The notes under the pieces were generated by a model. That model did no database searches. It saw only the letters and a list, made by a program, of their open reading frames with translations, and was not told the DNA's origin. The translations under genes and the position numbers were made by a program. Source: an uncultured Planctomycetales bacterium (GTDB taxonomy: Bacteria; Planctomycetota; Planctomycetia; Pirellulales; S012-138). From it: a stretch of 64,000 nucleotides of DNA. This document shows, one piece after another, positions 1 through 64,000 of the stretch (position 1 is its first letter; every line of letters starts with the position of its first letter). Location: positions 1,123 to 65,122 of the forward strand of contig CALJLD010000243.1 in NCBI GenBank assembly GCA_937982665.1, read 5' to 3'.

Positions 1-168
1 GCCATGCAAATGTGCGCAGACGCCACGAGTTGCCCGCTTGGGGCGAACGAATCGAAAAAAATCTTTGCCAATTCCCGATTTTTTTGGCAAGACGGCGAAC
101 TTGAATTGTGGGGCTGAGGTACTGCCTTTCACATCCCGGCTCTGGTCGCTTTCTCGAGGGAGTTTGCC

Positions 169-1986
169 ATGCGTCGTCGTGCAAATCCGCGCTTTCTCTG
201 GGCATTCGTTTGGGCATTTCCGATTGTGGCTGTCGCGACCATTCTGCATGCGTCGGCCACTCCCGGCTCGCTGGAAGCGGGCGAACTGGCAATTGATGGC
301 CCTGCCACTGAGCGAAGCGCCATCTCGCATGCCGCGGAGTTGTTTCCGGCAAACGCCTTCGCCTATTTGCAGATTCGCAATCCCTCGGCGTTGGTCGAGT
401 TTGGCCAGGACGACCGGATTTGGAATGAGCTCAAACAGATTGGCGACGTCAAACGCAGTCTCGAGTCCGACGGGTTCCGGCAGTTCCAGCAAGTCGTGAA
501 TCTTGTCGAAAACAGGTTGGGGGCAAGCTGGCCGGAGATTGTTGATGACGTCACCGGCGGGGGCATCCATCTCAGCTTTGATCCGTTGCAACAAGCCGTC
601 CTGCTTGTCGCCCAAGCGAAGAACGCCGAGCAAATGGATGCGCTGAGCGAACAGGTTTTGGAATTGCATGCCGCCGGCGCGCGCAACAATGGAACTCCCC
701 CTGCGGAAAAATATGAGTTCCGCGGCGCCAATGGCTGGAAGCTCAATGCTCAAGCCTATTACTGCATCGTTGATGGGACGTTCCTGGCGAGCAACAAGCC
801 AGTCGCCATCAACTTGATGTTGGACCGGTACCACGGCAAAGCGGCCGGTTCTTCGCTGGCCGATGATGATAGCTTCAAGGCTGCCAACTCCGCGGCAAGC
901 GATCGCGATGTCTGGGGCTTCGCGCGACTTGGTCCGCTGCGGATCTTTCAAGAATTCAACAAAGCCATTGCGGGGCCATCCAACAACCCGCTGGCGGAGT
1001 TGATCGCTGGCGGAGTACTCGACGCATTGGGCGAAGCGCAGTACGCCGTCGTTTCGGCCGATATCCAAGATGGCGACATCGACTTGCATGTGGAAATGCC
1101 GTTTGAGCGAGAAGATGTTTCCCAGCGGCGGGCGTGGTACTTTTCCGAGAGTGACGCGGCCGCGCAACCGTTGCTGGAGCCGCCTGGCGTGATTCTTTCA
1201 CTCTCCACGTATCGCAATTTCTCGCAGTTCTGGCTTTCGCGTGATGACCTGTTTGAAGAGGTCACACTCGCAGGGCTTTCCCAGGCCGATACGCAATTGG
1301 GCACGTTCTTTTCCGGAATGGAATTTGGACGTGATGTACTGGGAAGTCTTGAGCCAGGTTTGCGGCTGGTGGTCGCGCAACAGAACTTCGCCCCTGGTCA
1401 GCCGGAGCCTGCGGCCAAGCTTCCTGGTGTTGCCGTGGTTGTCGAGATGAAAGATCCGGACAAGATCTTCCCGCAGTTGTTGGTGGCTTATCAAACGGCC
1501 ATCGGCGTGATCAACATCACCGGCGCCATGAACGGACAACCGAAGCTGCAAATGGGCATGCAAGAACACAACGATGCGCAAGTTTGGACAGGCACTTATC
1601 TGCCAGACCCAAACACGGATGTTGAAGCCGCGCCGATTGTCTTTAACGCGTCGCCATCTTGTGTGCGAGTGGGCGATCACTTTGTGTTCTCTTCGACAAC
1701 GGAACTGGCCAAACAACTGGTCGACGAATTGCAGAAAACGACGGCACCGACGAGCGACAATTCACGTCTCTTGACCAACTTTGACGTGCTGAGCGATGTC
1801 CTGGAAGAAAACAAAGCTGCCCTCGTTGCCCAAAATATGTTGCAGGAAGGAAGTACGCAGGAAGAAGCCGAAGAACAGATCAGCCTGATCATTCGCTTCC
1901 TGCGGCGAATTGATCCAGCGTCCATTCAATTTGCGGCAAACAATGACAAGCTGACCTTGGATGTCAGCCTCGGACTGCGTGATTGA
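169..1986 (+). CDS. secreted hypothetical protein (605 aa)
   Basis: Long ORF. The N-terminus MRRRANPRFLWAFVWAFPIVAVATILHASA resembles a cleavable signal peptide. No catalytic motif recognised. Confidence 0.7.
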   Translation: MRRRANPRFLWAFVWAFPIVAVATILHASATPGSLEAGELAIDGPATERSAISHAAELFPANAFAYLQIRNPSALVEFGQDDRIWNELKQIGDVKRSLESDGFRQFQQVVNLVENRLGASWPEIVDDVTGGGIHLSFDPLQQAVLLVAQAKNAEQMDALSEQVLELHAAGARNNGTPPAEKYEFRGANGWKLNAQAYYCIVDGTFLASNKPVAINLMLDRYHGKAAGSSLADDDSFKAANSAASDRDVWGFARLGPLRIFQEFNKAIAGPSNNPLAELIAGGVLDALGEAQYAVVSADIQDGDIDLHVEMPFEREDVSQRRAWYFSESDAAAQPLLEPPGVILSLSTYRNFSQFWLSRDDLFEEVTLAGLSQADTQLGTFFSGMEFGRDVLGSLEPGLRLVVAQQNFAPGQPEPAAKLPGVAVVVEMKDPDKIFPQLLVAYQTAIGVINITGAMNGQPKLQMGMQEHNDAQVWTGTYLPDPNTDVEAAPIVFNASPSCVRVGDHFVFSSTTELAKQLVDELQKTTAPTSDNSRLLTNFDVLSDVLEENKAALVAQNMLQEGSTQEEAEEQISLIIRFLRRIDPASIQFAANNDKLTLDVSLGLRD

Positions 1987-2013
1987 AACGTTCGTGATTG
2001 GAAAGTCGTTGCG

Positions 2014-3030
2014 TTAGGTTTCAATCTTCATGCGAACGCCGCGACGATAACTTTCCTGACCGGCGAGGACGATTGTCAACGCACGATAGGCGTCCTCCAA
2101 ACCCGTCGGGTTGTGGAGCAAGCTCGTCACGCAGCGATAAAACTGTAACAACATCAACTCGCCCACAGGCCGTTCACTGTCCAACGACTCCATGTGGCGG
2201 CCGGCTTTGTCAAACCAGATGATGGTTGACGGCAGATCGACGAAGGCAATGCCGTGCTCGCAGGCAACTTGAAACGCTGGCGGCGGCCGGAAAGTCACCG
2301 CTTCTGGCCAATCGGCCGGCATATACTGGCCGCAACTCACTTGCGCCGTGGTGACTTTGTCCGCGTCTTCCGGATCTCGAAACTCAAGGCTCATCATTTG
2401 GTAGTCGCCATGGAATCCCAGGCTGGGCTCATGCTCAACTCCCATCACGGTTGTCGGGTCTTCGCCAACAACATATCTGCACCAATCGACAAGCTCGATG
2501 AGGTGACTCATCGGTGAGCGGGGCGGCGAGACGGCATGCCCGTTGAGCTTCGTGCGCTGATTGGCGGACAAGCGGGCATGGCAAAACAACAACTTGGGGC
2601 GGCCGAGTTGTGTGGCGATGAGTTCCTTGAGTCGTGCCGTGGCGGGCGCGTAGCGCCGGGGGAATTCCGCCAAGAAAGAAACACCGGCTGTCTCCAGCTT
2701 TCGTTTGAGCGAAGTGGCGCGACCCAGATCCTCATCCAGTCCTTCTGTGCAATAGATCGATTTCCCGGCATCGCAGGCCGCGAGGACCGGCAGTTCTCCG
2801 TACCACCCGCGGGAAAGAACGAAGATGGCGTCAATGTCCGGGCGGCGGGCCAGCGCGCGAAAGCCATCTACGCCACAGGCGCTAAAGTCGTGGATCGCCT
2901 TATCAGCACGTAAGGCGACCGGTTCGCAAATGGCCCGCACCTCAAAGCGGTCGGCGAGCGATCGGAACGCCGGCTTGTAGCGTGTGTCCCAGTCATTTCC
3001 CAGACCGACGACACCAATACGCAGCTTCAT
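2014..3030 (-). CDS. Gfo/Idh/MocA family oxidoreductase
   Basis: Rossmann-type N-terminus MKLRIGVVGLGNDW. I placed the start at the ATG at 3028-3030. The 131 codons upstream of it in the 469-aa ORF are not protein-like. Confidence 0.8.
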   Translation of the reverse strand: MKLRIGVVGLGNDWDTRYKPAFRSLADRFEVRAICEPVALRADKAIHDFSACGVDGFRALARRPDIDAIFVLSRGWYGELPVLAACDAGKSIYCTEGLDEDLGRATSLKRKLETAGVSFLAEFPRRYAPATARLKELIATQLGRPKLLFCHARLSANQRTKLNGHAVSPPRSPMSHLIELVDWCRYVVGEDPTTVMGVEHEPSLGFHGDYQMMSLEFRDPEDADKVTTAQVSCGQYMPADWPEAVTFRPPPAFQVACEHGIAFVDLPSTIIWFDKAGRHMESLDSERPVGELMLLQFYRCVTSLLHNPTGLEDAYRALTIVLAGQESYRRGVRMKIET

Positions 3031-3325
3031 TGTCGTAAGAGTTGGAAATTCATAGATTTCTTTGGCCCGCGAAGCGTATCTCGCGGAAAGTGACGGCGCA
3101 TTGTACGCGTGGTTTGAGCCGCAAAGTAGGGATTTCTCAGTCTGGCAGCGGCGGATTTTGGATTTGGAGCCCAACCGTTCGTCAAATCCGTTCGAATTCC
3201 ACGGGGCCCTGGCGTCGCCGCATGACAATTCCCTGGGAATGTCGCCTGAAGATACAGCGGCGGCGGGCGATGTGCTAAAACGCACTCGCGGCATTTCGTG
3301 ATCCTTTCTCCTTTGTGCTTGCAGC

Positions 3326-4135
3326 ATGTTGTCAACTGGACAGTGGGTGATGATTGGAGTGGTGGCCGTATTCTTGGCCATCGTGTTCTTCAGTTGGCGG
3401 TTCGCGCGTCGGTACGAATTCAACTTTCTTCAGCTTGTGCTCTATTGGCTGAACTGGCCGCTGACCCGGATCTATTGGCGAACCACGTACAAGAATGGCT
3501 GGCCGTTGTCGCACGAGCAGGGCGCTGTTTGCGTCTGCAATCACACCAGCGGGGTTGATCCGGTTTTCGTGCAGAGGGCGATGCCCAAGATGGGGCGTTG
3601 GATCGTGGCCAAAGAGTATTTTGTTGGGCTCATGGGCTGGTTCTTGCGCAATGCGAAAGCGATCGCTGTCTCGCGCGGACGCGTGGATATGACAGCCACT
3701 AAGACAGCCATCCGTCATGCTCAGGCTGGTGGAATTGTCGGTATGTTCCCAGAAGGGCGAATAAACACAGGCGACGAAGTCTTGCTGCCAGGCCGTCCTG
3801 GCGCTGCTTTGGTGGCCGTGAAAGCGGGCGTGCCGATTGTGCCTTGCTACGTGCAGGGCGTGCCATATTTTGGTTCGCCTATGTCGAGTTTTCGCCGACC
3901 GGCGCGAGTGACGGTCGTGTTCGGCGAGCCGATCGACTTGAGCGAGTATGGCGGCAATGACGACAAAGAGGTCCTGGGCGAAATCACTTTGCGGTGCCTG
4001 AAAGCGATCGCGGAGTTGGCCGGGCATCCCGAGTTTGAACCAACGTTGGCCGGCCGGCATTGGATGAAGGATGCGGAGCGAGAAAGCGAAGCCGAGCAAA
4101 CAGCCGATTCCGCGAGTGCCGAGCCGGGCGTTTGA
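3326..4135 (+). CDS. lysophospholipid (1-acyl-sn-glycerol-3-phosphate) acyltransferase, PlsC family
   Basis: N-terminal TM helix. HX4D motif NHTSGVD and a downstream FPEGRIN block, both typical of PlsC-type acyltransferases. Confidence 0.85.
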   Translation: MLSTGQWVMIGVVAVFLAIVFFSWRFARRYEFNFLQLVLYWLNWPLTRIYWRTTYKNGWPLSHEQGAVCVCNHTSGVDPVFVQRAMPKMGRWIVAKEYFVGLMGWFLRNAKAIAVSRGRVDMTATKTAIRHAQAGGIVGMFPEGRINTGDEVLLPGRPGAALVAVKAGVPIVPCYVQGVPYFGSPMSSFRRPARVTVVFGEPIDLSEYGGNDDKEVLGEITLRCLKAIAELAGHPEFEPTLAGRHWMKDAERESEAEQTADSASAEPGV

Positions 4136-4282
4136 ATTACATCCCGTGTTCTGGGAATCTTCGCGCAAGCGCGGCCGTTTGGCTTTTCTCCACGTGCTTG
4201 ACATGACCGCCAACGCCGTGTTGAATGATCGCTCAACACTCCTTCTGCAACCCGTCTCTTGCAGCATTAACCCGAGAATACC

Positions 4283-4855
4283 ATGGCGAAATCTCCCGAA
4301 GACATGGCGGCCAGCATGATCGCCAATTTGAAAGAGAAGACCGGCAAGACCCTGCCGGCCTGGCTGAAGATTGCCAAAGCTTCCGGCAAAGCCAAACACG
4401 GAGAGATCGTTAAGTTTCTCAAGTCTGAGCATGGCATCGGCCACGGCTATGCAAACTTGATTGCGCATGAACACCTGGGCAGCGCCGCGACTTCGTCCAA
4501 AGGCAGCGGCGGTGATGATCTGGTGGAAGCACAGTACGCCGGCGACAAGGCGGCCTTGCGGCCAATTTACGATGCACTCATCAAGATGGTGCAGGGCTTT
4601 GGCAAGGATGTCGAAATCAGTCCCAAGAAGGCCTACGTCAGTCTGCGTCGCAGCAAGCAGTTTGGTTTGATTCAGCCATCCACCAAGACGCGCGTCGACG
4701 TGGGAATCAACCTCAAAGGCGAAGACCCCGAAGGGCGATTGGAAGCTTCCGGGAGTTTCAACGCCATGGTTTCGCACCGCGTAAAGATTTCGGATAAGAA
4801 GGAAGTCAACGCGGAACTGAAGAAATGGCTCAAAGCCGCGTACGACAAGGCCTAG
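4283..4855 (+). CDS. DUF4287/DUF5655-like protein
   Basis: The N-terminus (KEKTGKTLPAWLKIAKASG...HGIGHGYANLIA) matches my recollection of DUF4287. The C-terminal half resembles DUF5655. Function unknown. Confidence 0.7.
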   Translation: MAKSPEDMAASMIANLKEKTGKTLPAWLKIAKASGKAKHGEIVKFLKSEHGIGHGYANLIAHEHLGSAATSSKGSGGDDLVEAQYAGDKAALRPIYDALIKMVQGFGKDVEISPKKAYVSLRRSKQFGLIQPSTKTRVDVGINLKGEDPEGRLEASGSFNAMVSHRVKISDKKEVNAELKKWLKAAYDKA

Positions 4856-4977
4856 CACGAGCGGCATTGCCAAGTTGTTGCAACGTGCAAAATGCGTGAT
4901 TTCGCGGCGATTGCGTTGGAGTTCTGTTGCTGGAGTGGCGCTCACAGCGGCGTTTTCTCGCGCAGATGAATTAACTT

Positions 4978-5103
4978 GGAAACATTTTCTCGCGCGTGTG
5001 AAACCTTTCAGCACGCGTCCGAAACCTTTTCCCGTGCTTCCGAAACCTTTCGCAACGCGATGGGAATCGTTCCCGAAGCGTCGGAAATCTTTCCCGGCGC
5101 AGA
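4978..5103. repeat. six tandem 21-bp units, each with a GAAAC-N-TTTC core
   Basis: Units start at 4978, 4999, 5020, 5041, 5062 and 5083: GGAAACATTTTCTCGCGCGTG, TGAAACCTTTCAGCACGCGTC, CGAAACCTTTTCCCGTGCTTC, CGAAACCTTTCGCAACGCGAT, GGGAATCGTTCCCGAAGCGTC, GGAAATCTTTCCCGGCGCAGA. Intergenic. Confidence 0.85.
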
Positions 5104-5304
5104 TCATCCGCGTTTCAAAGAGTTGCTGCTCGTGAATAAAACGTTGCGCGGTAATTGTCGTATCTCCCAGAGGACCTAAGTTACGATGGTTGCCGAATGA
5201 TAACTGTTGAAGCCTTGGGGCATTCGCGCGCAGCGCGAACCCCGCTGGGGGACCATGTGACTTGTTGGACGGAAGTCAGAGATTCCCCCTGTTAATAAAT
5301 AAGG

Positions 5305-5346
5305 GTTTGCGCGGGGATTATTTGCACGCGAAAACAATTTTTTCTC
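5305..5346 (+). terminator. possible intrinsic terminator (imperfect)
   Basis: GTTTGCGCG (5305-5313) pairs with CGCGAAAAC (5327-5335) with one mismatch and a 13-nt loop. AATTTTTTCTC follows. Confidence 0.3.
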
Positions 5347-5397
5347 AAATGCCAGGACCGACTTGGCAGCGAGAAAGAGATAGGAGTCTGCAGGAAA

Positions 5398-5913
5398 GTG
5401 ATTTCCATTCGCGAGGAACAGCCGGCCGACCGCGATGCGATCTTTCGCGTCAATGCCGCGGCGTTTGAAACCGACGGCGAAGCCCAACTGGTTGACGCGC
5501 TGCGAGACGCCGGCGATGTCGTGCTATCGCTTGTCGCGGAAGATCAATCGGCGGAGGCGGCGATCGTCGGTCATATTCTCTTCAGCCGCCTGATGATTGA
5601 GACAGATTCTGGTGCTGTCTCCGCAGTGGCATTGGCGCCGATGGCCGTTGTGCCCGAACGACAACGACAGGGGATTGGCAGTCAACTGGTTAAGGCCGGA
5701 TTGAACGGCTGCCGCGAATTGGGCGAACGGATTGTCGTTGTCCTCGGCCATCCCGACTTCTACCCGCGGTTCGGATTCTCTCCGGAGATGGCGCGACCGC
5801 TCCGTTCGCCGTTTTCAGGCGCTGCCTGGATGGCGGTGGAACTTCAGCCGGGCGCGTTGGAGGGAGTCAGCGGCAAGGTTGTTTATCCGGCGGCGTTTGG
5901 GATTGAGGATTAG
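5398..5913 (+). CDS. GNAT family N-acetyltransferase
   Basis: GTG start with TAGGAG 11 nt upstream. Acetyl-CoA binding block QRQGIGSQL. Overall YhbS-like layout. Confidence 0.85.
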   Translation: MISIREEQPADRDAIFRVNAAAFETDGEAQLVDALRDAGDVVLSLVAEDQSAEAAIVGHILFSRLMIETDSGAVSAVALAPMAVVPERQRQGIGSQLVKAGLNGCRELGERIVVVLGHPDFYPRFGFSPEMARPLRSPFSGAAWMAVELQPGALEGVSGKVVYPAAFGIED

Positions 5914-5972
5914 CCGGGAATGACTTTCGTTTCTGGCTTAGTGGAATCCGGCGCGAGACTCTATTTCCCTGG

Positions 5973-5992
5973 ATTCCCGCCTCCGCGGGAAT
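5973..5992. terminator. perfect 8-bp hairpin between convergent genes (REP-like element)
   Basis: ATTCCCGC-CTCC-GCGGGAAT, lying between the GNAT stop (5913) and the peptidase stop (6036). No U-tract. Confidence 0.5.
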
Positions 5993-6035
5993 GACGGTTA
6001 TCACGCACAGCGATACAAGCGAACTCGCCGATGGT

Positions 6036-7379
6036 CTAGCGGCCGCTGTTGTCATTACTTTCCTGCAGCACGCCGTGCTTTCGGCAGATTTCCAGCGCTT
6101 CGTCCAATGGCAATGCGCGGGCGACGTTGCCGTCGCGGCCAGTCGTTGTTTCGGCCTTGAACAAGCTGTTGAGCACGGCTTCTTCGGTCGCTTCTTTTGC
6201 CGCTTGAAAGAGCGGGCTGATGCGGTCATCGCGAACGACTTCACCGGCTTGAGTGTTCTTGCCGCGGACGTACGGAACGCGGAGTTCTTCGGCCGTGCTG
6301 AAGGCAATCACATAGTCACCGCTGCCGTGCGTCATCGGACTTCCCAAGGCGGCCAACCCGAGCAGCGCGCGGCGGGCCAGACGTTCCAATTGCCGCGCGT
6401 CAAGCGGAGCGTTCGTTGCGACGACAATCATGCACGAGCCATGTTCCTGGTCCGGCTCGTCGAGTTCTTGTTGGGCGGCTGGTTGTTGCTGTTGGCGAGC
6501 ATTGCCGGTGCGCGATCGATCGGGGCGACGAAACGCATGCACGCCCAATTCCTCGCCGACCGGCGCGCCGTCGATATTGAGAATGCCGCCGAAGTTCGTC
6601 TGCACGAGAACGCCGACCGTGTAGCTGCCCATGTTTTCCGGCAGCACGCGCGATGACGTGCCGATGCCGCCTTTGAAACCCATGCACCGCGTGCCGGTTC
6701 CGGCTCCCACGCACCCTTCGGCAACTTCGCCCGCTTCGGCAGCTTCAATCGCGGCCCAGGCGTCTTCGCGAGTTACGGACATGGCGCGGATGTCGTTGAG
6801 ATAACCATCATTGCATTCGCCGACAACGGGATTGACGCTTTGCACGTCTTCATTGCCGGGGAGATCGAGCGTGTACGCCACGAGTGCATCGGCGACGGCA
6901 AACGTACTCACCGTGTTGGTCAGCAAGATTGGCGTTTCGATCAGGCCCAACTCGCGGACCTGCGTCACGCCGAGCAACTTGCCGAAGCCATTCCCCACGG
7001 CAATTGCGGCAGGCACTTTGTGCTGAAAGATGTTGCCATCGTGCGGGAGGATGGCCGTAACGCCAGTGCGTTGCGAATCACTGTTGCGCAATGTTTGATG
7101 CCCGACTTTCACGCCCGGCACGTCAGTGATGGCGTTGTGTTCGCCCGGATCAAACACGCCGATGACAATACCGGCTTCCCTCGCTCGCGGGCGATCCGAT
7201 TGTTGCATGGGCGAATCCTCAGCAGGCTCCACAGTCTGAATCGCGAAGGCCGTCAGCGAGCTTGCGCCAATCATTCCGGTAACGATGCACAACAATGCGA
7301 TCTTCTTGACGGAGCGCTTGGCGCATAGTGGTGCAGGCGAATTGCCTTCACAGGAACGGCGCGCAGGTTGTTGCCGCAT
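6036..7379 (-). CDS. P1/DmpA (S58) family aminopeptidase, membrane-anchored or secreted
   Basis: Blocks GVTAILP and KGGIGTSS, typical of the self-processing DmpA/P1 family. The ATG at 7379 has GGGAGA 5-6 nt upstream. Hydrophobic N-terminal anchor. Confidence 0.8.
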   Translation of the reverse strand: MRQQPARRSCEGNSPAPLCAKRSVKKIALLCIVTGMIGASSLTAFAIQTVEPAEDSPMQQSDRPRAREAGIVIGVFDPGEHNAITDVPGVKVGHQTLRNSDSQRTGVTAILPHDGNIFQHKVPAAIAVGNGFGKLLGVTQVRELGLIETPILLTNTVSTFAVADALVAYTLDLPGNEDVQSVNPVVGECNDGYLNDIRAMSVTREDAWAAIEAAEAGEVAEGCVGAGTGTRCMGFKGGIGTSSRVLPENMGSYTVGVLVQTNFGGILNIDGAPVGEELGVHAFRRPDRSRTGNARQQQQPAAQQELDEPDQEHGSCMIVVATNAPLDARQLERLARRALLGLAALGSPMTHGSGDYVIAFSTAEELRVPYVRGKNTQAGEVVRDDRISPLFQAAKEATEEAVLNSLFKAETTTGRDGNVARALPLDEALEICRKHGVLQESNDNSGR

Positions 7380-7455
7380 GACATTCTCCCAAGAATCGAT
7401 TTCTGAAACCAACGATGCCACGCGGTCGAGAGTGTTTTCCGTCTCGCTATGCCAA

Positions 7456-7770
7456 TTAACCCTGCTCCATCATCCGTGCCCGGGCCAGGGCGTCTTCGGC
7501 TTCCTGGATTTTGCCGGCTCTTTGATAGGTCACGCTCATCGCCGTGAAGCTGAAGGGATCTTGTGGCTCCAATTCGCAGACCTGAAGTCCGTGTTTGATC
7601 GCTTCATCGTGCTTTTGCAGCCGGCCATAAATCACGGCGAGCGCGGAATGGGCCAAAGCGTAGTCCGGCTTGGCTTCCAAAGCTTCGTGAAGCTTGGCGA
7701 CGGCCTCTTCCAACTTGCCTTCGTTCTTGAGCCGCTCGGCTTCGTCGTAGATTTCGTGTTCCGTTGGCAT
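7456..7770 (-). CDS. small tetratricopeptide-repeat protein (104 aa)
   Basis: TPR-like repeats (EGKLEEAVAKLHEALEAKPDYALAHSALAVIYGRLQKHDEAIKH...). Start taken at the internal ATG at 7770. Confidence 0.65.
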   Translation of the reverse strand: MPTEHEIYDEAERLKNEGKLEEAVAKLHEALEAKPDYALAHSALAVIYGRLQKHDEAIKHGLQVCELEPQDPFSFTAMSVTYQRAGKIQEAEDALARARMMEQG

Positions 7771-8066
7771 CTGAGTCAGTGTCTCCGCGATTTCTTGATT
7801 GACGAGGGTGCAGGCAGGGCTAGCAGACAGGTGGTTTTGCCCGGCGAGCGCGTGCATTCTAACACCGAATCCTTCGCGTTGCGTGCGGACGAGCACACTT
7901 TTTTGCGCGTGGCGTTGGACATTCGGCAGCAATTGCTGCCAGCAGTCGAGTCGGCTGCCGCTTCTGCCGATAAGACGAGATGGCTGCGTTTGGTGATCGC
8001 GGATTTTTTGCGGCCAACTTCATGCCCAAGCGATTGCTCGTTCGTCTTCACATTTCGGAGTTGCTG

Positions 8067-8936
8067 ATGCTCGCGCACGTTCACCCGTTGGCTTGTGTCA
8101 GCCCACATGCGAATCTTGCCGCGGGGACGGAAGTTGGGCCCTTCGCGGTGATTGAAGCTGGCGTGAATATTGGGCCAAACTGCCGCATCGCCGCGCATGC
8201 CGTGATCAAATGCGGGACAAGCCTGGGGGCAGATAATCAAGTGGGCGAACATGCCGTGCTTGGTGGACAGCCTCAGCACATCGCTCCGCCGGAAGAAACC
8301 GGCCAGCTGAAAATTGGCGATGGCAATGTCTTTCGCGAGCATGTGACGCTGCATCGAGCGATGCACGCCGGCCAAACCACGCTGATCGGTGACGGCAATC
8401 TGCTGATGGTTAATGCGCACGTTGCCCATGATTGCGTTGTGGGGAACGAAGTCATCCTGGCCAACAATGTGATGTTGGGCGGGCATGTGCAGATTGCGGA
8501 TCGTGCGTATCTTGGCGGCGCCGTTGGCGTGCATCAGCATTGCCGGATTGGAAGCCTGGCGATGGTTGGGGGCCAGGCCCGCGTGACGCGCGATGTTCCG
8601 CCGTTTGTGATGGTTGATGGCGAGACATCGTGCCTGGTTGGTTTGAACAAAGTTGGTTTGCGTCGCGCCGGCTATTCGACGGATGATGTTGCACAGCTCA
8701 AGGAAGCCTATCGTTTTATCTACCGCAGCGGTCTGGCCTGGGCTGAGATGCTGGAGCAACTTTGCGAGCAACACACCGCAGGCGTGAGCGCGGCGTTCAC
8801 GGAGTTCTTTTCCGCGGGTCAACGCGGATTTACGCCGGACCGCCGGGGTCCAGCACAGAGGTCGGTATTGAAGATGCCGCAAGTTGCGGAAAGCGCTGCG
8901 AGCAAAGAAGATTCTGTGGTTCGTAAAGCCGGTTAG
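8067..8936 (+). CDS. lpxA: acyl-ACP--UDP-N-acetylglucosamine O-acyltransferase
   Basis: Left-handed beta-helix hexapeptide repeats, followed by the VGLNKVGLRRAGYS and AYRFIY blocks typical of LpxA. Start is ambiguous (8022 or 8067). Confidence 0.85.
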   Translation: MLAHVHPLACVSPHANLAAGTEVGPFAVIEAGVNIGPNCRIAAHAVIKCGTSLGADNQVGEHAVLGGQPQHIAPPEETGQLKIGDGNVFREHVTLHRAMHAGQTTLIGDGNLLMVNAHVAHDCVVGNEVILANNVMLGGHVQIADRAYLGGAVGVHQHCRIGSLAMVGGQARVTRDVPPFVMVDGETSCLVGLNKVGLRRAGYSTDDVAQLKEAYRFIYRSGLAWAEMLEQLCEQHTAGVSAAFTEFFSAGQRGFTPDRRGPAQRSVLKMPQVAESAASKEDSVVRKAG

Positions 8937-9060
8937 CGCGAACCTGACGCTTTGAGTTATTGTCGTTGAATGACTACAATGACAGACAGTTGCTCAACCT
9001 GAGCGACAAACTCATACGCCCCGCGCCGCATTGTTGGGCTTGGTAACGGCGCAAGTCTTC

Positions 9061-10170
9061 ATGTCGAACGAGAAGCTTCGGCGGCAAATTGCCTGGGAAG
9101 CCGCCCGGCTCATGTATTTGCGGCAAGAGTCCGAATACATGCGAGCCAAAATCAAGGCCGGACGCCGCATCTGTCGCGGTTGGGTCAAGCCGAATGATCT
9201 CCCCAGCAACCGTGAAATTCGCGACGAGATTCAAATCTTCGCCCGGATTCACGAAGGCGACTCCCGCACGCAGAACCTTCGCGAAATGCGGATTGAAGCG
9301 TTGCGGCTGATGCGACTGTTGGAGCGCTTCCGGCCGCGCGTGATTGGCAGCACCTTCACAGGGCATGTTCGTCGCGGCTCCGATATCGATCTGCATGTCT
9401 TTTCGGACAGCATCGAATCCGTGTGCGCGATTCTCGACGGCGAAGGCTTTCGCTACGAGGTGGAACGCAAGCAAGTTCGTAAACATGGCGAGGAGCGGAT
9501 CTTCACGCACATCCATATTGAAGAACGTTTCCCGATTGAACTGACCGTCTACAGTTCCAAGCAGGCGAACTTTGTCTTCAAGAGTTCAATCACCGGCAAG
9601 GCGATTGAACGCGCGAGCATTGCCGAGTTCGAGCAATTCCTCACAGCGGAATATCCGGATATCGAACTCGACGATGAACTTGACGCGGCCGAGAACAAAG
9701 TCGACCGCTTTCAGATCTACGAAATGCTCTTGCTGCCGCTGGAGAACGTGAAGCAACATCGCAAGTATCACCCCGAAGGTGACGCGCTGTATCACAGCCT
9801 GCAGGTGTTCGATCTGGGCCGCGATGAGCTGCCTTACGATGAGGAGTTCCTGCTGGCGGCCTTGCTGCACGATGTGGGCAAAGCCATCGATCCGCTTGAC
9901 CACGTTGGATCCGGGCTGGAGGCACTCGGCGATTACATCACCGAACGCACGGCCTGGCTGATCGAGAATCACATGATCGCCCACACCATCAAGGATGGCT
10001 CCGCGGGCGCGCGGCTCCGCAAACGCATGGCCCAACACGAGGATTATGAAACGTTGATGACCCTCTGCGAATGCGACCGCGGCGGCCGGCAGGTGGGCGT
10101 GCAAACGCCGGATGTGGATGAGGCGATTGAGTACTTGAGGGAATTGTCGCGGATGTGTGATGGCGAGTGA
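9061..10170 (+). CDS. minimal nucleotidyltransferase (pol-beta fold) fused to an HD phosphohydrolase domain
   Basis: GSTFTGHVRRGSDIDLHVF fits the GS-x9-13-D-x-D motif. The C-terminal part has KYHPEGDALYHSLQV ... LLHDVGKAI (HD). Confidence 0.75.
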   Translation: MSNEKLRRQIAWEAARLMYLRQESEYMRAKIKAGRRICRGWVKPNDLPSNREIRDEIQIFARIHEGDSRTQNLREMRIEALRLMRLLERFRPRVIGSTFTGHVRRGSDIDLHVFSDSIESVCAILDGEGFRYEVERKQVRKHGEERIFTHIHIEERFPIELTVYSSKQANFVFKSSITGKAIERASIAEFEQFLTAEYPDIELDDELDAAENKVDRFQIYEMLLLPLENVKQHRKYHPEGDALYHSLQVFDLGRDELPYDEEFLLAALLHDVGKAIDPLDHVGSGLEALGDYITERTAWLIENHMIAHTIKDGSAGARLRKRMAQHEDYETLMTLCECDRGGRQVGVQTPDVDEAIEYLRELSRMCDGE

Positions 10171-10210
10171 TAGAATCACAATAGGCCGATGTTGAGAATG
10201 GGAGGCGTAT

Positions 10211-11434
10211 ATGCGACGTGGTTTGCGTTGTTTGGCGTGGGTCTTGGGAATGTTCTTCACGCTTACTGATTTCCCGCATGCAAGTGCACAAAAGATTCGC
10301 TTCACACCGCAGCGCGACATTGAATCTACGGCCGCTCACTGCGAAGAGTTGATCCGGCGATTTCAGGGGCTGCCACATAAGTCGCGCCTGGTGGTCCTGC
10401 AGGACTTGCCCAAGTACGGGCCGCTGGCGGCAGGAGCTTTGCCCACTCTGTGGGAAATGTACGATTTCGAGGTTGCGGAACCAGAGTTAGCAGCCCGCGA
10501 GAGAGCACAGATCATTGAGGTGATTGCCGCCGTTGGTATTGGCGATTTGCAAGTCTTCCGGAGTCTTGCTCGCGTCGCCAAGTCAAATGCGCATGCCAAG
10601 GTGCGTCGCGCCGCGGTCTTGGGCGTCAGCGAATTGCACTTTCCCGTGGACAGCAGTTACGAATTCCTGCAAGCATTTCTGGACGACAAAGAAGAACTTG
10701 TTCGCGAAGGTGCATTGGCTGGTCTGACTCGCCTTGACGTAAACTGGCGTACCGACCAGTACGTTGCCAAGGGAATTCGCCAAGCTGTCATTGCCAAATG
10801 TGCGGATCCGTCGGCACAGGTGAAGGCGATCGCAGTCGAACAGGCTGAAAAAATGTTCAAATTCTTGCGCGACCCCCAGGACGTTATCGAAGCCTTGATT
10901 CCGTTGCTGGAAAACGAGCAGACTTATCAAACGCCTGTCTCGAATCATCACATGGGCTCTCGGCGAATTTCGGTCGCAGCCGCCTGGGCGCTAAGCGAAA
11001 TTCCAGACGAGGCCGGCGCAGCAGCGGGCAAGATGCTGGCGCTGGCGAATTCACAGTCACTTTCGGATGATTCGCAGGTTCAGGTCATTCATGCTTACGT
11101 GCGCTTGACGCAAGACAAGCAAATGGCTGCTGACCTGCTTCGGCCGCTGCTCGATTCGGCCGATTCAATGCCTGATTTTCGAATCGAGAATCTCATTCAA
11201 GAGATCGGCCCTGGGTATGATTTGTATCATCCAGTGCTGATCACATGGTGCCGTGACGACTTCGCCTCTTTTCGCATTATCGCATGCGACGCGTTGGCTG
11301 GGTTGCGTGAGGACGCGGAACCGGCTCTCGCCGTGTTGTCCAAGCTTGCCGAGAATGACGAAGACGAAGAAGTTCGAACGGCGGCAGCACGTGCCGTTTC
11401 GATCATTACGAAATCGCTGAGGGACCAAAAATAG
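10211..11434 (+). CDS. HEAT/armadillo-like repeat protein with signal peptide
   Basis: GGAGG lies 5 nt upstream of the ATG. Signal-like N-terminus. Repeated helical units containing VRRAA/VRTAAARA, typical of HEAT repeats. Confidence 0.7.
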   Translation: MRRGLRCLAWVLGMFFTLTDFPHASAQKIRFTPQRDIESTAAHCEELIRRFQGLPHKSRLVVLQDLPKYGPLAAGALPTLWEMYDFEVAEPELAARERAQIIEVIAAVGIGDLQVFRSLARVAKSNAHAKVRRAAVLGVSELHFPVDSSYEFLQAFLDDKEELVREGALAGLTRLDVNWRTDQYVAKGIRQAVIAKCADPSAQVKAIAVEQAEKMFKFLRDPQDVIEALIPLLENEQTYQTPVSNHHMGSRRISVAAAWALSEIPDEAGAAAGKMLALANSQSLSDDSQVQVIHAYVRLTQDKQMAADLLRPLLDSADSMPDFRIENLIQEIGPGYDLYHPVLITWCRDDFASFRIIACDALAGLREDAEPALAVLSKLAENDEDEEVRTAAARAVSIITKSLRDQK

Positions 11435-11573
11435 CGGTTACTTGGGTCGCCAATGGCGTGCAATGTACGCGAATCTAACCGGCGTCCTTTGCAACCTCGA
11501 GACAACCTCAAGTCAGGATATGCCTGACTAGAATCACTACGCCGGTGGGCATAGAGCAGGAAAGGCAATTCAC

Positions 11574-12470
11574 TCAATAGTCGCGCAACCACGAATCATC
11601 TTCGTAATACCACTCAACAACATGTCGCTGTTGAAGTGGGAGTGCTTTGAGGTCAAATCGCTGGAATCCCTCAGTTGTGACTTGATATGGGCCGACGAAT
11701 GTCGGCGTAGTTTGAAATTCCAGATGCCCATCCAAGTTGGGTGTAAGGATGTCGAAGGCGATGCCAACATCGACTTGACAATCCCCGTCAACATCTAGAG
11801 CCATGGGGAACGTCTGCCCGGGCGGACAAATATAATCAACAAGTTGCTCGCCATCTGACAGGATCACCAACGAGTGCTCAAACAGATACAGTTGCAATTC
11901 GTGGCCGCTGTCTTGCACGTGCAGCGTTTGGAATCTTGAGCCATTCATTTTCTTAAGGACCGAGGCTCCTGGAGTCGCGCGCGATGGGGGAATCTGCTTC
12001 AACAAGTTGCTCATCGGGCGGGATTCTGGAGTGCCGCTTTCGTACGTCTTACACGTGATCGGATTCGCAAAGAACTCGTTAGAATTCATGTGCCTGATCA
12101 CCACGTCCGGTGAAACTTTCTCGATCTGGCGCCAATGGTCCCCGGTGTATTCGCAGAAATCCACGATGGTCAGTGTCTTGATACTCGGCGCATCACGAAG
12201 AATTGGCAGGCAACCTCCCACAAAGTCTTGCGGCACATAAATCGTGACTGGCTGTCGAAAATATCGCTCGCCCATCCACTGTCGCATCCAATCCGGCCCC
12301 CATGTAGCAAACTCAAGGTCTGCGTTTGCCCACCTTGCCCTGGTAATCAAACGATCATTTTCCCGTGCTTGATTGACTACATAGGCGAACAGCCCAGAGA
12401 TGACCAGCACGACTAACAAGAGAGTGCGGACACTGAATCGCAGCCAGCGCTTTTTTGGGGAAGAGGCCAT
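11574..12470 (-). CDS. membrane-anchored hypothetical protein
   Basis: N-terminus MASSPKKRWLRFSVRTLLLVVLVISGLFAY (planctomycete-style RFSxRTLL anchor). No domain recognised. Confidence 0.6.
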   Translation of the reverse strand: MASSPKKRWLRFSVRTLLLVVLVISGLFAYVVNQARENDRLITRARWANADLEFATWGPDWMRQWMGERYFRQPVTIYVPQDFVGGCLPILRDAPSIKTLTIVDFCEYTGDHWRQIEKVSPDVVIRHMNSNEFFANPITCKTYESGTPESRPMSNLLKQIPPSRATPGASVLKKMNGSRFQTLHVQDSGHELQLYLFEHSLVILSDGEQLVDYICPPGQTFPMALDVDGDCQVDVGIAFDILTPNLDGHLEFQTTPTFVGPYQVTTEGFQRFDLKALPLQQRHVVEWYYEDDSWLRDY

Positions 12471-12637
12471 CGTCGTCGCAAACCAAGGAGTCACACGGAC
12501 AGCCTGTATCGTAGAGGCTTAGTGGTCGGAAAACACTTCAGTTTTGACTTTCATATGGAAAGGCGAACTTCGCATGTCAGGCAAGCGGACGATTGCGTTT
12601 GGTTTCCAGTCAGACGCAAGCTTTGGCTTGTAACCAA

Positions 12638-15600
12638 CTACCCGGCGTCCTTCGCCACCTCGATGAAGACGACGACATCGCTCCCGGCGATCTTTACCGT
12701 CACCGGCTCGGCACCATCGATTGGCTCAAACGTGACTTTGAGCGCCAGCGTTTCCTGCATGATGTATTCGCGGAATTGCTCAATGGAGTTGCGCACGTCG
12801 TCGTTGTCTGTTTCGATCCCGACATGGATGCGGTCGGTGTATTCGAGTTGCAGGTCCTTGCGACGGTCCTGGATGGCGCGGACGATGTCGCGGGCAAGAC
12901 CTTCGGCGATCAGATCATCGTTCAATTCGGTATTGAGCACGACGACCATGCCTGAGCCTTGGGCGGCGGCCCAACCTTCTTTGGCGTTGAGGCGAACCTG
13001 CACGTCCTCGGAATCGAGTTCGACATCGCCGCCGGCTGTGGCGAGTGTGTACTTGCCGCTGGATTCCAACTCGGCCAAGAGTGCGGCCGGATTGGCTTCG
13101 GCCAAGGCCTTCTTGACTTGCGGAAGCTGTTTGCCCAACCGCGGGCCGAGCCGGGGGAAGTTGGGCGCCACGCTGTAGGAGATGTAGTCGTCCGCGGCCT
13201 CCGGGTATTCCACGGCTTTGACGTTGAGTTCGTCGCGAATGAGTTCGTCCTGCTCAAGCAGCCAGTCCAGGTGCGTGCGGTCACTCAGGACGACATCGAT
13301 CTCCGCCAGGGGTTGGCGGACTTTGAGCTTCGAGTTCATCCGCGCGGCCCGGCCCAGCGAGACGATCTCCCGGACGATGGCCATGCGCCCGCGGAGAGCC
13401 TCGTCAACAAGCGCGGCATTGCCGGTGGGATAGTCACAAAGATGCACGCTCTCCGCGGCATGTTCTCCAAAGGGCGCAACGGCCAGGTTCCGCCAGAGTT
13501 CCTCAGCGAGGAACGGCGTGAACGGCGCAATCAGCTTGGCCGTCGTCAGCAAGCATTCATACAGCGTCCAATAGGCATCGCTCTTCTCGGCCGATTCTTC
13601 ATTCGACCAGAAACGATCACGACTGCGTCGGACGTACCAGTTGGAGAGTGCATCGAGGAACTCTTTGAGCAGCGTTGCGGCACCAAAGTTATCGTAAGCG
13701 TCCATCTTGGCGACAACGCCGGCCGCTGTACGGTTGAGTTCGCTGATGATCCAGCGGTCGAGCTCAATCCGCTCGTTCCAGTCGCGGGCACTTGCGCCGC
13801 AGGCAAGTTGATTGCCATCCAGTTGGTAGCTGCCCGGCGCGGCGTCATCGGTGCCCAGTTCCTCGGCGGGATTGAAGCCATCAATGCGGGCGTACTCGAC
13901 AAAGAAGTTGTAGACATTCCACAGCCGGAGCATGAACTCCGGAATGACCTCTTTGATGGAACGTTCGCTATAGATGCTGGACGTCCATGGTGGCTGGTTG
14001 GCAAAGAAGAACCAACGCAACGCATCAGCGCCGTACTTGTCAAAGATCTGGTTCGGCTCGGGATAGTTGCGGAGTTGCTTCGCCATCTTGCCGACGCGCT
14101 TGACGCATTTCTTGCCGTGGGCGTCGCGGCATTCGTCTTCGGTGAGATAACGCTCCCTGGTTTCGGAGTTCTCCCACCATTCGGTGTTCATCAACCCCAG
14201 CACAATGCAATTGCGGAACGGATGCGGATATTCCGCCTGGACGGTGCCCAGTTGCGGATCGTCCTCGGACTTATCGCCGAAGAGTAGCGTGCTGATCGCC
14301 AGTTGGCTGTAGAACCAACCGCGGGTTTGGTCGAGAGCCTCGCTGATGAAGTCCGCCGGGAACTGATCAGCGAACTGTTCACGCCCTTGGTGTGGATAAC
14401 CCCATTGAGCGAACGGCATGGCTCCCGAGTCAAACCAGCAATCGATCACATCCGGTACGCGGCGCATGTGCGCGCCTGCCGCGAAGGGCGAGTCGTACGT
14501 GATTTCATCGATGTAGGGTTTGTGGACCTTCAGGTGTTCGGACAAGTTGGGGTGGCGTTCCTTGGCTTGTTCCCACGAGTCCAGTCCTTGCACGCCCGGC
14601 TTGGCGAGCAGTTCTTCATAACTGCCGATAGCTTCCATCTTGCCGGTTTCCTGGCATTTCCAGATGGGGAGCGGCGTTCCCCAATAACGCTCGCGCGAGA
14701 GCGCCCAATCGACGTTCGATTCCAAGAAATTCCCAAACCGGCCATCACGAATGTGTTCCGGCAGCCAATTGATCTTGGCGTTGTTGGCCAGCATGGAATC
14801 CTTAAAGGCCGTGGTGCGGATAAACCAGCTTTGCCGCGGATATTGGATGAGCGGATCGTCATCCGCCCGCCAGCAGAAGGGATACTCGTGGCGGTACTGT
14901 TCCTGGATGTAGAGCAGCCCCCGTTCGCGCAAGTTGCGAGTGATGTCCTTATCGGCTTCTTTGACCCAGCGGTCTTTGTAGTCGGGGGCTTCTCCGGTGA
15001 ACTTCCCATCCGGTCCGACGGCACAGATCAGGTGCGGTCCTTGCCCCTGGGCGAAGCGGTCTCGCTCTTCCATCAGCAGGTCGTGATCGACTTCCCCAAA
15101 AGCGGGAGCCTCGTGGACGAGGCCAGTGCCGGAATCGATGGTGACAAAGTCCGCAGCCAGCACACGCCAGGCGACGTGCTGCGTACCACCCTCAACGAGT
15201 TCGCCCTGCTGGTCGCCCTGATCCTTGTAGTAGTAATCGAAGGGCGGATGATAGCGCCGACCGACAAGTTCGCTGCCTTTGAGCTTGGTTTCGACGACGA
15301 GTTCACGTTTGGCCTTGGCACCAATCTGCTCGACCAGAGCTTCCGCGACGATCAGCTTTCGGCCCAGTTCATCATCTCGAACGACCGCATAATCCAGCTG
15401 CGGGTGAACAGCGGCAAATTGGTTGCTGGGCAAAGTCCAGGGAGTTGTCGTCCAGACCAGCAGGTCCGTGTCACTTTGTTCGCCGCTTTCGTCCAGAAGC
15501 GGAAAGCGGACGTAGACGCTGGGGTCATCGACGGTTTTGTAGCCTTGGCCGACCTCGCCGGAGGAAAGCGCCGTCCCGCCCTGGGCCCACCACCAGACGA

Positions 15601-16132
15601 TCTTGTGCCCCTGGAAGAGCAGGCCGCGTTCGAAGAATGTCTTGAGCGCCCACCAAACGCTCTCTACGTAACTTTGGTGATAAGTGACGTAGGCGTCCTG
15701 CAAGTGAATCCAGAAGCCCAGGCGCTTTGTTAAGTTTTCCCACTCGCGGGTGTAGCGAAAGACGCTCTCCATGCAGCGGTGGATGAATGGCTCGACGCCA
15801 AATTCTTCGATTTCTTCCTTCGAGTGAATGCCGAGTTCTTTGCAGACCTCGACTTCGACAGGCAGCCCATGCGTGTCCCAGCCGCCTTTCCGCTCACAGC
15901 GGAACCCGCGCATGGTCTTGTAGCGAGGGAAGAGGTCCTTCATCGCCCGTGTCAGGCAGTGCCCTGGGTGCGGCAAACCGTTGGCAGTTGGTGGACCTTC
16001 ATAAAAGACGAACTTCTCAGCGTTTCCGCGAGCGGCGAGCGATTTCTCATAAATCTCCCGATCTTCCCAAAACGCGAGCAACTGCTCCTCCATCTTGGGG
16101 AAACTGACGTTGTTGGGGACCGGGTTAAACAT
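12638..16132 (-). CDS. ileS: isoleucine--tRNA ligase (type 2, eukaryote-like)
   Basis: [12 protein letters not shown] (HIGH region) and [13 protein letters not shown] (KMSKS region in the type-2 form KMSKRLKNYPDP). Start taken at the ATG at 16130-16132 ([16 protein letters not shown]). Confidence 0.95.
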
Positions 16133-16478
16133 GGATTTTCCGTTTGGCCAAATTGCGGCAAAAATGAAGAGTAAACCACGACAATCACGGATTTGCAATC
16201 CGAGAGGAGAAGCGCGGCGTATGCGACATGCGATTGAGCACGCAAACCCAACGCTTCAGAAAAAATCGTCACCAAAGCGCTAAGAAAGGTTCACCAGCAG
16301 CGAATGACAAGTTGCGCGGACTTGGACAAAAAGCCCAGTTATTGCCAGGGATTCCGCTTGCATGTCATTGATTCGCCCCAAACTCCGGGGTATCGTATCC
16401 GGCAACAATTGGTGGGATGAAGCGGTAAGCTCTCCCTTTATGTCCGCATAGATTCGAGGGGTCACAACAGGAGCGGTT

Positions 16479-16577
16479 ATGCTTGCTGGTCTACAATGGT
16501 GGTGGTGGGTTCTTCTCGTCATTTTCATCGCTATGATTGCAATCTTCTTCATCATTCGCAATCGGCGCGAAGACTAA
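16479..16577 (+). CDS. 32-aa Trp-rich single-TM peptide (candidate small protein)
   Basis: ATG preceded by ACAGGAGCGGTT (SD-like). Product MLAGLQWWWWVLLVIFIAMIAIFFIIRNRRED. Too short for the ORF track. Confidence 0.4.
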   Translation: MLAGLQWWWWVLLVIFIAMIAIFFIIRNRRED

Positions 16578-16744
16578 CCCGCGTATGAGATCAATCCAGG
16601 CTTGCCAGTCTGGACTTGCGAAAACTGTCCGGTCCCCGTTCGCGGACTCGTGGTGTCGCTTGTCGCCACAGTTTGCGAACGGGGATCGCTTTGCGCAGAC
16701 GGGTGCAGCAGCCACCTGAGAATTCGGGAATATTCGTGCTGGCG

Positions 16745-16993
16745 TCAGATCAGAATCGCCAAGAGCAACAGCACGATTCCAGCCGAGAAGATTGCGACAG
16801 CCGCCGGAGCAATGGCCAAACGTGCTGGTTCGCCGGAACCGCAATGAGGGCAGACTTTTTCCAGTGCCGCCACTTCGCCACCGCAGGCGTGGCAATGCCT
16901 GCACTCGTCGGCTCGTTTGGCAAACCAAGAGCGGACATTCGCCGAGATGATCGCGTATTGCCGATCAAACCAATTGCGCAGGTTCATCCACAT
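16745..16993 (-). CDS. zinc-ribbon protein with C-terminal TM helix
   Basis: CRHCHACGG...CPHCG forms two CxxC pairs. C-terminal hydrophobic tail. The ATG at 16993 has GGAG 8 nt upstream. Confidence 0.55.
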   Translation of the reverse strand: MWMNLRNWFDRQYAIISANVRSWFAKRADECRHCHACGGEVAALEKVCPHCGSGEPARLAIAPAAVAIFSAGIVLLLLAILI

Positions 16994-17331
16994 AGGGCGG
17001 CTCCAAGACATCCAATAACCCAAGCAAGTCTAGGTTATTCTGGAAGCCGAAGGCTTGGCCAATCCGCAATACGTGAATTGGCAAAGGCTTATGATGACTC
17101 CATCATGTGGCATGACGCGGCCGTTTGCGTTTTCCCATGTATTTCGCCCTGCGAGTGCGCAAGCGGGAGTTGTTGGGATCGTTGGTTATGAGCACGATGC
17201 GTCCAGCGGAGAAATGCGCAACTTCCTTCGCACGTCCGCAAGACCTCGGTGCAAGAAGACATCGCCAAACGGGCTAATGATGCCCAAGGAAGACACGTGG
17301 GGAGTTGATCGACGAGAAACTGGTTCTCGGT

Positions 17332-17697
17332 CTACCGCATCAAGCCGGAACGTTGGACATCGACAAAGACTTTGGGCGAATCCGCCAACCAACTGGCTCC
17401 CGGCTCCAAGACGACATACACATCCATTCCGCCGTCGTCGAATTCGAATTCCCAGCGCTGGGTCGATTCGTCAACATCCGCGATAGCTTTCGGCTCGCCA
17501 GTGATTTCTTTGAGAGCGCGCAAACGCATTGGACGGGGATTGAATTCGGACTCAGATCGCAAGCAGTTCGCCAGCAGGTGGTCTGAGAATCCCTGTTTGG
17601 AGGAAAAGTCGTCCGCGGACCTGGAACAGCCAGCGAACGCGCAGACCGCGATCGCAAAGCCAAGGAGCGTCACGCGCACAAGACGGGAGGCGAACAT
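17332..17697 (-). CDS. small lipoprotein, unknown function
   Basis: MFASRLVRVTLLGFAIAVCAFAGCSRS carries a lipobox (AGC). Its ATG overlaps the upstream stop as TGATG. Confidence 0.6.
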   Translation of the reverse strand: MFASRLVRVTLLGFAIAVCAFAGCSRSADDFSSKQGFSDHLLANCLRSESEFNPRPMRLRALKEITGEPKAIADVDESTQRWEFEFDDGGMDVYVVLEPGASWLADSPKVFVDVQRSGLMR

Positions 17698-19697
17698 CAC
17701 CAGGCTCCCAACTGTTTGAAATACTTCCTTTGGTAGCCTACAAATCCGCCAACGCGCCTCTTGTACTCCAAGCACTGTTCCGGGTGCTTATCGGCCAGGT
17801 TCTCCAACTCCCCGGGATCCAGCTCCAAGTCAAACAACTGCTGATAGCCTGTGTTGACGTAATAGAGATACTTGTACTTCTCGTCGCGCAGGCCAACCAC
17901 AGAGCGGCCTCCCAGCGAAAAGAAGTAAGCACGCTCATCGTCCTCTTGGCGGAAGAGGTTCTTTCCTTGCCACATGGGCGAGGGATCAACACCCAACAGT
18001 GAGACTACTGTTGGCGGCACATCAATTTGCTGCCGAACACGCGGAATCCGCCGCGGCATGTGCTTCAAGCTTGGATGCAGCAAGACCAGCGGCACTTCCA
18101 TGTTTGGCTGGTAGCAACCAAAACCGTGGATCCACTGTCCATGCTGGCCGAATGCTTCGCCGTGATCGGCCGTGATGACAACCAGTGTTGATTCGTCCAG
18201 GCCGCGGTCCTTCAATTCTTGCAACAGCCAGCCAATCTTCTTGTCGGCCTCGCGAATTGCGTTGAGATAGCGATAGAGTTCGTCCTGTTCTTCCTTATCG
18301 ATATCGAACGGAAAGTTTCCATCACTCGAATAAGGATGGTGCGTCTCGATTGTGAACGCCAACATGAAGAACGGATCGTCCCCGCCGTTTTCCATCCAGT
18401 CCAAAGCCTCTTCGTACATCACAGTGTCTGACTTACCCCAACTGTTGACGTAAGGACCAGGCAACGTCTCGGCGTCAATCATTTGCACGCGTTCATCACG
18501 GCCAAAGAAGCGGTCGCGATACTTCCAACTCCAGTAGCCGCTGTGCAAGAATGCCGCGCGGTATCCGTTATCGGCAAGTTGTTCGGCAATCGTGGGAACC
18601 GGCAAGTCCGCGTTGTCACGCGCGATGAGATTCCAGTCACTCCTTGGATAAATGCTGGTGGTCAAAGAGACCAGGCTTTTGCAGCTGTAAGGAACTTGGA
18701 TATAGAAGTTCTCAAAGACAACACCATTGTCCGCCGCGGCCACGGCCAGATTCGGCATCGTCTCGTGTTGCGAACCATAGAGGTTGAGGTACTCTGCGCC
18801 GACGGACTCCATCACGATCATCAGAACATTCTTTGGTCGCTCCACGCCTTCGGGAAATTCAATCACCAACGGTTGACCACCTTGGAAGTCACTCTCGTCA
18901 ACTTCGCCGAAGTCTTCGTCCAACAAGAAGGTCTCACCGCTGGTCAACGACTCCACGTAGGAAACCACCAGCGTTGAGTGAGGGCTGTCGGAGATTCGCA
19001 GTTCCCAACGGTTGGGGTCAAGCCAACAGTTGGTGATGTAGGCATGCGAGACTCCAGCGTAGGTAGAGACAAGCAAGAATGTGGCCGTGAGCGTTTTCCA
19101 GTTGAGTGTTTGCAGCAGTTTGAATCTTGCGGCAAACCGCCCTGCGAACGGGGCAATCAAGATCACGATCGCAATCACGACAAACAGTGTGATCATGCGA
19201 TCGGTCAGATAGCGATCGAAGGAGGACATCATCACAGTCGGCTCGCCCATGAAGGACAACATCCGGACGGTGATCATTTCCGTTGTTTTTTCAAAGACAC
19301 GAAAGGCGACAACTGTGTACAGCCCGGCGACCTCGAACACGACAACCGTGAAGATTCGCCATGGCCAGGCTGTCCATTTGGAGCGGACTGCGAGAAAGCC
19401 CAGCAAGCCAATGGAAAATGTCAGCAGCAACACGAAGAAAATGTCCGCCGCGCAAACAAGTGACAACCGCAGGCAATAGCGGAAGAACTCTCCCACCGTG
19501 GTCACTTCAAACGGCAGCAGCAAGAATTTGGCGGTGATAACTATTGCCGCCAAACCAAGCGCCAGGCTGGCGAGCATTGCGCGATCATGTCGCCATGCGG
19601 AAATCGCTGGCGTTCCGGCGTTGTCATCCAAAGCGCGGCGCCGGGCAAATAGTTTGCCAGGGCGAAATCGCTTGATCAAAGCAGGCCGTGCGTCCAT
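17697..19697 (-). CDS. LtaS/OpgB-like sulfatase-superfamily transferase with polytopic N-terminal domain
   Basis: About five N-terminal TM helices. The catalytic domain has LMIVMESVGAEY and VPYSCKSLVSLTTSIYP, which aligns with S. aureus LtaS GKTSDAEFMMENSLYP and puts a Ser at the nucleophile position. Start is 19697 or 19721. Confidence 0.75.
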   Translation of the reverse strand: MDARPALIKRFRPGKLFARRRALDDNAGTPAISAWRHDRAMLASLALGLAAIVITAKFLLLPFEVTTVGEFFRYCLRLSLVCAADIFFVLLLTFSIGLLGFLAVRSKWTAWPWRIFTVVVFEVAGLYTVVAFRVFEKTTEMITVRMLSFMGEPTVMMSSFDRYLTDRMITLFVVIAIVILIAPFAGRFAARFKLLQTLNWKTLTATFLLVSTYAGVSHAYITNCWLDPNRWELRISDSPHSTLVVSYVESLTSGETFLLDEDFGEVDESDFQGGQPLVIEFPEGVERPKNVLMIVMESVGAEYLNLYGSQHETMPNLAVAAADNGVVFENFYIQVPYSCKSLVSLTTSIYPRSDWNLIARDNADLPVPTIAEQLADNGYRAAFLHSGYWSWKYRDRFFGRDERVQMIDAETLPGPYVNSWGKSDTVMYEEALDWMENGGDDPFFMLAFTIETHHPYSSDGNFPFDIDKEEQDELYRYLNAIREADKKIGWLLQELKDRGLDESTLVVITADHGEAFGQHGQWIHGFGCYQPNMEVPLVLLHPSLKHMPRRIPRVRQQIDVPPTVVSLLGVDPSPMWQGKNLFRQEDDERAYFFSLGGRSVVGLRDEKYKYLYYVNTGYQQLFDLELDPGELENLADKHPEQCLEYKRRVGGFVGYQRKYFKQLGAW

Positions 19698-19891
19698 GCA
19701 CACCCCCCAAAGGCATTCCATTGAGTCATCCCGCAGGCCAAGCGTATCCGGAACGGATCACTTCGCGCAGCGGTGTTTTGTGCGGAGCGACAGTATCCCG
19801 ACGCTGCAAAAACAGGTCAATACGAGCGACTGGCTCGAGCGGCATGGCGAGAACACGCCTGCGATGCTAGCACCTGCGGCGGTAGCACAAG

Positions 19892-20500
19892 CTAGTTTTC
19901 GGCGATTGTTGCCGTGTTCGGCTCCGCGGGCGCCGCGGTTTCGGCAAAATCAGCTTGTTGCGGCACAACAACGCTGAGCCGCAATTCCGTAATTAGGACT
20001 TCATCAACCGCTTTGATGCCCAACGTGTGGTTGATTTCGTCCACAAGCCGTCGTTTAAGCTCAACCAACTCCGGATCGGCGAATTCGCGATCGCGAGCCT
20101 GACGAATCAACTCTTCGATTCCCTGACGAATCCGCCGCTCGCGCAGCACGAGCAATTCTCGAGCCCGCGATTCGGCATTCTCAACCAAGTTGACGTGCAG
20201 TTCAAAGCTCGCCTTTTCCACGAGTGGGCGATCTTCAAGACTCCCATCCGGGGAATAGGCGACGTACTCAAACTCGCCCAGAGCGACTTCTTTGCTGCGA
20301 GGATCGGGAAGCGTTGAGTAGTACCAATACAAGGCACCGTGCACGACAAAGGACGCCAGAACTGCTCCCAGCATGACCTTCGGCGTGAGGACTTTGGTCA
20401 TGAATGCCTTGATCGGCTTGGCGATGCGCGCAAGGCGACCAGGTTTCTTATTCTCCTCAGCTCCGTCTTTGGGCTCCTCTTTCGCTTCGTTTTCAGCCAT
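19892..20500 (-). CDS. FliL-like flagellar basal-body-associated protein
   Basis: Charged N-terminus, one TM helix, then the FELHVNLVEN...IRQGIEELI...LKRRLVDEINHTLG..VDEVLITELRL pattern typical of FliL. Confidence 0.55.
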   Translation of the reverse strand: MAENEAKEEPKDGAEENKKPGRLARIAKPIKAFMTKVLTPKVMLGAVLASFVVHGALYWYYSTLPDPRSKEVALGEFEYVAYSPDGSLEDRPLVEKASFELHVNLVENAESRARELLVLRERRIRQGIEELIRQARDREFADPELVELKRRLVDEINHTLGIKAVDEVLITELRLSVVVPQQADFAETAAPAEPNTATIAEN

Positions 20501-20995
20501 CGAATACCCCCGGCGCGGGACAGAGATCTTTGCACCGAAACGTAGCATTCGATTTGAGGAAGCCGCGCGTGGTCCCGCTGGAATTGCCGAAGATGCCGAA
20601 TGCGCGCAAAAAAAGGGACCTCAAGCGCGCCAAATACACTTGGCAGGGGAATATGGCCAGGGGCAGTGAACCACAAACCCGAACAGCTCGCTTGAGGCCC
20701 CGCGGGCCAGTCAATTGCCATCCTCTTAACGCAGCTGGCGCGCCAAAACCGAACCTGTTGTTGCCGAAACTGTGGAATTGGTGTAACTAATGAAATGACA
20801 TCGCTTTATGACGGATGCTCTTGCGTCTCATTCTGAGAACAGTGCTTTTTCTCCCCCTGGAGACGTGTTCGGTTTTTCAGAAGTGTGCAATCTGACACAT
20901 ACGACTTCGCGATGCTTACGATTGTCTCAAAATGAGATGTGCCTCTCCGTGATACTCAAGCGTGAGGTTAGATAGCGGATCCCGCCCATGGCTCA

Positions 20996-21991
20996 ATGGT
21001 GAAAACACGACATAAGCAACACGTTCTCATTTCCATAAACCCTTTTGCAGGTGCCGCCTCGCGACGTGATGAGGCATTCGATCTGCGTGCAATCCTGTGT
21101 GCAGCTGGGTTGATAGCGGAAATCAACGAAGATCTCGGCCAAACGACAGAGAATGCGATTGAACTGCATTCGCAGGGGAAACTGCGGGCATTGGTGGGAA
21201 TCGGCGGCGACGGAACAATTGCGGAGTTGCTCAATCGAACGCCACTGGGCCTGCCCTTGGCGATGTTTCCGCGGGGAACGGAGAACTTATTGGGGAAGTT
21301 CGTCGGGCTGAACCAAGCGTCCGTCGAGAAGATGGCAACGACTATCATCAATGGCCGCAGTGTCGCTTTGGACGCTGGACGCGTTACGGCCCTGACTGAG
21401 TCACCCCAAAATGCCCAACACTCTGCGCCGGCAGAGCAGACACGCAGCCGATTGTTCGCCCTGATGGCCGGATTTGGATTTGACGCTGACGTTGTTGCCA
21501 GAGTTCAAGCGGCACGGAGCGGGCATATTCGGCATTTGAGCTACATCAAACCGATCTTGGCGTCGCTACGTAATTACAAGTATCCCAAGTTATCGATCTC
21601 CGCTCTGGAATCTCAAGACAAGGCGGCAAAACGGATCGACGCCCGATGGCTGTTTGTGTTCAATTGTCCGGCATACGCAGGCGGGCTGCCGATTTCACCG
21701 CATGCAAAATGTAGTGATGGGCGTTTAGATTACTGCACGTTTAGCCGCGGTTCCACATTGATGGCAATCAAGTATCTTACAATGGTGCTCGCACACGTTC
21801 ATGCAAAGCATCGCGAGGTGGAAACTGGTTTGGCCGTTCGCATGAGGGTGGAGTCAGAAGAAGCCGTACCGATTCAAATCGATGGCGATCCTTTCGGCTA
21901 TACGCCTGCTGAGATTGAATGTCTTCCCGGGCGAATGACACTCATTGTTCCGCGAGACCTCTGTTCGCGGATGAGTCAAACCGCCCCGTGA
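20996..21991 (+). CDS. diacylglycerol/lipid kinase family protein (YegS-like)
   Basis: GIGGDGTIAE motif and the overall DAGK catalytic-domain layout. Confidence 0.8.
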   Translation: MVKTRHKQHVLISINPFAGAASRRDEAFDLRAILCAAGLIAEINEDLGQTTENAIELHSQGKLRALVGIGGDGTIAELLNRTPLGLPLAMFPRGTENLLGKFVGLNQASVEKMATTIINGRSVALDAGRVTALTESPQNAQHSAPAEQTRSRLFALMAGFGFDADVVARVQAARSGHIRHLSYIKPILASLRNYKYPKLSISALESQDKAAKRIDARWLFVFNCPAYAGGLPISPHAKCSDGRLDYCTFSRGSTLMAIKYLTMVLAHVHAKHREVETGLAVRMRVESEEAVPIQIDGDPFGYTPAEIECLPGRMTLIVPRDLCSRMSQTAP

Positions 21992-22044
21992 ATTACTGCA
22001 TGACGATTTGCGGCCGCTTTTGAAATCGCCTTGTGGCAAGAAAT

Positions 22045-22926
22045 ATGGCGACAACGACACAAACATCGGAAGGTCAGGGCGCTGCGAGCCAACAGCGGTT
22101 GGCCACCATTGGCGATCTCGAATGTGGCGCAGGCAAGAAACTGCTCGTGATTGCCGGGCCGTGTGTGATTGAGTCCCGCGATTTGACGATGCGGATTGCC
22201 AGCCGCTTGCGCGAGATCTTTGCCGCTGAGGAGTTGCCGTTTGTTTTCAAGGCTTCGTTCGATAAGGCCAATCGGACAAGCGTGAGTTCGTTCCGTGGAT
22301 TGGGGATGCAAGACGGCCTGGCCGTGCTTGCGGCGGTTAAGTCGGAGTTGGGGATTCCGGTCACGACTGATATCCATTTGCCGGACCAGGCTGCGCCAGT
22401 TGCCGAAGTTTGTGATGTGCTGCAAGTGCCGGCCTTTCTTGCCCGGCAAACGGACTTGCTGCTTGCCGCCGCGGAAACGGGAAAGCCGGTGAACGTGAAG
22501 AAGCCGCAGTTTTCTGCTCCTAGGGATATGCGGAATGTGGTCGACAAGCTGTCCGCAGGCGGTTGCCAGAATATTCTGCTCTGCGAGCGCGGCACAACTT
22601 TTGGCTATGGACGCCTGATAAATGACATGCGGGCCATCCCCCAGATGCAAGAATTGGGGGTGCCGGTGGTGTTTGACGCCACGCACAGTGTGCAAGAGCC
22701 TGGCGGTTTAGGGACCTCAACCGGTGGAAATCGAGCCATGGTGGAACCACTAGCCCGGGCGGCGGTGGCAGCCGGCGCTGACGCATTGTTTTTTGAAACT
22801 CATCCTCAGCCGGACGAGTCGCCCAGCGACGGCCCAAACATGGTGCCGCTTGACGAGTTTGCCGCATTGATCCGCAGAATCCAAATCATTCGCAAGGCCG
22901 TGGAGAGTTTGCATGTCGACAGTTGA
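22045..22926 (+). CDS. kdsA: 3-deoxy-8-phosphooctulonate (KDO-8-P) synthase
   Basis: Blocks [24 protein letters not shown] and [12 protein letters not shown]. Confidence 0.93.
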
Positions 22927-24949
22927 GCATCGGTCCATCTCCGATACTTTCAAGGCCTACTACATGCGGCATCCGTGGCTTTATTCCGCGTTGGCCGTAG
23001 CCGTGGTTGGGCTTGTGCTTTGGGCAAGCAGTCTCGATTCGTCTCGACCGAAACCTCCGCGAACCATCGATCACGAAGACGGGCGGATCTTTACGTTTGT
23101 GAGAACAACGCTTGATGAAGCTGAGGAATCACGGGTTGATCATGTCGCCGCCTCGTTGGTGGAACGCTTGAACCAATGGATGGTGAAGCTGAACGACCGC
23201 ACTGCGTGGCGGACAGACCCATTCATGAACGCTTTTATTGAGAACAACCTGCCGCAACCTCAACAGCGAGTTCCCGCCGGCCTCGTTGACTTCGAGAAAC
23301 TCGAGTTTGATCCCTCTGACGGCTACTTTGTGCAGGAATGCATGTGGTTAAGTCAGGTTGTCGAAACAATCAGAGAGCAAGAGCCAGCGGACCTGCCCGA
23401 AGATGTCGATCCGCGTTTGGCCCAGATTAACCAGTTGTTTGATTGGACAGTTCGGAATATCGCGCTGGAGGCAGAAGAAGATTCCGTTCCACATTTCGCC
23501 TGGCAAGTGATTCTGCATGGCACCGGGCGAGTGATTGATCGAGCCTGGGTGTTTTCCTTGCTGTGCCGTCAGGCAGGTTATGACGTGGTCATGCTTGGGC
23601 GTGTGAGCGCAAATCCTGCCGCCAACGCGCAAGGTCCAGCAACGCAACTGATGACACCATGGATTCCAGCAGTTGTGCTGGATGGCAAGTTGTATTTGTT
23701 TGAGCACGAGTACGGCGTTCCGCTTTCCAATGCTGATGGATCTTTCGCCACACTGTCAGATGTGGTTGCGGATGAAAGCCCGCTCCGCGCGCTGGACATT
23801 CCGGGTCGCCCGTATCCGATGGGTTCGGGCGATTTGAATTCGCTGGTGGCGATGATTGAAGCTTCGCCGAATTTTCTGACGCGGCGGATGTTCATTCTGG
23901 AGAACCACCTCTCAGGTAAGTTGAACTTTGGGCAGAGTGCCCAAACCGGCAGCCTGTCCGAGTCGGCCAACGTTATTGGATCGGACCCCATACGCTTGTC
24001 CTGCAAACCTGGCATTTCTGCGGAGCAACTGAGTACGCATCTGCATGTGAACTCCGTTGCTCCGTGGGGGTTGCCGTATGAGCGGCGATTTGAGCAGATG
24101 CGGGATTTCCGCATTCTCCCGGATGATGCGAGCGACGAACAACGCAGAAAGCGGAAGATCATTACGCGGGTGAGCACCGAGATGCTGCCGTTTTATCTTC
24201 GCGGCGAGCACACTTTCCAATCGGACGAAGACATGATCAACGTCATCATGCAGGAAGTGCTCAACCCGGACCCGGCGCTGGCGAACGAAACCGAACAAGA
24301 ACGACAAACCCGGATGGCTGCTCTCCGCACCAAGACAGAGGAGTTTTGGAATGTCTTGCTGCGAGGGCGCTTGCGATATCTGGAAGGCATTCACGGCGGT
24401 GATCGCTCGGCTAGCTGGTATTACCAGAAAGCTCGTCCTTCAGCGTCCGAAATGGCCAAGATCGAGCAAGACGCTAAAGCGCGGACGCAACAACTTGTGC
24501 AAATCATCCAGAATTCCGCCGAGTCGGATCAGAATCGCGCGGCAGCCGCTCAGGAGCGAGGCTATCTGGAGCAGTTGATTCCCAACAAACGAATCTCGTG
24601 CGAGTTGGCAACCTACTGGCTGGGATTGTTGCACTTCCAAAAGCAAAGCTACCAGGAAGCTGTTGTCTATTTCGGCGAGCGGTTTTGCGACAATCCGGAT
24701 TACGCTGATTCCCGTTTCTTGGCGATGGCCAGATACAACCTGGGGCGATCTCTGGAAGAACTTTCCAACGAGAAAGCTCGCCAGGCACATTCCGCGGAAG
24801 CGGACGATCCCATCCACGGCGAAGTCGAGGCACTGCGCGAGCAGGCTCTCGGATTCTATGAAGGCGAAACGGATCCGCTTTACGTTCCTCAGGCACGAGC
24901 TCGGGCGACGTTATTCCGCCGTCAACTGCAGGCTGTTGAAAGCGACTGA
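22913..24949 (+). CDS. membrane-anchored protein with a degenerate transglutaminase-like core and a C-terminal TPR-like region
   Basis: GGAGAG lies 5 nt upstream of the ATG, inside the kdsA 3' end (14-nt overlap). [12 protein letters not shown]...[27 protein letters not shown] resembles the transglutaminase-like core but has Val where the catalytic Cys is expected. Confidence 0.6.
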
Positions 24950-25081
24950 AGCCAGCTTTTCCTGCGGCGAAAATTCCACGGATTCCACCCGGTTCGTCCG
25001 TGGTCGTCGCAAATCGCGCCGCGCGGGCTGGCCACACCCATTGAGCCAGGCCCGGGACACTCTAGAATATCTTTCGTCCGC

Positions 25082-25105
25082 CGCGCAACGCCGCATTATT
25101 GCGCG
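25082..25105. promoter_or_regulatory. 7-bp perfect inverted repeat CGCGCAA-N10-TTGCGCG upstream of hppD
   Basis: Seen directly, 47-70 nt upstream of the hppD ATG. Candidate operator. Confidence 0.35.
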
Positions 25106-25151
25106 ACGAGGACCCACGTGCTTGCACTTCTAGGGGATCAGGAGAAATACG

Positions 25152-26237
25152 ATGTCGGATCCGCTGCCGCTGAAAGAAATCCACCACGTCGAAATCCTCG
25201 TCGGGAACGCCAAGCAGGCGGCGTACTTCTATAGAAAAGCATTTGGATTCTCGCAGGTGGCGTATGCCGGACCGGAAACCGGCGTGCGAGATCAGGCTTC
25301 GTACATCATGAAGCAGGGACGCATTATGCTCGCCCTGACCACGCCGATGTTCCCCACTGATCCCATGGCGGAACACCTGCAAAAGCATGGTGACGGTGTT
25401 TTGGATATCGCTTTCCTGGTAGATGACGTGGATGGCTGCTACCAAACGGCGGTCGAACGCGGCGCCGAGTCCGCGAAAGAGCCGTACGACATGACAGACG
25501 AGAACGGCCGCGTCCGCCGTGCGAAGATTCGCGCCTATGGCGACACGCTGCATTCGTTTGTTTCACTGGCGGACTACAACGGACCGTTCTTGCCCGGCTA
25601 CCATGAGCGCCGCATCCCGGCAGCCGGAGTTGGCTTGAACAACATTGACCACATTGTTGGCAATGTTGAAGACGGCAAGATGAACGATTGGGGAACCTAC
25701 TACAACAAAGTGTTGGGCTTCCACCAGTTCATGAGCTTTGATGACAAGGACATCAATACGGAGTTTTCCGCGCTGCGCAGCAAGGTCATGGCCGATCCCA
25801 GCGGCAAGATCAAGTTCCCAATCAATGAACCGGCCGAAGGGAAACGCAAAAGCCAGATCGCCGAGTACATTGATTACAACGTCGGCGCTGGCGTGCAACA
25901 CATCGCGCTGACAACCAATGACATCATCCACACCGTCTCCGTGTTAAAGGATAACGGTGTCGATTTCCTTCGCGTACCGGACTCCTACTACAACATCGTG
26001 TGGGATCGCGTCGGTGAGATTCGCGAGGATCACAAGCAGCTTCAAGAGTTGGGCATTCTGATCGATCGCGATGACAAAGGCTACCTGTTGCAGCTCTTCA
26101 CCAAGCCGGTCGAAGATCGGCCGACGCTGTTTTACGAGATCATCCAACGCCGCGGTTCCGATTCGTTCGGCAAAGGTAACTTCAAAAGCCTGTTTGAAGC
26201 GATCGAGCGCGAGCAAGCGGCGCGCGGAAACTTGTAA
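25152..26237 (+). CDS. hppD: 4-hydroxyphenylpyruvate dioxygenase
   Basis: AGGAGA SD. Blocks GVQHIALTT and [30 protein letters not shown], characteristic of HPPD. Confidence 0.93.
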
Positions 26238-26321
26238 GCGTCCTTTGCTGTCGCACTAGCGAGCATTGGCAGCCGTTGCATGCGGATGCCGCCGGTAAGA
26301 TCATCTCCATGCGTTGCTGCC

Positions 26322-27653
26322 ATGTCGCAGTCACAGGAAACCTGGCTGGTTGTGGGAGCCGGGTTGGCCGGCGCGCTGGTTTCTATTTATCTGGCCCGCA
26401 GCGGTCGCAAAGTCCTGATCTACGAGAAACGGCCCGATCCTCGGGGCGGTGTGATCGATTCTGGCCGCTCCATAAATCTCGCTTTGTCCACGCGCGGTTT
26501 GGCTGCTCTGGAGGGTGTTGGCCTGGCGGATGAGGTCCTTCGCGATGCCGTGCCCATGCGCGGTCGGATGATTCATGACGAAGAAGGCGATACATCGTTC
26601 CAACCCTACGGAAAGGACGAAAGCCAGGTCATCAATTCGGTCTCGCGTGGTGGCCTGAATCTCAAGTTGATTGACGCCCTGACGGAAGAACCGAATGTTG
26701 AGTTGTTCTTTGATCAGCTGTGCGTTGACGTCGATCTTGATGCGCCTGCGGCGGAATTTGAAAACGCACAAACGCACGAGCGGACCACAGTGAAGGCAGA
26801 CGTCGTGCTGGGGGCGGATGGGGCTTTCAGTGCCGTTCGCACAAAGATGAAGTACTTGGACCGCTTCAACTACCACCAGGAGTATCTGGACCACGGTTAC
26901 AAAGAACTCAACATTCCCCCCACGGCCGGTGGTGGCTTTGCAATGGAACGCAATGCACTGCACATTTGGCCGCGGCGCAGCTTCATGATGATTGCGCTTC
27001 CCAACTTGGACGGCTCATACACATGCACATGTTTCTGGCCATTTGAAGGGAACCGCGGTTTTGACCAACTGACGACACCGGAAAAGGTCCGGGCATACTT
27101 TGAAAAGCACTTCCCAGACGGTGCGGCATTGATGCCGGAGTTGGAAGAGGACTACTTCGAGAATCCCACTTCATCGCTGGTCACCATTCGCTGCGGACCG
27201 TGGTACATCGAGGACAAAGTCCTGATCATGGGCGATGCTAGCCATGCCGTTGTGCCGTTCTATGGGCAGGGGATGAACGCCGCGTTTGAGGATTGCCTGG
27301 AATTGGACGAATGCCTGCGGCTGCACCCAAATGACCGTCACTCTGCGTTCGCGGAATTCTATCGTCGAAGGAAACGGCATGCGGACGCGTTGGCTCAACT
27401 GGCCATTGATAACTTCATTGAAATGCGCGACCACGTCGGCTCGCCGGCATTCGTTTGGAAGAAACGGCTGGAAATCGCGCTGCAAAAACTACTGCCGTGG
27501 TACCGCTCGCTCTACTCAATGGTTTCGTTCTCGAGAATTGGCTATGCGGATGCTGTTGCTATCCACAAGCGGCAAAAGCGCACGATCAAGCGGGCGATGT
27601 GGTGCGCGGCAGTCGTGGCTTTGGGTGTGATTGCCTGGTCATTGTTGCGCTAG
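26322..27653 (+). CDS. kmo: kynurenine 3-monooxygenase (FAD-dependent), with hydrophobic C-terminal tail
   Basis: VVGAGLAGALVSIYLA (GxGxxG), GRSINLALSTRGLAALE and MRGRMIH blocks typical of KMO. C-terminus AMWCAAVVALGVIAWSLL. An alternative start exists at 26280. Confidence 0.85.
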   Translation: MSQSQETWLVVGAGLAGALVSIYLARSGRKVLIYEKRPDPRGGVIDSGRSINLALSTRGLAALEGVGLADEVLRDAVPMRGRMIHDEEGDTSFQPYGKDESQVINSVSRGGLNLKLIDALTEEPNVELFFDQLCVDVDLDAPAAEFENAQTHERTTVKADVVLGADGAFSAVRTKMKYLDRFNYHQEYLDHGYKELNIPPTAGGGFAMERNALHIWPRRSFMMIALPNLDGSYTCTCFWPFEGNRGFDQLTTPEKVRAYFEKHFPDGAALMPELEEDYFENPTSSLVTIRCGPWYIEDKVLIMGDASHAVVPFYGQGMNAAFEDCLELDECLRLHPNDRHSAFAEFYRRRKRHADALAQLAIDNFIEMRDHVGSPAFVWKKRLEIALQKLLPWYRSLYSMVSFSRIGYADAVAIHKRQKRTIKRAMWCAAVVALGVIAWSLLR

Positions 27654-27696
27654 GTTGGGCCCAAGATCAAATCAGCGCCGCCAACCCGCGCGCATC

Positions 27697-28254
27697 TTAT
27701 TCCCAGATAATGCTTACAGCAACAATCAGCACCCAGCCAAGTCCGATGATTACCGCTGAGTGCACTGTAACTCGCCAGCCAAATGTCAACTCGCCTGAGC
27801 GTTCCTTGGAGATGTAGGTTCTTCGATGTGCTGGTGTGATCGCTGCACTCACGGTTGCCGCAATTCCGGCAAGAACAACAACCAGCCCACCGGCGATCGC
27901 TCCCTGCATGGCAAAAATGCCAGCCAAATCGCCGCTGGACAACGAGATTGAATCTGCATCCGCTGCGGCTGAGTGCATCGCTCCGGCAATGAGCGCGCTA
28001 CAGAACGCCGCGAGCGTCCCACCGCCAACTGCCGCGCTCAAAGCCAAGAAGAATTGCTCAAAGCTATGCGCTCTTCGTGTGAACTTTGATGTGATTCCAA
28101 CGGCACCTACCACGCCGAGTCCCCAGCCGGGATAGATCAACGACTCCCAGCCAACAAACTTTACGCTGCCAAATAAGAGTGCAATCAGGGTGACCAGGCC
28201 GATCAACTTCGCCAGGCTGAATTGACGGTTTGCAGGGTCGAGGTCGGCCGTCAT
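27697..28254 (-). CDS. polytopic membrane protein, unknown function
   Basis: Gly/Ala-rich TM helices. N-terminus MTADLDPANRQFSLAKLIGLV. The ORF extends to 28374, so the start is uncertain. Confidence 0.55.
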   Translation of the reverse strand: MTADLDPANRQFSLAKLIGLVTLIALLFGSVKFVGWESLIYPGWGLGVVGAVGITSKFTRRAHSFEQFFLALSAAVGGGTLAAFCSALIAGAMHSAAADADSISLSSGDLAGIFAMQGAIAGGLVVVLAGIAATVSAAITPAHRRTYISKERSGELTFGWRVTVHSAVIIGLGWVLIVAVSIIWE

Positions 28255-28703
28255 GATGCATAAGCCAGAGAGTGATGGCGCGTCGTTTAAACGGCTGGTG
28301 GGAGAAGATTGTATTGGCGAATGTTCTCCGTTCATAACCGCGCGCATCTTACGCCCAGTTGAGGCTCGCAGCAATTTCAGCAGCCACGTCCGATGATTGC
28401 TGTTGGGAGAGAAAACTGCAACTCTCCTGGCGAATCTGAATTCTTAGCAATCCGTTTGTGCATTTGCGCGCAGAAAAAAATAACAACGGTCAACGCCAAA
28501 AATCACTCGTCCGCGACGGCTCAACCCCCGGGGGCGCGCAGACCTATCGTCCGACGAATGGAAGCTCCCCCCTTATCAACCCGCTCGATGGTCCCCTGGA
28601 ATACGAGAAACCGCTCCGTGGGCTGACGCGATATGTAACCTCCGACACCGCAAGATCCAAATTTTTCAAAACGCGCCTTGCCCAGTGCGCAGCTTTTGTT
28701 GGA

Positions 28704-28729
28704 AATTGCCAGCACGATCTTTGGCAATT
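28704..28729. promoter_or_regulatory. 8-bp perfect inverted repeat AATTGCCA-N10-TGGCAATT
   Basis: Seen directly, within a long gap that has no convincing CDS. Confidence 0.3.
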
Positions 28730-28958
28730 GAATCAAACGCTCAAACGCGACGGTGCGTGTTGGGCGACGGTTTCGATGGAACCTCGCGCCTTCTGTTCGG
28801 TGCGCCGCTTTCAAGCGACGTCTGCCAGAGCCGTGCCTGGCCTTGGATTTCGGATGCCTCGTGCTACGCCAGCTTGCCACGCAAACTGGCGTACCCAGGC
28901 ATAAGGCTGAGCTAACACCTCGGCGATTTGTTGTGCGGAGTTGCAATTGCCCAGTTTC

Positions 28959-30104
28959 TCATTGTTCGCTTTCAATTTCCGCCGGCTCAACCGCTCGTTG
29001 CTCTTCCGTCGAACGGTAGCAGGCGTCAACCAAGGCCATGGTTTTGAGATTATCGCGCCCGCTGATAGTTGGCGCGCGACCTTCCTCCAAAGCACAAAGG
29101 AGTTCAGCCATTGGTCCGGCAAACGCGTCGGGAAACCATACGGAATCCCAGCGCGGCGAAATCCACTGTTCGCCAGCAGCGATTGTTGTGAAGTCCAACG
29201 TGCTCGGCTGACGTTGCGGATACTTTGGCCAGCCGATTGTGCCGCGGGCCATTCCTTGTGTTCCTTCAACACGCCAACTTATTCCCAAGTCGGCAGCTGC
29301 TCCTTCGCGCGCGGGTCCGCTCCAAACATCGTCCCAGGCGGAAGCTCGCACGCCGTTTTCATACTCAAGAATGTAAAGGACAACTCCGTCTTTGTGCTGA
29401 AAGCGCTGCGAAGTTCGCGGGTCAGGGCTGACGCTGGCATAGACTCGCTTAGGATCTCCCAGCCAATACCGGAAAGTATCCAAGTGATGAATACTCATGA
29501 TACGCAACGTCACCCAACCTTGCCGTTCTTGCCAGGGCATCCAATGCGGTATCGCCCTCATATCGATCGTTGCCAGTACCGGCTGGCCCAACTCGCCACG
29601 TTGCAGGAGCGTGCGGCAAGCGCGAACCGATTGATCAAAACGCATGTTCTGATTCACGGCCAGTGGAATGCCCGCCTGTTCGCAAAGCTCAACGATTTGT
29701 TTCGCCTGGGCAAAGTCAACGCCCAAGGGTTTTTGTGCCAGGATCCCGCGCCAGGGAGTTGCTCGGGCGACGGCAGCCCGGATCACATCCAGTTGGATAT
29801 CCGGAGGCACGGCGATGTCCAAAATCTCCAAATCGGAATCAGCAACCAACTCTTGATAGTCCGCATAGACACGATCAATCCCATGGCTGCGGGCGACTTC
29901 TTCTGCTTTTCGGCGAGTTCGCGAACATATGGCCGTGGCACGGATGCCGGCGGCTGCGTAGGCAGGCAGGTGGCATTCGTCCATAATGAAGCCAGCGCCG
30001 ATGCAACCAATCCTCCAATCGCGTCGCTGCGGGAGCGGGGGATTGATCGCGAGTTGGTTCGCGAGTTCACCAGGCGCAAGGGCACCCCAGGGTATGCTAT
30101 TCAT
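28959..30104 (-). CDS. Gfo/Idh/MocA family oxidoreductase
   Basis: [19 protein letters not shown] Rossmann N-terminus and the typical family layout. The 393-aa ORF on the opposite strand was rejected. Confidence 0.85.
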
Positions 30105-30245
30105 GGCAAGCGATGCGGTTGACGAATTGTGCAGCTAAGATGGAATGTCGTTTGCCAGGCGAAACGAGTTAACGAGCGACGGTAGGTTAAGCGCGACAGA
30201 GCGGGCGCTACCAAATTCGAAAAGACATCCGGCGGATTTCTCATT

Positions 30246-30821
30246 GTGAACTTCAAGGCATTGATTTTGAAACGCCCCTGGCTGCAGTTGAATGAGTTCC
30301 AGTTAACAATCGCCTACTATTTGTTGGCGGTCGCGTTTGGCGGCATGTTGGTGCTGCTGCAAACTGCCTGGCAAAAAACAGAGTCAATGTTTGTATTCGC
30401 CACGTTGCAGTACCCCGCCGAGTACATGCATTCCAGCGGCTTGATCTACATCCTGGCTCTGATAGCCGTGGCGATCTTTCGTGGACGCGGATTTCAAGCA
30501 CAGCGTCGTCTGCGCTACCCATTCGTTTTGTCTTTGATTGTCAACTTCTTTGTCCTGGGTGCAATGCTGTGGGTCTTCCTGCGCGGCGGCATGGCGCGTA
30601 TTTTCGTCATGCAGGATTTTCACCTCGTCGCCGTGATCTTTACGGCTTGCCTGGCTTTGATGATGTTTGACGTGCTTGCTGTCCGCGCGCGAACACCAAC
30701 TCCTGAAAAGATGAACCTGATATTGTCCATCGCTATAGCGTCACTGCACGTAACTACATCCGTCATGGTTGTCGTGGCGCTGATCAATCTAGAATTGAAA
30801 CAGCTGAATGTCGGCGTGTAA
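30246..30821 (+). CDS. polytopic membrane protein, unknown function
   Basis: GTG start. Five to six hydrophobic helices. No motif recognised. Confidence 0.55.
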   Translation: MNFKALILKRPWLQLNEFQLTIAYYLLAVAFGGMLVLLQTAWQKTESMFVFATLQYPAEYMHSSGLIYILALIAVAIFRGRGFQAQRRLRYPFVLSLIVNFFVLGAMLWVFLRGGMARIFVMQDFHLVAVIFTACLALMMFDVLAVRARTPTPEKMNLILSIAIASLHVTTSVMVVVALINLELKQLNVGV

Positions 30822-30850
30822 CGATTGCACTTCATTTCAGGGAGAGACAA

Positions 30851-31885
30851 ATGGGCCGAACACCTGTTGCCGTCTTGGTTCTTCTTCTGACGGTCTGGCT
30901 TGTGTCAGCTCCAGGATGTGGTGTCCAGGACGAGGCGGAACTTGTCGCCTATGTGGCGCACGACAGCGAATTCTCCGAACCCATCTTGGATGACTTCGAG
31001 AGCGAGATCGGCATCAAAGTTCAGAAGAAGTTTGACACGGAATCCACAAAGACCGTTGGGCTGACGAACGCAATCATCAGCGAAGCCGATCGCCCTCGCT
31101 GCGATGTGTTCTGGAACAATGAGATCCTCAACACTCTTCGGCTGCAGCGTGAAGGGTTGCTCGCTGCGTACAAGTCGCCAGAAGCGGAAAACTATCCGCA
31201 GATGTTTCGTTCGCCGGACGACTTGTGGTGCGGATTCGCCGCCCGCGCACGAATCATAATCGTCAACACGGACCTTGTGCCAGTGGAACAACGGCCCACG
31301 TCCATCCATGATTTGGCACGTTCGGAGTTTCGCGGCCGATGCGGGATCGCTAAGCCACTGTTCGGCACCACGGCCACACATGCGGCTTGTTTGTTTGCTG
31401 CTTGGGGAGATGACGCAGCCAAGGCCTATTTCCAATCGTTGAAGGACAATGAAGTTCACGTCATGGCGGGCAACAAGCAGGTGGCCATGGCGGTTGCCGA
31501 AGGTGAGCTGGCATTCGGGCTGACGGATACGGATGACGCGATGGTGGCGATTGGTCGCGGTTACCCTGTGGAGATCATTTACCCTGATCGTGAAGCAGAT
31601 CAGTTAGGCACGCTGTTCATCCCCAACACAGTGGCAATCATGAAAGATTGCCCTCACCCCGAGGCAGCCAAGAAGTTGGTGGACTATTTGCTGCGGGCCG
31701 AAACAGAAGCCAAGCTGGCCGCGAGCGACAGCGCGCAAATCCCGCTAAATGAACAGAATGCGGAAGTTGAGGCTCAAGTCGAAACGCCACAAACGGTCAA
31801 AGCCATGGAAGTCGACTTTAACGCCGCGGCTGACCGTTGGGATGATGTCGCCGCCTTCATCCGCGAAACGTTCGGCGCTGATTAG
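30851..31885 (+). CDS. ABC-transporter substrate-binding lipoprotein (Fe3+/thiamine-type family 1 SBP)
   Basis: GGAGAG SD. Lipobox VSAPGCG. Sequence resembles the AfuA/FbpA-type SBP family. Confidence 0.75.
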   Translation: MGRTPVAVLVLLLTVWLVSAPGCGVQDEAELVAYVAHDSEFSEPILDDFESEIGIKVQKKFDTESTKTVGLTNAIISEADRPRCDVFWNNEILNTLRLQREGLLAAYKSPEAENYPQMFRSPDDLWCGFAARARIIIVNTDLVPVEQRPTSIHDLARSEFRGRCGIAKPLFGTTATHAACLFAAWGDDAAKAYFQSLKDNEVHVMAGNKQVAMAVAEGELAFGLTDTDDAMVAIGRGYPVEIIYPDREADQLGTLFIPNTVAIMKDCPHPEAAKKLVDYLLRAETEAKLAASDSAQIPLNEQNAEVEAQVETPQTVKAMEVDFNAAADRWDDVAAFIRETFGAD

Positions 31886-31898
31886 ATCACGAAGAGGC

Positions 31899-32246
31899 TC
31901 AAGCGGTGAAGTCAATGCGGACGCCAGTCTCACCTGTGGGATCTTTCGCTTGAGGAGTTGGTGAGTCCGAACTTGCCTCCTCCGGGCTCTCCGCTTTCGC
32001 TGTCTCGTTTTCTTCGCCTTGTTGTTCCCAAAGGCGACGTCCATCGGCATCGCGCTCGTTGGCGCTTTGGTCTTCAGCTTCCGTGGCACCGACATCCGCG
32101 GCAGCTTCGGCCTTCTTCTCAGCCATGGCCTCGCGCGATTGGTTCGAGGCCTCCTGCGTCTCGCGGTCTTTGTCGCTTCCCGTGCGTTGGGCACGAGGCG
32201 CTCCCGCGGCGCTGCCAAGAATCCCGCCCAGTGATCCAACGTCCAT
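31899..32246 (-). CDS. small acidic, probably disordered protein (115 aa)
   Basis: Strong SD (AGGGGAGA 6-7 nt upstream of the ATG). Codon usage looks like that of the neighbours. Glu/Ala/Asp-rich sequence. Lies 146 nt downstream of the AsmA-like gene on the same strand. Confidence 0.5.
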   Translation of the reverse strand: MDVGSLGGILGSAAGAPRAQRTGSDKDRETQEASNQSREAMAEKKAEAAADVGATEAEDQSANERDADGRRLWEQQGEENETAKAESPEEASSDSPTPQAKDPTGETGVRIDFTA

Positions 32247-32392
32247 CGGTTTCTCCCCTCGCTTTTGAGTTCCGCGTGCGAGAAACTTCGTTTCGACTTG
32301 CCTGGTTGATTGCTTTGTTCCGTTTAGAAGTCTAGCTCATGACTGTGGGTAAGTTCTTCGGGCCGTCCTGGTTCTAAGGCCAGATTTTGTGC

Positions 32393-35300
32393 TCAATACC
32401 GCCCTCGTCTTGGACTTGTGCCAACTGGTGGTACTCGGGGCGGCGGTGCCGCACTTCGTTCCAATTCCGCCTGGATTTGCTGCAGAGTTTTGACGACGCC
32501 CGGGAAGGTCTCCGTCGTTACTTGCGGGTCGGCGATGGGCCCTGTCACGTTCAGCTTGACAAACTGTTTGGTCGCTTCGCCCAGCACGTCACCCAAGATG
32601 GGAATACGTCGATCGCTCCGACCAACCATCGAGCCAAAAGACAGATTAACGTTCAGGTCGAAGTCCATTTCACCGCGACCAATCAAACTCACGGCGTCCC
32701 CATTGAAATCGAGTCTGTTGAAATACACCCGATCTCCGGAGATCCGGTAGTCAATGTTGCTGGCCGTAAAGGCTGAAGCGTCTGGCGTCTGCAAGCTTGC
32801 GACTTTCAACAGCGCAACAAGCAGCGGCAATTCGTAGATGTCAGCATCACGCAACTGAACACTGCCATCGCCAAAGAGCGATCGTGCATGGACCCCCGCA
32901 CCACGTAGGTTGAGCCAGGCGAAGACGCGGCCTTTGTACTCGCCGCCGGTGATCAGTCCGTCACGGGCGAAGCGGCTCAAGTCGGCGTTGTCAACTTGTG
33001 TCCGCAATGTGAACTCCGTTTGCTCACCGCGCGAAACGATGATGTCACCCAAGAAACGCCCTCCGTAAAACTCGGCGGTTATGTGGCGATGTGTTCTCGG
33101 ATCCAGGCCACGTGAACCACCGACACCTGAAAACACACCAGGATCGCCAAGCGTCACTGCGCTGTTTTCAATGTGAATGGGCCCGCGGATTTGGTTGTAT
33201 TGAAAATCCATCAACCGCGCCGAATCAAGTTCGAGTTCTCCGTCGGCAACGAACTTTGATCCGTCGTAGTTTCCTTGAAGGCCAACCCGGCCAAAGATGT
33301 TCTCAAGTGGCTTGCCAACCTGAATGGAGTTGCCATGCATGAAGAGGTCCAAGTTCCACCGCGCGGTCATGGGAGCGGAAGGATGTGCAGCGCGATGGAA
33401 CTCCAGGAAGCCGGCCAGATTGATTGGCCCTTCCGGGCTGATTTCAATGGCGGCCTGCCGCAAAGCCACTGGCAAAGCTAACCTCAAGTCGCGGTCGGCT
33501 GTGACATGATCAACCGCCAGCTCGTCAAAGCGCAACAGGAACTCGCCACCTCGACCTTCGAAGACACCTGTTGCTTGAAGGTTGGTTTCGCCGTGTTTCG
33601 CCCGCAGCCGTCTAAATTCGATGCGGCCGTTGTTGTAAACGATCTTTCCGCCAATGTTCTCCCAACGGTACGGAAACTGACGAGGTTCCAGCGAGCAGGA
33701 TGCCTGCCGCGGCCAGACGTCAATCTGAAGATCCAGCGCTCGTTGGTTGGCCAGGTATTTGAGCTTGCAATTCATGTCGACTTCGCCACGTGGACGCAAG
33801 TCCGTCCAAGCAAGCTGCGTCGCGGGCGGAAGCGCCGACCGCAAGTCCTCATCGAGCGCTGCATTGTCCGCGTTGATGTTCAGCACAAATTCATTGCCCA
33901 GCGGAGTTGGCTCCAATGTCGCGTTCGCATGAACGTGCGCGCCGCCATTGGTGCCGTGAAAGTTCTCAAAACGCCAAGAGTCGTTCTCCAAGCTAACGTG
34001 TCCGCTCACGTTCAAGATGGGGTAAGGGAACTTGACGTATCGCATAGCGCCGTCCAAGACGTCCAACCGCATCTGCCGGGTCTGGGGATCGCCGGGGCGT
34101 TGCCGCTCAAACCGCATCCACACGTTGAAGACGCCGGCCGGGTCCAAGCTGCGGATCACCTCGGGCGCATTTCCTGGGAGCGCGGCAATCATGGTTTCGC
34201 TCAGCTTGAGATGAGAACCTTCCACCTGCATCCAGCCGAGATATTCCGGTCCGGGATCGACGATATCAGCCTGGATGTTGACGGGAACACCTTCGGCATG
34301 GCCGCGGATTCCCAAACTGACTCGTTGTCTTCTTCCTTCAAGTTCCCTCATCTCCAACCAACCTGCAGCGCGCTGGATGCGATACGGGAATTTGTGGTAC
34401 GCGAACGACAGGTCGCTGGTGTCAGCACGAACCCAAACCGGGCGCCATTCTGCGCCGTCGAAGACAATGTCCGTCTGGATGTCGGCCTCGCCTGCGGGCA
34501 AGAATTTGTTCCACGTCTCCTGTAATTTTGGCGGCAGCGAAGCATACAGCGATTGATCGAACGTCAGCCGCCGGGCGGTCACGTCGATTCGAGCTGCCTG
34601 CAAAGATTGCTTGAGCGACCCGGTGCCATTGAGCGAGAAGATTGTGTTGCGGCTTCGCGCGCCGCCGCTGGAGATTTGCAGGTCGCCATTGTGAATGCGG
34701 AGTTCCGCGTGCAAGTCTGTCAAGGGATACGGAAGTTGCACGTCGTCCACACGGCCTCGCTTGACGGAGAAATCCGCATGGTAGGCCCACGGCTCCGGCC
34801 GCGAAGCTACGTGCTCCACGGCAAACGTTCCGCTGGCATACGCTCGCAACATGCCCCACGGTCCAGAATTGGGACATACGGCACTTGGCAGCGACTCGTG
34901 CAATTCAGGCGAAACTTCGATCTCGTCGATCTCGCCAGCTAACCGCCAATGCCCGCCCGGAAAAAGATCGCCAACGATTTTGAGTTCGTGAATACGGTCA
35001 CCCCGCAAGGAACCGCTGAAGTGCATTCCGGTTCCGGCCGTCTTGTTATCTTCACTCTTGTTCTGGGCAGCGACACCGCTATTCGCAACATCCGTTTCAT
35101 TGGAGACCTGAGATGCGAAATCTGCTGTGCCGTATTCCACCGTCGTTCGCGAGCCTGGCTTCTTTTCGAGATCAGCCAGAGGTTGGAAAGTGACGTGAAT
35201 ATCACGCAATGTCAGTGTGCTTGTCGGTGACTTCGACGTGTCAACGATCTCTATCAATCCGTTTTGCAACTGACCACCAAACGGCGGATGATTGCCGAGC

Positions 35301-35857
35301 TTGGGGAGCGGCAGCAATCTTGCCAGGTTCCACGCGCCATTGGCGTCGCACTCGGCCCGGATTCTTGGTCGTGTGATGACGAACGCTTCAATCCGCAGTG
35401 AGTCTTGCAATAAGTCTTGCAGTCCGGACTCGCTGTGGAGAAAGACTTCGTCGATATCGACCAGGACTGCTTCGGGGCCATCAACCTCTGGGTCCTGTAT
35501 TCGCAGGCCGCGAATGGAGATGCCCTCTCCTTCGATGAAGTGCGCCGTGCGGACGGCCACATCAAGTTCTGGATAACCTTGGGCAATCAACGTTTCCACG
35601 CGATTGCGGATCTCTTCGTCCAGCCGTCGGTCCAGGTAAAGCATCACGCCCAAGCCGATAACAAGCGCGAGCACGAGCCCCCACTTGAAACAAAACCAGC
35701 TTGAACGGACGAAGCAGTTAATTGACGTATTTCCTGGTAAGGACCGGGTTCTGCGAAAAGTGCCGGCTAATCGCTGCTCTTTCCAACGGCTACTGTTTTG
35801 CGACGACAGCGCACAACTCTCCCTTTCCCAAAATTGCATCGCGCGCGATCGCTCCAC
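32393..35857 (-). CDS. giant AsmA/TamB-like membrane-anchored protein
   Basis: One N-terminal TM helix, then a long beta-rich body. The N-terminal block (VAVRTAHFIEGEGISIRGLRIQD...ANGAWNLARLL) and C-terminal block (LNVTGPIADPQV) resemble AsmA/TamB. Start is GTG 35857 or ATG 35839. Confidence 0.65.
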   Translation of the reverse strand: MERSRAMQFWERESCALSSQNSSRWKEQRLAGTFRRTRSLPGNTSINCFVRSSWFCFKWGLVLALVIGLGVMLYLDRRLDEEIRNRVETLIAQGYPELDVAVRTAHFIEGEGISIRGLRIQDPEVDGPEAVLVDIDEVFLHSESGLQDLLQDSLRIEAFVITRPRIRAECDANGAWNLARLLPLPKLGNHPPFGGQLQNGLIEIVDTSKSPTSTLTLRDIHVTFQPLADLEKKPGSRTTVEYGTADFASQVSNETDVANSGVAAQNKSEDNKTAGTGMHFSGSLRGDRIHELKIVGDLFPGGHWRLAGEIDEIEVSPELHESLPSAVCPNSGPWGMLRAYASGTFAVEHVASRPEPWAYHADFSVKRGRVDDVQLPYPLTDLHAELRIHNGDLQISSGGARSRNTIFSLNGTGSLKQSLQAARIDVTARRLTFDQSLYASLPPKLQETWNKFLPAGEADIQTDIVFDGAEWRPVWVRADTSDLSFAYHKFPYRIQRAAGWLEMRELEGRRQRVSLGIRGHAEGVPVNIQADIVDPGPEYLGWMQVEGSHLKLSETMIAALPGNAPEVIRSLDPAGVFNVWMRFERQRPGDPQTRQMRLDVLDGAMRYVKFPYPILNVSGHVSLENDSWRFENFHGTNGGAHVHANATLEPTPLGNEFVLNINADNAALDEDLRSALPPATQLAWTDLRPRGEVDMNCKLKYLANQRALDLQIDVWPRQASCSLEPRQFPYRWENIGGKIVYNNGRIEFRRLRAKHGETNLQATGVFEGRGGEFLLRFDELAVDHVTADRDLRLALPVALRQAAIEISPEGPINLAGFLEFHRAAHPSAPMTARWNLDLFMHGNSIQVGKPLENIFGRVGLQGNYDGSKFVADGELELDSARLMDFQYNQIRGPIHIENSAVTLGDPGVFSGVGGSRGLDPRTHRHITAEFYGGRFLGDIIVSRGEQTEFTLRTQVDNADLSRFARDGLITGGEYKGRVFAWLNLRGAGVHARSLFGDGSVQLRDADIYELPLLVALLKVASLQTPDASAFTASNIDYRISGDRVYFNRLDFNGDAVSLIGRGEMDFDLNVNLSFGSMVGRSDRRIPILGDVLGEATKQFVKLNVTGPIADPQVTTETFPGVVKTLQQIQAELERSAAPPPRVPPVGTSPRRGRY

Positions 35858-36255
35858 GCAATTGAGAATTGGGCGAAGAATGCTACGTCCCTGGGACTTG
35901 TCAGGTCAACAACAACCGCCGGCGCGCAGCTAAGAATAAGCACAGAATGCGTTGCTAGCGGAGCGGCTTTAACATAAGTACCCTCACTCCAATGCTAGCT
36001 GGGCTTGCGTGGCGCTTTTGTCTGCGCTATGCGTTATGGCACACCAAGCGAGGCGTTACCGTAATCGCTCTAGGGACAATGGCCTGCCACGTACTAGAAT
36101 TGCGGCCCCATGACCACTGTCATGTCCCCAGTGAAATGGATTTCCTGACCCGACTTTTCTGACACACGCGCTTCGTCAAATCGAGCTGACAAGTTAGCGG
36201 TTTGACGTATCGTTCGCGTACAAGTCTTAGCCTCGAACTATCCAGGGTGGCAAGG

Positions 36256-39200
36256 ATGCGCTCTTCTCGTTCTGACGGTTCGTCCCGTTTGCCGTGGCGA
36301 AAAAACAAGTCATCACGTCCCAAGAAGCGACGACGTTTTGGCCGGCGAGAGCAACGCCCCGAGGAGGAATCGCGCAATCGCTCGCAAGATTCCGAGCGGT
36401 ATGAAGAAGGCTACTACGACGAAGACTCGCGCTATGCCGACGAGCATTACGATGGCGAACAATACGAAGAGGATCTCGAAGATTCTCGGTACGTAGAAGA
36501 CCGTCACAAGGGCCGACGACGTTCCAGGCGCTATGATGAACGTCATGATGATCGCTATGAAGACGAGCGATATGCCGACGATCGCTATGAGGAAGAGGAA
36601 TACGAAGAAGAACCGCCGCGCAAGCGACGCCGTTTCTCACTACCCAAGCGCAAGAAAAAGAAGCGCAAGACTGGCAAACAGACAACATCAACAGGCTCGC
36701 GCTTCCGCAACTTGAGCAACCGTACGAAGTACATCATGTACGGCGTCGCTGGACTCGCTTTGCTGGTGTTGTTCTTGCCGTCCATCATCGGCTTCACGAT
36801 GGGGGGAAGTTTTCTCGTTGCGGCGCTCGAGGACATCAACGGCACAGTGCAAGTTGGAGGCGCGTCGATGGGATGGTTCTCCTCGACGACATTCTACGAT
36901 GTCGAGATTCGTGACCGCTCAGGTGAAACTGTCTTAAAGACGCCGGAGCTTGGGCTCGATAAGACGGCGATGAGTCTCTACTTTGACTCGACGAACTTAG
37001 GGCAGGTGACGATCTCCAACCCTCAAGCGTTTGTGCATTTCGATCAAGATGGCAGCAACATTGAGGAAGTGCTTTCCGCCTGGCTGGAAGGCCCATCCAC
37101 GTTGGAAGCTCCTCGCCTTGCACTGGATGTCCGTGGAGGAACTGTCGAAATTGAAGATCGCCGTGCGAATGCCAAATGGCAATTCCATGATGTTCGAGTT
37201 GGTATGGACCTGGAACGTAACTGGTCTGAACCAATGAAGCTTCGCGCAGTCGCGAAGATGCCACAACCCGATGGCGCGACGGACTTTGATTTGCAGCTGA
37301 CGTTGGATCGTCGTGCTGGTCCCAATGGCTCCGTGCGACAAGAGGGCGATGCGCGGATTGAAACCGTCGATTTTCCTCTTGCGGCGTTTCAGCCTGTTGT
37401 GCGGCGCGCATTGCCGGACTCTTTCTTGCAGGGCATTGCCACGATGCAAACGGACTTCCGCTGGGGGAATATCGAAACTCCCGGCTGGAATATGTCGATC
37501 GACGGCCTGGTGGACGCTCGCGATGTTCGAATCACATCGCCAGAGTTGGGTGGAGACGAGATCTACCTTCGCACGCTAAGGCTGCCGATCAATATGGCCT
37601 ATGTTAATGACAGATTAACGATCGAACGCCTCGCATCCATCAGCGATGTGGGCCGTGTCGACCTGACTGGCAAAGTCGTGATCGACACTCAACAAGGGGT
37701 CATCACCGGACTGACGCAAGCGTTGGCCAATCAGGCGTATGAATTTGAAGGCAATGTCGACCTGGCCAAGCTGGCCGCGATCTTGCCGCGAACGATGCAC
37801 CTGCGCGATGGCTTGCAAGTTACGCAAGGAGATGTGCGTTGGAAGCTCTCGCATGCGGGGAGGGCGGGAGCCGGCGCCTGGTCGGGCTCGCTTGAAACAA
37901 CGCAATTGCGCGCGCAGCGTGGCGATGAAGTCATCGCCTGGGACAAGCCTATCACGCTGAACTTTGAGGCCAACGAGAGCGACGGCGGACTGCATGTGGA
38001 GACGCTGCACTGCCATTCCGAGTTTGTCAGCCTGGACGCGATGGGCGATATCAACAAGCTCGACCGAGAAACAGGCTACTTGGATCACTTCGACGTGGCC
38101 GGAGAGTTCAAGCTCGACAAGCTGTCCCAAGAACTCAACCGCTTTGTTGATTTCGGCCAAACAAACTTTGCCGGTGACGGTTACCTGTATCTCACGTGGA
38201 GGCGCCAACCCAACGGTGCCTTTGAAACCACGTGGGACGTCAACGTCGCCCAATTTGAAGTCGCGATGCAAGGCCACGCGCCCTGGCGAGAAGACAAACT
38301 CATCGCGCAAGGACGCGCTAATGGCCAATTTCAAAACCATGAATTGACAAGCCTGGACTTCGGCACGATGGAACTGCGCAGCCGGGTGGATACCGTTCAG
38401 GCGGAAATCATCAGTCAAATCCGGCGGCCAACCGCCAGGTCGCAATGGCCGCTGCATGTGACGGTTCGTGGCACAACAACAAGTTGGCTGGACCGCGCGC
38501 AAATGTGGATCGATGGCGCTTCGCGCTGGAACGGTCGCACCGAAGGCGGACTGGACGTCGAAGCAATCGTCAACGTCTCGCCAAGGCAAGTTACTGTCGA
38601 AAGCGGCAGCAAAGTCCGTATCAGCGATTTCGTGCTCGAGACCCGGAATTGGAAAGTGGAAGAACCACAGCTTGAAGCCACCCTGGCCGCCGCGTGGGAC
38701 CCGGAAACGGACCTGATGAACATCGTGGAGATGAAAGTCGTTACGCCCACGGGCGAAATCAAAGCTCGCGACGCTCGCGTGCAATGGCCCGCAGGTGGAC
38801 CACCAAACGTCACGGGAACAGCAAATGTCACCGGCGATCTCACAAAGATCCAAGCCTGGCGGCGTATCCCAGCCAAACACGGGATGGCCGGACAACTCGT
38901 CGGGGATGTCTCCATCTCCAACAACAACGGCGCATTGGTTGCCGATTGGCGAGGCCGAATCAACAACTTCAGTCTGCAAACAGGAGAATCCGCTACCTGG
39001 AGTGAGCGGCTCGTCGGTATGCAGGCTACGGCCAGATACGATCGCCGCGCCGATCGCTTACAGATCTTACAGGCGGTGTGGGAATCAAACGCCCTGACCT
39101 GCAACGCAACGGGTGATATCGCCCGTGCTCGAACAGATCGCGAGCTGACGTTGGCGGGAACCGTGAGCTACGATCCGAGGAAACTTGTCGGGTTGTTGCG

Positions 39201-40200
39201 GCCGTACTTTGGCGATGCCGTCCAACTCAACGCGACGCGCCAGCCGCACGAGTTCCGCCTGCATGGCGTGTTGACTCCCACTTCGTCCGCATTGGGAACA
39301 CCGCTGACGGGCAGCTTCATCACCCGCGCCGATGGCGATGCGGAGATGTCATGGACCAGCGCGGAGATCTACGGATTCCGCACCGGCGCGGGCCAGGTTC
39401 GCTTCAGTCTGGCCGAAGGCAAGGTGGTCATGCATCCATTGGATCTGGCCGTCAATGGCGGACGGCTGAGCCTGGGTGGTTGGTTGGACATGCTGGATGA
39501 GCAACCCAAGATCAATGTGGAACCGGGGCGCGTGTTGGATCATGTCACGCTGACGCCGGATGTGGCTCGCTTTGGTAGTTTGAAGTATGTCGTTCCTTGG
39601 ATTAACGGGGTCACAGCCGCGCAGGGAACTTTTTCCTTGGATGTGGGCGGCGCTCACATTCCCATACAAGATCCGGTTCATGCAGAAGCTGCGGGAAATG
39701 TTGTAGTGCATGATATCGTGTTTGCACCGGGTCCACTCTTGCGGCAAGTTGGCTTTTGGGCTGACCTGGTCCGCCAACTGGCCGGCAAACCTACACAATT
39801 CTCTGATCTGCAAGCCGTGCGATTGCTGAATGAATCGAAGGTCGTCTATCGCGTTGTCGATCAACGCGTCTATCACCGAGACCTGGTGTTGGTCTTCGAC
39901 AATATGACAATCGAAACGCAAGGCTGGGTTGGATTCGATCAAAAGCAGGCGATCCTCGCACGAATCAAAGCGCCCGATCTGTTCCAGGAGATTCCCGGTG
40001 GTTCGGCTCTCGTACAAAATGGCTTGGAAGTCCCCATCAGCGGAACGATGTCGCAGCCCACGCTGGATGTGAATCGCATTCAACAGCAATTGGGCGGCAC
40101 GGCGCAATCGTTGTTGCAACGCGCGGCTGCCAGCGGCAATCGGATGCTTGCAGACGAGCTTGAGCGCCAACTGCGCAGGTTGTTGGCGCCAATTCGGTAA
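36256..40200 (+). CDS. giant AsmA/TamB-like protein with a highly charged cytoplasmic N-terminal tail
   Basis: An N-terminal tail of about 160 aa in the 36202 ORF frame (about 140 aa from the called ATG) rich in R/K/D/E/Y, then one TM helix (YGVAGLALLVLFLPSIIGF). An AsmA-like N-terminal block follows (GTVQVGGASMGWFSSTTFYDVEIRDRSGETVL...DGSNIEEVL), then a long beta-rich body. Confidence 0.65.
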   Translation: MRSSRSDGSSRLPWRKNKSSRPKKRRRFGRREQRPEEESRNRSQDSERYEEGYYDEDSRYADEHYDGEQYEEDLEDSRYVEDRHKGRRRSRRYDERHDDRYEDERYADDRYEEEEYEEEPPRKRRRFSLPKRKKKKRKTGKQTTSTGSRFRNLSNRTKYIMYGVAGLALLVLFLPSIIGFTMGGSFLVAALEDINGTVQVGGASMGWFSSTTFYDVEIRDRSGETVLKTPELGLDKTAMSLYFDSTNLGQVTISNPQAFVHFDQDGSNIEEVLSAWLEGPSTLEAPRLALDVRGGTVEIEDRRANAKWQFHDVRVGMDLERNWSEPMKLRAVAKMPQPDGATDFDLQLTLDRRAGPNGSVRQEGDARIETVDFPLAAFQPVVRRALPDSFLQGIATMQTDFRWGNIETPGWNMSIDGLVDARDVRITSPELGGDEIYLRTLRLPINMAYVNDRLTIERLASISDVGRVDLTGKVVIDTQQGVITGLTQALANQAYEFEGNVDLAKLAAILPRTMHLRDGLQVTQGDVRWKLSHAGRAGAGAWSGSLETTQLRAQRGDEVIAWDKPITLNFEANESDGGLHVETLHCHSEFVSLDAMGDINKLDRETGYLDHFDVAGEFKLDKLSQELNRFVDFGQTNFAGDGYLYLTWRRQPNGAFETTWDVNVAQFEVAMQGHAPWREDKLIAQGRANGQFQNHELTSLDFGTMELRSRVDTVQAEIISQIRRPTARSQWPLHVTVRGTTTSWLDRAQMWIDGASRWNGRTEGGLDVEAIVNVSPRQVTVESGSKVRISDFVLETRNWKVEEPQLEATLAAAWDPETDLMNIVEMKVVTPTGEIKARDARVQWPAGGPPNVTGTANVTGDLTKIQAWRRIPAKHGMAGQLVGDVSISNNNGALVADWRGRINNFSLQTGESATWSERLVGMQATARYDRRADRLQILQAVWESNALTCNATGDIARARTDRELTLAGTVSYDPRKLVGLLRPYFGDAVQLNATRQPHEFRLHGVLTPTSSALGTPLTGSFITRADGDAEMSWTSAEIYGFRTGAGQVRFSLAEGKVVMHPLDLAVNGGRLSLGGWLDMLDEQPKINVEPGRVLDHVTLTPDVARFGSLKYVVPWINGVTAAQGTFSLDVGGAHIPIQDPVHAEAAGNVVVHDIVFAPGPLLRQVGFWADLVRQLAGKPTQFSDLQAVRLLNESKVVYRVVDQRVYHRDLVLVFDNMTIETQGWVGFDQKQAILARIKAPDLFQEIPGGSALVQNGLEVPISGTMSQPTLDVNRIQQQLGGTAQSLLQRAAASGNRMLADELERQLRRLLAPIR

Positions 40201-40226
40201 CCAGCTCCACAAGCTGCACGCTGCCG

Positions 40227-41687
40227 TTACGTGGTCAGATCACCTTCGCGGAAGGGATTTCGGCCGCGCGGGAGAAATTTGCACATCAAGATGCCACCAA
40301 AGTACAAGACGACCAACGGCGCGGCCATCAATACCATGCTCCAGGGGTCGGCCGGCGTCAGCAGCATGGCGATCACGCAAATCACAAGCACCGCAACTCG
40401 CCATTTCTTCAGGTAGGCAGAAACTGAGAAGATGCCAATCCTTTGCAGGAACAGCATCACCAAAGGCAACTGGAACGAAATGCCAAAACCAATTGGCAGG
40501 AACAGCGCCATGCCAAACCATTCGCTGATGCGAATGTCCGGATCTATTCCGGTGCCGGCATTGAAGCTCAGCAAAAAGCCAATCACGTAATCGAACACAA
40601 AGAAGAAACATAACGCCGCGCCGCCCACGAACAGCAAAATGCTGATAGGCAGGTAGAGGTGAATGTAACGACGCTCGTGCTTGTAGAGCCCCGAGGCGAC
40701 AAAATTCCAGATTTGCCAAAACACCCACGGGCTGGCAACCACTAGTGAAGCCATGATCGCGGCCTTCAACCAAATCATGAAGGCTTCATGGACACCCAAG
40801 CTCTTGACTGAGATGCGCGGATCATCCTCAACCGGATGCCAACGAATGAGCATCATCATGGACTTGCGCCTGGGACCGGCAGCGATCATATCGGGGAAGG
40901 CTGCCGTCAACAGCAATGCGTTGAATTGCAACGGTGTGTACTTCGCCCGGTTGGCCTCCACATGTTCCAGCCTTGCGTGTTGGCGTTTCGCCAGGCGGTC
41001 CGCGGGAAGAAAGTCCGTTAGGGGATCGTTGTCCCGAATGTCATCAAAATCTTCGGCGCGATAAAAGTCGGCGTCGTCCAAAATGAATTGTTTGATCGCT
41101 GCCGCAAGGTTTGCGCGATCCGCATCCGAAGGAGTGCTACCGGCGATCTTGACAACAAGCGCTTGAGCGTTGGCATCCAACAGGGACCACACACGCTTGC
41201 CAGGGTTTTCCCCACTGGCGTCTCGCCCATCGAGAATCGACTGCGCCAACAACTCTGGCTCCAAGATATCGCTCCGCGCGAAATCCGGAATAACAGCGGT
41301 TGCGGCGGCGGTTCCATAGAGTCGCGAGAGCGATGCCCAAGTTTGTCGTGGATCAACGTAGTCAACGTCTGGCAGCAAATGGTCGACAGTAATCGCCTCG
41401 CGGATCAAGCCGATATCGGGGGCTTCCTGCCCAGCTTCCTCCAATTTCGCGATGCTCTCCTCCATCCGCACTTCGGATTGTAAGAGGTAGAACTCCTGCA
41501 AGGACTCGCCCAGCGGACCCTCAATGAAATGGATCACGGCGTCCGGAACACCGAAAAGCAACACCAACGCAAAGGCGATCGCGACTCCCAACAGCGCTCG
41601 GAACAGGCACACCCGCAATTCATCCAGGTGTTCCCCAAACGTCATAGTGGAATCGGCGAACAGATCTTGATCCGATTTGCGCTGCAT
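40227..41687 (-). CDS. tatC: twin-arginine translocase subunit TatC with a large loop insertion
   Basis: FGEHLDELRVCLF, and LYKHERR identical to E. coli TatC. Six TM helices. 486 aa compared with about 258 aa in E. coli. Confidence 0.9.
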   Translation of the reverse strand: MQRKSDQDLFADSTMTFGEHLDELRVCLFRALLGVAIAFALVLLFGVPDAVIHFIEGPLGESLQEFYLLQSEVRMEESIAKLEEAGQEAPDIGLIREAITVDHLLPDVDYVDPRQTWASLSRLYGTAAATAVIPDFARSDILEPELLAQSILDGRDASGENPGKRVWSLLDANAQALVVKIAGSTPSDADRANLAAAIKQFILDDADFYRAEDFDDIRDNDPLTDFLPADRLAKRQHARLEHVEANRAKYTPLQFNALLLTAAFPDMIAAGPRRKSMMMLIRWHPVEDDPRISVKSLGVHEAFMIWLKAAIMASLVVASPWVFWQIWNFVASGLYKHERRYIHLYLPISILLFVGGAALCFFFVFDYVIGFLLSFNAGTGIDPDIRISEWFGMALFLPIGFGISFQLPLVMLFLQRIGIFSVSAYLKKWRVAVLVICVIAMLLTPADPWSMVLMAAPLVVLYFGGILMCKFLPRGRNPFREGDLTT

Positions 41688-42050
41688 CCGAACTGCCTGG
41701 GGAATGAGGGAAATGCACGGGTAAGCCGATAATATCAAGCCGTCTTAGAAGCGACAATGATGCGTTCGGCTGGGCAGATACATGCTGGGCGGAGTTTGCG
41801 CATCGGGACACCGCGCCCACAATGACTGGCACGCGAGATCTTAACGATGCGCTTTTCGATCACATGGCGGTGGGACAACAAACTGCATTTGTCTAACGCG
41901 GGAATTCTTCAGCTGCACTCAAGAAACTTAATGGGCAAACTGCAATCAAACGACGACGTACCGGTAGCCGCCGGTTGATTCTTTGCTCATGACATGCAAG
42001 ATCATCCCCAGCCAGTCCGCGTGTGTGCTAACTCGACCGTGGGAGCGGAG

Positions 42051-43031
42051 ATGTCCCAACTGCCGATATTGCGGTTTCGTCCATTGTTGAAGCGCTACCT
42101 TTGGGGAGGCCGGCGCTTGGCCGAATTGGGCAAGCCGCTTGGAGACGGAGACGATTACGCCGAGAGTTGGGAGATTGCCGACCACGACCAGGACCAAAGC
42201 GTTGTGGACGGCGGACCATTGGACGGTAAGCCGCTGCGCGAAATCGTTGGCGAACATGGCGAAGCGCTCTTCGGTCGCAACCACCCGCAAGAGAACTTTC
42301 CGCTGCTGTTCAAGTTTCTCGATGCGCAACGTGCTTTGTCCGTTCAAGTTCATCCCAATGATCAACAAGCGGCCCGACAATCGCCGCCGGACTTAGGCAA
42401 GACAGAAGCCTGGGTGATTATTGACTGTGAACCTGGCGCAGTCTTATACGCCGGCTTGAAACGCGGTTTTGACAAGGCTGCCCTTGAACGAGAAATTGCC
42501 CGTGGAACGTGCGAACTCTGTCTCAATCAAATCCAAGTGAAGCCCGGCGATTGCATCTTTCTGCCTGCAGGAACGGTGCATGCAATTGGCGCTGGCATTT
42601 TGATCGCGGAGATTCAGCAATCCAGCGACACGACATTCCGCCTGTTTGATTGGAATCGTGTGAGCACAGATGGGCAGCCCCGCCAGCTCCACATCGCGGA
42701 ATCGATGGCGGTGATCGATTTTGAGCGCGGCCCGGTCTTGCCCCAGACTCCGCGGAAGGCAGAACGTGAATGCTGGGAGCAACTTGTCTCTTGCGACAAG
42801 TTTGTGCTGGAGCGTGGCAAGCTTGCCGGGCCAAGCACGCTTGGTGGGGACAACCGGCTGCACATCGTGGCGGTGTTGGATGGTCAAGTCACGCTCATTG
42901 CGTCCGATTCCGGTGGTGGTGAAAGCTTCAAGCTTTCGCGCGGTGGCACGCTGCTCATCCCGGCGTGCGGGGGCGAAGTCGCCCTCGAACCCAAAGAAAA
43001 CTGCACCTTGCTGGACATCTTTCTGCCGTAG
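42051..43031 (+). CDS. manA: class I mannose-6-phosphate isomerase
   Basis: Blocks PLLFKFLDAQRALSVQVHPND, KTEAWVII and AGTVHAIG. GGAGCGGAG lies upstream of the ATG at 42051. Confidence 0.88.
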   Translation: MSQLPILRFRPLLKRYLWGGRRLAELGKPLGDGDDYAESWEIADHDQDQSVVDGGPLDGKPLREIVGEHGEALFGRNHPQENFPLLFKFLDAQRALSVQVHPNDQQAARQSPPDLGKTEAWVIIDCEPGAVLYAGLKRGFDKAALEREIARGTCELCLNQIQVKPGDCIFLPAGTVHAIGAGILIAEIQQSSDTTFRLFDWNRVSTDGQPRQLHIAESMAVIDFERGPVLPQTPRKAERECWEQLVSCDKFVLERGKLAGPSTLGGDNRLHIVAVLDGQVTLIASDSGGGESFKLSRGGTLLIPACGGEVALEPKENCTLLDIFLP

Positions 43032-43069
43032 AAGTCTCTACGAAAGAGCCCAGTCGTTTAAGAATCCCG

Positions 43070-43117
43070 TTGACGAACGTGTGAGCATAGCCTATAAGCT
43101 TAGAAGACTAAGCTTAG
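43070..43117 (+). promoter_or_regulatory. sigma70-like promoter (TTGACG-N17-TATAAG) overlapped by two TAAGCTTA palindromes
   Basis: TTGACG at 43070-43075 and TATAAG at 43093-43098. Palindromes at 43095-43102 and 43109-43116. Lies 26 nt upstream of the BlaI-like gene. Confidence 0.45.
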
Positions 43118-43142
43118 CGACTCATACAAGCAGGCGTCACCC

Positions 43143-43562
43143 ATGGCAGGGATTCAGGCTCCCACGCAACGCGAATTGGAAATCCTCAAGATTCTTTGGC
43201 GGAATGGTGAAGCAACCGTCCGCGAGGTCTACGAGGAACTCCGCAAAGAGCTCGCGATTGTGCAAAACACCGTCCAGGCGTTCTTGCGCACCATGGAAGA
43301 GAAAGGCCAGGTGGAGCATCGCGTGGAGGGGCGAACCTTCATCTACCGCGCGGCGATTGAGCCCGAGGATACACGGCAGCGATTGGTTGACCGGGTGTTG
43401 AATCGTGTGTTCGACGGCGCTTTGGATCAGCTTGTGCAAAGTGCGTTGTCATTGCGGCAGCCTTCGAATGCGGAATTGGAGCGACTGGAACGCTTGATTG
43501 CGGAAGCCAAAGCCAAGGATGCGAAGAAGGGGCGAGCAAGCAAGAAGAAATCGCCAGATTGA
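43143..43562 (+). CDS. BlaI/MecI/CopY family transcriptional repressor
   Basis: The winged-helix N-terminus (TQRELEILKILWRNGEATVREVYEEL) is typical of Penicillinase_R. Sits directly upstream of an M56 peptidase gene. Confidence 0.88.
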   Translation: MAGIQAPTQRELEILKILWRNGEATVREVYEELRKELAIVQNTVQAFLRTMEEKGQVEHRVEGRTFIYRAAIEPEDTRQRLVDRVLNRVFDGALDQLVQSALSLRQPSNAELERLERLIAEAKAKDAKKGRASKKKSPD

Positions 43563-43627
43563 ACAGCGCTACGTTGTCCGTCCTTGAATTGGCCCTCGAG
43601 ACGTTTTCCAGACCTAACGGATCAGCC

Positions 43628-45940
43628 ATGTCAGCATTCATCGAATTCCTTGCCACAAACGGCTATCCGCTACTGCTTGCGACCGCGGTCCTGCTCGCGG
43701 TTGGCTCTTTGGCGATGATCCTGCATCGCTCACCCGGCCATCGACAGCGAATCGGCGAAGCGGCCATCGCAGCGACGCTGATCCTGATCGCACTCGCCGT
43801 GCTTCCGTTGCCGCGGTCAAACGTAGGGAGTTGGATTGTCAGTTGGGAAGGCTCCAATGACGATGGAAAGCTCACAGCGGTCGATTCTCATTCCGATCAT
43901 GTCGCACCGGTTGGATCTTCAAACCAGACAAACGATCTTGCGTCAACGCTGCCCGCCGCAACTGACACGACGCCCGATCTGGTAACAGGTGATAGCGAAG
44001 ATGGGCAATCAGACATCGGGGCATCGACAAGCGATTTCGGTCCTGCATTACCGCTTGCCGATGGCTTCGGCGAATCAGACGCTGACCTGTCACCGATTGT
44101 GGGAGCAACCCTCGGCAACGATGTAGCTCTGGAACACCTCAAGCCACACAACAAGCCTATCGGCGAAGCGCGAAGTGCTACGAATCGCGAGCAATCCGCG
44201 ATTGAGGCGGGACCGCTTCCATTCGACGCCACCGACTTGTCATCTAGCCAACCAGAAAGCCTAACAACACCGGGGATTCGCAGCAGTCAGGAAAGCGATG
44301 CACGATCAACATTTGCCTGGGTTTTTCTGACCGGCAGTTTGGCTTGTTGTGCATGGTTGCTGCTTGGCCGGCTTCAGCTTTGGCGTTTGGCGCGTTCTGC
44401 CAAGACCGCGAACGAGGCAATCCTTGCAACGACGCGTGCGGCCCTGAATCCCAGAACGGGGTCTCGCGTGCGTGTGATGATCGCCGAGCGTTGTCCTCGG
44501 CCGGTCACTTTCGGCATCTTTCGCCCAGTCATCATCTTGCCGGCGAGCCTATGCAGGGCTTCGTCGGCAGCTGCTTTAGCCCACGTCTTGCGGCATGAGT
44601 GTGCTCACATCAATCGCCGTGACGCGGTTGGGCAACTCCTGACCAACCTGGCATTGCCGCTCTTGTGGGTGCATCCGCTGTATTGGTTCATTCGCATTCG
44701 CATTCGGATGGATGCGGAATTGATGGCGGACGATTGGGCGGCCGGGCAAAGCTCGCCTGTGGAATACGTGGAACAACTTGTCCAGCTGGTTCGCCGACGT
44801 CGTGGGCTTCGCCTGGCGACTGTCGGCGGTTTGGGGCTATTTGGTTCTCAATCGCAATTTACCCGAAGAATGGAGATGCTCATGAAACGATCCACCCGCT
44901 TGCCAGCACGCTGCTCTTCCCTATGGAAGAGCGCACTGCTCGTGCTGTTTTGCACCGCGGCGCTAATTGCCGCGGACGCTGTTGGCGGGCGCCAGGCGGC
45001 CGCCCAGCGAAATGACGATCAGGCGCATGCCGAAATGAGCCGACGCCTGGAAAACCTCTTGGATGTAGTCGCGAAGCTCGAAGCGCAAACCGCGGAAGCG
45101 ATGGCGCACGCCAACGATCAGAAAGCGCGTGCGAACGCCGCCGAGCAAAAACTGGCCGACATGGCCGCGCAGCTTGAGCAAGTCAGGCACCGCAATGCGC
45201 AGAATGAGCAGCAAGCCGCTAATCGCAACGCGCAACAAGCCGACAATGCTGCCGCGCAGATGGCCACGCTGCAGCAAACCACGCAACGGTACAGCGACGA
45301 CATCAATAAGTTGAAGTCCGTCATCAATGATCTGCAGCAAGAAAATGCCGTGCTGCGGAATGAACTTGAGCACGCCAAAGCTGCCGGCGGTCCGCCCAAC
45401 CCGTCAGAAAACGAGGCTAGCAAGCAAGCGGACCCGTTTGCCGCAAATCCGCCCGTCAATGCGGGTGATCCCCTCGTCCGCGACGCCGCCAGCAAGGATC
45501 TGCCTACGGCCAATTCCCCGTTTGCGAACTCGCAGCCAACCGCATTGTCGAGCAGTGCCGCGAACAGCGGCACCGACATCGATATTTTGGGTCTGGCGAC
45601 GGCAATTGCAGACGGTGTGGGCAACCTTCGCAAGGCCGAAATCAACCTCGCTCATCTCCGCAGAAGTGTTGCAGCCGGGGCCAGCAATGAAGCAGATGTC
45701 CAAATTGCTGAGATTGAATTCGAGACGCAGCGCAACAAGCTGGAACTCTACCGCTCACTTGCGGAAGTCACGCTCGAATCCGCTCACTCGCGGCTGGAAG
45801 CTCTGAAGGAGCAGTTCGACCACACCGCTAAATTGGCTGCACAGGGATTTGTAACTGACGGTGAGCTTCGTCTGGCGAAAATGCGGCTTGAACAAGCCGA
45901 GTCCAGAGTGCGCGTCGTCGAGCGACTGCTATCGCAATAG
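43628..45940 (+). CDS. M56 (BlaR1-like) metallopeptidase/signal transducer with a long coiled-coil C-terminal extension
   Basis: HEXXH as VLRHECAHINRRD. N-terminal TM helices, an acidic disordered loop, and a Q/A/N-rich coiled coil of about 300 aa. An alternative TTG start at 43559 overlaps the blaI-like stop. Confidence 0.82.
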   Translation: MSAFIEFLATNGYPLLLATAVLLAVGSLAMILHRSPGHRQRIGEAAIAATLILIALAVLPLPRSNVGSWIVSWEGSNDDGKLTAVDSHSDHVAPVGSSNQTNDLASTLPAATDTTPDLVTGDSEDGQSDIGASTSDFGPALPLADGFGESDADLSPIVGATLGNDVALEHLKPHNKPIGEARSATNREQSAIEAGPLPFDATDLSSSQPESLTTPGIRSSQESDARSTFAWVFLTGSLACCAWLLLGRLQLWRLARSAKTANEAILATTRAALNPRTGSRVRVMIAERCPRPVTFGIFRPVIILPASLCRASSAAALAHVLRHECAHINRRDAVGQLLTNLALPLLWVHPLYWFIRIRIRMDAELMADDWAAGQSSPVEYVEQLVQLVRRRRGLRLATVGGLGLFGSQSQFTRRMEMLMKRSTRLPARCSSLWKSALLVLFCTAALIAADAVGGRQAAAQRNDDQAHAEMSRRLENLLDVVAKLEAQTAEAMAHANDQKARANAAEQKLADMAAQLEQVRHRNAQNEQQAANRNAQQADNAAAQMATLQQTTQRYSDDINKLKSVINDLQQENAVLRNELEHAKAAGGPPNPSENEASKQADPFAANPPVNAGDPLVRDAASKDLPTANSPFANSQPTALSSSAANSGTDIDILGLATAIADGVGNLRKAEINLAHLRRSVAAGASNEADVQIAEIEFETQRNKLELYRSLAEVTLESAHSRLEALKEQFDHTAKLAAQGFVTDGELRLAKMRLEQAESRVRVVERLLSQ

Positions 45941-45977
45941 CCTTCGCAAACGTAATCATCGGCGAATGCCGTTTGTG

Positions 45978-46005
45978 CCGCGCTGGATGTCCAGCGCGGT
46001 TTTTT
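45978..46005 (+). terminator. intrinsic terminator
   Basis: CCGCGCTGG-ATGT-CCAGCGCGG followed by TTTTTT. Lies 38 nt after the M56 stop and abuts the convergent ABC gene stop. Confidence 0.8.
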
Positions 46006-47507
46006 CATGCGAACCGCAACAAGTCAGCTTTGTCGACTTCTTCATCCGCAAACTGGTGCATGATGCGACCGCGCTTCATCACCAGAATCCGATCACAGCT
46101 CGCCAGCAAGAATTCTGGTTCGCACGAAGCGATTACAACCGCGGCGCCCTGGCGCTTGAGGCCGTCGACAATCTCCATGACTTCTTCTTTTGCGCCAACA
46201 TCCATGCCGCGTGTCGGCTCATCCAACAACAAGACGTTGACATCGTTAAGCAGCCATTTGGCCAGCACAACTTTCTGCTGGTTTCCACCGGAGAGGTTGC
46301 CCGCCGTTAGCCAAGGATCATGAGGTTTGCAACCCACCTTGCGAAGCATCGGAGAAACAGTGGTCTCTTCCTGGCTGGAAACCAAAACCGGTGGAAGCAC
46401 TTTTTGCAAATGGGCAAGCGTCACGTTGTGCGCAATCGGCGCGTTGGCAACAACGCTGGCTTTGCGATCCGCGACGACAAGAACCGCGCCGTTCTTGATC
46501 GCCCGATGCGTTGAGCCGGGCGGATAGTACTTCCCGTCAGCACTGATTGCACCCATCGCGGGAGTTGCCCCGCCAATGGCATGCACAAGTTCCTGGTGCC
46601 CGGCACCATAGAACCCATACAGGCCCAAGCATTCACCAGCGGCAACTTGCAGGGAAATTGGCTCGGGAAGCGCCGCCGTCGCAATTTGGTGAACTTCAAG
46701 TCTGGCTGGCCCGTCCGCGAGTGGCGGCAGACGCACAGCGGAGTCAAAGCCAATTTCCTCACGGCTAAGTTCATGCCCCAGCATACGGTGGATGACGTAA
46801 CTCTTGTCCAATTCCGCAGCGTCGCGAGTCTCCACCAACTGTCCATCGCGCAGAATGGTCACGCGATCACAAATGGCCAGTACGTCCTCAATAAAATGAC
46901 TGACAAAGATTACCGCCAGACCGCGACGACGTAGTTCTTTGATCAATGCGAACAGCCGTTCCGTCTCGGGCAAGCTCAAAGCACTTGTTGGTTCGTCCAA
47001 TAAGAGAATCCTCGCTCCGCTATGAAGCGCGCGAGCGATCTCCACCATCTGCCGAACGAGCAAAGGGTATTGATCTAATCGGCGGGTCACATCGATATCG
47101 AGTCCCAAGTCGCGCAAGTACGACGTGGCTTGGGTGTGCATGCGATTCCAATCAACAACACCCCATCGCGTGGGTTGCCGGCCCAAGAAGAGATTCTCCG
47201 CAACGGAAAGCTGCCCAATACCGGATAGCTCCTGGAACACCATGGCAACGCCGTTCTGCTGCGATGCCTGAGGCCTAGTCAAAGCCACTGGTTGACCATC
47301 AATAGCAACCTGTCCAATGTATTCGGAGAAAGCGCCAGCCAAGATCTTCATCAAGGTGCTTTTGCCGGCACCATTCCCACCCACAAGGCCGTGCACTTCC
47401 CCGGAATGGATTTCCAGATTGATGTCTACCAGCGCGGCATTGGCGCCAAAGTTCTTACCGACACTCTGGAACTCAACGATCGGCACGGATTCTGTCGGAT
47501 CACTCAT
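46005..47507 (-). CDS. sugar (CUT2-type) ABC transporter ATP-binding protein with duplicated ATPase domains
   Basis: Walker A GGNGAGKST, Walker B LLLDEPT, second-domain signature LSGGNQQK. The 500-aa tandem-domain layout resembles RbsA/MglA. Confidence 0.88.
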   Translation of the reverse strand: MSDPTESVPIVEFQSVGKNFGANAALVDINLEIHSGEVHGLVGGNGAGKSTLMKILAGAFSEYIGQVAIDGQPVALTRPQASQQNGVAMVFQELSGIGQLSVAENLFLGRQPTRWGVVDWNRMHTQATSYLRDLGLDIDVTRRLDQYPLLVRQMVEIARALHSGARILLLDEPTSALSLPETERLFALIKELRRRGLAVIFVSHFIEDVLAICDRVTILRDGQLVETRDAAELDKSYVIHRMLGHELSREEIGFDSAVRLPPLADGPARLEVHQIATAALPEPISLQVAAGECLGLYGFYGAGHQELVHAIGGATPAMGAISADGKYYPPGSTHRAIKNGAVLVVADRKASVVANAPIAHNVTLAHLQKVLPPVLVSSQEETTVSPMLRKVGCKPHDPWLTAGNLSGGNQQKVVLAKWLLNDVNVLLLDEPTRGMDVGAKEEVMEIVDGLKRQGAAVVIASCEPEFLLASCDRILVMKRGRIMHQFADEEVDKADLLRFA

Positions 47508-47622
47508 GCCAATAGGATAGCTGGAAGATACTCAGCTGCGGCAGATTGAAGTGCGCAAATGAACGCATTCGTCGCGGTTGTGACGAGCATCCGCGCGACG
47601 CGGAACCTGCGAATCGATGCGC

Positions 47623-47838
47623 CTAACAATCGCTGGGAATCTCGGGCGGAGTTTCGTCGAGAACAAAATCGTCAGTTGGAATATCGACGACAGAGAACAT
47701 CGTCAAATGTCCGCCGGAAAACGCAAGCTCACAACGCCAGAACCCCGGTCCTTTTTGTGATGGACCTTTGACCGTGGCCACCGTCCGCTGGCCCTTCACG
47801 ATCACGTAGTATTGGTTTCCGGCACGGATTTCGCGCAT
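47623..47838 (-). CDS. small hypothetical protein (71 aa)
   Basis: ORF upstream of the ABC ATPase on the same strand. Weak SD. No motif recognised. Confidence 0.35.
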   Translation of the reverse strand: MREIRAGNQYYVIVKGQRTVATVKGPSQKGPGFWRCELAFSGGHLTMFSVVDIPTDDFVLDETPPEIPSDC

Positions 47839-47981
47839 GCTTTGCCCTGGCGTTCAGCGAGCCCAACTTCCCCCACTCGGGTAGTATCTCCCAAACAAAG
47901 CCAGCGCCAAGTCAAAAATATACGAATATCCCGATATGATGGCCAACGCCAACCCAACAAGAATGTGGACCAAATGGCGAT

Positions 47982-49052
47982 TTGTTATCATCGCGGCAGA
48001 ATCACTGTGAAGCTGTATTAGGAAGCCGTCCCGTGGCCCCCATTGTCTTGTGTTACCCCACAGAGCCGCGCCACCGCGATCAAATCGCCCATGCGTTGAA
48101 GAATGCTGGAGTCAACGCAGACTTGATTGATGCCGGCCAAGACGGAGTCGCGGATGCGCTCCTTCAAGGGCCAGAGATCTTTTGTGGCCACGCAAAGGTG
48201 CCGGTTGATTGGGAGCGCGTGGCGGCGCAGGGTACGCTCCGCTGGATTCAATCTTCCGCGGCAGGGTTGGACCATTGCCTGACGCCGCCCGTCGTCAGCT
48301 CGGACATTGTCGTTACCAGCGCTTCCGGTGTCCTGTCCAATCAAGTTGCCGAGCACACGGTCGCGTTGCTCACTGCTCTGCTGAGGTCCTTCCCGGTTTT
48401 CTTTCGGGCACAGCAACAACGAGAATATGACCGCAGGCCAACGCTCGACTTGCACGGCAGCAAAATCGCAATTGTTGGTTATGGCGGAGTGGGCAGGCGG
48501 GTTGGCGAAGTGTTGACCCCGTTCCAAACCGAGGTCTCCGCCTTTGACCTGTACCCAACTGATCCGCTGCCAGGCGTTGCACTGCGGCACGTTGATGAGT
48601 TGGACGAGGCTTTGCCAACTTTTGACATCGTTGTCGTTTGCTTGCCCTTGACCAGCCGCACACAGGGAATGTTTCATGCGGAACGGCTGCAGAAGTTCAA
48701 ACACGGTTCGCTGCTCGTCAACGTTGCCCGCGGGCCAATTCTTGTGGAACGAGATCTGATTGCCGTGCTAAAGCGTGGGCATCTCGCCGCAGCCGGATTG
48801 GACGTGGCGGAGGTGGAACCATTGCCGGTGGAAAGCGAACTTTGGGATTTGCCCAATGTGATTATTACTCCCCATGTTGCCGGGCAGTCACAGACCCGCG
48901 CTTCCGACATGACTGACTTCTTCTGCGAGAACTTACGCCGCTACTATGGCGGCCAACCGTTGTTGAATTACGTGGACAAGCAGCAAGGGTTTCCGGTCCG
49001 TAGCGAGCAGCATCTTCAACCCAAGCGGGCAGCACGCGCCGGCCAGCTCTGA
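47982..49052 (+). CDS. D-isomer-specific 2-hydroxyacid dehydrogenase family protein
   Basis: VGYGGVGRRVG (NAD binding), plus NVARG and TPHVAG blocks. The true start is probably the GTG at 48036, which has AGGAAG 7 nt upstream. Confidence 0.85.
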   Translation: MLSSRQNHCEAVLGSRPVAPIVLCYPTEPRHRDQIAHALKNAGVNADLIDAGQDGVADALLQGPEIFCGHAKVPVDWERVAAQGTLRWIQSSAAGLDHCLTPPVVSSDIVVTSASGVLSNQVAEHTVALLTALLRSFPVFFRAQQQREYDRRPTLDLHGSKIAIVGYGGVGRRVGEVLTPFQTEVSAFDLYPTDPLPGVALRHVDELDEALPTFDIVVVCLPLTSRTQGMFHAERLQKFKHGSLLVNVARGPILVERDLIAVLKRGHLAAAGLDVAEVEPLPVESELWDLPNVIITPHVAGQSQTRASDMTDFFCENLRRYYGGQPLLNYVDKQQGFPVRSEQHLQPKRAARAGQL

Positions 49053-49119
49053 AGCTGTGATTTTGATGTGATCGCTCGACTTCGGAACCGACCAAGTCCA
49101 CTAACAAGTGTCCCGACTT

Positions 49120-49890
49120 ATGAAGACGACAAGCACAACGATTCTCTTCGGACTTGCCGTATCGGTCGCTCTGCAGCAACTGGCTGCTAAGAACACCACT
49201 ATCGAATGGCCCGTTCAAGACAAGGCCATTCAAGACAAGACCGTTGGTGCCGAAGACCGTCGCAGCAAGGCACTGTCTGCGTTGTGCGCTGCGATTGATT
49301 CCAACGCCAACTACTGCCAGGAATGGAATGACGCGGAAGACTTTGAGTCGCTGGCAAAAACAACGCACGGGATTGCCTTAATTGCGGAGTTGCTCATCGC
49401 CGAGAGTGAAGACCCAGGATGGCGAAAGCAGCTTGCGGAGTTGAAATCGCAAACACAATCGCTGCTTCAAGCTGCATCCGCAGACGACAAGACTGCGGCC
49501 AACACGGCTATCGAAAACATCCGCAAGCTGTCCGTTGAACTCACAACGGCCAGGCCGGAACTAGTGGAATCGCCTCGCTATTCCCAGCGAAATGATATCG
49601 GCCGGACGATGGACCTGTTGGATGGCACGTATGCAGATGCCAAAGCTGCATTGTTGTTTGATGAAGTTGAAGAAGCCAAGCGCGAAGCTTTTGTGCTGTG
49701 GAAATTGGGTGAGTATCTGCGATCGCAAGGTAGCCGCGGCACGACCGCCGCGCGATGGCTGGAGTTGGCCGATGGCTTCTCACAGGCGGCGCTCCGAGCC
49801 GGCGAACTGGATGATCCCAACAGCGACGCCCTCCGTTCCGCGCTAAAACTGGCCCACGACCAGTGTGAGAAGTGTCACAATCGGGAATAG
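49120..49890 (+). CDS. secreted helical protein with C-terminal CxxCH (cytochrome c-prime-like)
   Basis: Signal peptide MKTTSTTILFGLAVSVALQQLAA. Helix-rich sequence. A heme-binding motif CEKCH lies 3 residues from the C-terminus, as in class II cytochromes c. Confidence 0.6.
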   Translation: MKTTSTTILFGLAVSVALQQLAAKNTTIEWPVQDKAIQDKTVGAEDRRSKALSALCAAIDSNANYCQEWNDAEDFESLAKTTHGIALIAELLIAESEDPGWRKQLAELKSQTQSLLQAASADDKTAANTAIENIRKLSVELTTARPELVESPRYSQRNDIGRTMDLLDGTYADAKAALLFDEVEEAKREAFVLWKLGEYLRSQGSRGTTAARWLELADGFSQAALRAGELDDPNSDALRSALKLAHDQCEKCHNRE

Positions 49891-50004
49891 TGCCAGGGGA
49901 TAGGCGGTCGGGACGGCGAGGAAACATTTGACCTGTTGGCATCGATAAGTGACGATATCGCGTGCATGCGTCACATTTGATTGGTTGTAAGTCGTTTCTG
50001 ACTG

Positions 50005-51462
50005 ATGTGTTTTCCCGCCAACAGAATATTTTTTGCTTCTCGTTGTGCCGGCTTTCTTGCCGTGGCTGCGCTCTCTTGTTTATTTCCGTCATTGGGTTTC
50101 GCAAGTGGAATCCCGCTACCGGCGGAAGCCCCGGTTGAGATTCACGGGTGTTGGCAGCAACTGGACGATGGGCGGCTGCTTGAGATATCTAAGGATTCCG
50201 CCGATTTCTTTCACCACAGCCAACTAGTCACCTATAAGGCTACCCCCGCATCTGGCTTGCCATTGGCTGAAAGTTACTCTAGCTACGAACTCAAAAATGC
50301 GGGAGCGACCTTGTTGCTGTGGCGAGATGACTATGGCGACAAGTTTGACGGGTTCTACCACGAGGAATTTCGCAGGATCGACCACCTACCAGAATCTGTC
50401 GTTCTCGAACCAGAAACAGATGCGAGGTTTTCCGATCCCAAGTTCGTGTTTGATCTCGTGTGCGAGCAATTTGACGTCCATTTTCCACACTTTGAGCGAC
50501 GCCAATTCGATTGGGAATCGCGGAAACGCAAATTCCGCCAGCAACTCACGGACGAGATGTCTCTTGCTCAATTGGATGAGTTGCTCTGCCAAATGCTCAA
50601 AGGGCTGGGCGACAGCCATACGCGCATCTATTCCGAAGGACGCGATCGGCCGTTCAAGTCTGGTGAGGCCAAAATCGTCGGGTATTTCGACTCAGCATTT
50701 GCCCAGCAGACAGAATTCGCGGAACGTGGAGATTTTGTCCGCGCGTGGGCGAAACAAATGAAGTCGAGTGCAGAGGCGCTTGCTGAAGATCGTTCGCTCA
50801 AGACGGCCGCGAATGGGCGATTTCGATGGGGAGTTTTTCAGGGCAATGTCGGCTATATCGAGTTAGAAACGATCACCGGTTTTCATCCTTCCGGTTTGAA
50901 GCGACCCGAGGAAATTGAATTCCTCGGTAGCGAACTTGACCGCATGCTCTTTGAATTGAAAGATTGCCGTGCGATCATTTTCGACTTGAGTTTCAATGGG
51001 GGTGGATATGACCCCGCAAGTTGGGTGATTGCCAGTCGTTTTGCCGACCGTCGCAGGCACGTTTTGAGTTTTAACGCCGCGCAAAGAAATACTCCGTCGC
51101 GCAAATGCTTTGTGGGGCCCGCCGGTGAGATTCAATTTACAAAGCCGGTGTATGTGTTGACGACCAACGGGACAGTAAGTTCCGGTGAAATCCTCGTCAT
51201 GATGCTCAAGGCTTTCCCCCACGTGACGCATGTCGGTGAGACAACGAGAGGATGCTTGTCGAGTTTTCTGAATAAATGGATGCCCAACGGGTTGCACATT
51301 ACTTTGTCAAACGAGACATATGCTGCTCCTGATGGCAGCGTTTATGAAGGTGTTGGAATTTCACCTGAGATTGAGTTCCCCGTTTTTTCTGAAGAGTCGT
51401 TGTTCGACAGTTACCCCGCCGCGCTGAAGAAGGCTCTTCAACTAGCAATGAACGGAGAGTAA
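50005..51462 (+). CDS. S41 family (tail-specific-like) peptidase
   Basis: Signal-like N-terminus. The C-terminal block VLTTNGTVSSGEILVMMLKAF resembles the S41 catalytic Ser region. Confidence 0.7.
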   Translation: MCFPANRIFFASRCAGFLAVAALSCLFPSLGFASGIPLPAEAPVEIHGCWQQLDDGRLLEISKDSADFFHHSQLVTYKATPASGLPLAESYSSYELKNAGATLLLWRDDYGDKFDGFYHEEFRRIDHLPESVVLEPETDARFSDPKFVFDLVCEQFDVHFPHFERRQFDWESRKRKFRQQLTDEMSLAQLDELLCQMLKGLGDSHTRIYSEGRDRPFKSGEAKIVGYFDSAFAQQTEFAERGDFVRAWAKQMKSSAEALAEDRSLKTAANGRFRWGVFQGNVGYIELETITGFHPSGLKRPEEIEFLGSELDRMLFELKDCRAIIFDLSFNGGGYDPASWVIASRFADRRRHVLSFNAAQRNTPSRKCFVGPAGEIQFTKPVYVLTTNGTVSSGEILVMMLKAFPHVTHVGETTRGCLSSFLNKWMPNGLHITLSNETYAAPDGSVYEGVGISPEIEFPVFSEESLFDSYPAALKKALQLAMNGE

Positions 51463-51507
51463 CCGCCATGGCACATTTTTTTTGACTTCAGCCCAGGACT
51501 ATTGCAG

Positions 51508-52992
51508 ATGAATCGAACTGTTCTTGCCTTTGCCGGCGTGGCGCTGTTTGCCTGCCTAAGCAACACGCTTTGCGCCCAAGACTTCGCAACCGCCAAGATG
51601 CAGAACTGGCATCATTGGCGCGGTCCATTGGTCAACGGAACCGCTCCAGAAGCCAACCCGCCGTTGGAGTGGAGCGAGAGCAAAAATGTTAAGTGGAAAG
51701 TGGAGATTCCTGGTCAGGGAAGCGCCACACCAATCATTTGGGGAAACAAGGTCTTTGTCGTATCGGCCATTGATACAGGCAAGGAGCCAGAAGATGCGAA
51801 TGGTGAAGGTGCTTCCGACGCAATCCGTGCGCGCGATGACGGGCAATCGCTTGAACCGCAGGGACAAGGGCAAGGTCAGGGTCGTGGACAACAAGGCCGC
51901 GGCCAACGTGGCCAAGGCCGCGGTCAACGAGGTCAGGGTCGAGGTCGTGGCGGCTTTGGACAAGGTCGTGGCGGGCGAGGCGGCGGTCCTTCGACGGTCT
52001 ACCAATTTGAGGTGCTGTGCTTGAACCGCGACAACGGAGAGGTCATCTGGCAACAAACGGCCAACGAGCTTGTGCCGCATGAAAGCAAACACAGTGACAA
52101 CACCTACGCCTCGGCTTCGCCAACAACTGATGGCGAGCACTTGTATGTCTCCTTCGGATCTCGCGGCATCTATTGCTTTGACTTGGACGGCAACCTGCAA
52201 TGGAGCCGTGACCTGGGCCAAATGCAGACTCGCAACGGTTTTGGCGAAGGCGCTTCGCCAGTCATCCATGGCGATACGCTCATCGTTACTTGGGATCATG
52301 AAGGTGACTCGTCCCTTTATGCTCTCAATGCTGCCAATGGCGAAACTCGCTGGCAAATCGAACGCGATGAACGGACGACTTGGAATACGCCCCTGGTTGT
52401 CGAGTATGATGGCGTGACGCAGGTTATCGTCAACGGCGGCATCTCTCGCAGTTATGACATCAAGGACGGGACGTTGCTGTGGGAATGCGGCGGCCAGGCG
52501 GCCAACCCCATTCCTTCGCCGGTTGCCAAAGACGGCACGGTGTTTTGCATGACCGGGTATCGCGGCTATGCCTTGTATGCGATTCCGCTGAATTCCAAGG
52601 GCGATGTCACCGATTCCGACACGATTGTTTGGACGCGTGACGACAGCACGCCGTATGTTCCTTCGCCGTTGCTGTACGGAGATTTGCTGTACTTCACCAA
52701 GAGCAACAACGCACTGCTCACGTGTGTGGATGCCGCAACCGGCGAAGTCCACTACGAGAACGAACGCTTGCAAGGGGTTCGCAATCTGTATGCCAGCCCA
52801 GTTGGCGCGGGCGATCATGTGTATATCACGGACCGTGATGGCGTAACGCTTGTCTTGGCAACCGGCCCGGAATTGAATGTTGTCGCCACCAACGTGCTCG
52901 ATGAACCAATCGATGCTTCGCCAGCGATTGTTGGCAATCAAATCTTCCTGCGCAGCGGAAGCCATTTGTATTGCATTGAGGAATCCAACTAG
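51508..52992 (+). CDS. PQQ-like beta-propeller repeat protein with a Gly/Arg/Gln low-complexity insertion
   Basis: Signal peptide. Repeated WxxxxxG...SP..xG..lY motifs, typical of PQQ/BamB-like propellers. GQGRGQ/RGG tract at 51856-51990. Confidence 0.8.
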   Translation: MNRTVLAFAGVALFACLSNTLCAQDFATAKMQNWHHWRGPLVNGTAPEANPPLEWSESKNVKWKVEIPGQGSATPIIWGNKVFVVSAIDTGKEPEDANGEGASDAIRARDDGQSLEPQGQGQGQGRGQQGRGQRGQGRGQRGQGRGRGGFGQGRGGRGGGPSTVYQFEVLCLNRDNGEVIWQQTANELVPHESKHSDNTYASASPTTDGEHLYVSFGSRGIYCFDLDGNLQWSRDLGQMQTRNGFGEGASPVIHGDTLIVTWDHEGDSSLYALNAANGETRWQIERDERTTWNTPLVVEYDGVTQVIVNGGISRSYDIKDGTLLWECGGQAANPIPSPVAKDGTVFCMTGYRGYALYAIPLNSKGDVTDSDTIVWTRDDSTPYVPSPLLYGDLLYFTKSNNALLTCVDAATGEVHYENERLQGVRNLYASPVGAGDHVYITDRDGVTLVLATGPELNVVATNVLDEPIDASPAIVGNQIFLRSGSHLYCIEESN

Positions 52993-53025
52993 CACCCGGA
53001 TTCGGCAAAGCTGAATAGATTGCAA

Positions 53026-53067
53026 CTGGGCGGATTGTGCTTCGGCATGATTCGCCCAGTTTCTTTT
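53026..53067 (+). terminator. intrinsic terminator
   Basis: CTGGGCGGAT ... ATTCGCCCAG long stem (one mismatch) with an inner TGC-TTCG-GCA. TTTCTTTT follows. Lies 34 nt after the stop of the propeller gene. Confidence 0.65.
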
Positions 53068-53367
53068 GATGTGAGAAAAACTTCACGAATTCGGATTTGT
53101 TGCGATAACGCAACACACTCGTTTGCGAAGTCGCTGATTGTGTTGTTTTTTCGTCGATAGCATTGTTGATTTTCGGCAGGCGGCCGCTCGAAGTGCCGCG
53201 GACTGCCGTTTCGCGCAAATGCATAAGCTACCTTTGAAGTGACCCCTTTGCGCGTTTGCGCGGGCTCTTGCCTGCAACTCCAGGACTGCAAGGCGGGGCA
53301 GATCTAAATCAAGCCGTGCGATTGCCGGTTCTCGGCCATCGCTGGCAATGCCGACGAGAGCGTAATT

Positions 53368-54780
53368 ATGACAACAATACGAAGACTTCGCGGAAACAGA
53401 ACCAAATCGCTGCAATCGCGGCGGGGCACAATGCTTGTCCTTTCAACCGTATTCCTGGTCATTATGATTGGGTTTATTGCGCTTGCTTTGGACACCGGCT
53501 ATATTGCGTCCGTCAAGACAGAGCTGAAACGCGCGACAGACGCTGGAGCCTTGGCGGGTGCTGGCGCGTTAGTTGACGGGCAAGAGTCAGCAACAGAGGA
53601 AGTGCTTGAGTTCATCCAAGCCAATTCCGTTGGCGGAAGAACCATTGATGCGGACGACATCACCATCACGTATGGCAGTTGGGATCCGCAGACCGGATCC
53701 TTTACAGCCGGTGGTGACCTCCCGTCGGCCGTCCGGGTGCAGGTCAACCTCAATGATTCGCCTTTGTTCTTCGCACGCATCTTTGGCCAGGAGGACTTTG
53801 ATCTGGCTGATGAGTCCATCGCTATGTACCAGCCGCGAGACATCATGCTCGTGCTGGACTACTCTGGCTCAATGAATGACGACAGCGAGTTGAAGTCTGA
53901 GGGCTCAATGGGTTGGTCAGCCATTGACACCAACATGCAGGAAATCTACGCGGAACTTGGCAGTCCCACGTTCGGCAGCATGCAGTGGGATCAGTCTTTG
54001 CCGTCCTATTGGAGCAACTCGTACGTCCGCTCCTACCTTGGCTTGAATAGCGTTTCATACCCCTATCCCGGCGGAAGCTGGTCGGATTACGTCAGCTATG
54101 TACAGGGCAGCAGCATTCCAGACGATTACGAAGACCACTTCGGTTATAAGACGTGGATCAACTACTTACTGGCACGGCGAGAATCCTACTCTGAAACGCC
54201 TGACTTGTGGATGACCAGCGAGCAGCCGATCACGGCGTTGAAGAATTCCGTCACGGTTTTCATGGCCTACATCCAAGAAGTGGATACCGACGATCGCCTG
54301 GGTCTGTCGGTCTACACCGCGAGCGACGGCACAGCCGTTCTCGAGCACGAACTCACGAATGACTTTGATGCGGTAGAAACAACATCGCGACAAAGACAAG
54401 CCGGCCATTACCAGGCTTACACCAACATTGGTGATGGTATGGCAACGGCTCTGGAAGAGATTCAAGAGCATGGCCGCACCGGCGCGTTCAAGATGATCGT
54501 GCTGATGACCGATGGTATCGCGAATCGCCCCTACAACACCAGCTACGCTGAGGACTACGCCCTCGACAAAGCACAAGAATGCGCGGACGCCGGCGTTCCC
54601 GTTGTGACTATCAGTCTGGGCGCGGGCGCCGACATCGATTTGATGGATTCCATCGCCAACTTAACCGGCGGAGTCCACTTCAACATCCCCGGCGGTCAAA
54701 CCGTTGAGGACTATGAAGAGGATCTCAAAGACGCTTTCCGAGAGATCGCTGACGATCGTCCGCTCAAGTTGGTCAAGTAA
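53368..54780 (+). CDS. TadG-like (Tad_N) N-terminal anchor fused to a vWA domain
   Basis: RRGTMLVLSTVFLVIMIGFIALALDTGYI...LKRATDAGALAG resembles the TadE/TadG N-terminal region. vWA MIDAS block DIMLVLDYSGSM. Confidence 0.78.
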   Translation: MTTIRRLRGNRTKSLQSRRGTMLVLSTVFLVIMIGFIALALDTGYIASVKTELKRATDAGALAGAGALVDGQESATEEVLEFIQANSVGGRTIDADDITITYGSWDPQTGSFTAGGDLPSAVRVQVNLNDSPLFFARIFGQEDFDLADESIAMYQPRDIMLVLDYSGSMNDDSELKSEGSMGWSAIDTNMQEIYAELGSPTFGSMQWDQSLPSYWSNSYVRSYLGLNSVSYPYPGGSWSDYVSYVQGSSIPDDYEDHFGYKTWINYLLARRESYSETPDLWMTSEQPITALKNSVTVFMAYIQEVDTDDRLGLSVYTASDGTAVLEHELTNDFDAVETTSRQRQAGHYQAYTNIGDGMATALEEIQEHGRTGAFKMIVLMTDGIANRPYNTSYAEDYALDKAQECADAGVPVVTISLGAGADIDLMDSIANLTGGVHFNIPGGQTVEDYEEDLKDAFREIADDRPLKLVK

Positions 54781-54808
54781 GTTCGTCGCAGAATTGAAAT
54801 TTCATTTC

Positions 54809-54840
54809 GGGCTTGGATTAATTCCAAGCCCGTTTTTCTT
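54809..54840 (+). terminator. intrinsic terminator
   Basis: GGGCTTGGA-TTAAT-TCCAAGCCC followed by GTTTTTCTT. Lies 29 nt after the stop. Confidence 0.85.
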
Positions 54841-54968
54841 GCGCGTGCCTCAAGCAGCGGAAATCAAATCGCCTCAATAGATCGCCAAGAACAATTCAGC
54901 CGTTGACAGCTGCGCAGCTTCCAGTGAGATTCTTGTCATTGCGAGAAATCATCTCACTCACGTTGTAG

Positions 54969-56993
<2,025 letters not shown>

Positions 56994-57219
56994 CGTAGAT
57001 GCGCCGATCGAAGGTGGGAAAGAGAGCGGCAATCGCGCGGAACCCTGTCTCGACTTCCTTGTCGAGACGAGCCAGGCGTTGCGGCCGTGAAAAGCTGCTG
57101 TTTGCCCGAAGCGGGCTAGGCCAACGAACGGCCGGGTCTAAGATTCACGGCTTCGGGCGTTCGCGGTTGGTCAGCGAATGTCCCGAACTGGGCCTGGACC
57201 TGGGGTCGCCGGAAAGGCG

Positions 57220-57259
57220 AAAAAACTGGCCCCGCAGGGCGGGTAACCTGTCGGGGCCA
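57220..57259 (-). terminator. orphan intrinsic terminator on the minus strand
   Basis: The minus strand reads TGGCCCCG-ACAGG-TTACCCGC-CCTG-CGGGGCCA followed by GTTTTTTCGCC. No minus-strand CDS lies upstream of it. Confidence 0.6.
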
Positions 57260-57416
57260 CTGGGTCCGTTTGATTGGATCAATCGCACAAGGCGCGCCAA
57301 TCTGGTGAGTTTTTTCGCGGATGGCCCGCATTCGGGTCACAAACTGAATTCCTTCAAGGATTTGCGACTTGAGTCAAAATCGGCCGGTTTTTGATTTGGG
57401 TTCGGCATTGTAAGAG

Positions 57417-58442
57417 TTGCAAATGCAGGACGGCATTGCTGCCAACCTTGCGGTTGCCCGGTTCTCCGCGAAGCGAGCGAACGCTACAACGGAGTGCCCA
57501 ACCTCTTCCACGATTTCCACAACTGTGAATACAGAGAAGCAAACTCGTTCGTACTTGATGCGACGCTTCAAGGAAGCGGGCATTAACCCCAAGACGCGCT
57601 TCGGCCAAAACTTCCTCATCGACCTCAACCTGCTGCGGCTGCTGTTCGAATCGGCCCAGATCAGCGGGAACGACGTTGTGTTGGAAGTGGGTACCGGAAC
57701 TGGCAGCTTGACCGCGTTGATGGCAGGCGTTGCAGCCCGAGTTATTTCGCTGGAAGTGGATCGAGAGATGTTCCAGCTCGCCGGCGAGGAATTGGCCAAC
57801 TTTGATAACGTGCGGCTAATGCGACGTGACGTCCTCAAGAACAAGAACCGCTTTGCGCCGGAATTAGAGCAGGCGATTGACGAAGAATTGCAGTCGGTTG
57901 GGGCAGACGCTGGTTTCAAGCTGGTGGCCAACTTGCCCTACAACGTGGCCACGCCAATCATCTCCAATCTTCTGCTGGTGGACCGGCCACCAGACTCGAT
58001 GACGATCACGATTCAGAAGGAGCTGGCAGACCGCCTTGCTGCGCCACCTAGCACGAAGGATTATGGCGCCCTTTCCGTATGGGTGCAGTCACAATGCCAG
58101 GTAGAAATCGTGCGGATCATGCCGCCATCAGTGTTTTGGCCCAGACCCAAAGTTCACTCGGCAATTGTGCAGATTACCTTGCAGCCAGAGCGGCGCGAGC
58201 GAATTCCAGACTTGGTCTTTTTCCACTCCACATTGCGGGCGCTTTTTCTGCACCGCCGCAAATTCTTGCGAAGCGTCACGCAAAGTGCATTTAAGCACCG
58301 ACTTGAGAAGGCAAAAGTGGACGAGGCGCTTCAGGAAGCAGGCTTCGCCGGAGACCTACGTGCCGAAGCGCTTTCAGTCGAGCAGCTCTTGCACTTGGTC
58401 GAAGTACTTCGCGGGCGGGTGTCGCAGCCGAGCGATAGTTAA
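57417..58442 (+). CDS. rsmA: 16S rRNA (adenine1518/1519-N6)-dimethyltransferase
   Basis: FGQNFLID, VLEVGTGTGSLT (SAM binding) and NLPYNVATP. N-terminal extension of about 45 aa, so the start is uncertain. Confidence 0.9.
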   Translation: MQMQDGIAANLAVARFSAKRANATTECPTSSTISTTVNTEKQTRSYLMRRFKEAGINPKTRFGQNFLIDLNLLRLLFESAQISGNDVVLEVGTGTGSLTALMAGVAARVISLEVDREMFQLAGEELANFDNVRLMRRDVLKNKNRFAPELEQAIDEELQSVGADAGFKLVANLPYNVATPIISNLLLVDRPPDSMTITIQKELADRLAAPPSTKDYGALSVWVQSQCQVEIVRIMPPSVFWPRPKVHSAIVQITLQPERRERIPDLVFFHSTLRALFLHRRKFLRSVTQSAFKHRLEKAKVDEALQEAGFAGDLRAEALSVEQLLHLVEVLRGRVSQPSDS

Positions 58443-58469
58443 TCGCAAGCGTATGGCTTTGCGTTGCCG

Positions 58470-58871
58470 CTATTGGATCATCTTGTCGAGTTGATTCCGC
58501 ATTTGGTCAATTCGGTCCGCCTGCGGGTGGAAGCGCATGACTTCCTCTCCATTCTGGAAAAAGATCACAGTTGGAATTGCATTAATTCCATACGCTTGTG
58601 CAATGTCTTGCGCTTGGTCCGTATCCAACTTGGCCACAACTGCCCGGCCTTCGAACTCGACGGCGACTTGCGAAATCGCTGGAGCAACAGCGTGGCAAGG
58701 ACCGCACCAATCGGCCCAAAAATCGACCATCACTGGCTTGTCGGAATTCAGCACGACCTCCTCAAAGTTCCCGGAATCCACGTTCACATAGGGCCCGCTC
58801 TCTTGGCAACCGCCGGCCAAAACGGCACACGCAATTGCTAGCCAGGCAGCGAAGGATCGTTTGCGATTCAT
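58470..58871 (-). CDS. thioredoxin-family lipoprotein
   Basis: Lipobox LAGGC in MNRKRSFAAWLAIACAVLAGGCQ. Active site WADWCGPCH. Confidence 0.88.
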   Translation of the reverse strand: MNRKRSFAAWLAIACAVLAGGCQESGPYVNVDSGNFEEVVLNSDKPVMVDFWADWCGPCHAVAPAISQVAVEFEGRAVVAKLDTDQAQDIAQAYGINAIPTVIFFQNGEEVMRFHPQADRIDQMRNQLDKMIQ

Positions 58872-59142
58872 GGTGAACGAGTGATTTTGGGCAATTGGTT
58901 TGTAAACCGGCAATTTCGCAAGTCTACGTCTAATCAGATGGCGAAGTACAGATCCGCAGTCGTGAAAACCTCGCAAAAAGTGAGTTTTTGGCTATACACC
59001 GCTAGCTATGCTAGCTAGCTTACAGTTCTGCGCAAAGAAACTGGTTGCCGGGACTCTGCCGATTATTCGGCCGAGTCGTGTCACATCTTACCGGTGGCCA
59101 GAAATCACATCTGTGTTTCCACGAGTTGAGTCGAGCTCTTCA

Positions 59143-60051
59143 ATGCGTCACCGCGCTCTGATTGGTTCCCTGGTTGTTCTGCTAGGGATTTGTCTTGCTC
59201 CAACCCAGGCTGGTTTGATCATCCAGCGCAATTTCACCGGCGGCGCTGCGCCAGGCAACATGGCCGGCGGCGGCAATCTCATCAACGTCTTCAATCGTGC
59301 GGCGGACTGGTGGGAGTCGGCTTACACGGATCCCAATGGCGATGGGACAGACTTCAACCTGTCGATCGATTACCAATGGGCAGGTTTGGGCGGAGGAACG
59401 CTTGGTGTGCATCAGCTGACAGGCCAGGGCGGTTCGCCCAACCGCGAAACATCGGCGTTTATCCGCTTTGATAACGATGGCAGTTCCGTTTGGTTTGCGG
59501 ACCCTACACCAGGCGACAACTCCGAATACACCAACTACAACGAATTCTCAAACGACTTCGGCGGCGGAGAGTTGAATTCCGGCCGAGTCTTCAGTGGCGC
59601 CACAGGATTCGCGAGCGGTCGCTTTGACCTGCTGACCGTTGCCTTGCACGAAATCGGTCACGCATTAGGTCTGAGTTCCGCCAATAACGCGTTTCAAGCC
59701 GAGAACGCTGATGGCGACATTGATGTGACAACTGGTCCGTGGGATGGCGGATTTGCCGGAACTGTTTTGAGCACACGGAACGGTGCGCACCTGGGCGATG
59801 CCGGCAACTCGACCAACAACGCGCTGTATCTCAACATGGAGATGTACCCTTTCGCCAGCGCCAGCATCCGCAAATTTGGAAGCGCCGCGGACATTCTCGC
59901 CAACGCCCAGATCAGCCGCTTCCACAATCCAGTGCTTGCACCCGCTCTGACGGCTGTGCCAGAGCCTGCCACCCTGGTCGTTTGGTCGATCCTCGGCTTA
60001 TGCGGTGCTGGCTATCACCGTCGCCGTCGTCGATCTGCCGCAGCGGCCTAA
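59143..60051 (+). CDS. PEP-CTERM-anchored metzincin-like zinc protease
   Basis: Signal peptide. HEIGHALGLSS (HEXXHXXG), a downstream Met-turn-like EMYPF, and a C-terminal VPEPATLVVWSILGLCGAGYHRRRRR (PEP-CTERM). Confidence 0.75.
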   Translation: MRHRALIGSLVVLLGICLAPTQAGLIIQRNFTGGAAPGNMAGGGNLINVFNRAADWWESAYTDPNGDGTDFNLSIDYQWAGLGGGTLGVHQLTGQGGSPNRETSAFIRFDNDGSSVWFADPTPGDNSEYTNYNEFSNDFGGGELNSGRVFSGATGFASGRFDLLTVALHEIGHALGLSSANNAFQAENADGDIDVTTGPWDGGFAGTVLSTRNGAHLGDAGNSTNNALYLNMEMYPFASASIRKFGSAADILANAQISRFHNPVLAPALTAVPEPATLVVWSILGLCGAGYHRRRRRSAAAA

Positions 60052-60297
60052 GTGCCTAAAGTGCAGTCAGTGGGGATAATTCTGTGCATAGTATGGCGCA
60101 CTCGCTTGGTCGCCCCACCGTGCGCAAATCCCGCGGTTTCGGCTTGCTAACCTTGCCGCCGTTTAGCACTCGCGTTGACCGAAGTTTCGGCCAGACCTAG
60201 AATTGAGGAAGATCAGCCGGTGCGGATTTGTCCGCAATCACGACTCTTTGTGGTGTCCGGCATCGTGGAAGAGGCACAATCTGCGGGGTCTGCGTCG

Positions 60298-61359
60298 ATG
60301 AATCAGCCAAAACCCCAAAGCTCACGGGCGCAAAGTCCTCAGCCGGACCAAAGCCGTCCTGAAGCTCAAGCTCAGACTTCGGGAACGCAGAATTCGGGAA
60401 CATCGTCCAATGATTCCAACCAACCCACCGACGTTGGCGGCAAGACCGCGCTTCCGTCGTGGGTGATCTCGGTCGTTCTGCACGTTGTCTTGATCATTGT
60501 CGCGGCAATGACAATTCAATTGGGGCCAGTCGGTATGCAAGCCGATGACTCCACCACAGTCGGTGGTGAGATCGTCCTCAAGCAAATGACCGATGAAGGC
60601 GAAAAGTTCTTTACGGAAGAAGCCGCCAACGCGCTCGATCAGCTTGCCGACACGCCAAGCCCCGATCCTCTCAGCGATGCGCCTTCGGTCACGCCAAGCA
60701 GTAATCCACTCGAGCTTGACCTCATCGGCGCAACTTCGGACACCTCAACTGCCAGCGGTGGCGGAGGTCTGGCTAACATTCTTGGCAATCCGGGACAGCC
60801 GAAAATCAAAGGCCACACCTCGCGAACAACTTTCATGTCGATGGAGGCCGAAGGGAACAGCTTCATCTACCTGATTGATCGTTCCGCCAGCATGGGCGAT
60901 GGCCGCCGACTGAACTATGCGATCTCTCAAGCCAAAGCCAGCCTGCGGCACTTGAATGAGAACACGCGGTTCCAAATCCTGTTCTACAACGATCAGGTCT
61001 TGCCGTTCCGCATTCCCGGCAAGTCAGACCAAATGCACTTTGCCACGCAACAAAACCTTGCGCTGGCCACGCGGTTTCTTGACGGCGTGCCGGCCAACAG
61101 CAGCACGAGAAGTCGCCAGGCAATCATCAAGGCGCTTTCGTACGGTCCGGACGTGATTTTCTTTCTGAGCGATTCACAAAGTAACTTAAGTTACATCGAT
61201 CTGGATTCCATTCGCCGCAAGAACAACGGTGGCAGCGTGTCAATCAACGTGATTGAATTCGCACCATCCAAGGGCGATCCGGCCACAAACAAGTTGGTGG
61301 AATTGGCCGGACAGAACAACGGCAAGTACACCTTTGTCGGTACCGGCAACATTGACTGA
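60298..61359 (+). CDS. TonB-like N-terminal anchor and spacer fused to a vWA (MIDAS) domain
   Basis: TM helix LPSWVISVVLHVVLIIVAAMTI with S-x3-H (compare E. coli TonB LLSVCIHGAVV). Pro/Ser/Asp-rich spacer. vWA block FIYLIDRSASMG and FFLSDSQ. Confidence 0.7.
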   Translation: MNQPKPQSSRAQSPQPDQSRPEAQAQTSGTQNSGTSSNDSNQPTDVGGKTALPSWVISVVLHVVLIIVAAMTIQLGPVGMQADDSTTVGGEIVLKQMTDEGEKFFTEEAANALDQLADTPSPDPLSDAPSVTPSSNPLELDLIGATSDTSTASGGGGLANILGNPGQPKIKGHTSRTTFMSMEAEGNSFIYLIDRSASMGDGRRLNYAISQAKASLRHLNENTRFQILFYNDQVLPFRIPGKSDQMHFATQQNLALATRFLDGVPANSSTRSRQAIIKALSYGPDVIFFLSDSQSNLSYIDLDSIRRKNNGGSVSINVIEFAPSKGDPATNKLVELAGQNNGKYTFVGTGNID

Positions 61360-61381
61360 TCACCCCAGGAATCTCCACGTT

Positions 61382-62404
61382 GTGATTGCCCGCTTGCTGA
61401 TCAGTCTGATCTGCGTTGCCATCCTCTCGGCGGGTCTCGTGGATTCTTGTCACGCGCAAGATACCGTCTACGTTTCTTCGGGCGAAACCGGCGTCATCGG
61501 ATATTCAGGCGAGGTCGTTAGCTACACCGGCGAGCGTCTCGTGTTGAAGTTGTCCAACGGGACGGAGCGAACATTTCCCGGCAACACGAACATCGTTCGC
61601 ATCGACACCCAACATACGGCCGAATTTCGCGAAGCGCAAGTCCACTACGACTCCGGCGAGTACGAGCAGGCTCTGGAAAGTTACGAGCGGGCTCTTCAAA
61701 AAGAAAGTCGGGCTTGGGTGCAAAGGATGATTTTGGAACAGATCATCTATTGCGAGCAGAGTTTAGACCATTGGGAATCGGCGGCACGGCGCTTCTTGAT
61801 ATTGGTTTCGTCCGATCCCAAGACGCCATACTTCCCCTGTATCCCGTTGGCTTGGGTCTCTGACCCGCCGCTGGCTTCCCTTGAACGGCAGGCCAGGACG
61901 TGGTTGGAATCGCAGCAGCCTGTCAGCCAGTTGCTTGGGGCCAGCCACTTGCTAGCAACACAACGGGCCGACGCGGAACGTGTGCTATCCGACCTGCGAT
62001 TCCATGCCGATCAACGTGTGGCCGCGCTGGCGCGAATGCAACTTTGGCGGACCGATCTGCATCGGGCTGATGTGAGCCGCATTGCCGGTTGGGAAAAAGA
62101 TTTGGAACGATCATCGCACGCGCTGCGAGCCGGCGGTTACTTTTTGATCGGCTCGGCCAACGTGCAAATCAGACGTGCAGAGGCCGCCGCGCTCAGCCTG
62201 ATGCGAGTGCCCATTCATTATCCACGGCAACGGCGTTTGGTCGCTCGTTGCTTGATCGAATCCGGCCGACAACTGGAAGTTCTTGGACAAACCGGCGAAG
62301 CAACCCGGCTGTATCAAGAGTTGGTCGATCAGTTTGCCGCCTTCCCGGAGAGCGCGGAAGCCAGGTCTCGATTGGACAAACTCGCGGCCGGTCAAGAGAA
62401 TTGA
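61382..62404 (+). CDS. secreted TPR-like helical-repeat protein
   Basis: The GTG at 61382 has AGGAA about 10 nt upstream. Signal-like N-terminus IARLLISLICVAILSAGLVDSCHA. Helical repeats such as GEYEQALESYERALQ. Confidence 0.6.
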   Translation: MIARLLISLICVAILSAGLVDSCHAQDTVYVSSGETGVIGYSGEVVSYTGERLVLKLSNGTERTFPGNTNIVRIDTQHTAEFREAQVHYDSGEYEQALESYERALQKESRAWVQRMILEQIIYCEQSLDHWESAARRFLILVSSDPKTPYFPCIPLAWVSDPPLASLERQARTWLESQQPVSQLLGASHLLATQRADAERVLSDLRFHADQRVAALARMQLWRTDLHRADVSRIAGWEKDLERSSHALRAGGYFLIGSANVQIRRAEAAALSLMRVPIHYPRQRRLVARCLIESGRQLEVLGQTGEATRLYQELVDQFAAFPESAEARSRLDKLAAGQEN

Positions 62405-62505
62405 ATGCTGTTGAGGTCAGGCAGTGAGATAGCACCGTCCCTGAACTCTCAACAACTTCGCTCCCAACGAAAAGAATTGGCGAAACGAACAACGAGGAGA
62501 TTCGC

Positions 62506-63336
62506 TTGCCAGAAAAGACTTCACCAAATTCAGCGAGCCACAAAGTGCATTCCGGCATCAAACGGGGCTTGTTGGCATTCGCGCTTGTATTTGTCTTTGC
62601 TTTGCTGGCTGGCCAGGCGTCGGCTCAGCAAGGTTCCGGAGAGAATTCCGGCGCGCAAAATGGCAAGGCCGCGGAGAACGCCGCCCAGCCGGACGGGCGC
62701 GAAGGGTTTTGGCAAATCATCTTGGACAGCGGACCCGTTGGTCTGGTGATCCTGCTGCTTTCCATCGGCGGCGCGGCGTTGGTTGTGGAACATGTGATTC
62801 ACATCCGCGCCAAGGTGCTCATGCCTTCCGGGCTGGCGGACAAAGTGCGCGAGACGCTCAAGACCGGTCACGTTTCTCAGGCGATTCAGGAATGCCAGTC
62901 CGAGCCCAGCCTGCTTTCGTACATCATTCAATCCGGCCTGGCTGAGATCGACGGCAAATGGACATCGATTGAAAAAGCTATGGAAGACGCCACCGCGGAA
63001 CAGTCGGCTCGGCTGTATCGCAAAGTGGAATATCTTTCCGTGATCGGCAACCTCGCCCCCATGCTGGGTCTGCTGGGGACCGTCATCGGCATGGTCATGG
63101 CCTTTCGTGACGTATCCACGGCGCAAGGCGCCCCGCAAGCCAAAGAACTCGCCGAAGGTATTTACCTGGCGCTGGTTACCACAGTGGAAGGACTCATCGT
63201 CGCCATCCCGGCGTTGGCGGCATTCGCCTTCTTCCGCAACCGCGTGGACCAGCTTGTTGCTGAAACAGCGCAACAGGCCCTGCATGTGTTCACGCCGTTC
63301 AAGCGCTCGCGAATGGGCGGGGAAAGGAGCCGCTAG
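62506..63336 (+). CDS. exbB: MotA/TolQ/ExbB proton-channel protein
   Basis: TTG start with GAGGAGA 5 nt upstream. Signal-like N-terminus. Conserved block APMLGLLGTVIGMVMAF and three TM helices. Confidence 0.88.
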   Translation: MPEKTSPNSASHKVHSGIKRGLLAFALVFVFALLAGQASAQQGSGENSGAQNGKAAENAAQPDGREGFWQIILDSGPVGLVILLLSIGGAALVVEHVIHIRAKVLMPSGLADKVRETLKTGHVSQAIQECQSEPSLLSYIIQSGLAEIDGKWTSIEKAMEDATAEQSARLYRKVEYLSVIGNLAPMLGLLGTVIGMVMAFRDVSTAQGAPQAKELAEGIYLALVTTVEGLIVAIPALAAFAFFRNRVDQLVAETAQQALHVFTPFKRSRMGGERSR

Positions 63337-63743
63337 TGCGGTTGCCGAATCATCGCGAGCGTGGCAGCGTGGGCTTCAACATGACTCCACTGATTGACGT
63401 GGTGTTCCTGTTGATCATCTTCTTCCTGGTTTCCACACACCTGGCTCGTCAGGAAGTGGAACTGGGGCTGACTTTGCCATCCGCCACCACAGGCTACGAA
63501 AGCGACACCGTGCGGCGGATTGTGGTCAACCTGCTCTCCGGGGGAGAAATGAAGATCGGAGGGCAAGCCCTGACCGTGCCGGAATTGGAATCCGTGCTTG
63601 CCGGCGAGGCGGAAAAAGACATTGAAGTCCACATTCGCGCGGACTCAAGCACTCGCTATCAATTCGTCGAGCCGATCATGATCGCTTGTGCTCGCAACGG
63701 CATCTGGAACATTACCTTTGGCGTGACCAATCCCAATCGATAG
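63336..63743 (+). CDS. exbD: ExbD/TolR biopolymer transport protein
   Basis: GTG overlaps the exbB stop (TAGTG), with GGAAAGGAG upstream. TM helix MTPLIDVVFLLIIFFLV carrying the conserved Asp. Confidence 0.88.
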   Translation: MRLPNHRERGSVGFNMTPLIDVVFLLIIFFLVSTHLARQEVELGLTLPSATTGYESDTVRRIVVNLLSGGEMKIGGQALTVPELESVLAGEAEKDIEVHIRADSSTRYQFVEPIMIACARNGIWNITFGVTNPNR

Positions 63744-63758
63744 ACACGCCACAACGTC

Positions 63759-64000
63759 ATGAAACTCCCTCAACGAAACGATCGCGGCCGACTCGACGTC
63801 ACCATGACGCCGATGATTGACGTCGTGTTTTTGTTGCTGGTGTTCTTCATTTGGACGTCCAGTTTTCAGGCACCAGAGGATTCTCTGCCAACCACGCTTT
63901 CGCTGCAGGGTGCAAATGTCGAAATCGAGAATGTCGAGCCAAAGGACGACGCCGAAGAGCCGATCGTCGTCAAGGTTCGTGACAACGGCGGACAGCCGTC
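63759..64000 (+). CDS. exbD: second ExbD/TolR paralog (3' end truncated by the window edge)
   Basis: MKLPQRNDRGRLDVTMTPMIDVVFLLLVFFIW. The ORF is still open at the end of the window. Confidence 0.8.
   Translation, partial: MKLPQRNDRGRLDVTMTPMIDVVFLLLVFFIWTSSFQAPEDSLPTTLSLQGANVEIENVEPKDDAEEPIVVKVRDNGGQP

Follow-up and report, generated by a model that had tools for sequence, protein, structure and literature searches.

To our knowledge, Ton and Tol are the only established routes by which a monomeric transducer carries the energy of a 5:2 proton motor across the periplasm. From genome analysis, Williams-Jones et al. (2025, Mol Biol Evol 42:msaf138, PMC12204202) proposed a class of "vWA force transducers" in Planctomycetes and other PVC bacteria. 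Its members are described as having an SHLS helix and a motor box and as being encoded in the arrangement vWA-TPR-tolQ-tolR-tolR; in an AF3 model of members other than the one studied here, the His of the helix is positioned at the TonB/TolA site (PMC12204202). Here we report that a locus at the end of the 64,000-nucleotide stretch of planctomycete DNA analysed (the window) is a member of this computationally defined class; its architecture has already been described (PMC12204202).

A probable six-gene operon extends past the end of the window

ORF calls in the window gave five co-directional genes on the + strand:

60298..61359, + strand: candidate vWA force-transducer gene, 353 aa, ATG 60298 to TGA 61359 (ORF, AF2 model, alignment)
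61382..62404, + strand: small periplasmic TPR protein, 340 aa, GTG start (Pfam TPR_2, 7.7e-07)
62506..63336, + strand: ExbB/TolQ-like proton-channel subunit, 276 aa, TTG start (Pfam MotA_ExbB, 2.7e-30)
63336..63743, + strand: ExbD/TolR-like subunit 1 (ExbD1), 135 aa, GTG start (Pfam ExbD, 4.3e-21), TM Asp in TPLIDVV
63759..64000, + strand: ExbD/TolR-like subunit 2 (ExbD2), ATG start, cut by the window end (Pfam ExbD, 1.4e-10), TM Asp in TPMIDVV

This layout and these coordinates had been given in an initial annotation of the DNA, and re-reading the ORF list and the junctions bore them out. Neighbouring genes are separated by gaps of at most 101 nt or overlap by 1 nt: the gap between the vWA and small TPR genes is 22 nt, and ExbB and ExbD1 overlap by 1 nt at TAGTG. 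Two alternative starts exist for the vWA gene, GTG 60220 (the gene callers' choice) and TTG 60175 (the maximal ORF); ATG 60298 agrees best with the N termini of homologues. No promoter or terminator signals above chance were found at the operon, so it is the spacing of the genes that suggests co-transcription.

The cluster had been suspected to continue past the window end, and it does. Contig L085, from the same organism, overlaps the last 774 nt of the window with 1 mismatch; beyond the window it carries the complete ExbD2 gene (152 aa) and, after a 14-nt gap, a gene for an 873-aa TPR protein. The presumed operon has six genes, five inside the window and the sixth just past its end. L085 also carries a MoxR gene, about 8 kb downstream and on the opposite strand, which is not conserved with the operon.

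The ExbB gene has GGAG 7 nt upstream of its start, and its product an N-terminal signal-like segment. The best PDB matches of ExbB are TolQ (6.9e-09) and ExbB (4.2e-08); against NCBIfam TolQ TIGR02796 it scores 76.5 bits, where the family cut-off is 221. The TM Asp of E. coli ExbD is conserved in the aligned ExbD1, and both ExbD paralogues keep a TM Asp in 25/25 loci examined. Same-position ExbD orthologues have a median score of 126 bits, compared with 38 bits between the paralogues. Hence, the ExbD1/ExbD2 pair is ancient and looks obligate.

The small TPR protein has a signal peptide, a five-strand beta domain (27-76) and a TPR-like solenoid of about 13 helices (AF2 pLDDT 88.8). Foldseek returned generic TPR matches and no specific family; the matches include 9hmf_K, a periplasmic motor scaffold of C. 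jejuni (E 4.5e-03). Against YbgF/CpoB TIGR02795, whose cut-off is 90 bits, the C terminus scores 33 bits (E 7e-08). The gene lies directly 3' of the vWA gene in about 45 loci, and in L011, L042 and L059 the small and large TPR proteins are fused (a Rosetta-stone arrangement) immediately after vWA. Both vWA-TPR pairs and fused small/large TPR proteins are also retained where no motor genes adjoin. The two TPR proteins are the first candidates for a ligand or scaffold.

The vWA protein pairs a TonB/TolA-type anchor with a MIDAS domain

All the strings that the initial annotation had quoted (WVISVVLHVVLIIV, DTPSPDPLSDAPSVTPSSNP, DRSAS and SDS) were found in the vWA protein. Read from the N terminus, it has an N-in single TM helix, a beta-strand, a disordered linker and, at the C terminus, a compact vWA domain:

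60457..60519, + strand: TM helix, residues 54-74 (AF2 helix), with a predicted TonB/TolA-type motor-docking motif
60469-60471, + strand: S58, helix Ser of S-x3-H
60481-60483, + strand: H62, helix His of S-x3-H
60562..60582, + strand: motor-box-like beta-strand G89-K95 (GGEIVLK), 27 residues after H62; G89 invariant
60646..60813, + strand: disordered Pro/Ser/Asp-rich periplasmic linker, residues ~117-172 (AF2 pLDDT <50 over 120-166)
60820..61356, + strand: compact vWA domain, residues 175-353 (profile match, Foldseek, AF2)
60877-60891, + strand: MIDAS D194-x-S196-x-S198, completed by T270 and D292

The protein has 33 homologues, of which every named one belongs to Planctomycetota. Is the TonB-like S-x3-H signature of the helix conserved in orthologues? 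It is found within a hydrophobic helix in 67/81 homologues overall, and in all 28 of the motor-linked homologues with an intact N terminus. Twenty N-terminal regions, aligned at a mean column identity of 27%, share just five invariant columns across the N-terminal 170 residues: P53, W55, S58, H62 and G89. By hhalign, S58 and H62 are in register with TonB S16/H20 and TolA S18/H22, in matches that are short and weak (P 0.0036, 2e-04). A weak TolA match of the full-length family profile (E 0.018) did not recur when the N-terminal profile was used. Of the SHLS motif, Ser and His alone are kept here: A69 and I73 stand at the TonB L27 and S31 positions, though the family consensus retains Leu at H+7. 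There is no Asp in the helix, ALPSWVISVVLHVVLIIVAAMTI.

AF2 places strands at residues 91-98 and 101-106; among anchored homologues, 46 of 61 show a G-[VILE]-[VILAT]-[VILFM] strand at H+27 to H+30. Comparable strands follow the His in TonB and TolA, which we take to be I45-V50 and I50-V55, respectively. The concept of the motor box is that of PMC12204202. The linker that follows varies in length and sequence between homologues in the family alignment.

The C-terminal domain had been read as a vWA domain with an intact MIDAS, and this assignment stands. A PDB search with the family profile hit the vWA domain of ITIH4 at 1.1e-16, AF2 pLDDT is >90 over residues 175-350, and the top Foldseek PDB matches are vWA domains (2.5e-10 and weaker); BatB (3ibs) is also matched, at 2.4e-07. 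In a functional MIDAS, D-x-S-x-S, a Thr and an Asp sit on three loops atop the Rossmann-like fold; here D194, S196, S198, T270 and D292 are invariant in 73/73 homologues. With the five invariant N-terminal columns, this means that the signal does not arise by chance. The MIDAS is complete by these five residues and forms a putative metal-binding site, and its invariance favours a specific ligand-binding step. A Pfam scan had been expected to return a VWA hit and no TonB C-terminal domain. The second expectation was correct, with no TonB_C match in the vWA protein at E<=0.1, whereas the VWA_2 match reached 23 bits only, under the gathering cut-off of 27.

Conservation of the neighbourhood

The order vWA-TPR-ExbB-ExbD-ExbD was found in about 26-31 Planctomycetota loci, including L084 and L003, and is held down to ~30% identity in many Planctomycetota lineages. 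The vWA gene had been predicted to be syntenic with exbBD in related genomes; exbB-exbD-exbD synteny was indeed seen in 26 of the 56 loci with enough downstream sequence, the closest relatives (73% and 39% identity) included. Counting against motor coupling, anchored homologues have no nearby motor genes in 24/48 informative loci. There are many such putative orphan paralogues that keep the Ser/His anchor.

A canonical TonB encoded immediately downstream had been named as a finding that would speak against the vWA protein as the motor's client. None was found on L085, where ExbD2 and the 873-aa TPR protein are encoded instead, or in relatives, whose downstream genes gave TPR matches only. Pfam scans of most ORFs of the 64-kb window gave no match to TonB_C or TolA, and the neighbourhood yielded no TonB-dependent transporter. 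Conserved neighbourhoods contained no TolB, Pal or OmpA-like gene and no MoxR or DUF58. The operon has no conserved outer-membrane component; a BBP7 porin occurs in a single locus.

A proposed force transducer and its alternatives

The operon probably encodes a Ton/Tol-type PMF machine with a vWA "force transducer" as its output. What was observed is the gene content, the folds of the domains, the conservation of motifs and the synteny; from these we infer TM docking, force transmission, ligand and role along the following lines. An inner-membrane ExbB pentamer would enclose an ExbD1/ExbD2 heterodimer, both ExbDs retaining the presumed proton-carrying TM Asp. The Ser58/His62 helix of the N-in vWA protein would dock outside the pentamer, as in TonB and TolA, and the motor-box strand, 27 residues past the His, would engage the periplasmic ExbD domains. 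The disordered linker, of some 55 residues, would take the vWA domain into the periplasm, where the MIDAS and a divalent cation could bind an acidic residue of a partner; with the MIDAS so bound, motor action would, we propose, pull on that bond. The two signal-peptide TPR proteins would be the most likely partners or scaffold, since they accompany the vWA gene even without motor genes. Pal is reported absent from Planctomycetes, which are also mostly without TonB and TonB-dependent receptors (PMC3422733); planctomycete ExbBD motors would therefore need another client. The prediction of the same class in PMC12204202 is independent support. The initial annotation had suggested that an ExbBD-type motor could energise a MIDAS domain, a coupling that is supported in silico: neither the orthologues, nor synteny, nor the downstream genes, nor the identity of the C-terminal domain refuted it.

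Might the vWA protein instead act with both TPR proteins as a static scaffold or regulator, forming a cage in the periplasm by which the ExbBD stator is positioned, anchored or gated? The model for this would be PflA/PflB, which scaffold MotAB stators in Campylobacter, and the true motor output would be another protein encoded elsewhere. The survival of vWA-TPR pairs and fused TPRs without adjoining motor genes is consistent with a scaffold, as are the presence of 9hmf_K (E 4.5e-03) among otherwise generic Foldseek matches of the small TPR protein and an operon without a conserved outer-membrane partner. However, an S-x3-H helix and a motor-box strand at a fixed distance typify transducers and not known stator scaffolds, an alternative TonB/TolA client is mostly missing in Planctomycetes, and the invariant MIDAS argues for a specific ligand-binding step; we consider a scaffold quite unlikely. 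Or perhaps the association is a coincidence, in which a BatA-like anchored vWA protein works with TPRs apart from ExbBD, and ExbBD serves a conventional TonB elsewhere in the genome? Half of the anchored homologues lack a neighbouring motor, Bat operons typically pair vWA with TPR genes, Foldseek matches BatB (3ibs, 2.4e-07), and L085 encodes a MoxR ATPase on its other strand, ~8 kb downstream. Yet coincidence is very improbable given S-x3-H in 28/28 motor-linked copies with intact N termini, a gene order kept to ~30% identity across many Planctomycetota lineages, invariant N-terminal residues that are exactly the TonB/TolA motor-contact elements, and a conserved neighbourhood without MoxR or DUF58.

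Another proposal concerns biological role and is compatible with a transducer mechanism: the system would substitute for Tol-Pal, tethering the outer membrane/peptidoglycan or coordinating it with the inner membrane in budding division, with CpoB/YbgF-like TPRs. Planctomycetes are reportedly without Pal, ExbB scores best against TolQ (TIGR02796, 76.5 bits; PDB, 6.9e-09), and the C terminus of the small TPR protein matches TIGR02795 (33 bits, E 7e-08). Nonetheless, the TolQ and YbgF scores are far under their cut-offs (221 and 90 bits), TolB, Pal and OmpA-like genes are absent from conserved neighbourhoods, and the TPR fold search yields generic matches only. We regard this role as unlikely.

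The force-transducer reading can be taken further, to vWA transducers as the main delivery of inner-membrane energy across the enlarged periplasm of Planctomycetota; taken jointly with its sub-parts, we find this extension rather doubtful. One ExbB-ExbD1-ExbD2 motor may drive several paralogous vWA transducers (the orphans), perhaps much as one ExbBD serves several TonBs. Each transducer may pull on a MIDAS bond, metal-bridged and integrin-like, that links it to the TPRs or to an envelope component. Because the linker enters the vWA domain via the D-x-S-x-S-loop strand, tension could directly tune MIDAS affinity, and the coupling in the periplasm may be force regulated (catch-bond-like), without counterpart in Ton or Tol.

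If force transduction by the vWA protein is true, a third transducer class would grip its load via a metal-bridged acidic residue, not by beta-strand augmentation, and ExbBD motors would have a purpose in a phylum largely without TonB, TonB-dependent transporters and Pal. For mutagenesis, the locus offers S58, H62, G89, D194, S196, S198, T270 and D292.

Comparison with known systems

With E. coli TonB the vWA protein has in common an N-in Ser-x3-His helix, a similarly spaced beta-strand, a Pro-rich spacer and exbB-exbD linkage. Unlike TonB, it has no TonB_C but a MIDAS vWA head, and it is encoded with two different ExbD genes. With such a vWA head, TonB-box beta-strand augmentation cannot be how partners are recognised. 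Membership in the TonB family was rejected: TonB_C (PF03544) is absent and the C terminus is a vWA domain. The likeness to TolA/Tol-Pal with CpoB lies in a helix that aligns best with TolA, an ExbB closest to TolQ and a weakly YbgF-like TPR protein, whereas the TolA C-terminal domain, TolB and Pal are all missing. TolA/Tol-Pal membership was likewise rejected, with none of the required genes found in Pfam scans of most window ORFs or in relatives' neighbourhoods.

Bat operons (BatA-E) also encode membrane-anchored vWA proteins with TPRs, and BatB is among the Foldseek matches. However, they contain MoxR and DUF58 and no ExbBD, and no Bat protein is known to have a Ser/His helix of the TonB type. 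Without an adjacent MoxR AAA+ ATPase and DUF58, the locus was not assigned to the Bat/MoxR-vWA group. The Agl-Glt machinery for gliding in Myxococcus, which includes the vWA adhesin CglB (PMC9946355), resembles the locus in its TolQ-like and two different TolR-like proteins (AglRQS), several periplasmic TPRs and a MIDAS vWA protein (CglB) at the load-bearing end. CglB is a separate outer-membrane lipoprotein, whereas here the vWA domain is fused to a TonB-like anchor, and the Glt outer-membrane and cytoplasmic components are absent from the operon's neighbourhood. TPH-vWA proteins (PMC12204202) share a membrane-tethered vWA domain beside a tolQ-like gene, but are without SHLS, have an ExbD-like trans-pore helix with Asp and lack tolR/exbD neighbours. 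TPH-vWA membership was rejected, as the helix found here contains Ser/His but lacks Asp, and the locus includes two adjacent exbD genes.

The closest relatives are the vWA force transducers of PMC12204202, which share the SHLS-type Ser/His TM helix, the disordered linker with a motor-box strand and the C-terminal vWA domain. As judged from sequence, the locus has the Ser/His helix, motor-box strand and gene set of that class, with vWA replacing the TonB/TolA C terminus. In PVC bacteria, PMC12204202 places vWA downstream of TPR-tolQ-tolR-tolR; here vWA comes first and the larger TPR gene last. Whether the MIDAS is conserved is not discussed in that paper, and neither are orphan paralogues or TPR fusions. 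To its account we add the invariance of the MIDAS, the fixed spacing of the motor box, a second TPR gene that is sometimes fused, and the orphan paralogues. The locus is a clean planctomycete example of a class that is so far purely computational.

Gene layout at the 3′ end of the window

ORF calling and a direct reading of every junction placed five co-directional genes on the + strand at the 3′ end of the window. This confirmed the coordinates of the initial annotation, including the TAGTG overlap.

60298-61359, + strand: vWA protein; ATG start, stop TGA 61357-61359
61382-62404, + strand: small TPR protein; GTG start, 22 nt from the vWA stop
62506-63336, + strand: ExbB-like; TTG start, GGAG 7 nt upstream
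63336-63743, + strand: ExbD-like 1; GTG start, 1-base overlap with the ExbB TAG (TAGTG)
63759 onward, + strand: ExbD-like 2; ATG start, 15 nt from ExbD1, cut at the window end

On public copies of the contig, gene callers start the vWA gene at GTG 60220 (379 aa). Since the N-termini of the closest homologues align with ATG 60298 in the family alignment, we retained the original vWA coordinates. Promoter and terminator scans gave counts not above shuffled expectation, and hence we infer an operon solely from spacing and conserved order. A sigma-70-like match (TTGACC-17-TAGAAT, 10/12) lies 5′ of the vWA gene at 60175-60203 (+). Such sites are no more numerous than expected by chance; a genuine promoter at this position would rule out a start at TTG 60175.

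Contig L085, from the same sample, shares the final 774 nt of the window and differs there at a single position. The initial annotation had suspected further components past position 64000, and L085 supplied them: a complete ExbD2 and an 873-aa TPR protein (L085:533-3627). Past ExbD1 the order is ExbD2 (152 aa), a 14-nt gap, the 873-aa signal-peptide TPR protein and a 217-aa gene. We rejected this last gene as a member because it is unrelated and has no homologue in other loci; the operon thus ends at the large TPR protein, in which Pfam found TPR repeats alone. The continuation makes this a six-gene operon with no TonB after it. A MoxR-type AAA+ ATPase is encoded on the opposite strand ~8 kb past the operon (L085:8837-9913).

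A canonical TonB immediately downstream would have spoken against the initial reading, but none was found: no TonB_C or TolA match emerged when most ORFs in the 64-kb window were scanned with Pfam, and there was none in the relatives' downstream genes or on L085. We therefore rejected the idea that a canonical TonB or TolA is encoded close to these genes.

The first protein carries a TonB-like anchor and a vWA domain

The initial annotation had expected Pfam to report a VWA domain and no TonB_C in the 353-aa protein. The second expectation held, whereas the VWA_2 match was sub-threshold (23 bits, with the cut-off at 27). Its claim of a C-terminal vWA domain with an intact MIDAS was nevertheless borne out by other evidence. 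The family profile matched the vWA domain of ITIH4 in the PDB (1.1e-16), and an AlphaFold2 model built on the family alignment predicted the following regions.

Residues 54-74: TM helix
Residues 91-116: beta-hairpin and helix (pLDDT ~70)
Residues ~117-172: disordered stretch
Residues 175-350: compact vWA domain (pLDDT >90)

The top Foldseek matches of this model were vWA domains: ITIH4 (2.5e-10), 4fx5 (1.9e-09), CLCA1 (TM-score 0.8) and BatB (2.4e-07). Residues D194, S196, S198, T270 and D292, which together form a complete MIDAS, are invariant among 33 database homologues (those named all belong to Planctomycetota) and in 73/73 homologues collected from genomes.

Over the N-terminal 170 residues, mean column identity is 27%. 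Only P53, W55, S58, H62 and G89 are invariant there: the first four fall in the motif LPSW-x2-S-x3-H, with which the helix starts, and G89 opens a conserved strand (consensus VGIVLK). By hhalign, S58/H62 are in register with S16/H20 of E. coli TonB (P 0.0036) and S18/H22 of E. coli TolA (P 2e-04). The strand starts 27-30 residues past the His in 46/61 anchored homologues, 33 of which have it at precisely +27; the corresponding strands are at +25 in TonB (I45-V50) and at +28 in TolA (I50-V55). The post-helix strand of the vWA protein agrees with the motor box of the literature. A full-length profile also matched TolA in the PDB (E 0.018), but an N-terminal-only profile did not reproduce this; we hence took the match as weak and relied on the motif register instead. 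The helix is flanked by basic residues on its N-terminal side and by acidic ones on its C-terminal side, a pattern that fits a TonB-like topology with the N-terminus inside and the C-terminus in the periplasm.

Motor and TPR components

The motor genes were assigned by Pfam (MotA_ExbB, 2.7e-30, for ExbB; ExbD, 4.3e-21 and 1.4e-10, for ExbD1 and ExbD2), and the nearest structures of ExbB were TolQ (6.9e-09) and ExbB (4.2e-08). The TM Asp of E. coli ExbD is conserved in ExbD1, ExbD2 has a TPMIDVV motif, and both paralogues retain the TM Asp across the 25 loci with both genes. ExbD orthologues at the same position score a median of 126 bits, against 38 bits between the paralogues of one locus. 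The pair is thus old and conserved, which suggests that ExbD1 and ExbD2 may form a heterodimer.

The small TPR protein matched TPR_2 (7.7e-07). Its structure, predicted with confidence (pLDDT 88.8), begins with a signal helix and continues with a beta domain of five strands and ~13 TPR-like helices. Specific structural relatives were sought and set aside, as only generic TPR matches appeared (E ~1e-03); its C-terminus is weakly like YbgF/CpoB (33 bits, with the cut-off at 90). Among the best 80 of at least 156 relatives, 21 motor loci extend 8 kb or more downstream, and in 12 of these the gene after ExbD2 encodes a TPR protein of 820-960 aa. Three relatives' loci instead encode a single protein of 1160-1296 aa.

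L011:10530-14072: fused small and large TPR gene, directly after vWA
L059:10671-14561: fused small and large TPR gene, directly after vWA
L042:7065-10547: fused small and large TPR gene, directly after vWA

The small TPR protein makes up the first ~360 residues of the fused protein (E 1e-54 to 1e-81) and the large one the remainder (E 1e-88 to 1e-124), with no motor genes between the two parts. By a Rosetta-stone argument, this fusion directly after the vWA gene suggests that the two TPR proteins would cooperate with each other and with the vWA protein.

Conservation of the locus in relatives

We scanned synteny in one genome per GTDB species, calling neighbourhood ORFs and assigning each by HMMs that we derived from the proteins of the window. 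At least 156 relatives were found, and their best 80 loci are all from Planctomycetota. ExbB/ExbD genes lie downstream of vWA in 26 of the 56 of these 80 loci that have at least 4.5 kb downstream, most of them in the order vWA-TPR-ExbB-ExbD-ExbD. Among the relatives listed, the closest keep this order (L084, 73% identity; L003, 39%). The proposed vWA-exbBD synteny therefore holds in relatives, and so does the proposed helix motif: within the best 80 of at least 156, S-x3-H is present in 28/28 motor-linked proteins with an intact N-terminus.

Half of the anchored homologues in informative loci (24/48, from the same best 80 of at least 156) keep S-x3-H and have no motor nearby. In a rough NJ tree these orphan copies group into separate clades, and one MAG has a motor-linked copy (L046) as well as an orphan (L064). 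By analogy, they recall genomes in which several TonBs outnumber the ExbBD sets. In a minority of homologues, soluble vWA paralogues (L035, L047, L052, L061, L071), a cleavable signal peptide replaces the Ser/His anchor. An ExbB-ExbD-ExbD set lies ~6 kb upstream of the one in L035. The vWA gene stands alone between def-fmt and topoisomerase VI genes in L029, L030, L050 and L061, the last with the soluble signal-peptide form that lacks the Ser/His anchor. The TPR-ExbB-ExbD-ExbD-TPR block is absent there, and other Pirellulales carry the full operon at that position.

Neighbouring genes

Reading representative sequences identified the conserved neighbours as def, fmt, miaB and glnE upstream and topoisomerase VI A/B downstream; we rejected these as partners since they are housekeeping genes and not functionally linked. 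A secreted metalloprotease-like protein (Peptidase_M10 / NF038122) with a C-terminal PEP-CTERM signal is encoded directly 5′ of the operon (59008-60051, +); it is not conserved beside the operon in relatives and was likewise rejected. In L003, a BBP7-family putative outer-membrane beta-barrel (L003:14013-15338; Pfam 1.4e-15) replaces the large TPR gene directly after ExbD2. Because it was seen in L003 only, we did not count this porin as a conserved sixth gene or as part of the system.

The window has other features of note. A second, unrelated vWA-type gene at 53368-54780 (+) is Tad/TadG-like with a weak vWA signal (precomputed Pfam Tad, Tad_C, VWA). At 43143-45940 (+), a gene for a BlaI-like repressor (Penicillinase_R, 2e-26) precedes one for a 793-aa BlaR1-type M56 peptidase/sensor whose long C-terminal half has no assignment. 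Three large ORFs have no or weak Pfam matches (DUF748 below cut-off): 32393-35857 (-, 1154 aa), 36202-40200 (+, 1332 aa) and 22913-24949 (+, 678 aa). At 40227-41738 (-), the maximal ORF is 502 aa long and its TatC domain is confined to residues 297-473; the ORF has either a long N-terminal extension or an over-called start.

A probable motor-coupled vWA transducer

We judged sound both the observation of the initial annotation and its interpretation, that an ExbBD-type motor could energise this vWA protein. Gene content, folds, motif invariance and synteny make such coupling probable. The vWA helix would dock on the ExbB/ExbD motor, and force would pass from the motor through the vWA protein to a ligand. 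The leading candidates for a partner or scaffold are the TPR proteins, and possible roles are envelope tethering, uptake, surface adhesion or motility.

Might the genes simply be neighbours by coincidence? Orphan copies do occur without a motor; given a gene order that recurs in distant relatives and a helix motif kept in every intact motor-linked protein, coincidence is unlikely. Less probably, the vWA protein may serve as a static scaffold. The system may also have a Tol-like envelope role. TolQ is the nearest structure of ExbB, and the phylum lacks Pal (PMC12204202 supplement). TonB and TonB-dependent receptors are missing from most planctomycetes (Speth et al. 2012, PMC3422733). Motor coupling remains our preferred reading.

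Comparison with known systems

Our literature search for the vWA transducer class returned no paper besides Williams-Jones et al. 2025 (PMC12204202). In a paper on the essential genes of P. limnophila there is no mention of exbB/exbD, TonB, vWA or TPR genes, and an R. baltica array paper reports a salt-induced exbB/exbD pair and a vWA gene of unrelated numbering without linking them. The proteins that Williams-Jones et al. describe are tethered to the inner membrane and combine an SHLS helix, a disordered linker containing a motor box, and a vWA domain at the C-terminus. They occur in Proteobacteria, Planctomycetes, Verrucomicrobia, Bacteroidetes and Rhodothermaeota. In the AF3 models of that study the helix His docks at the TonB/TolA site, and its authors state outright that they know of no phenotype for the class. 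Our vWA protein has the C-terminal domain of neither TonB nor TolA, and hence is neither. Nor does the locus belong to the second family of that study, whose members carry a trans-pore helix and are not encoded beside exbD. The TPR fusion, the orphan copies, the signal-peptide forms and the predicted structure of the small TPR protein go beyond the published description, and the locus is useful chiefly as a well-characterised entry point for experiments. Every defining feature of the vWA force transducers that we tested is present. We conclude that the locus is an additional member of this recently, and only computationally, defined class.
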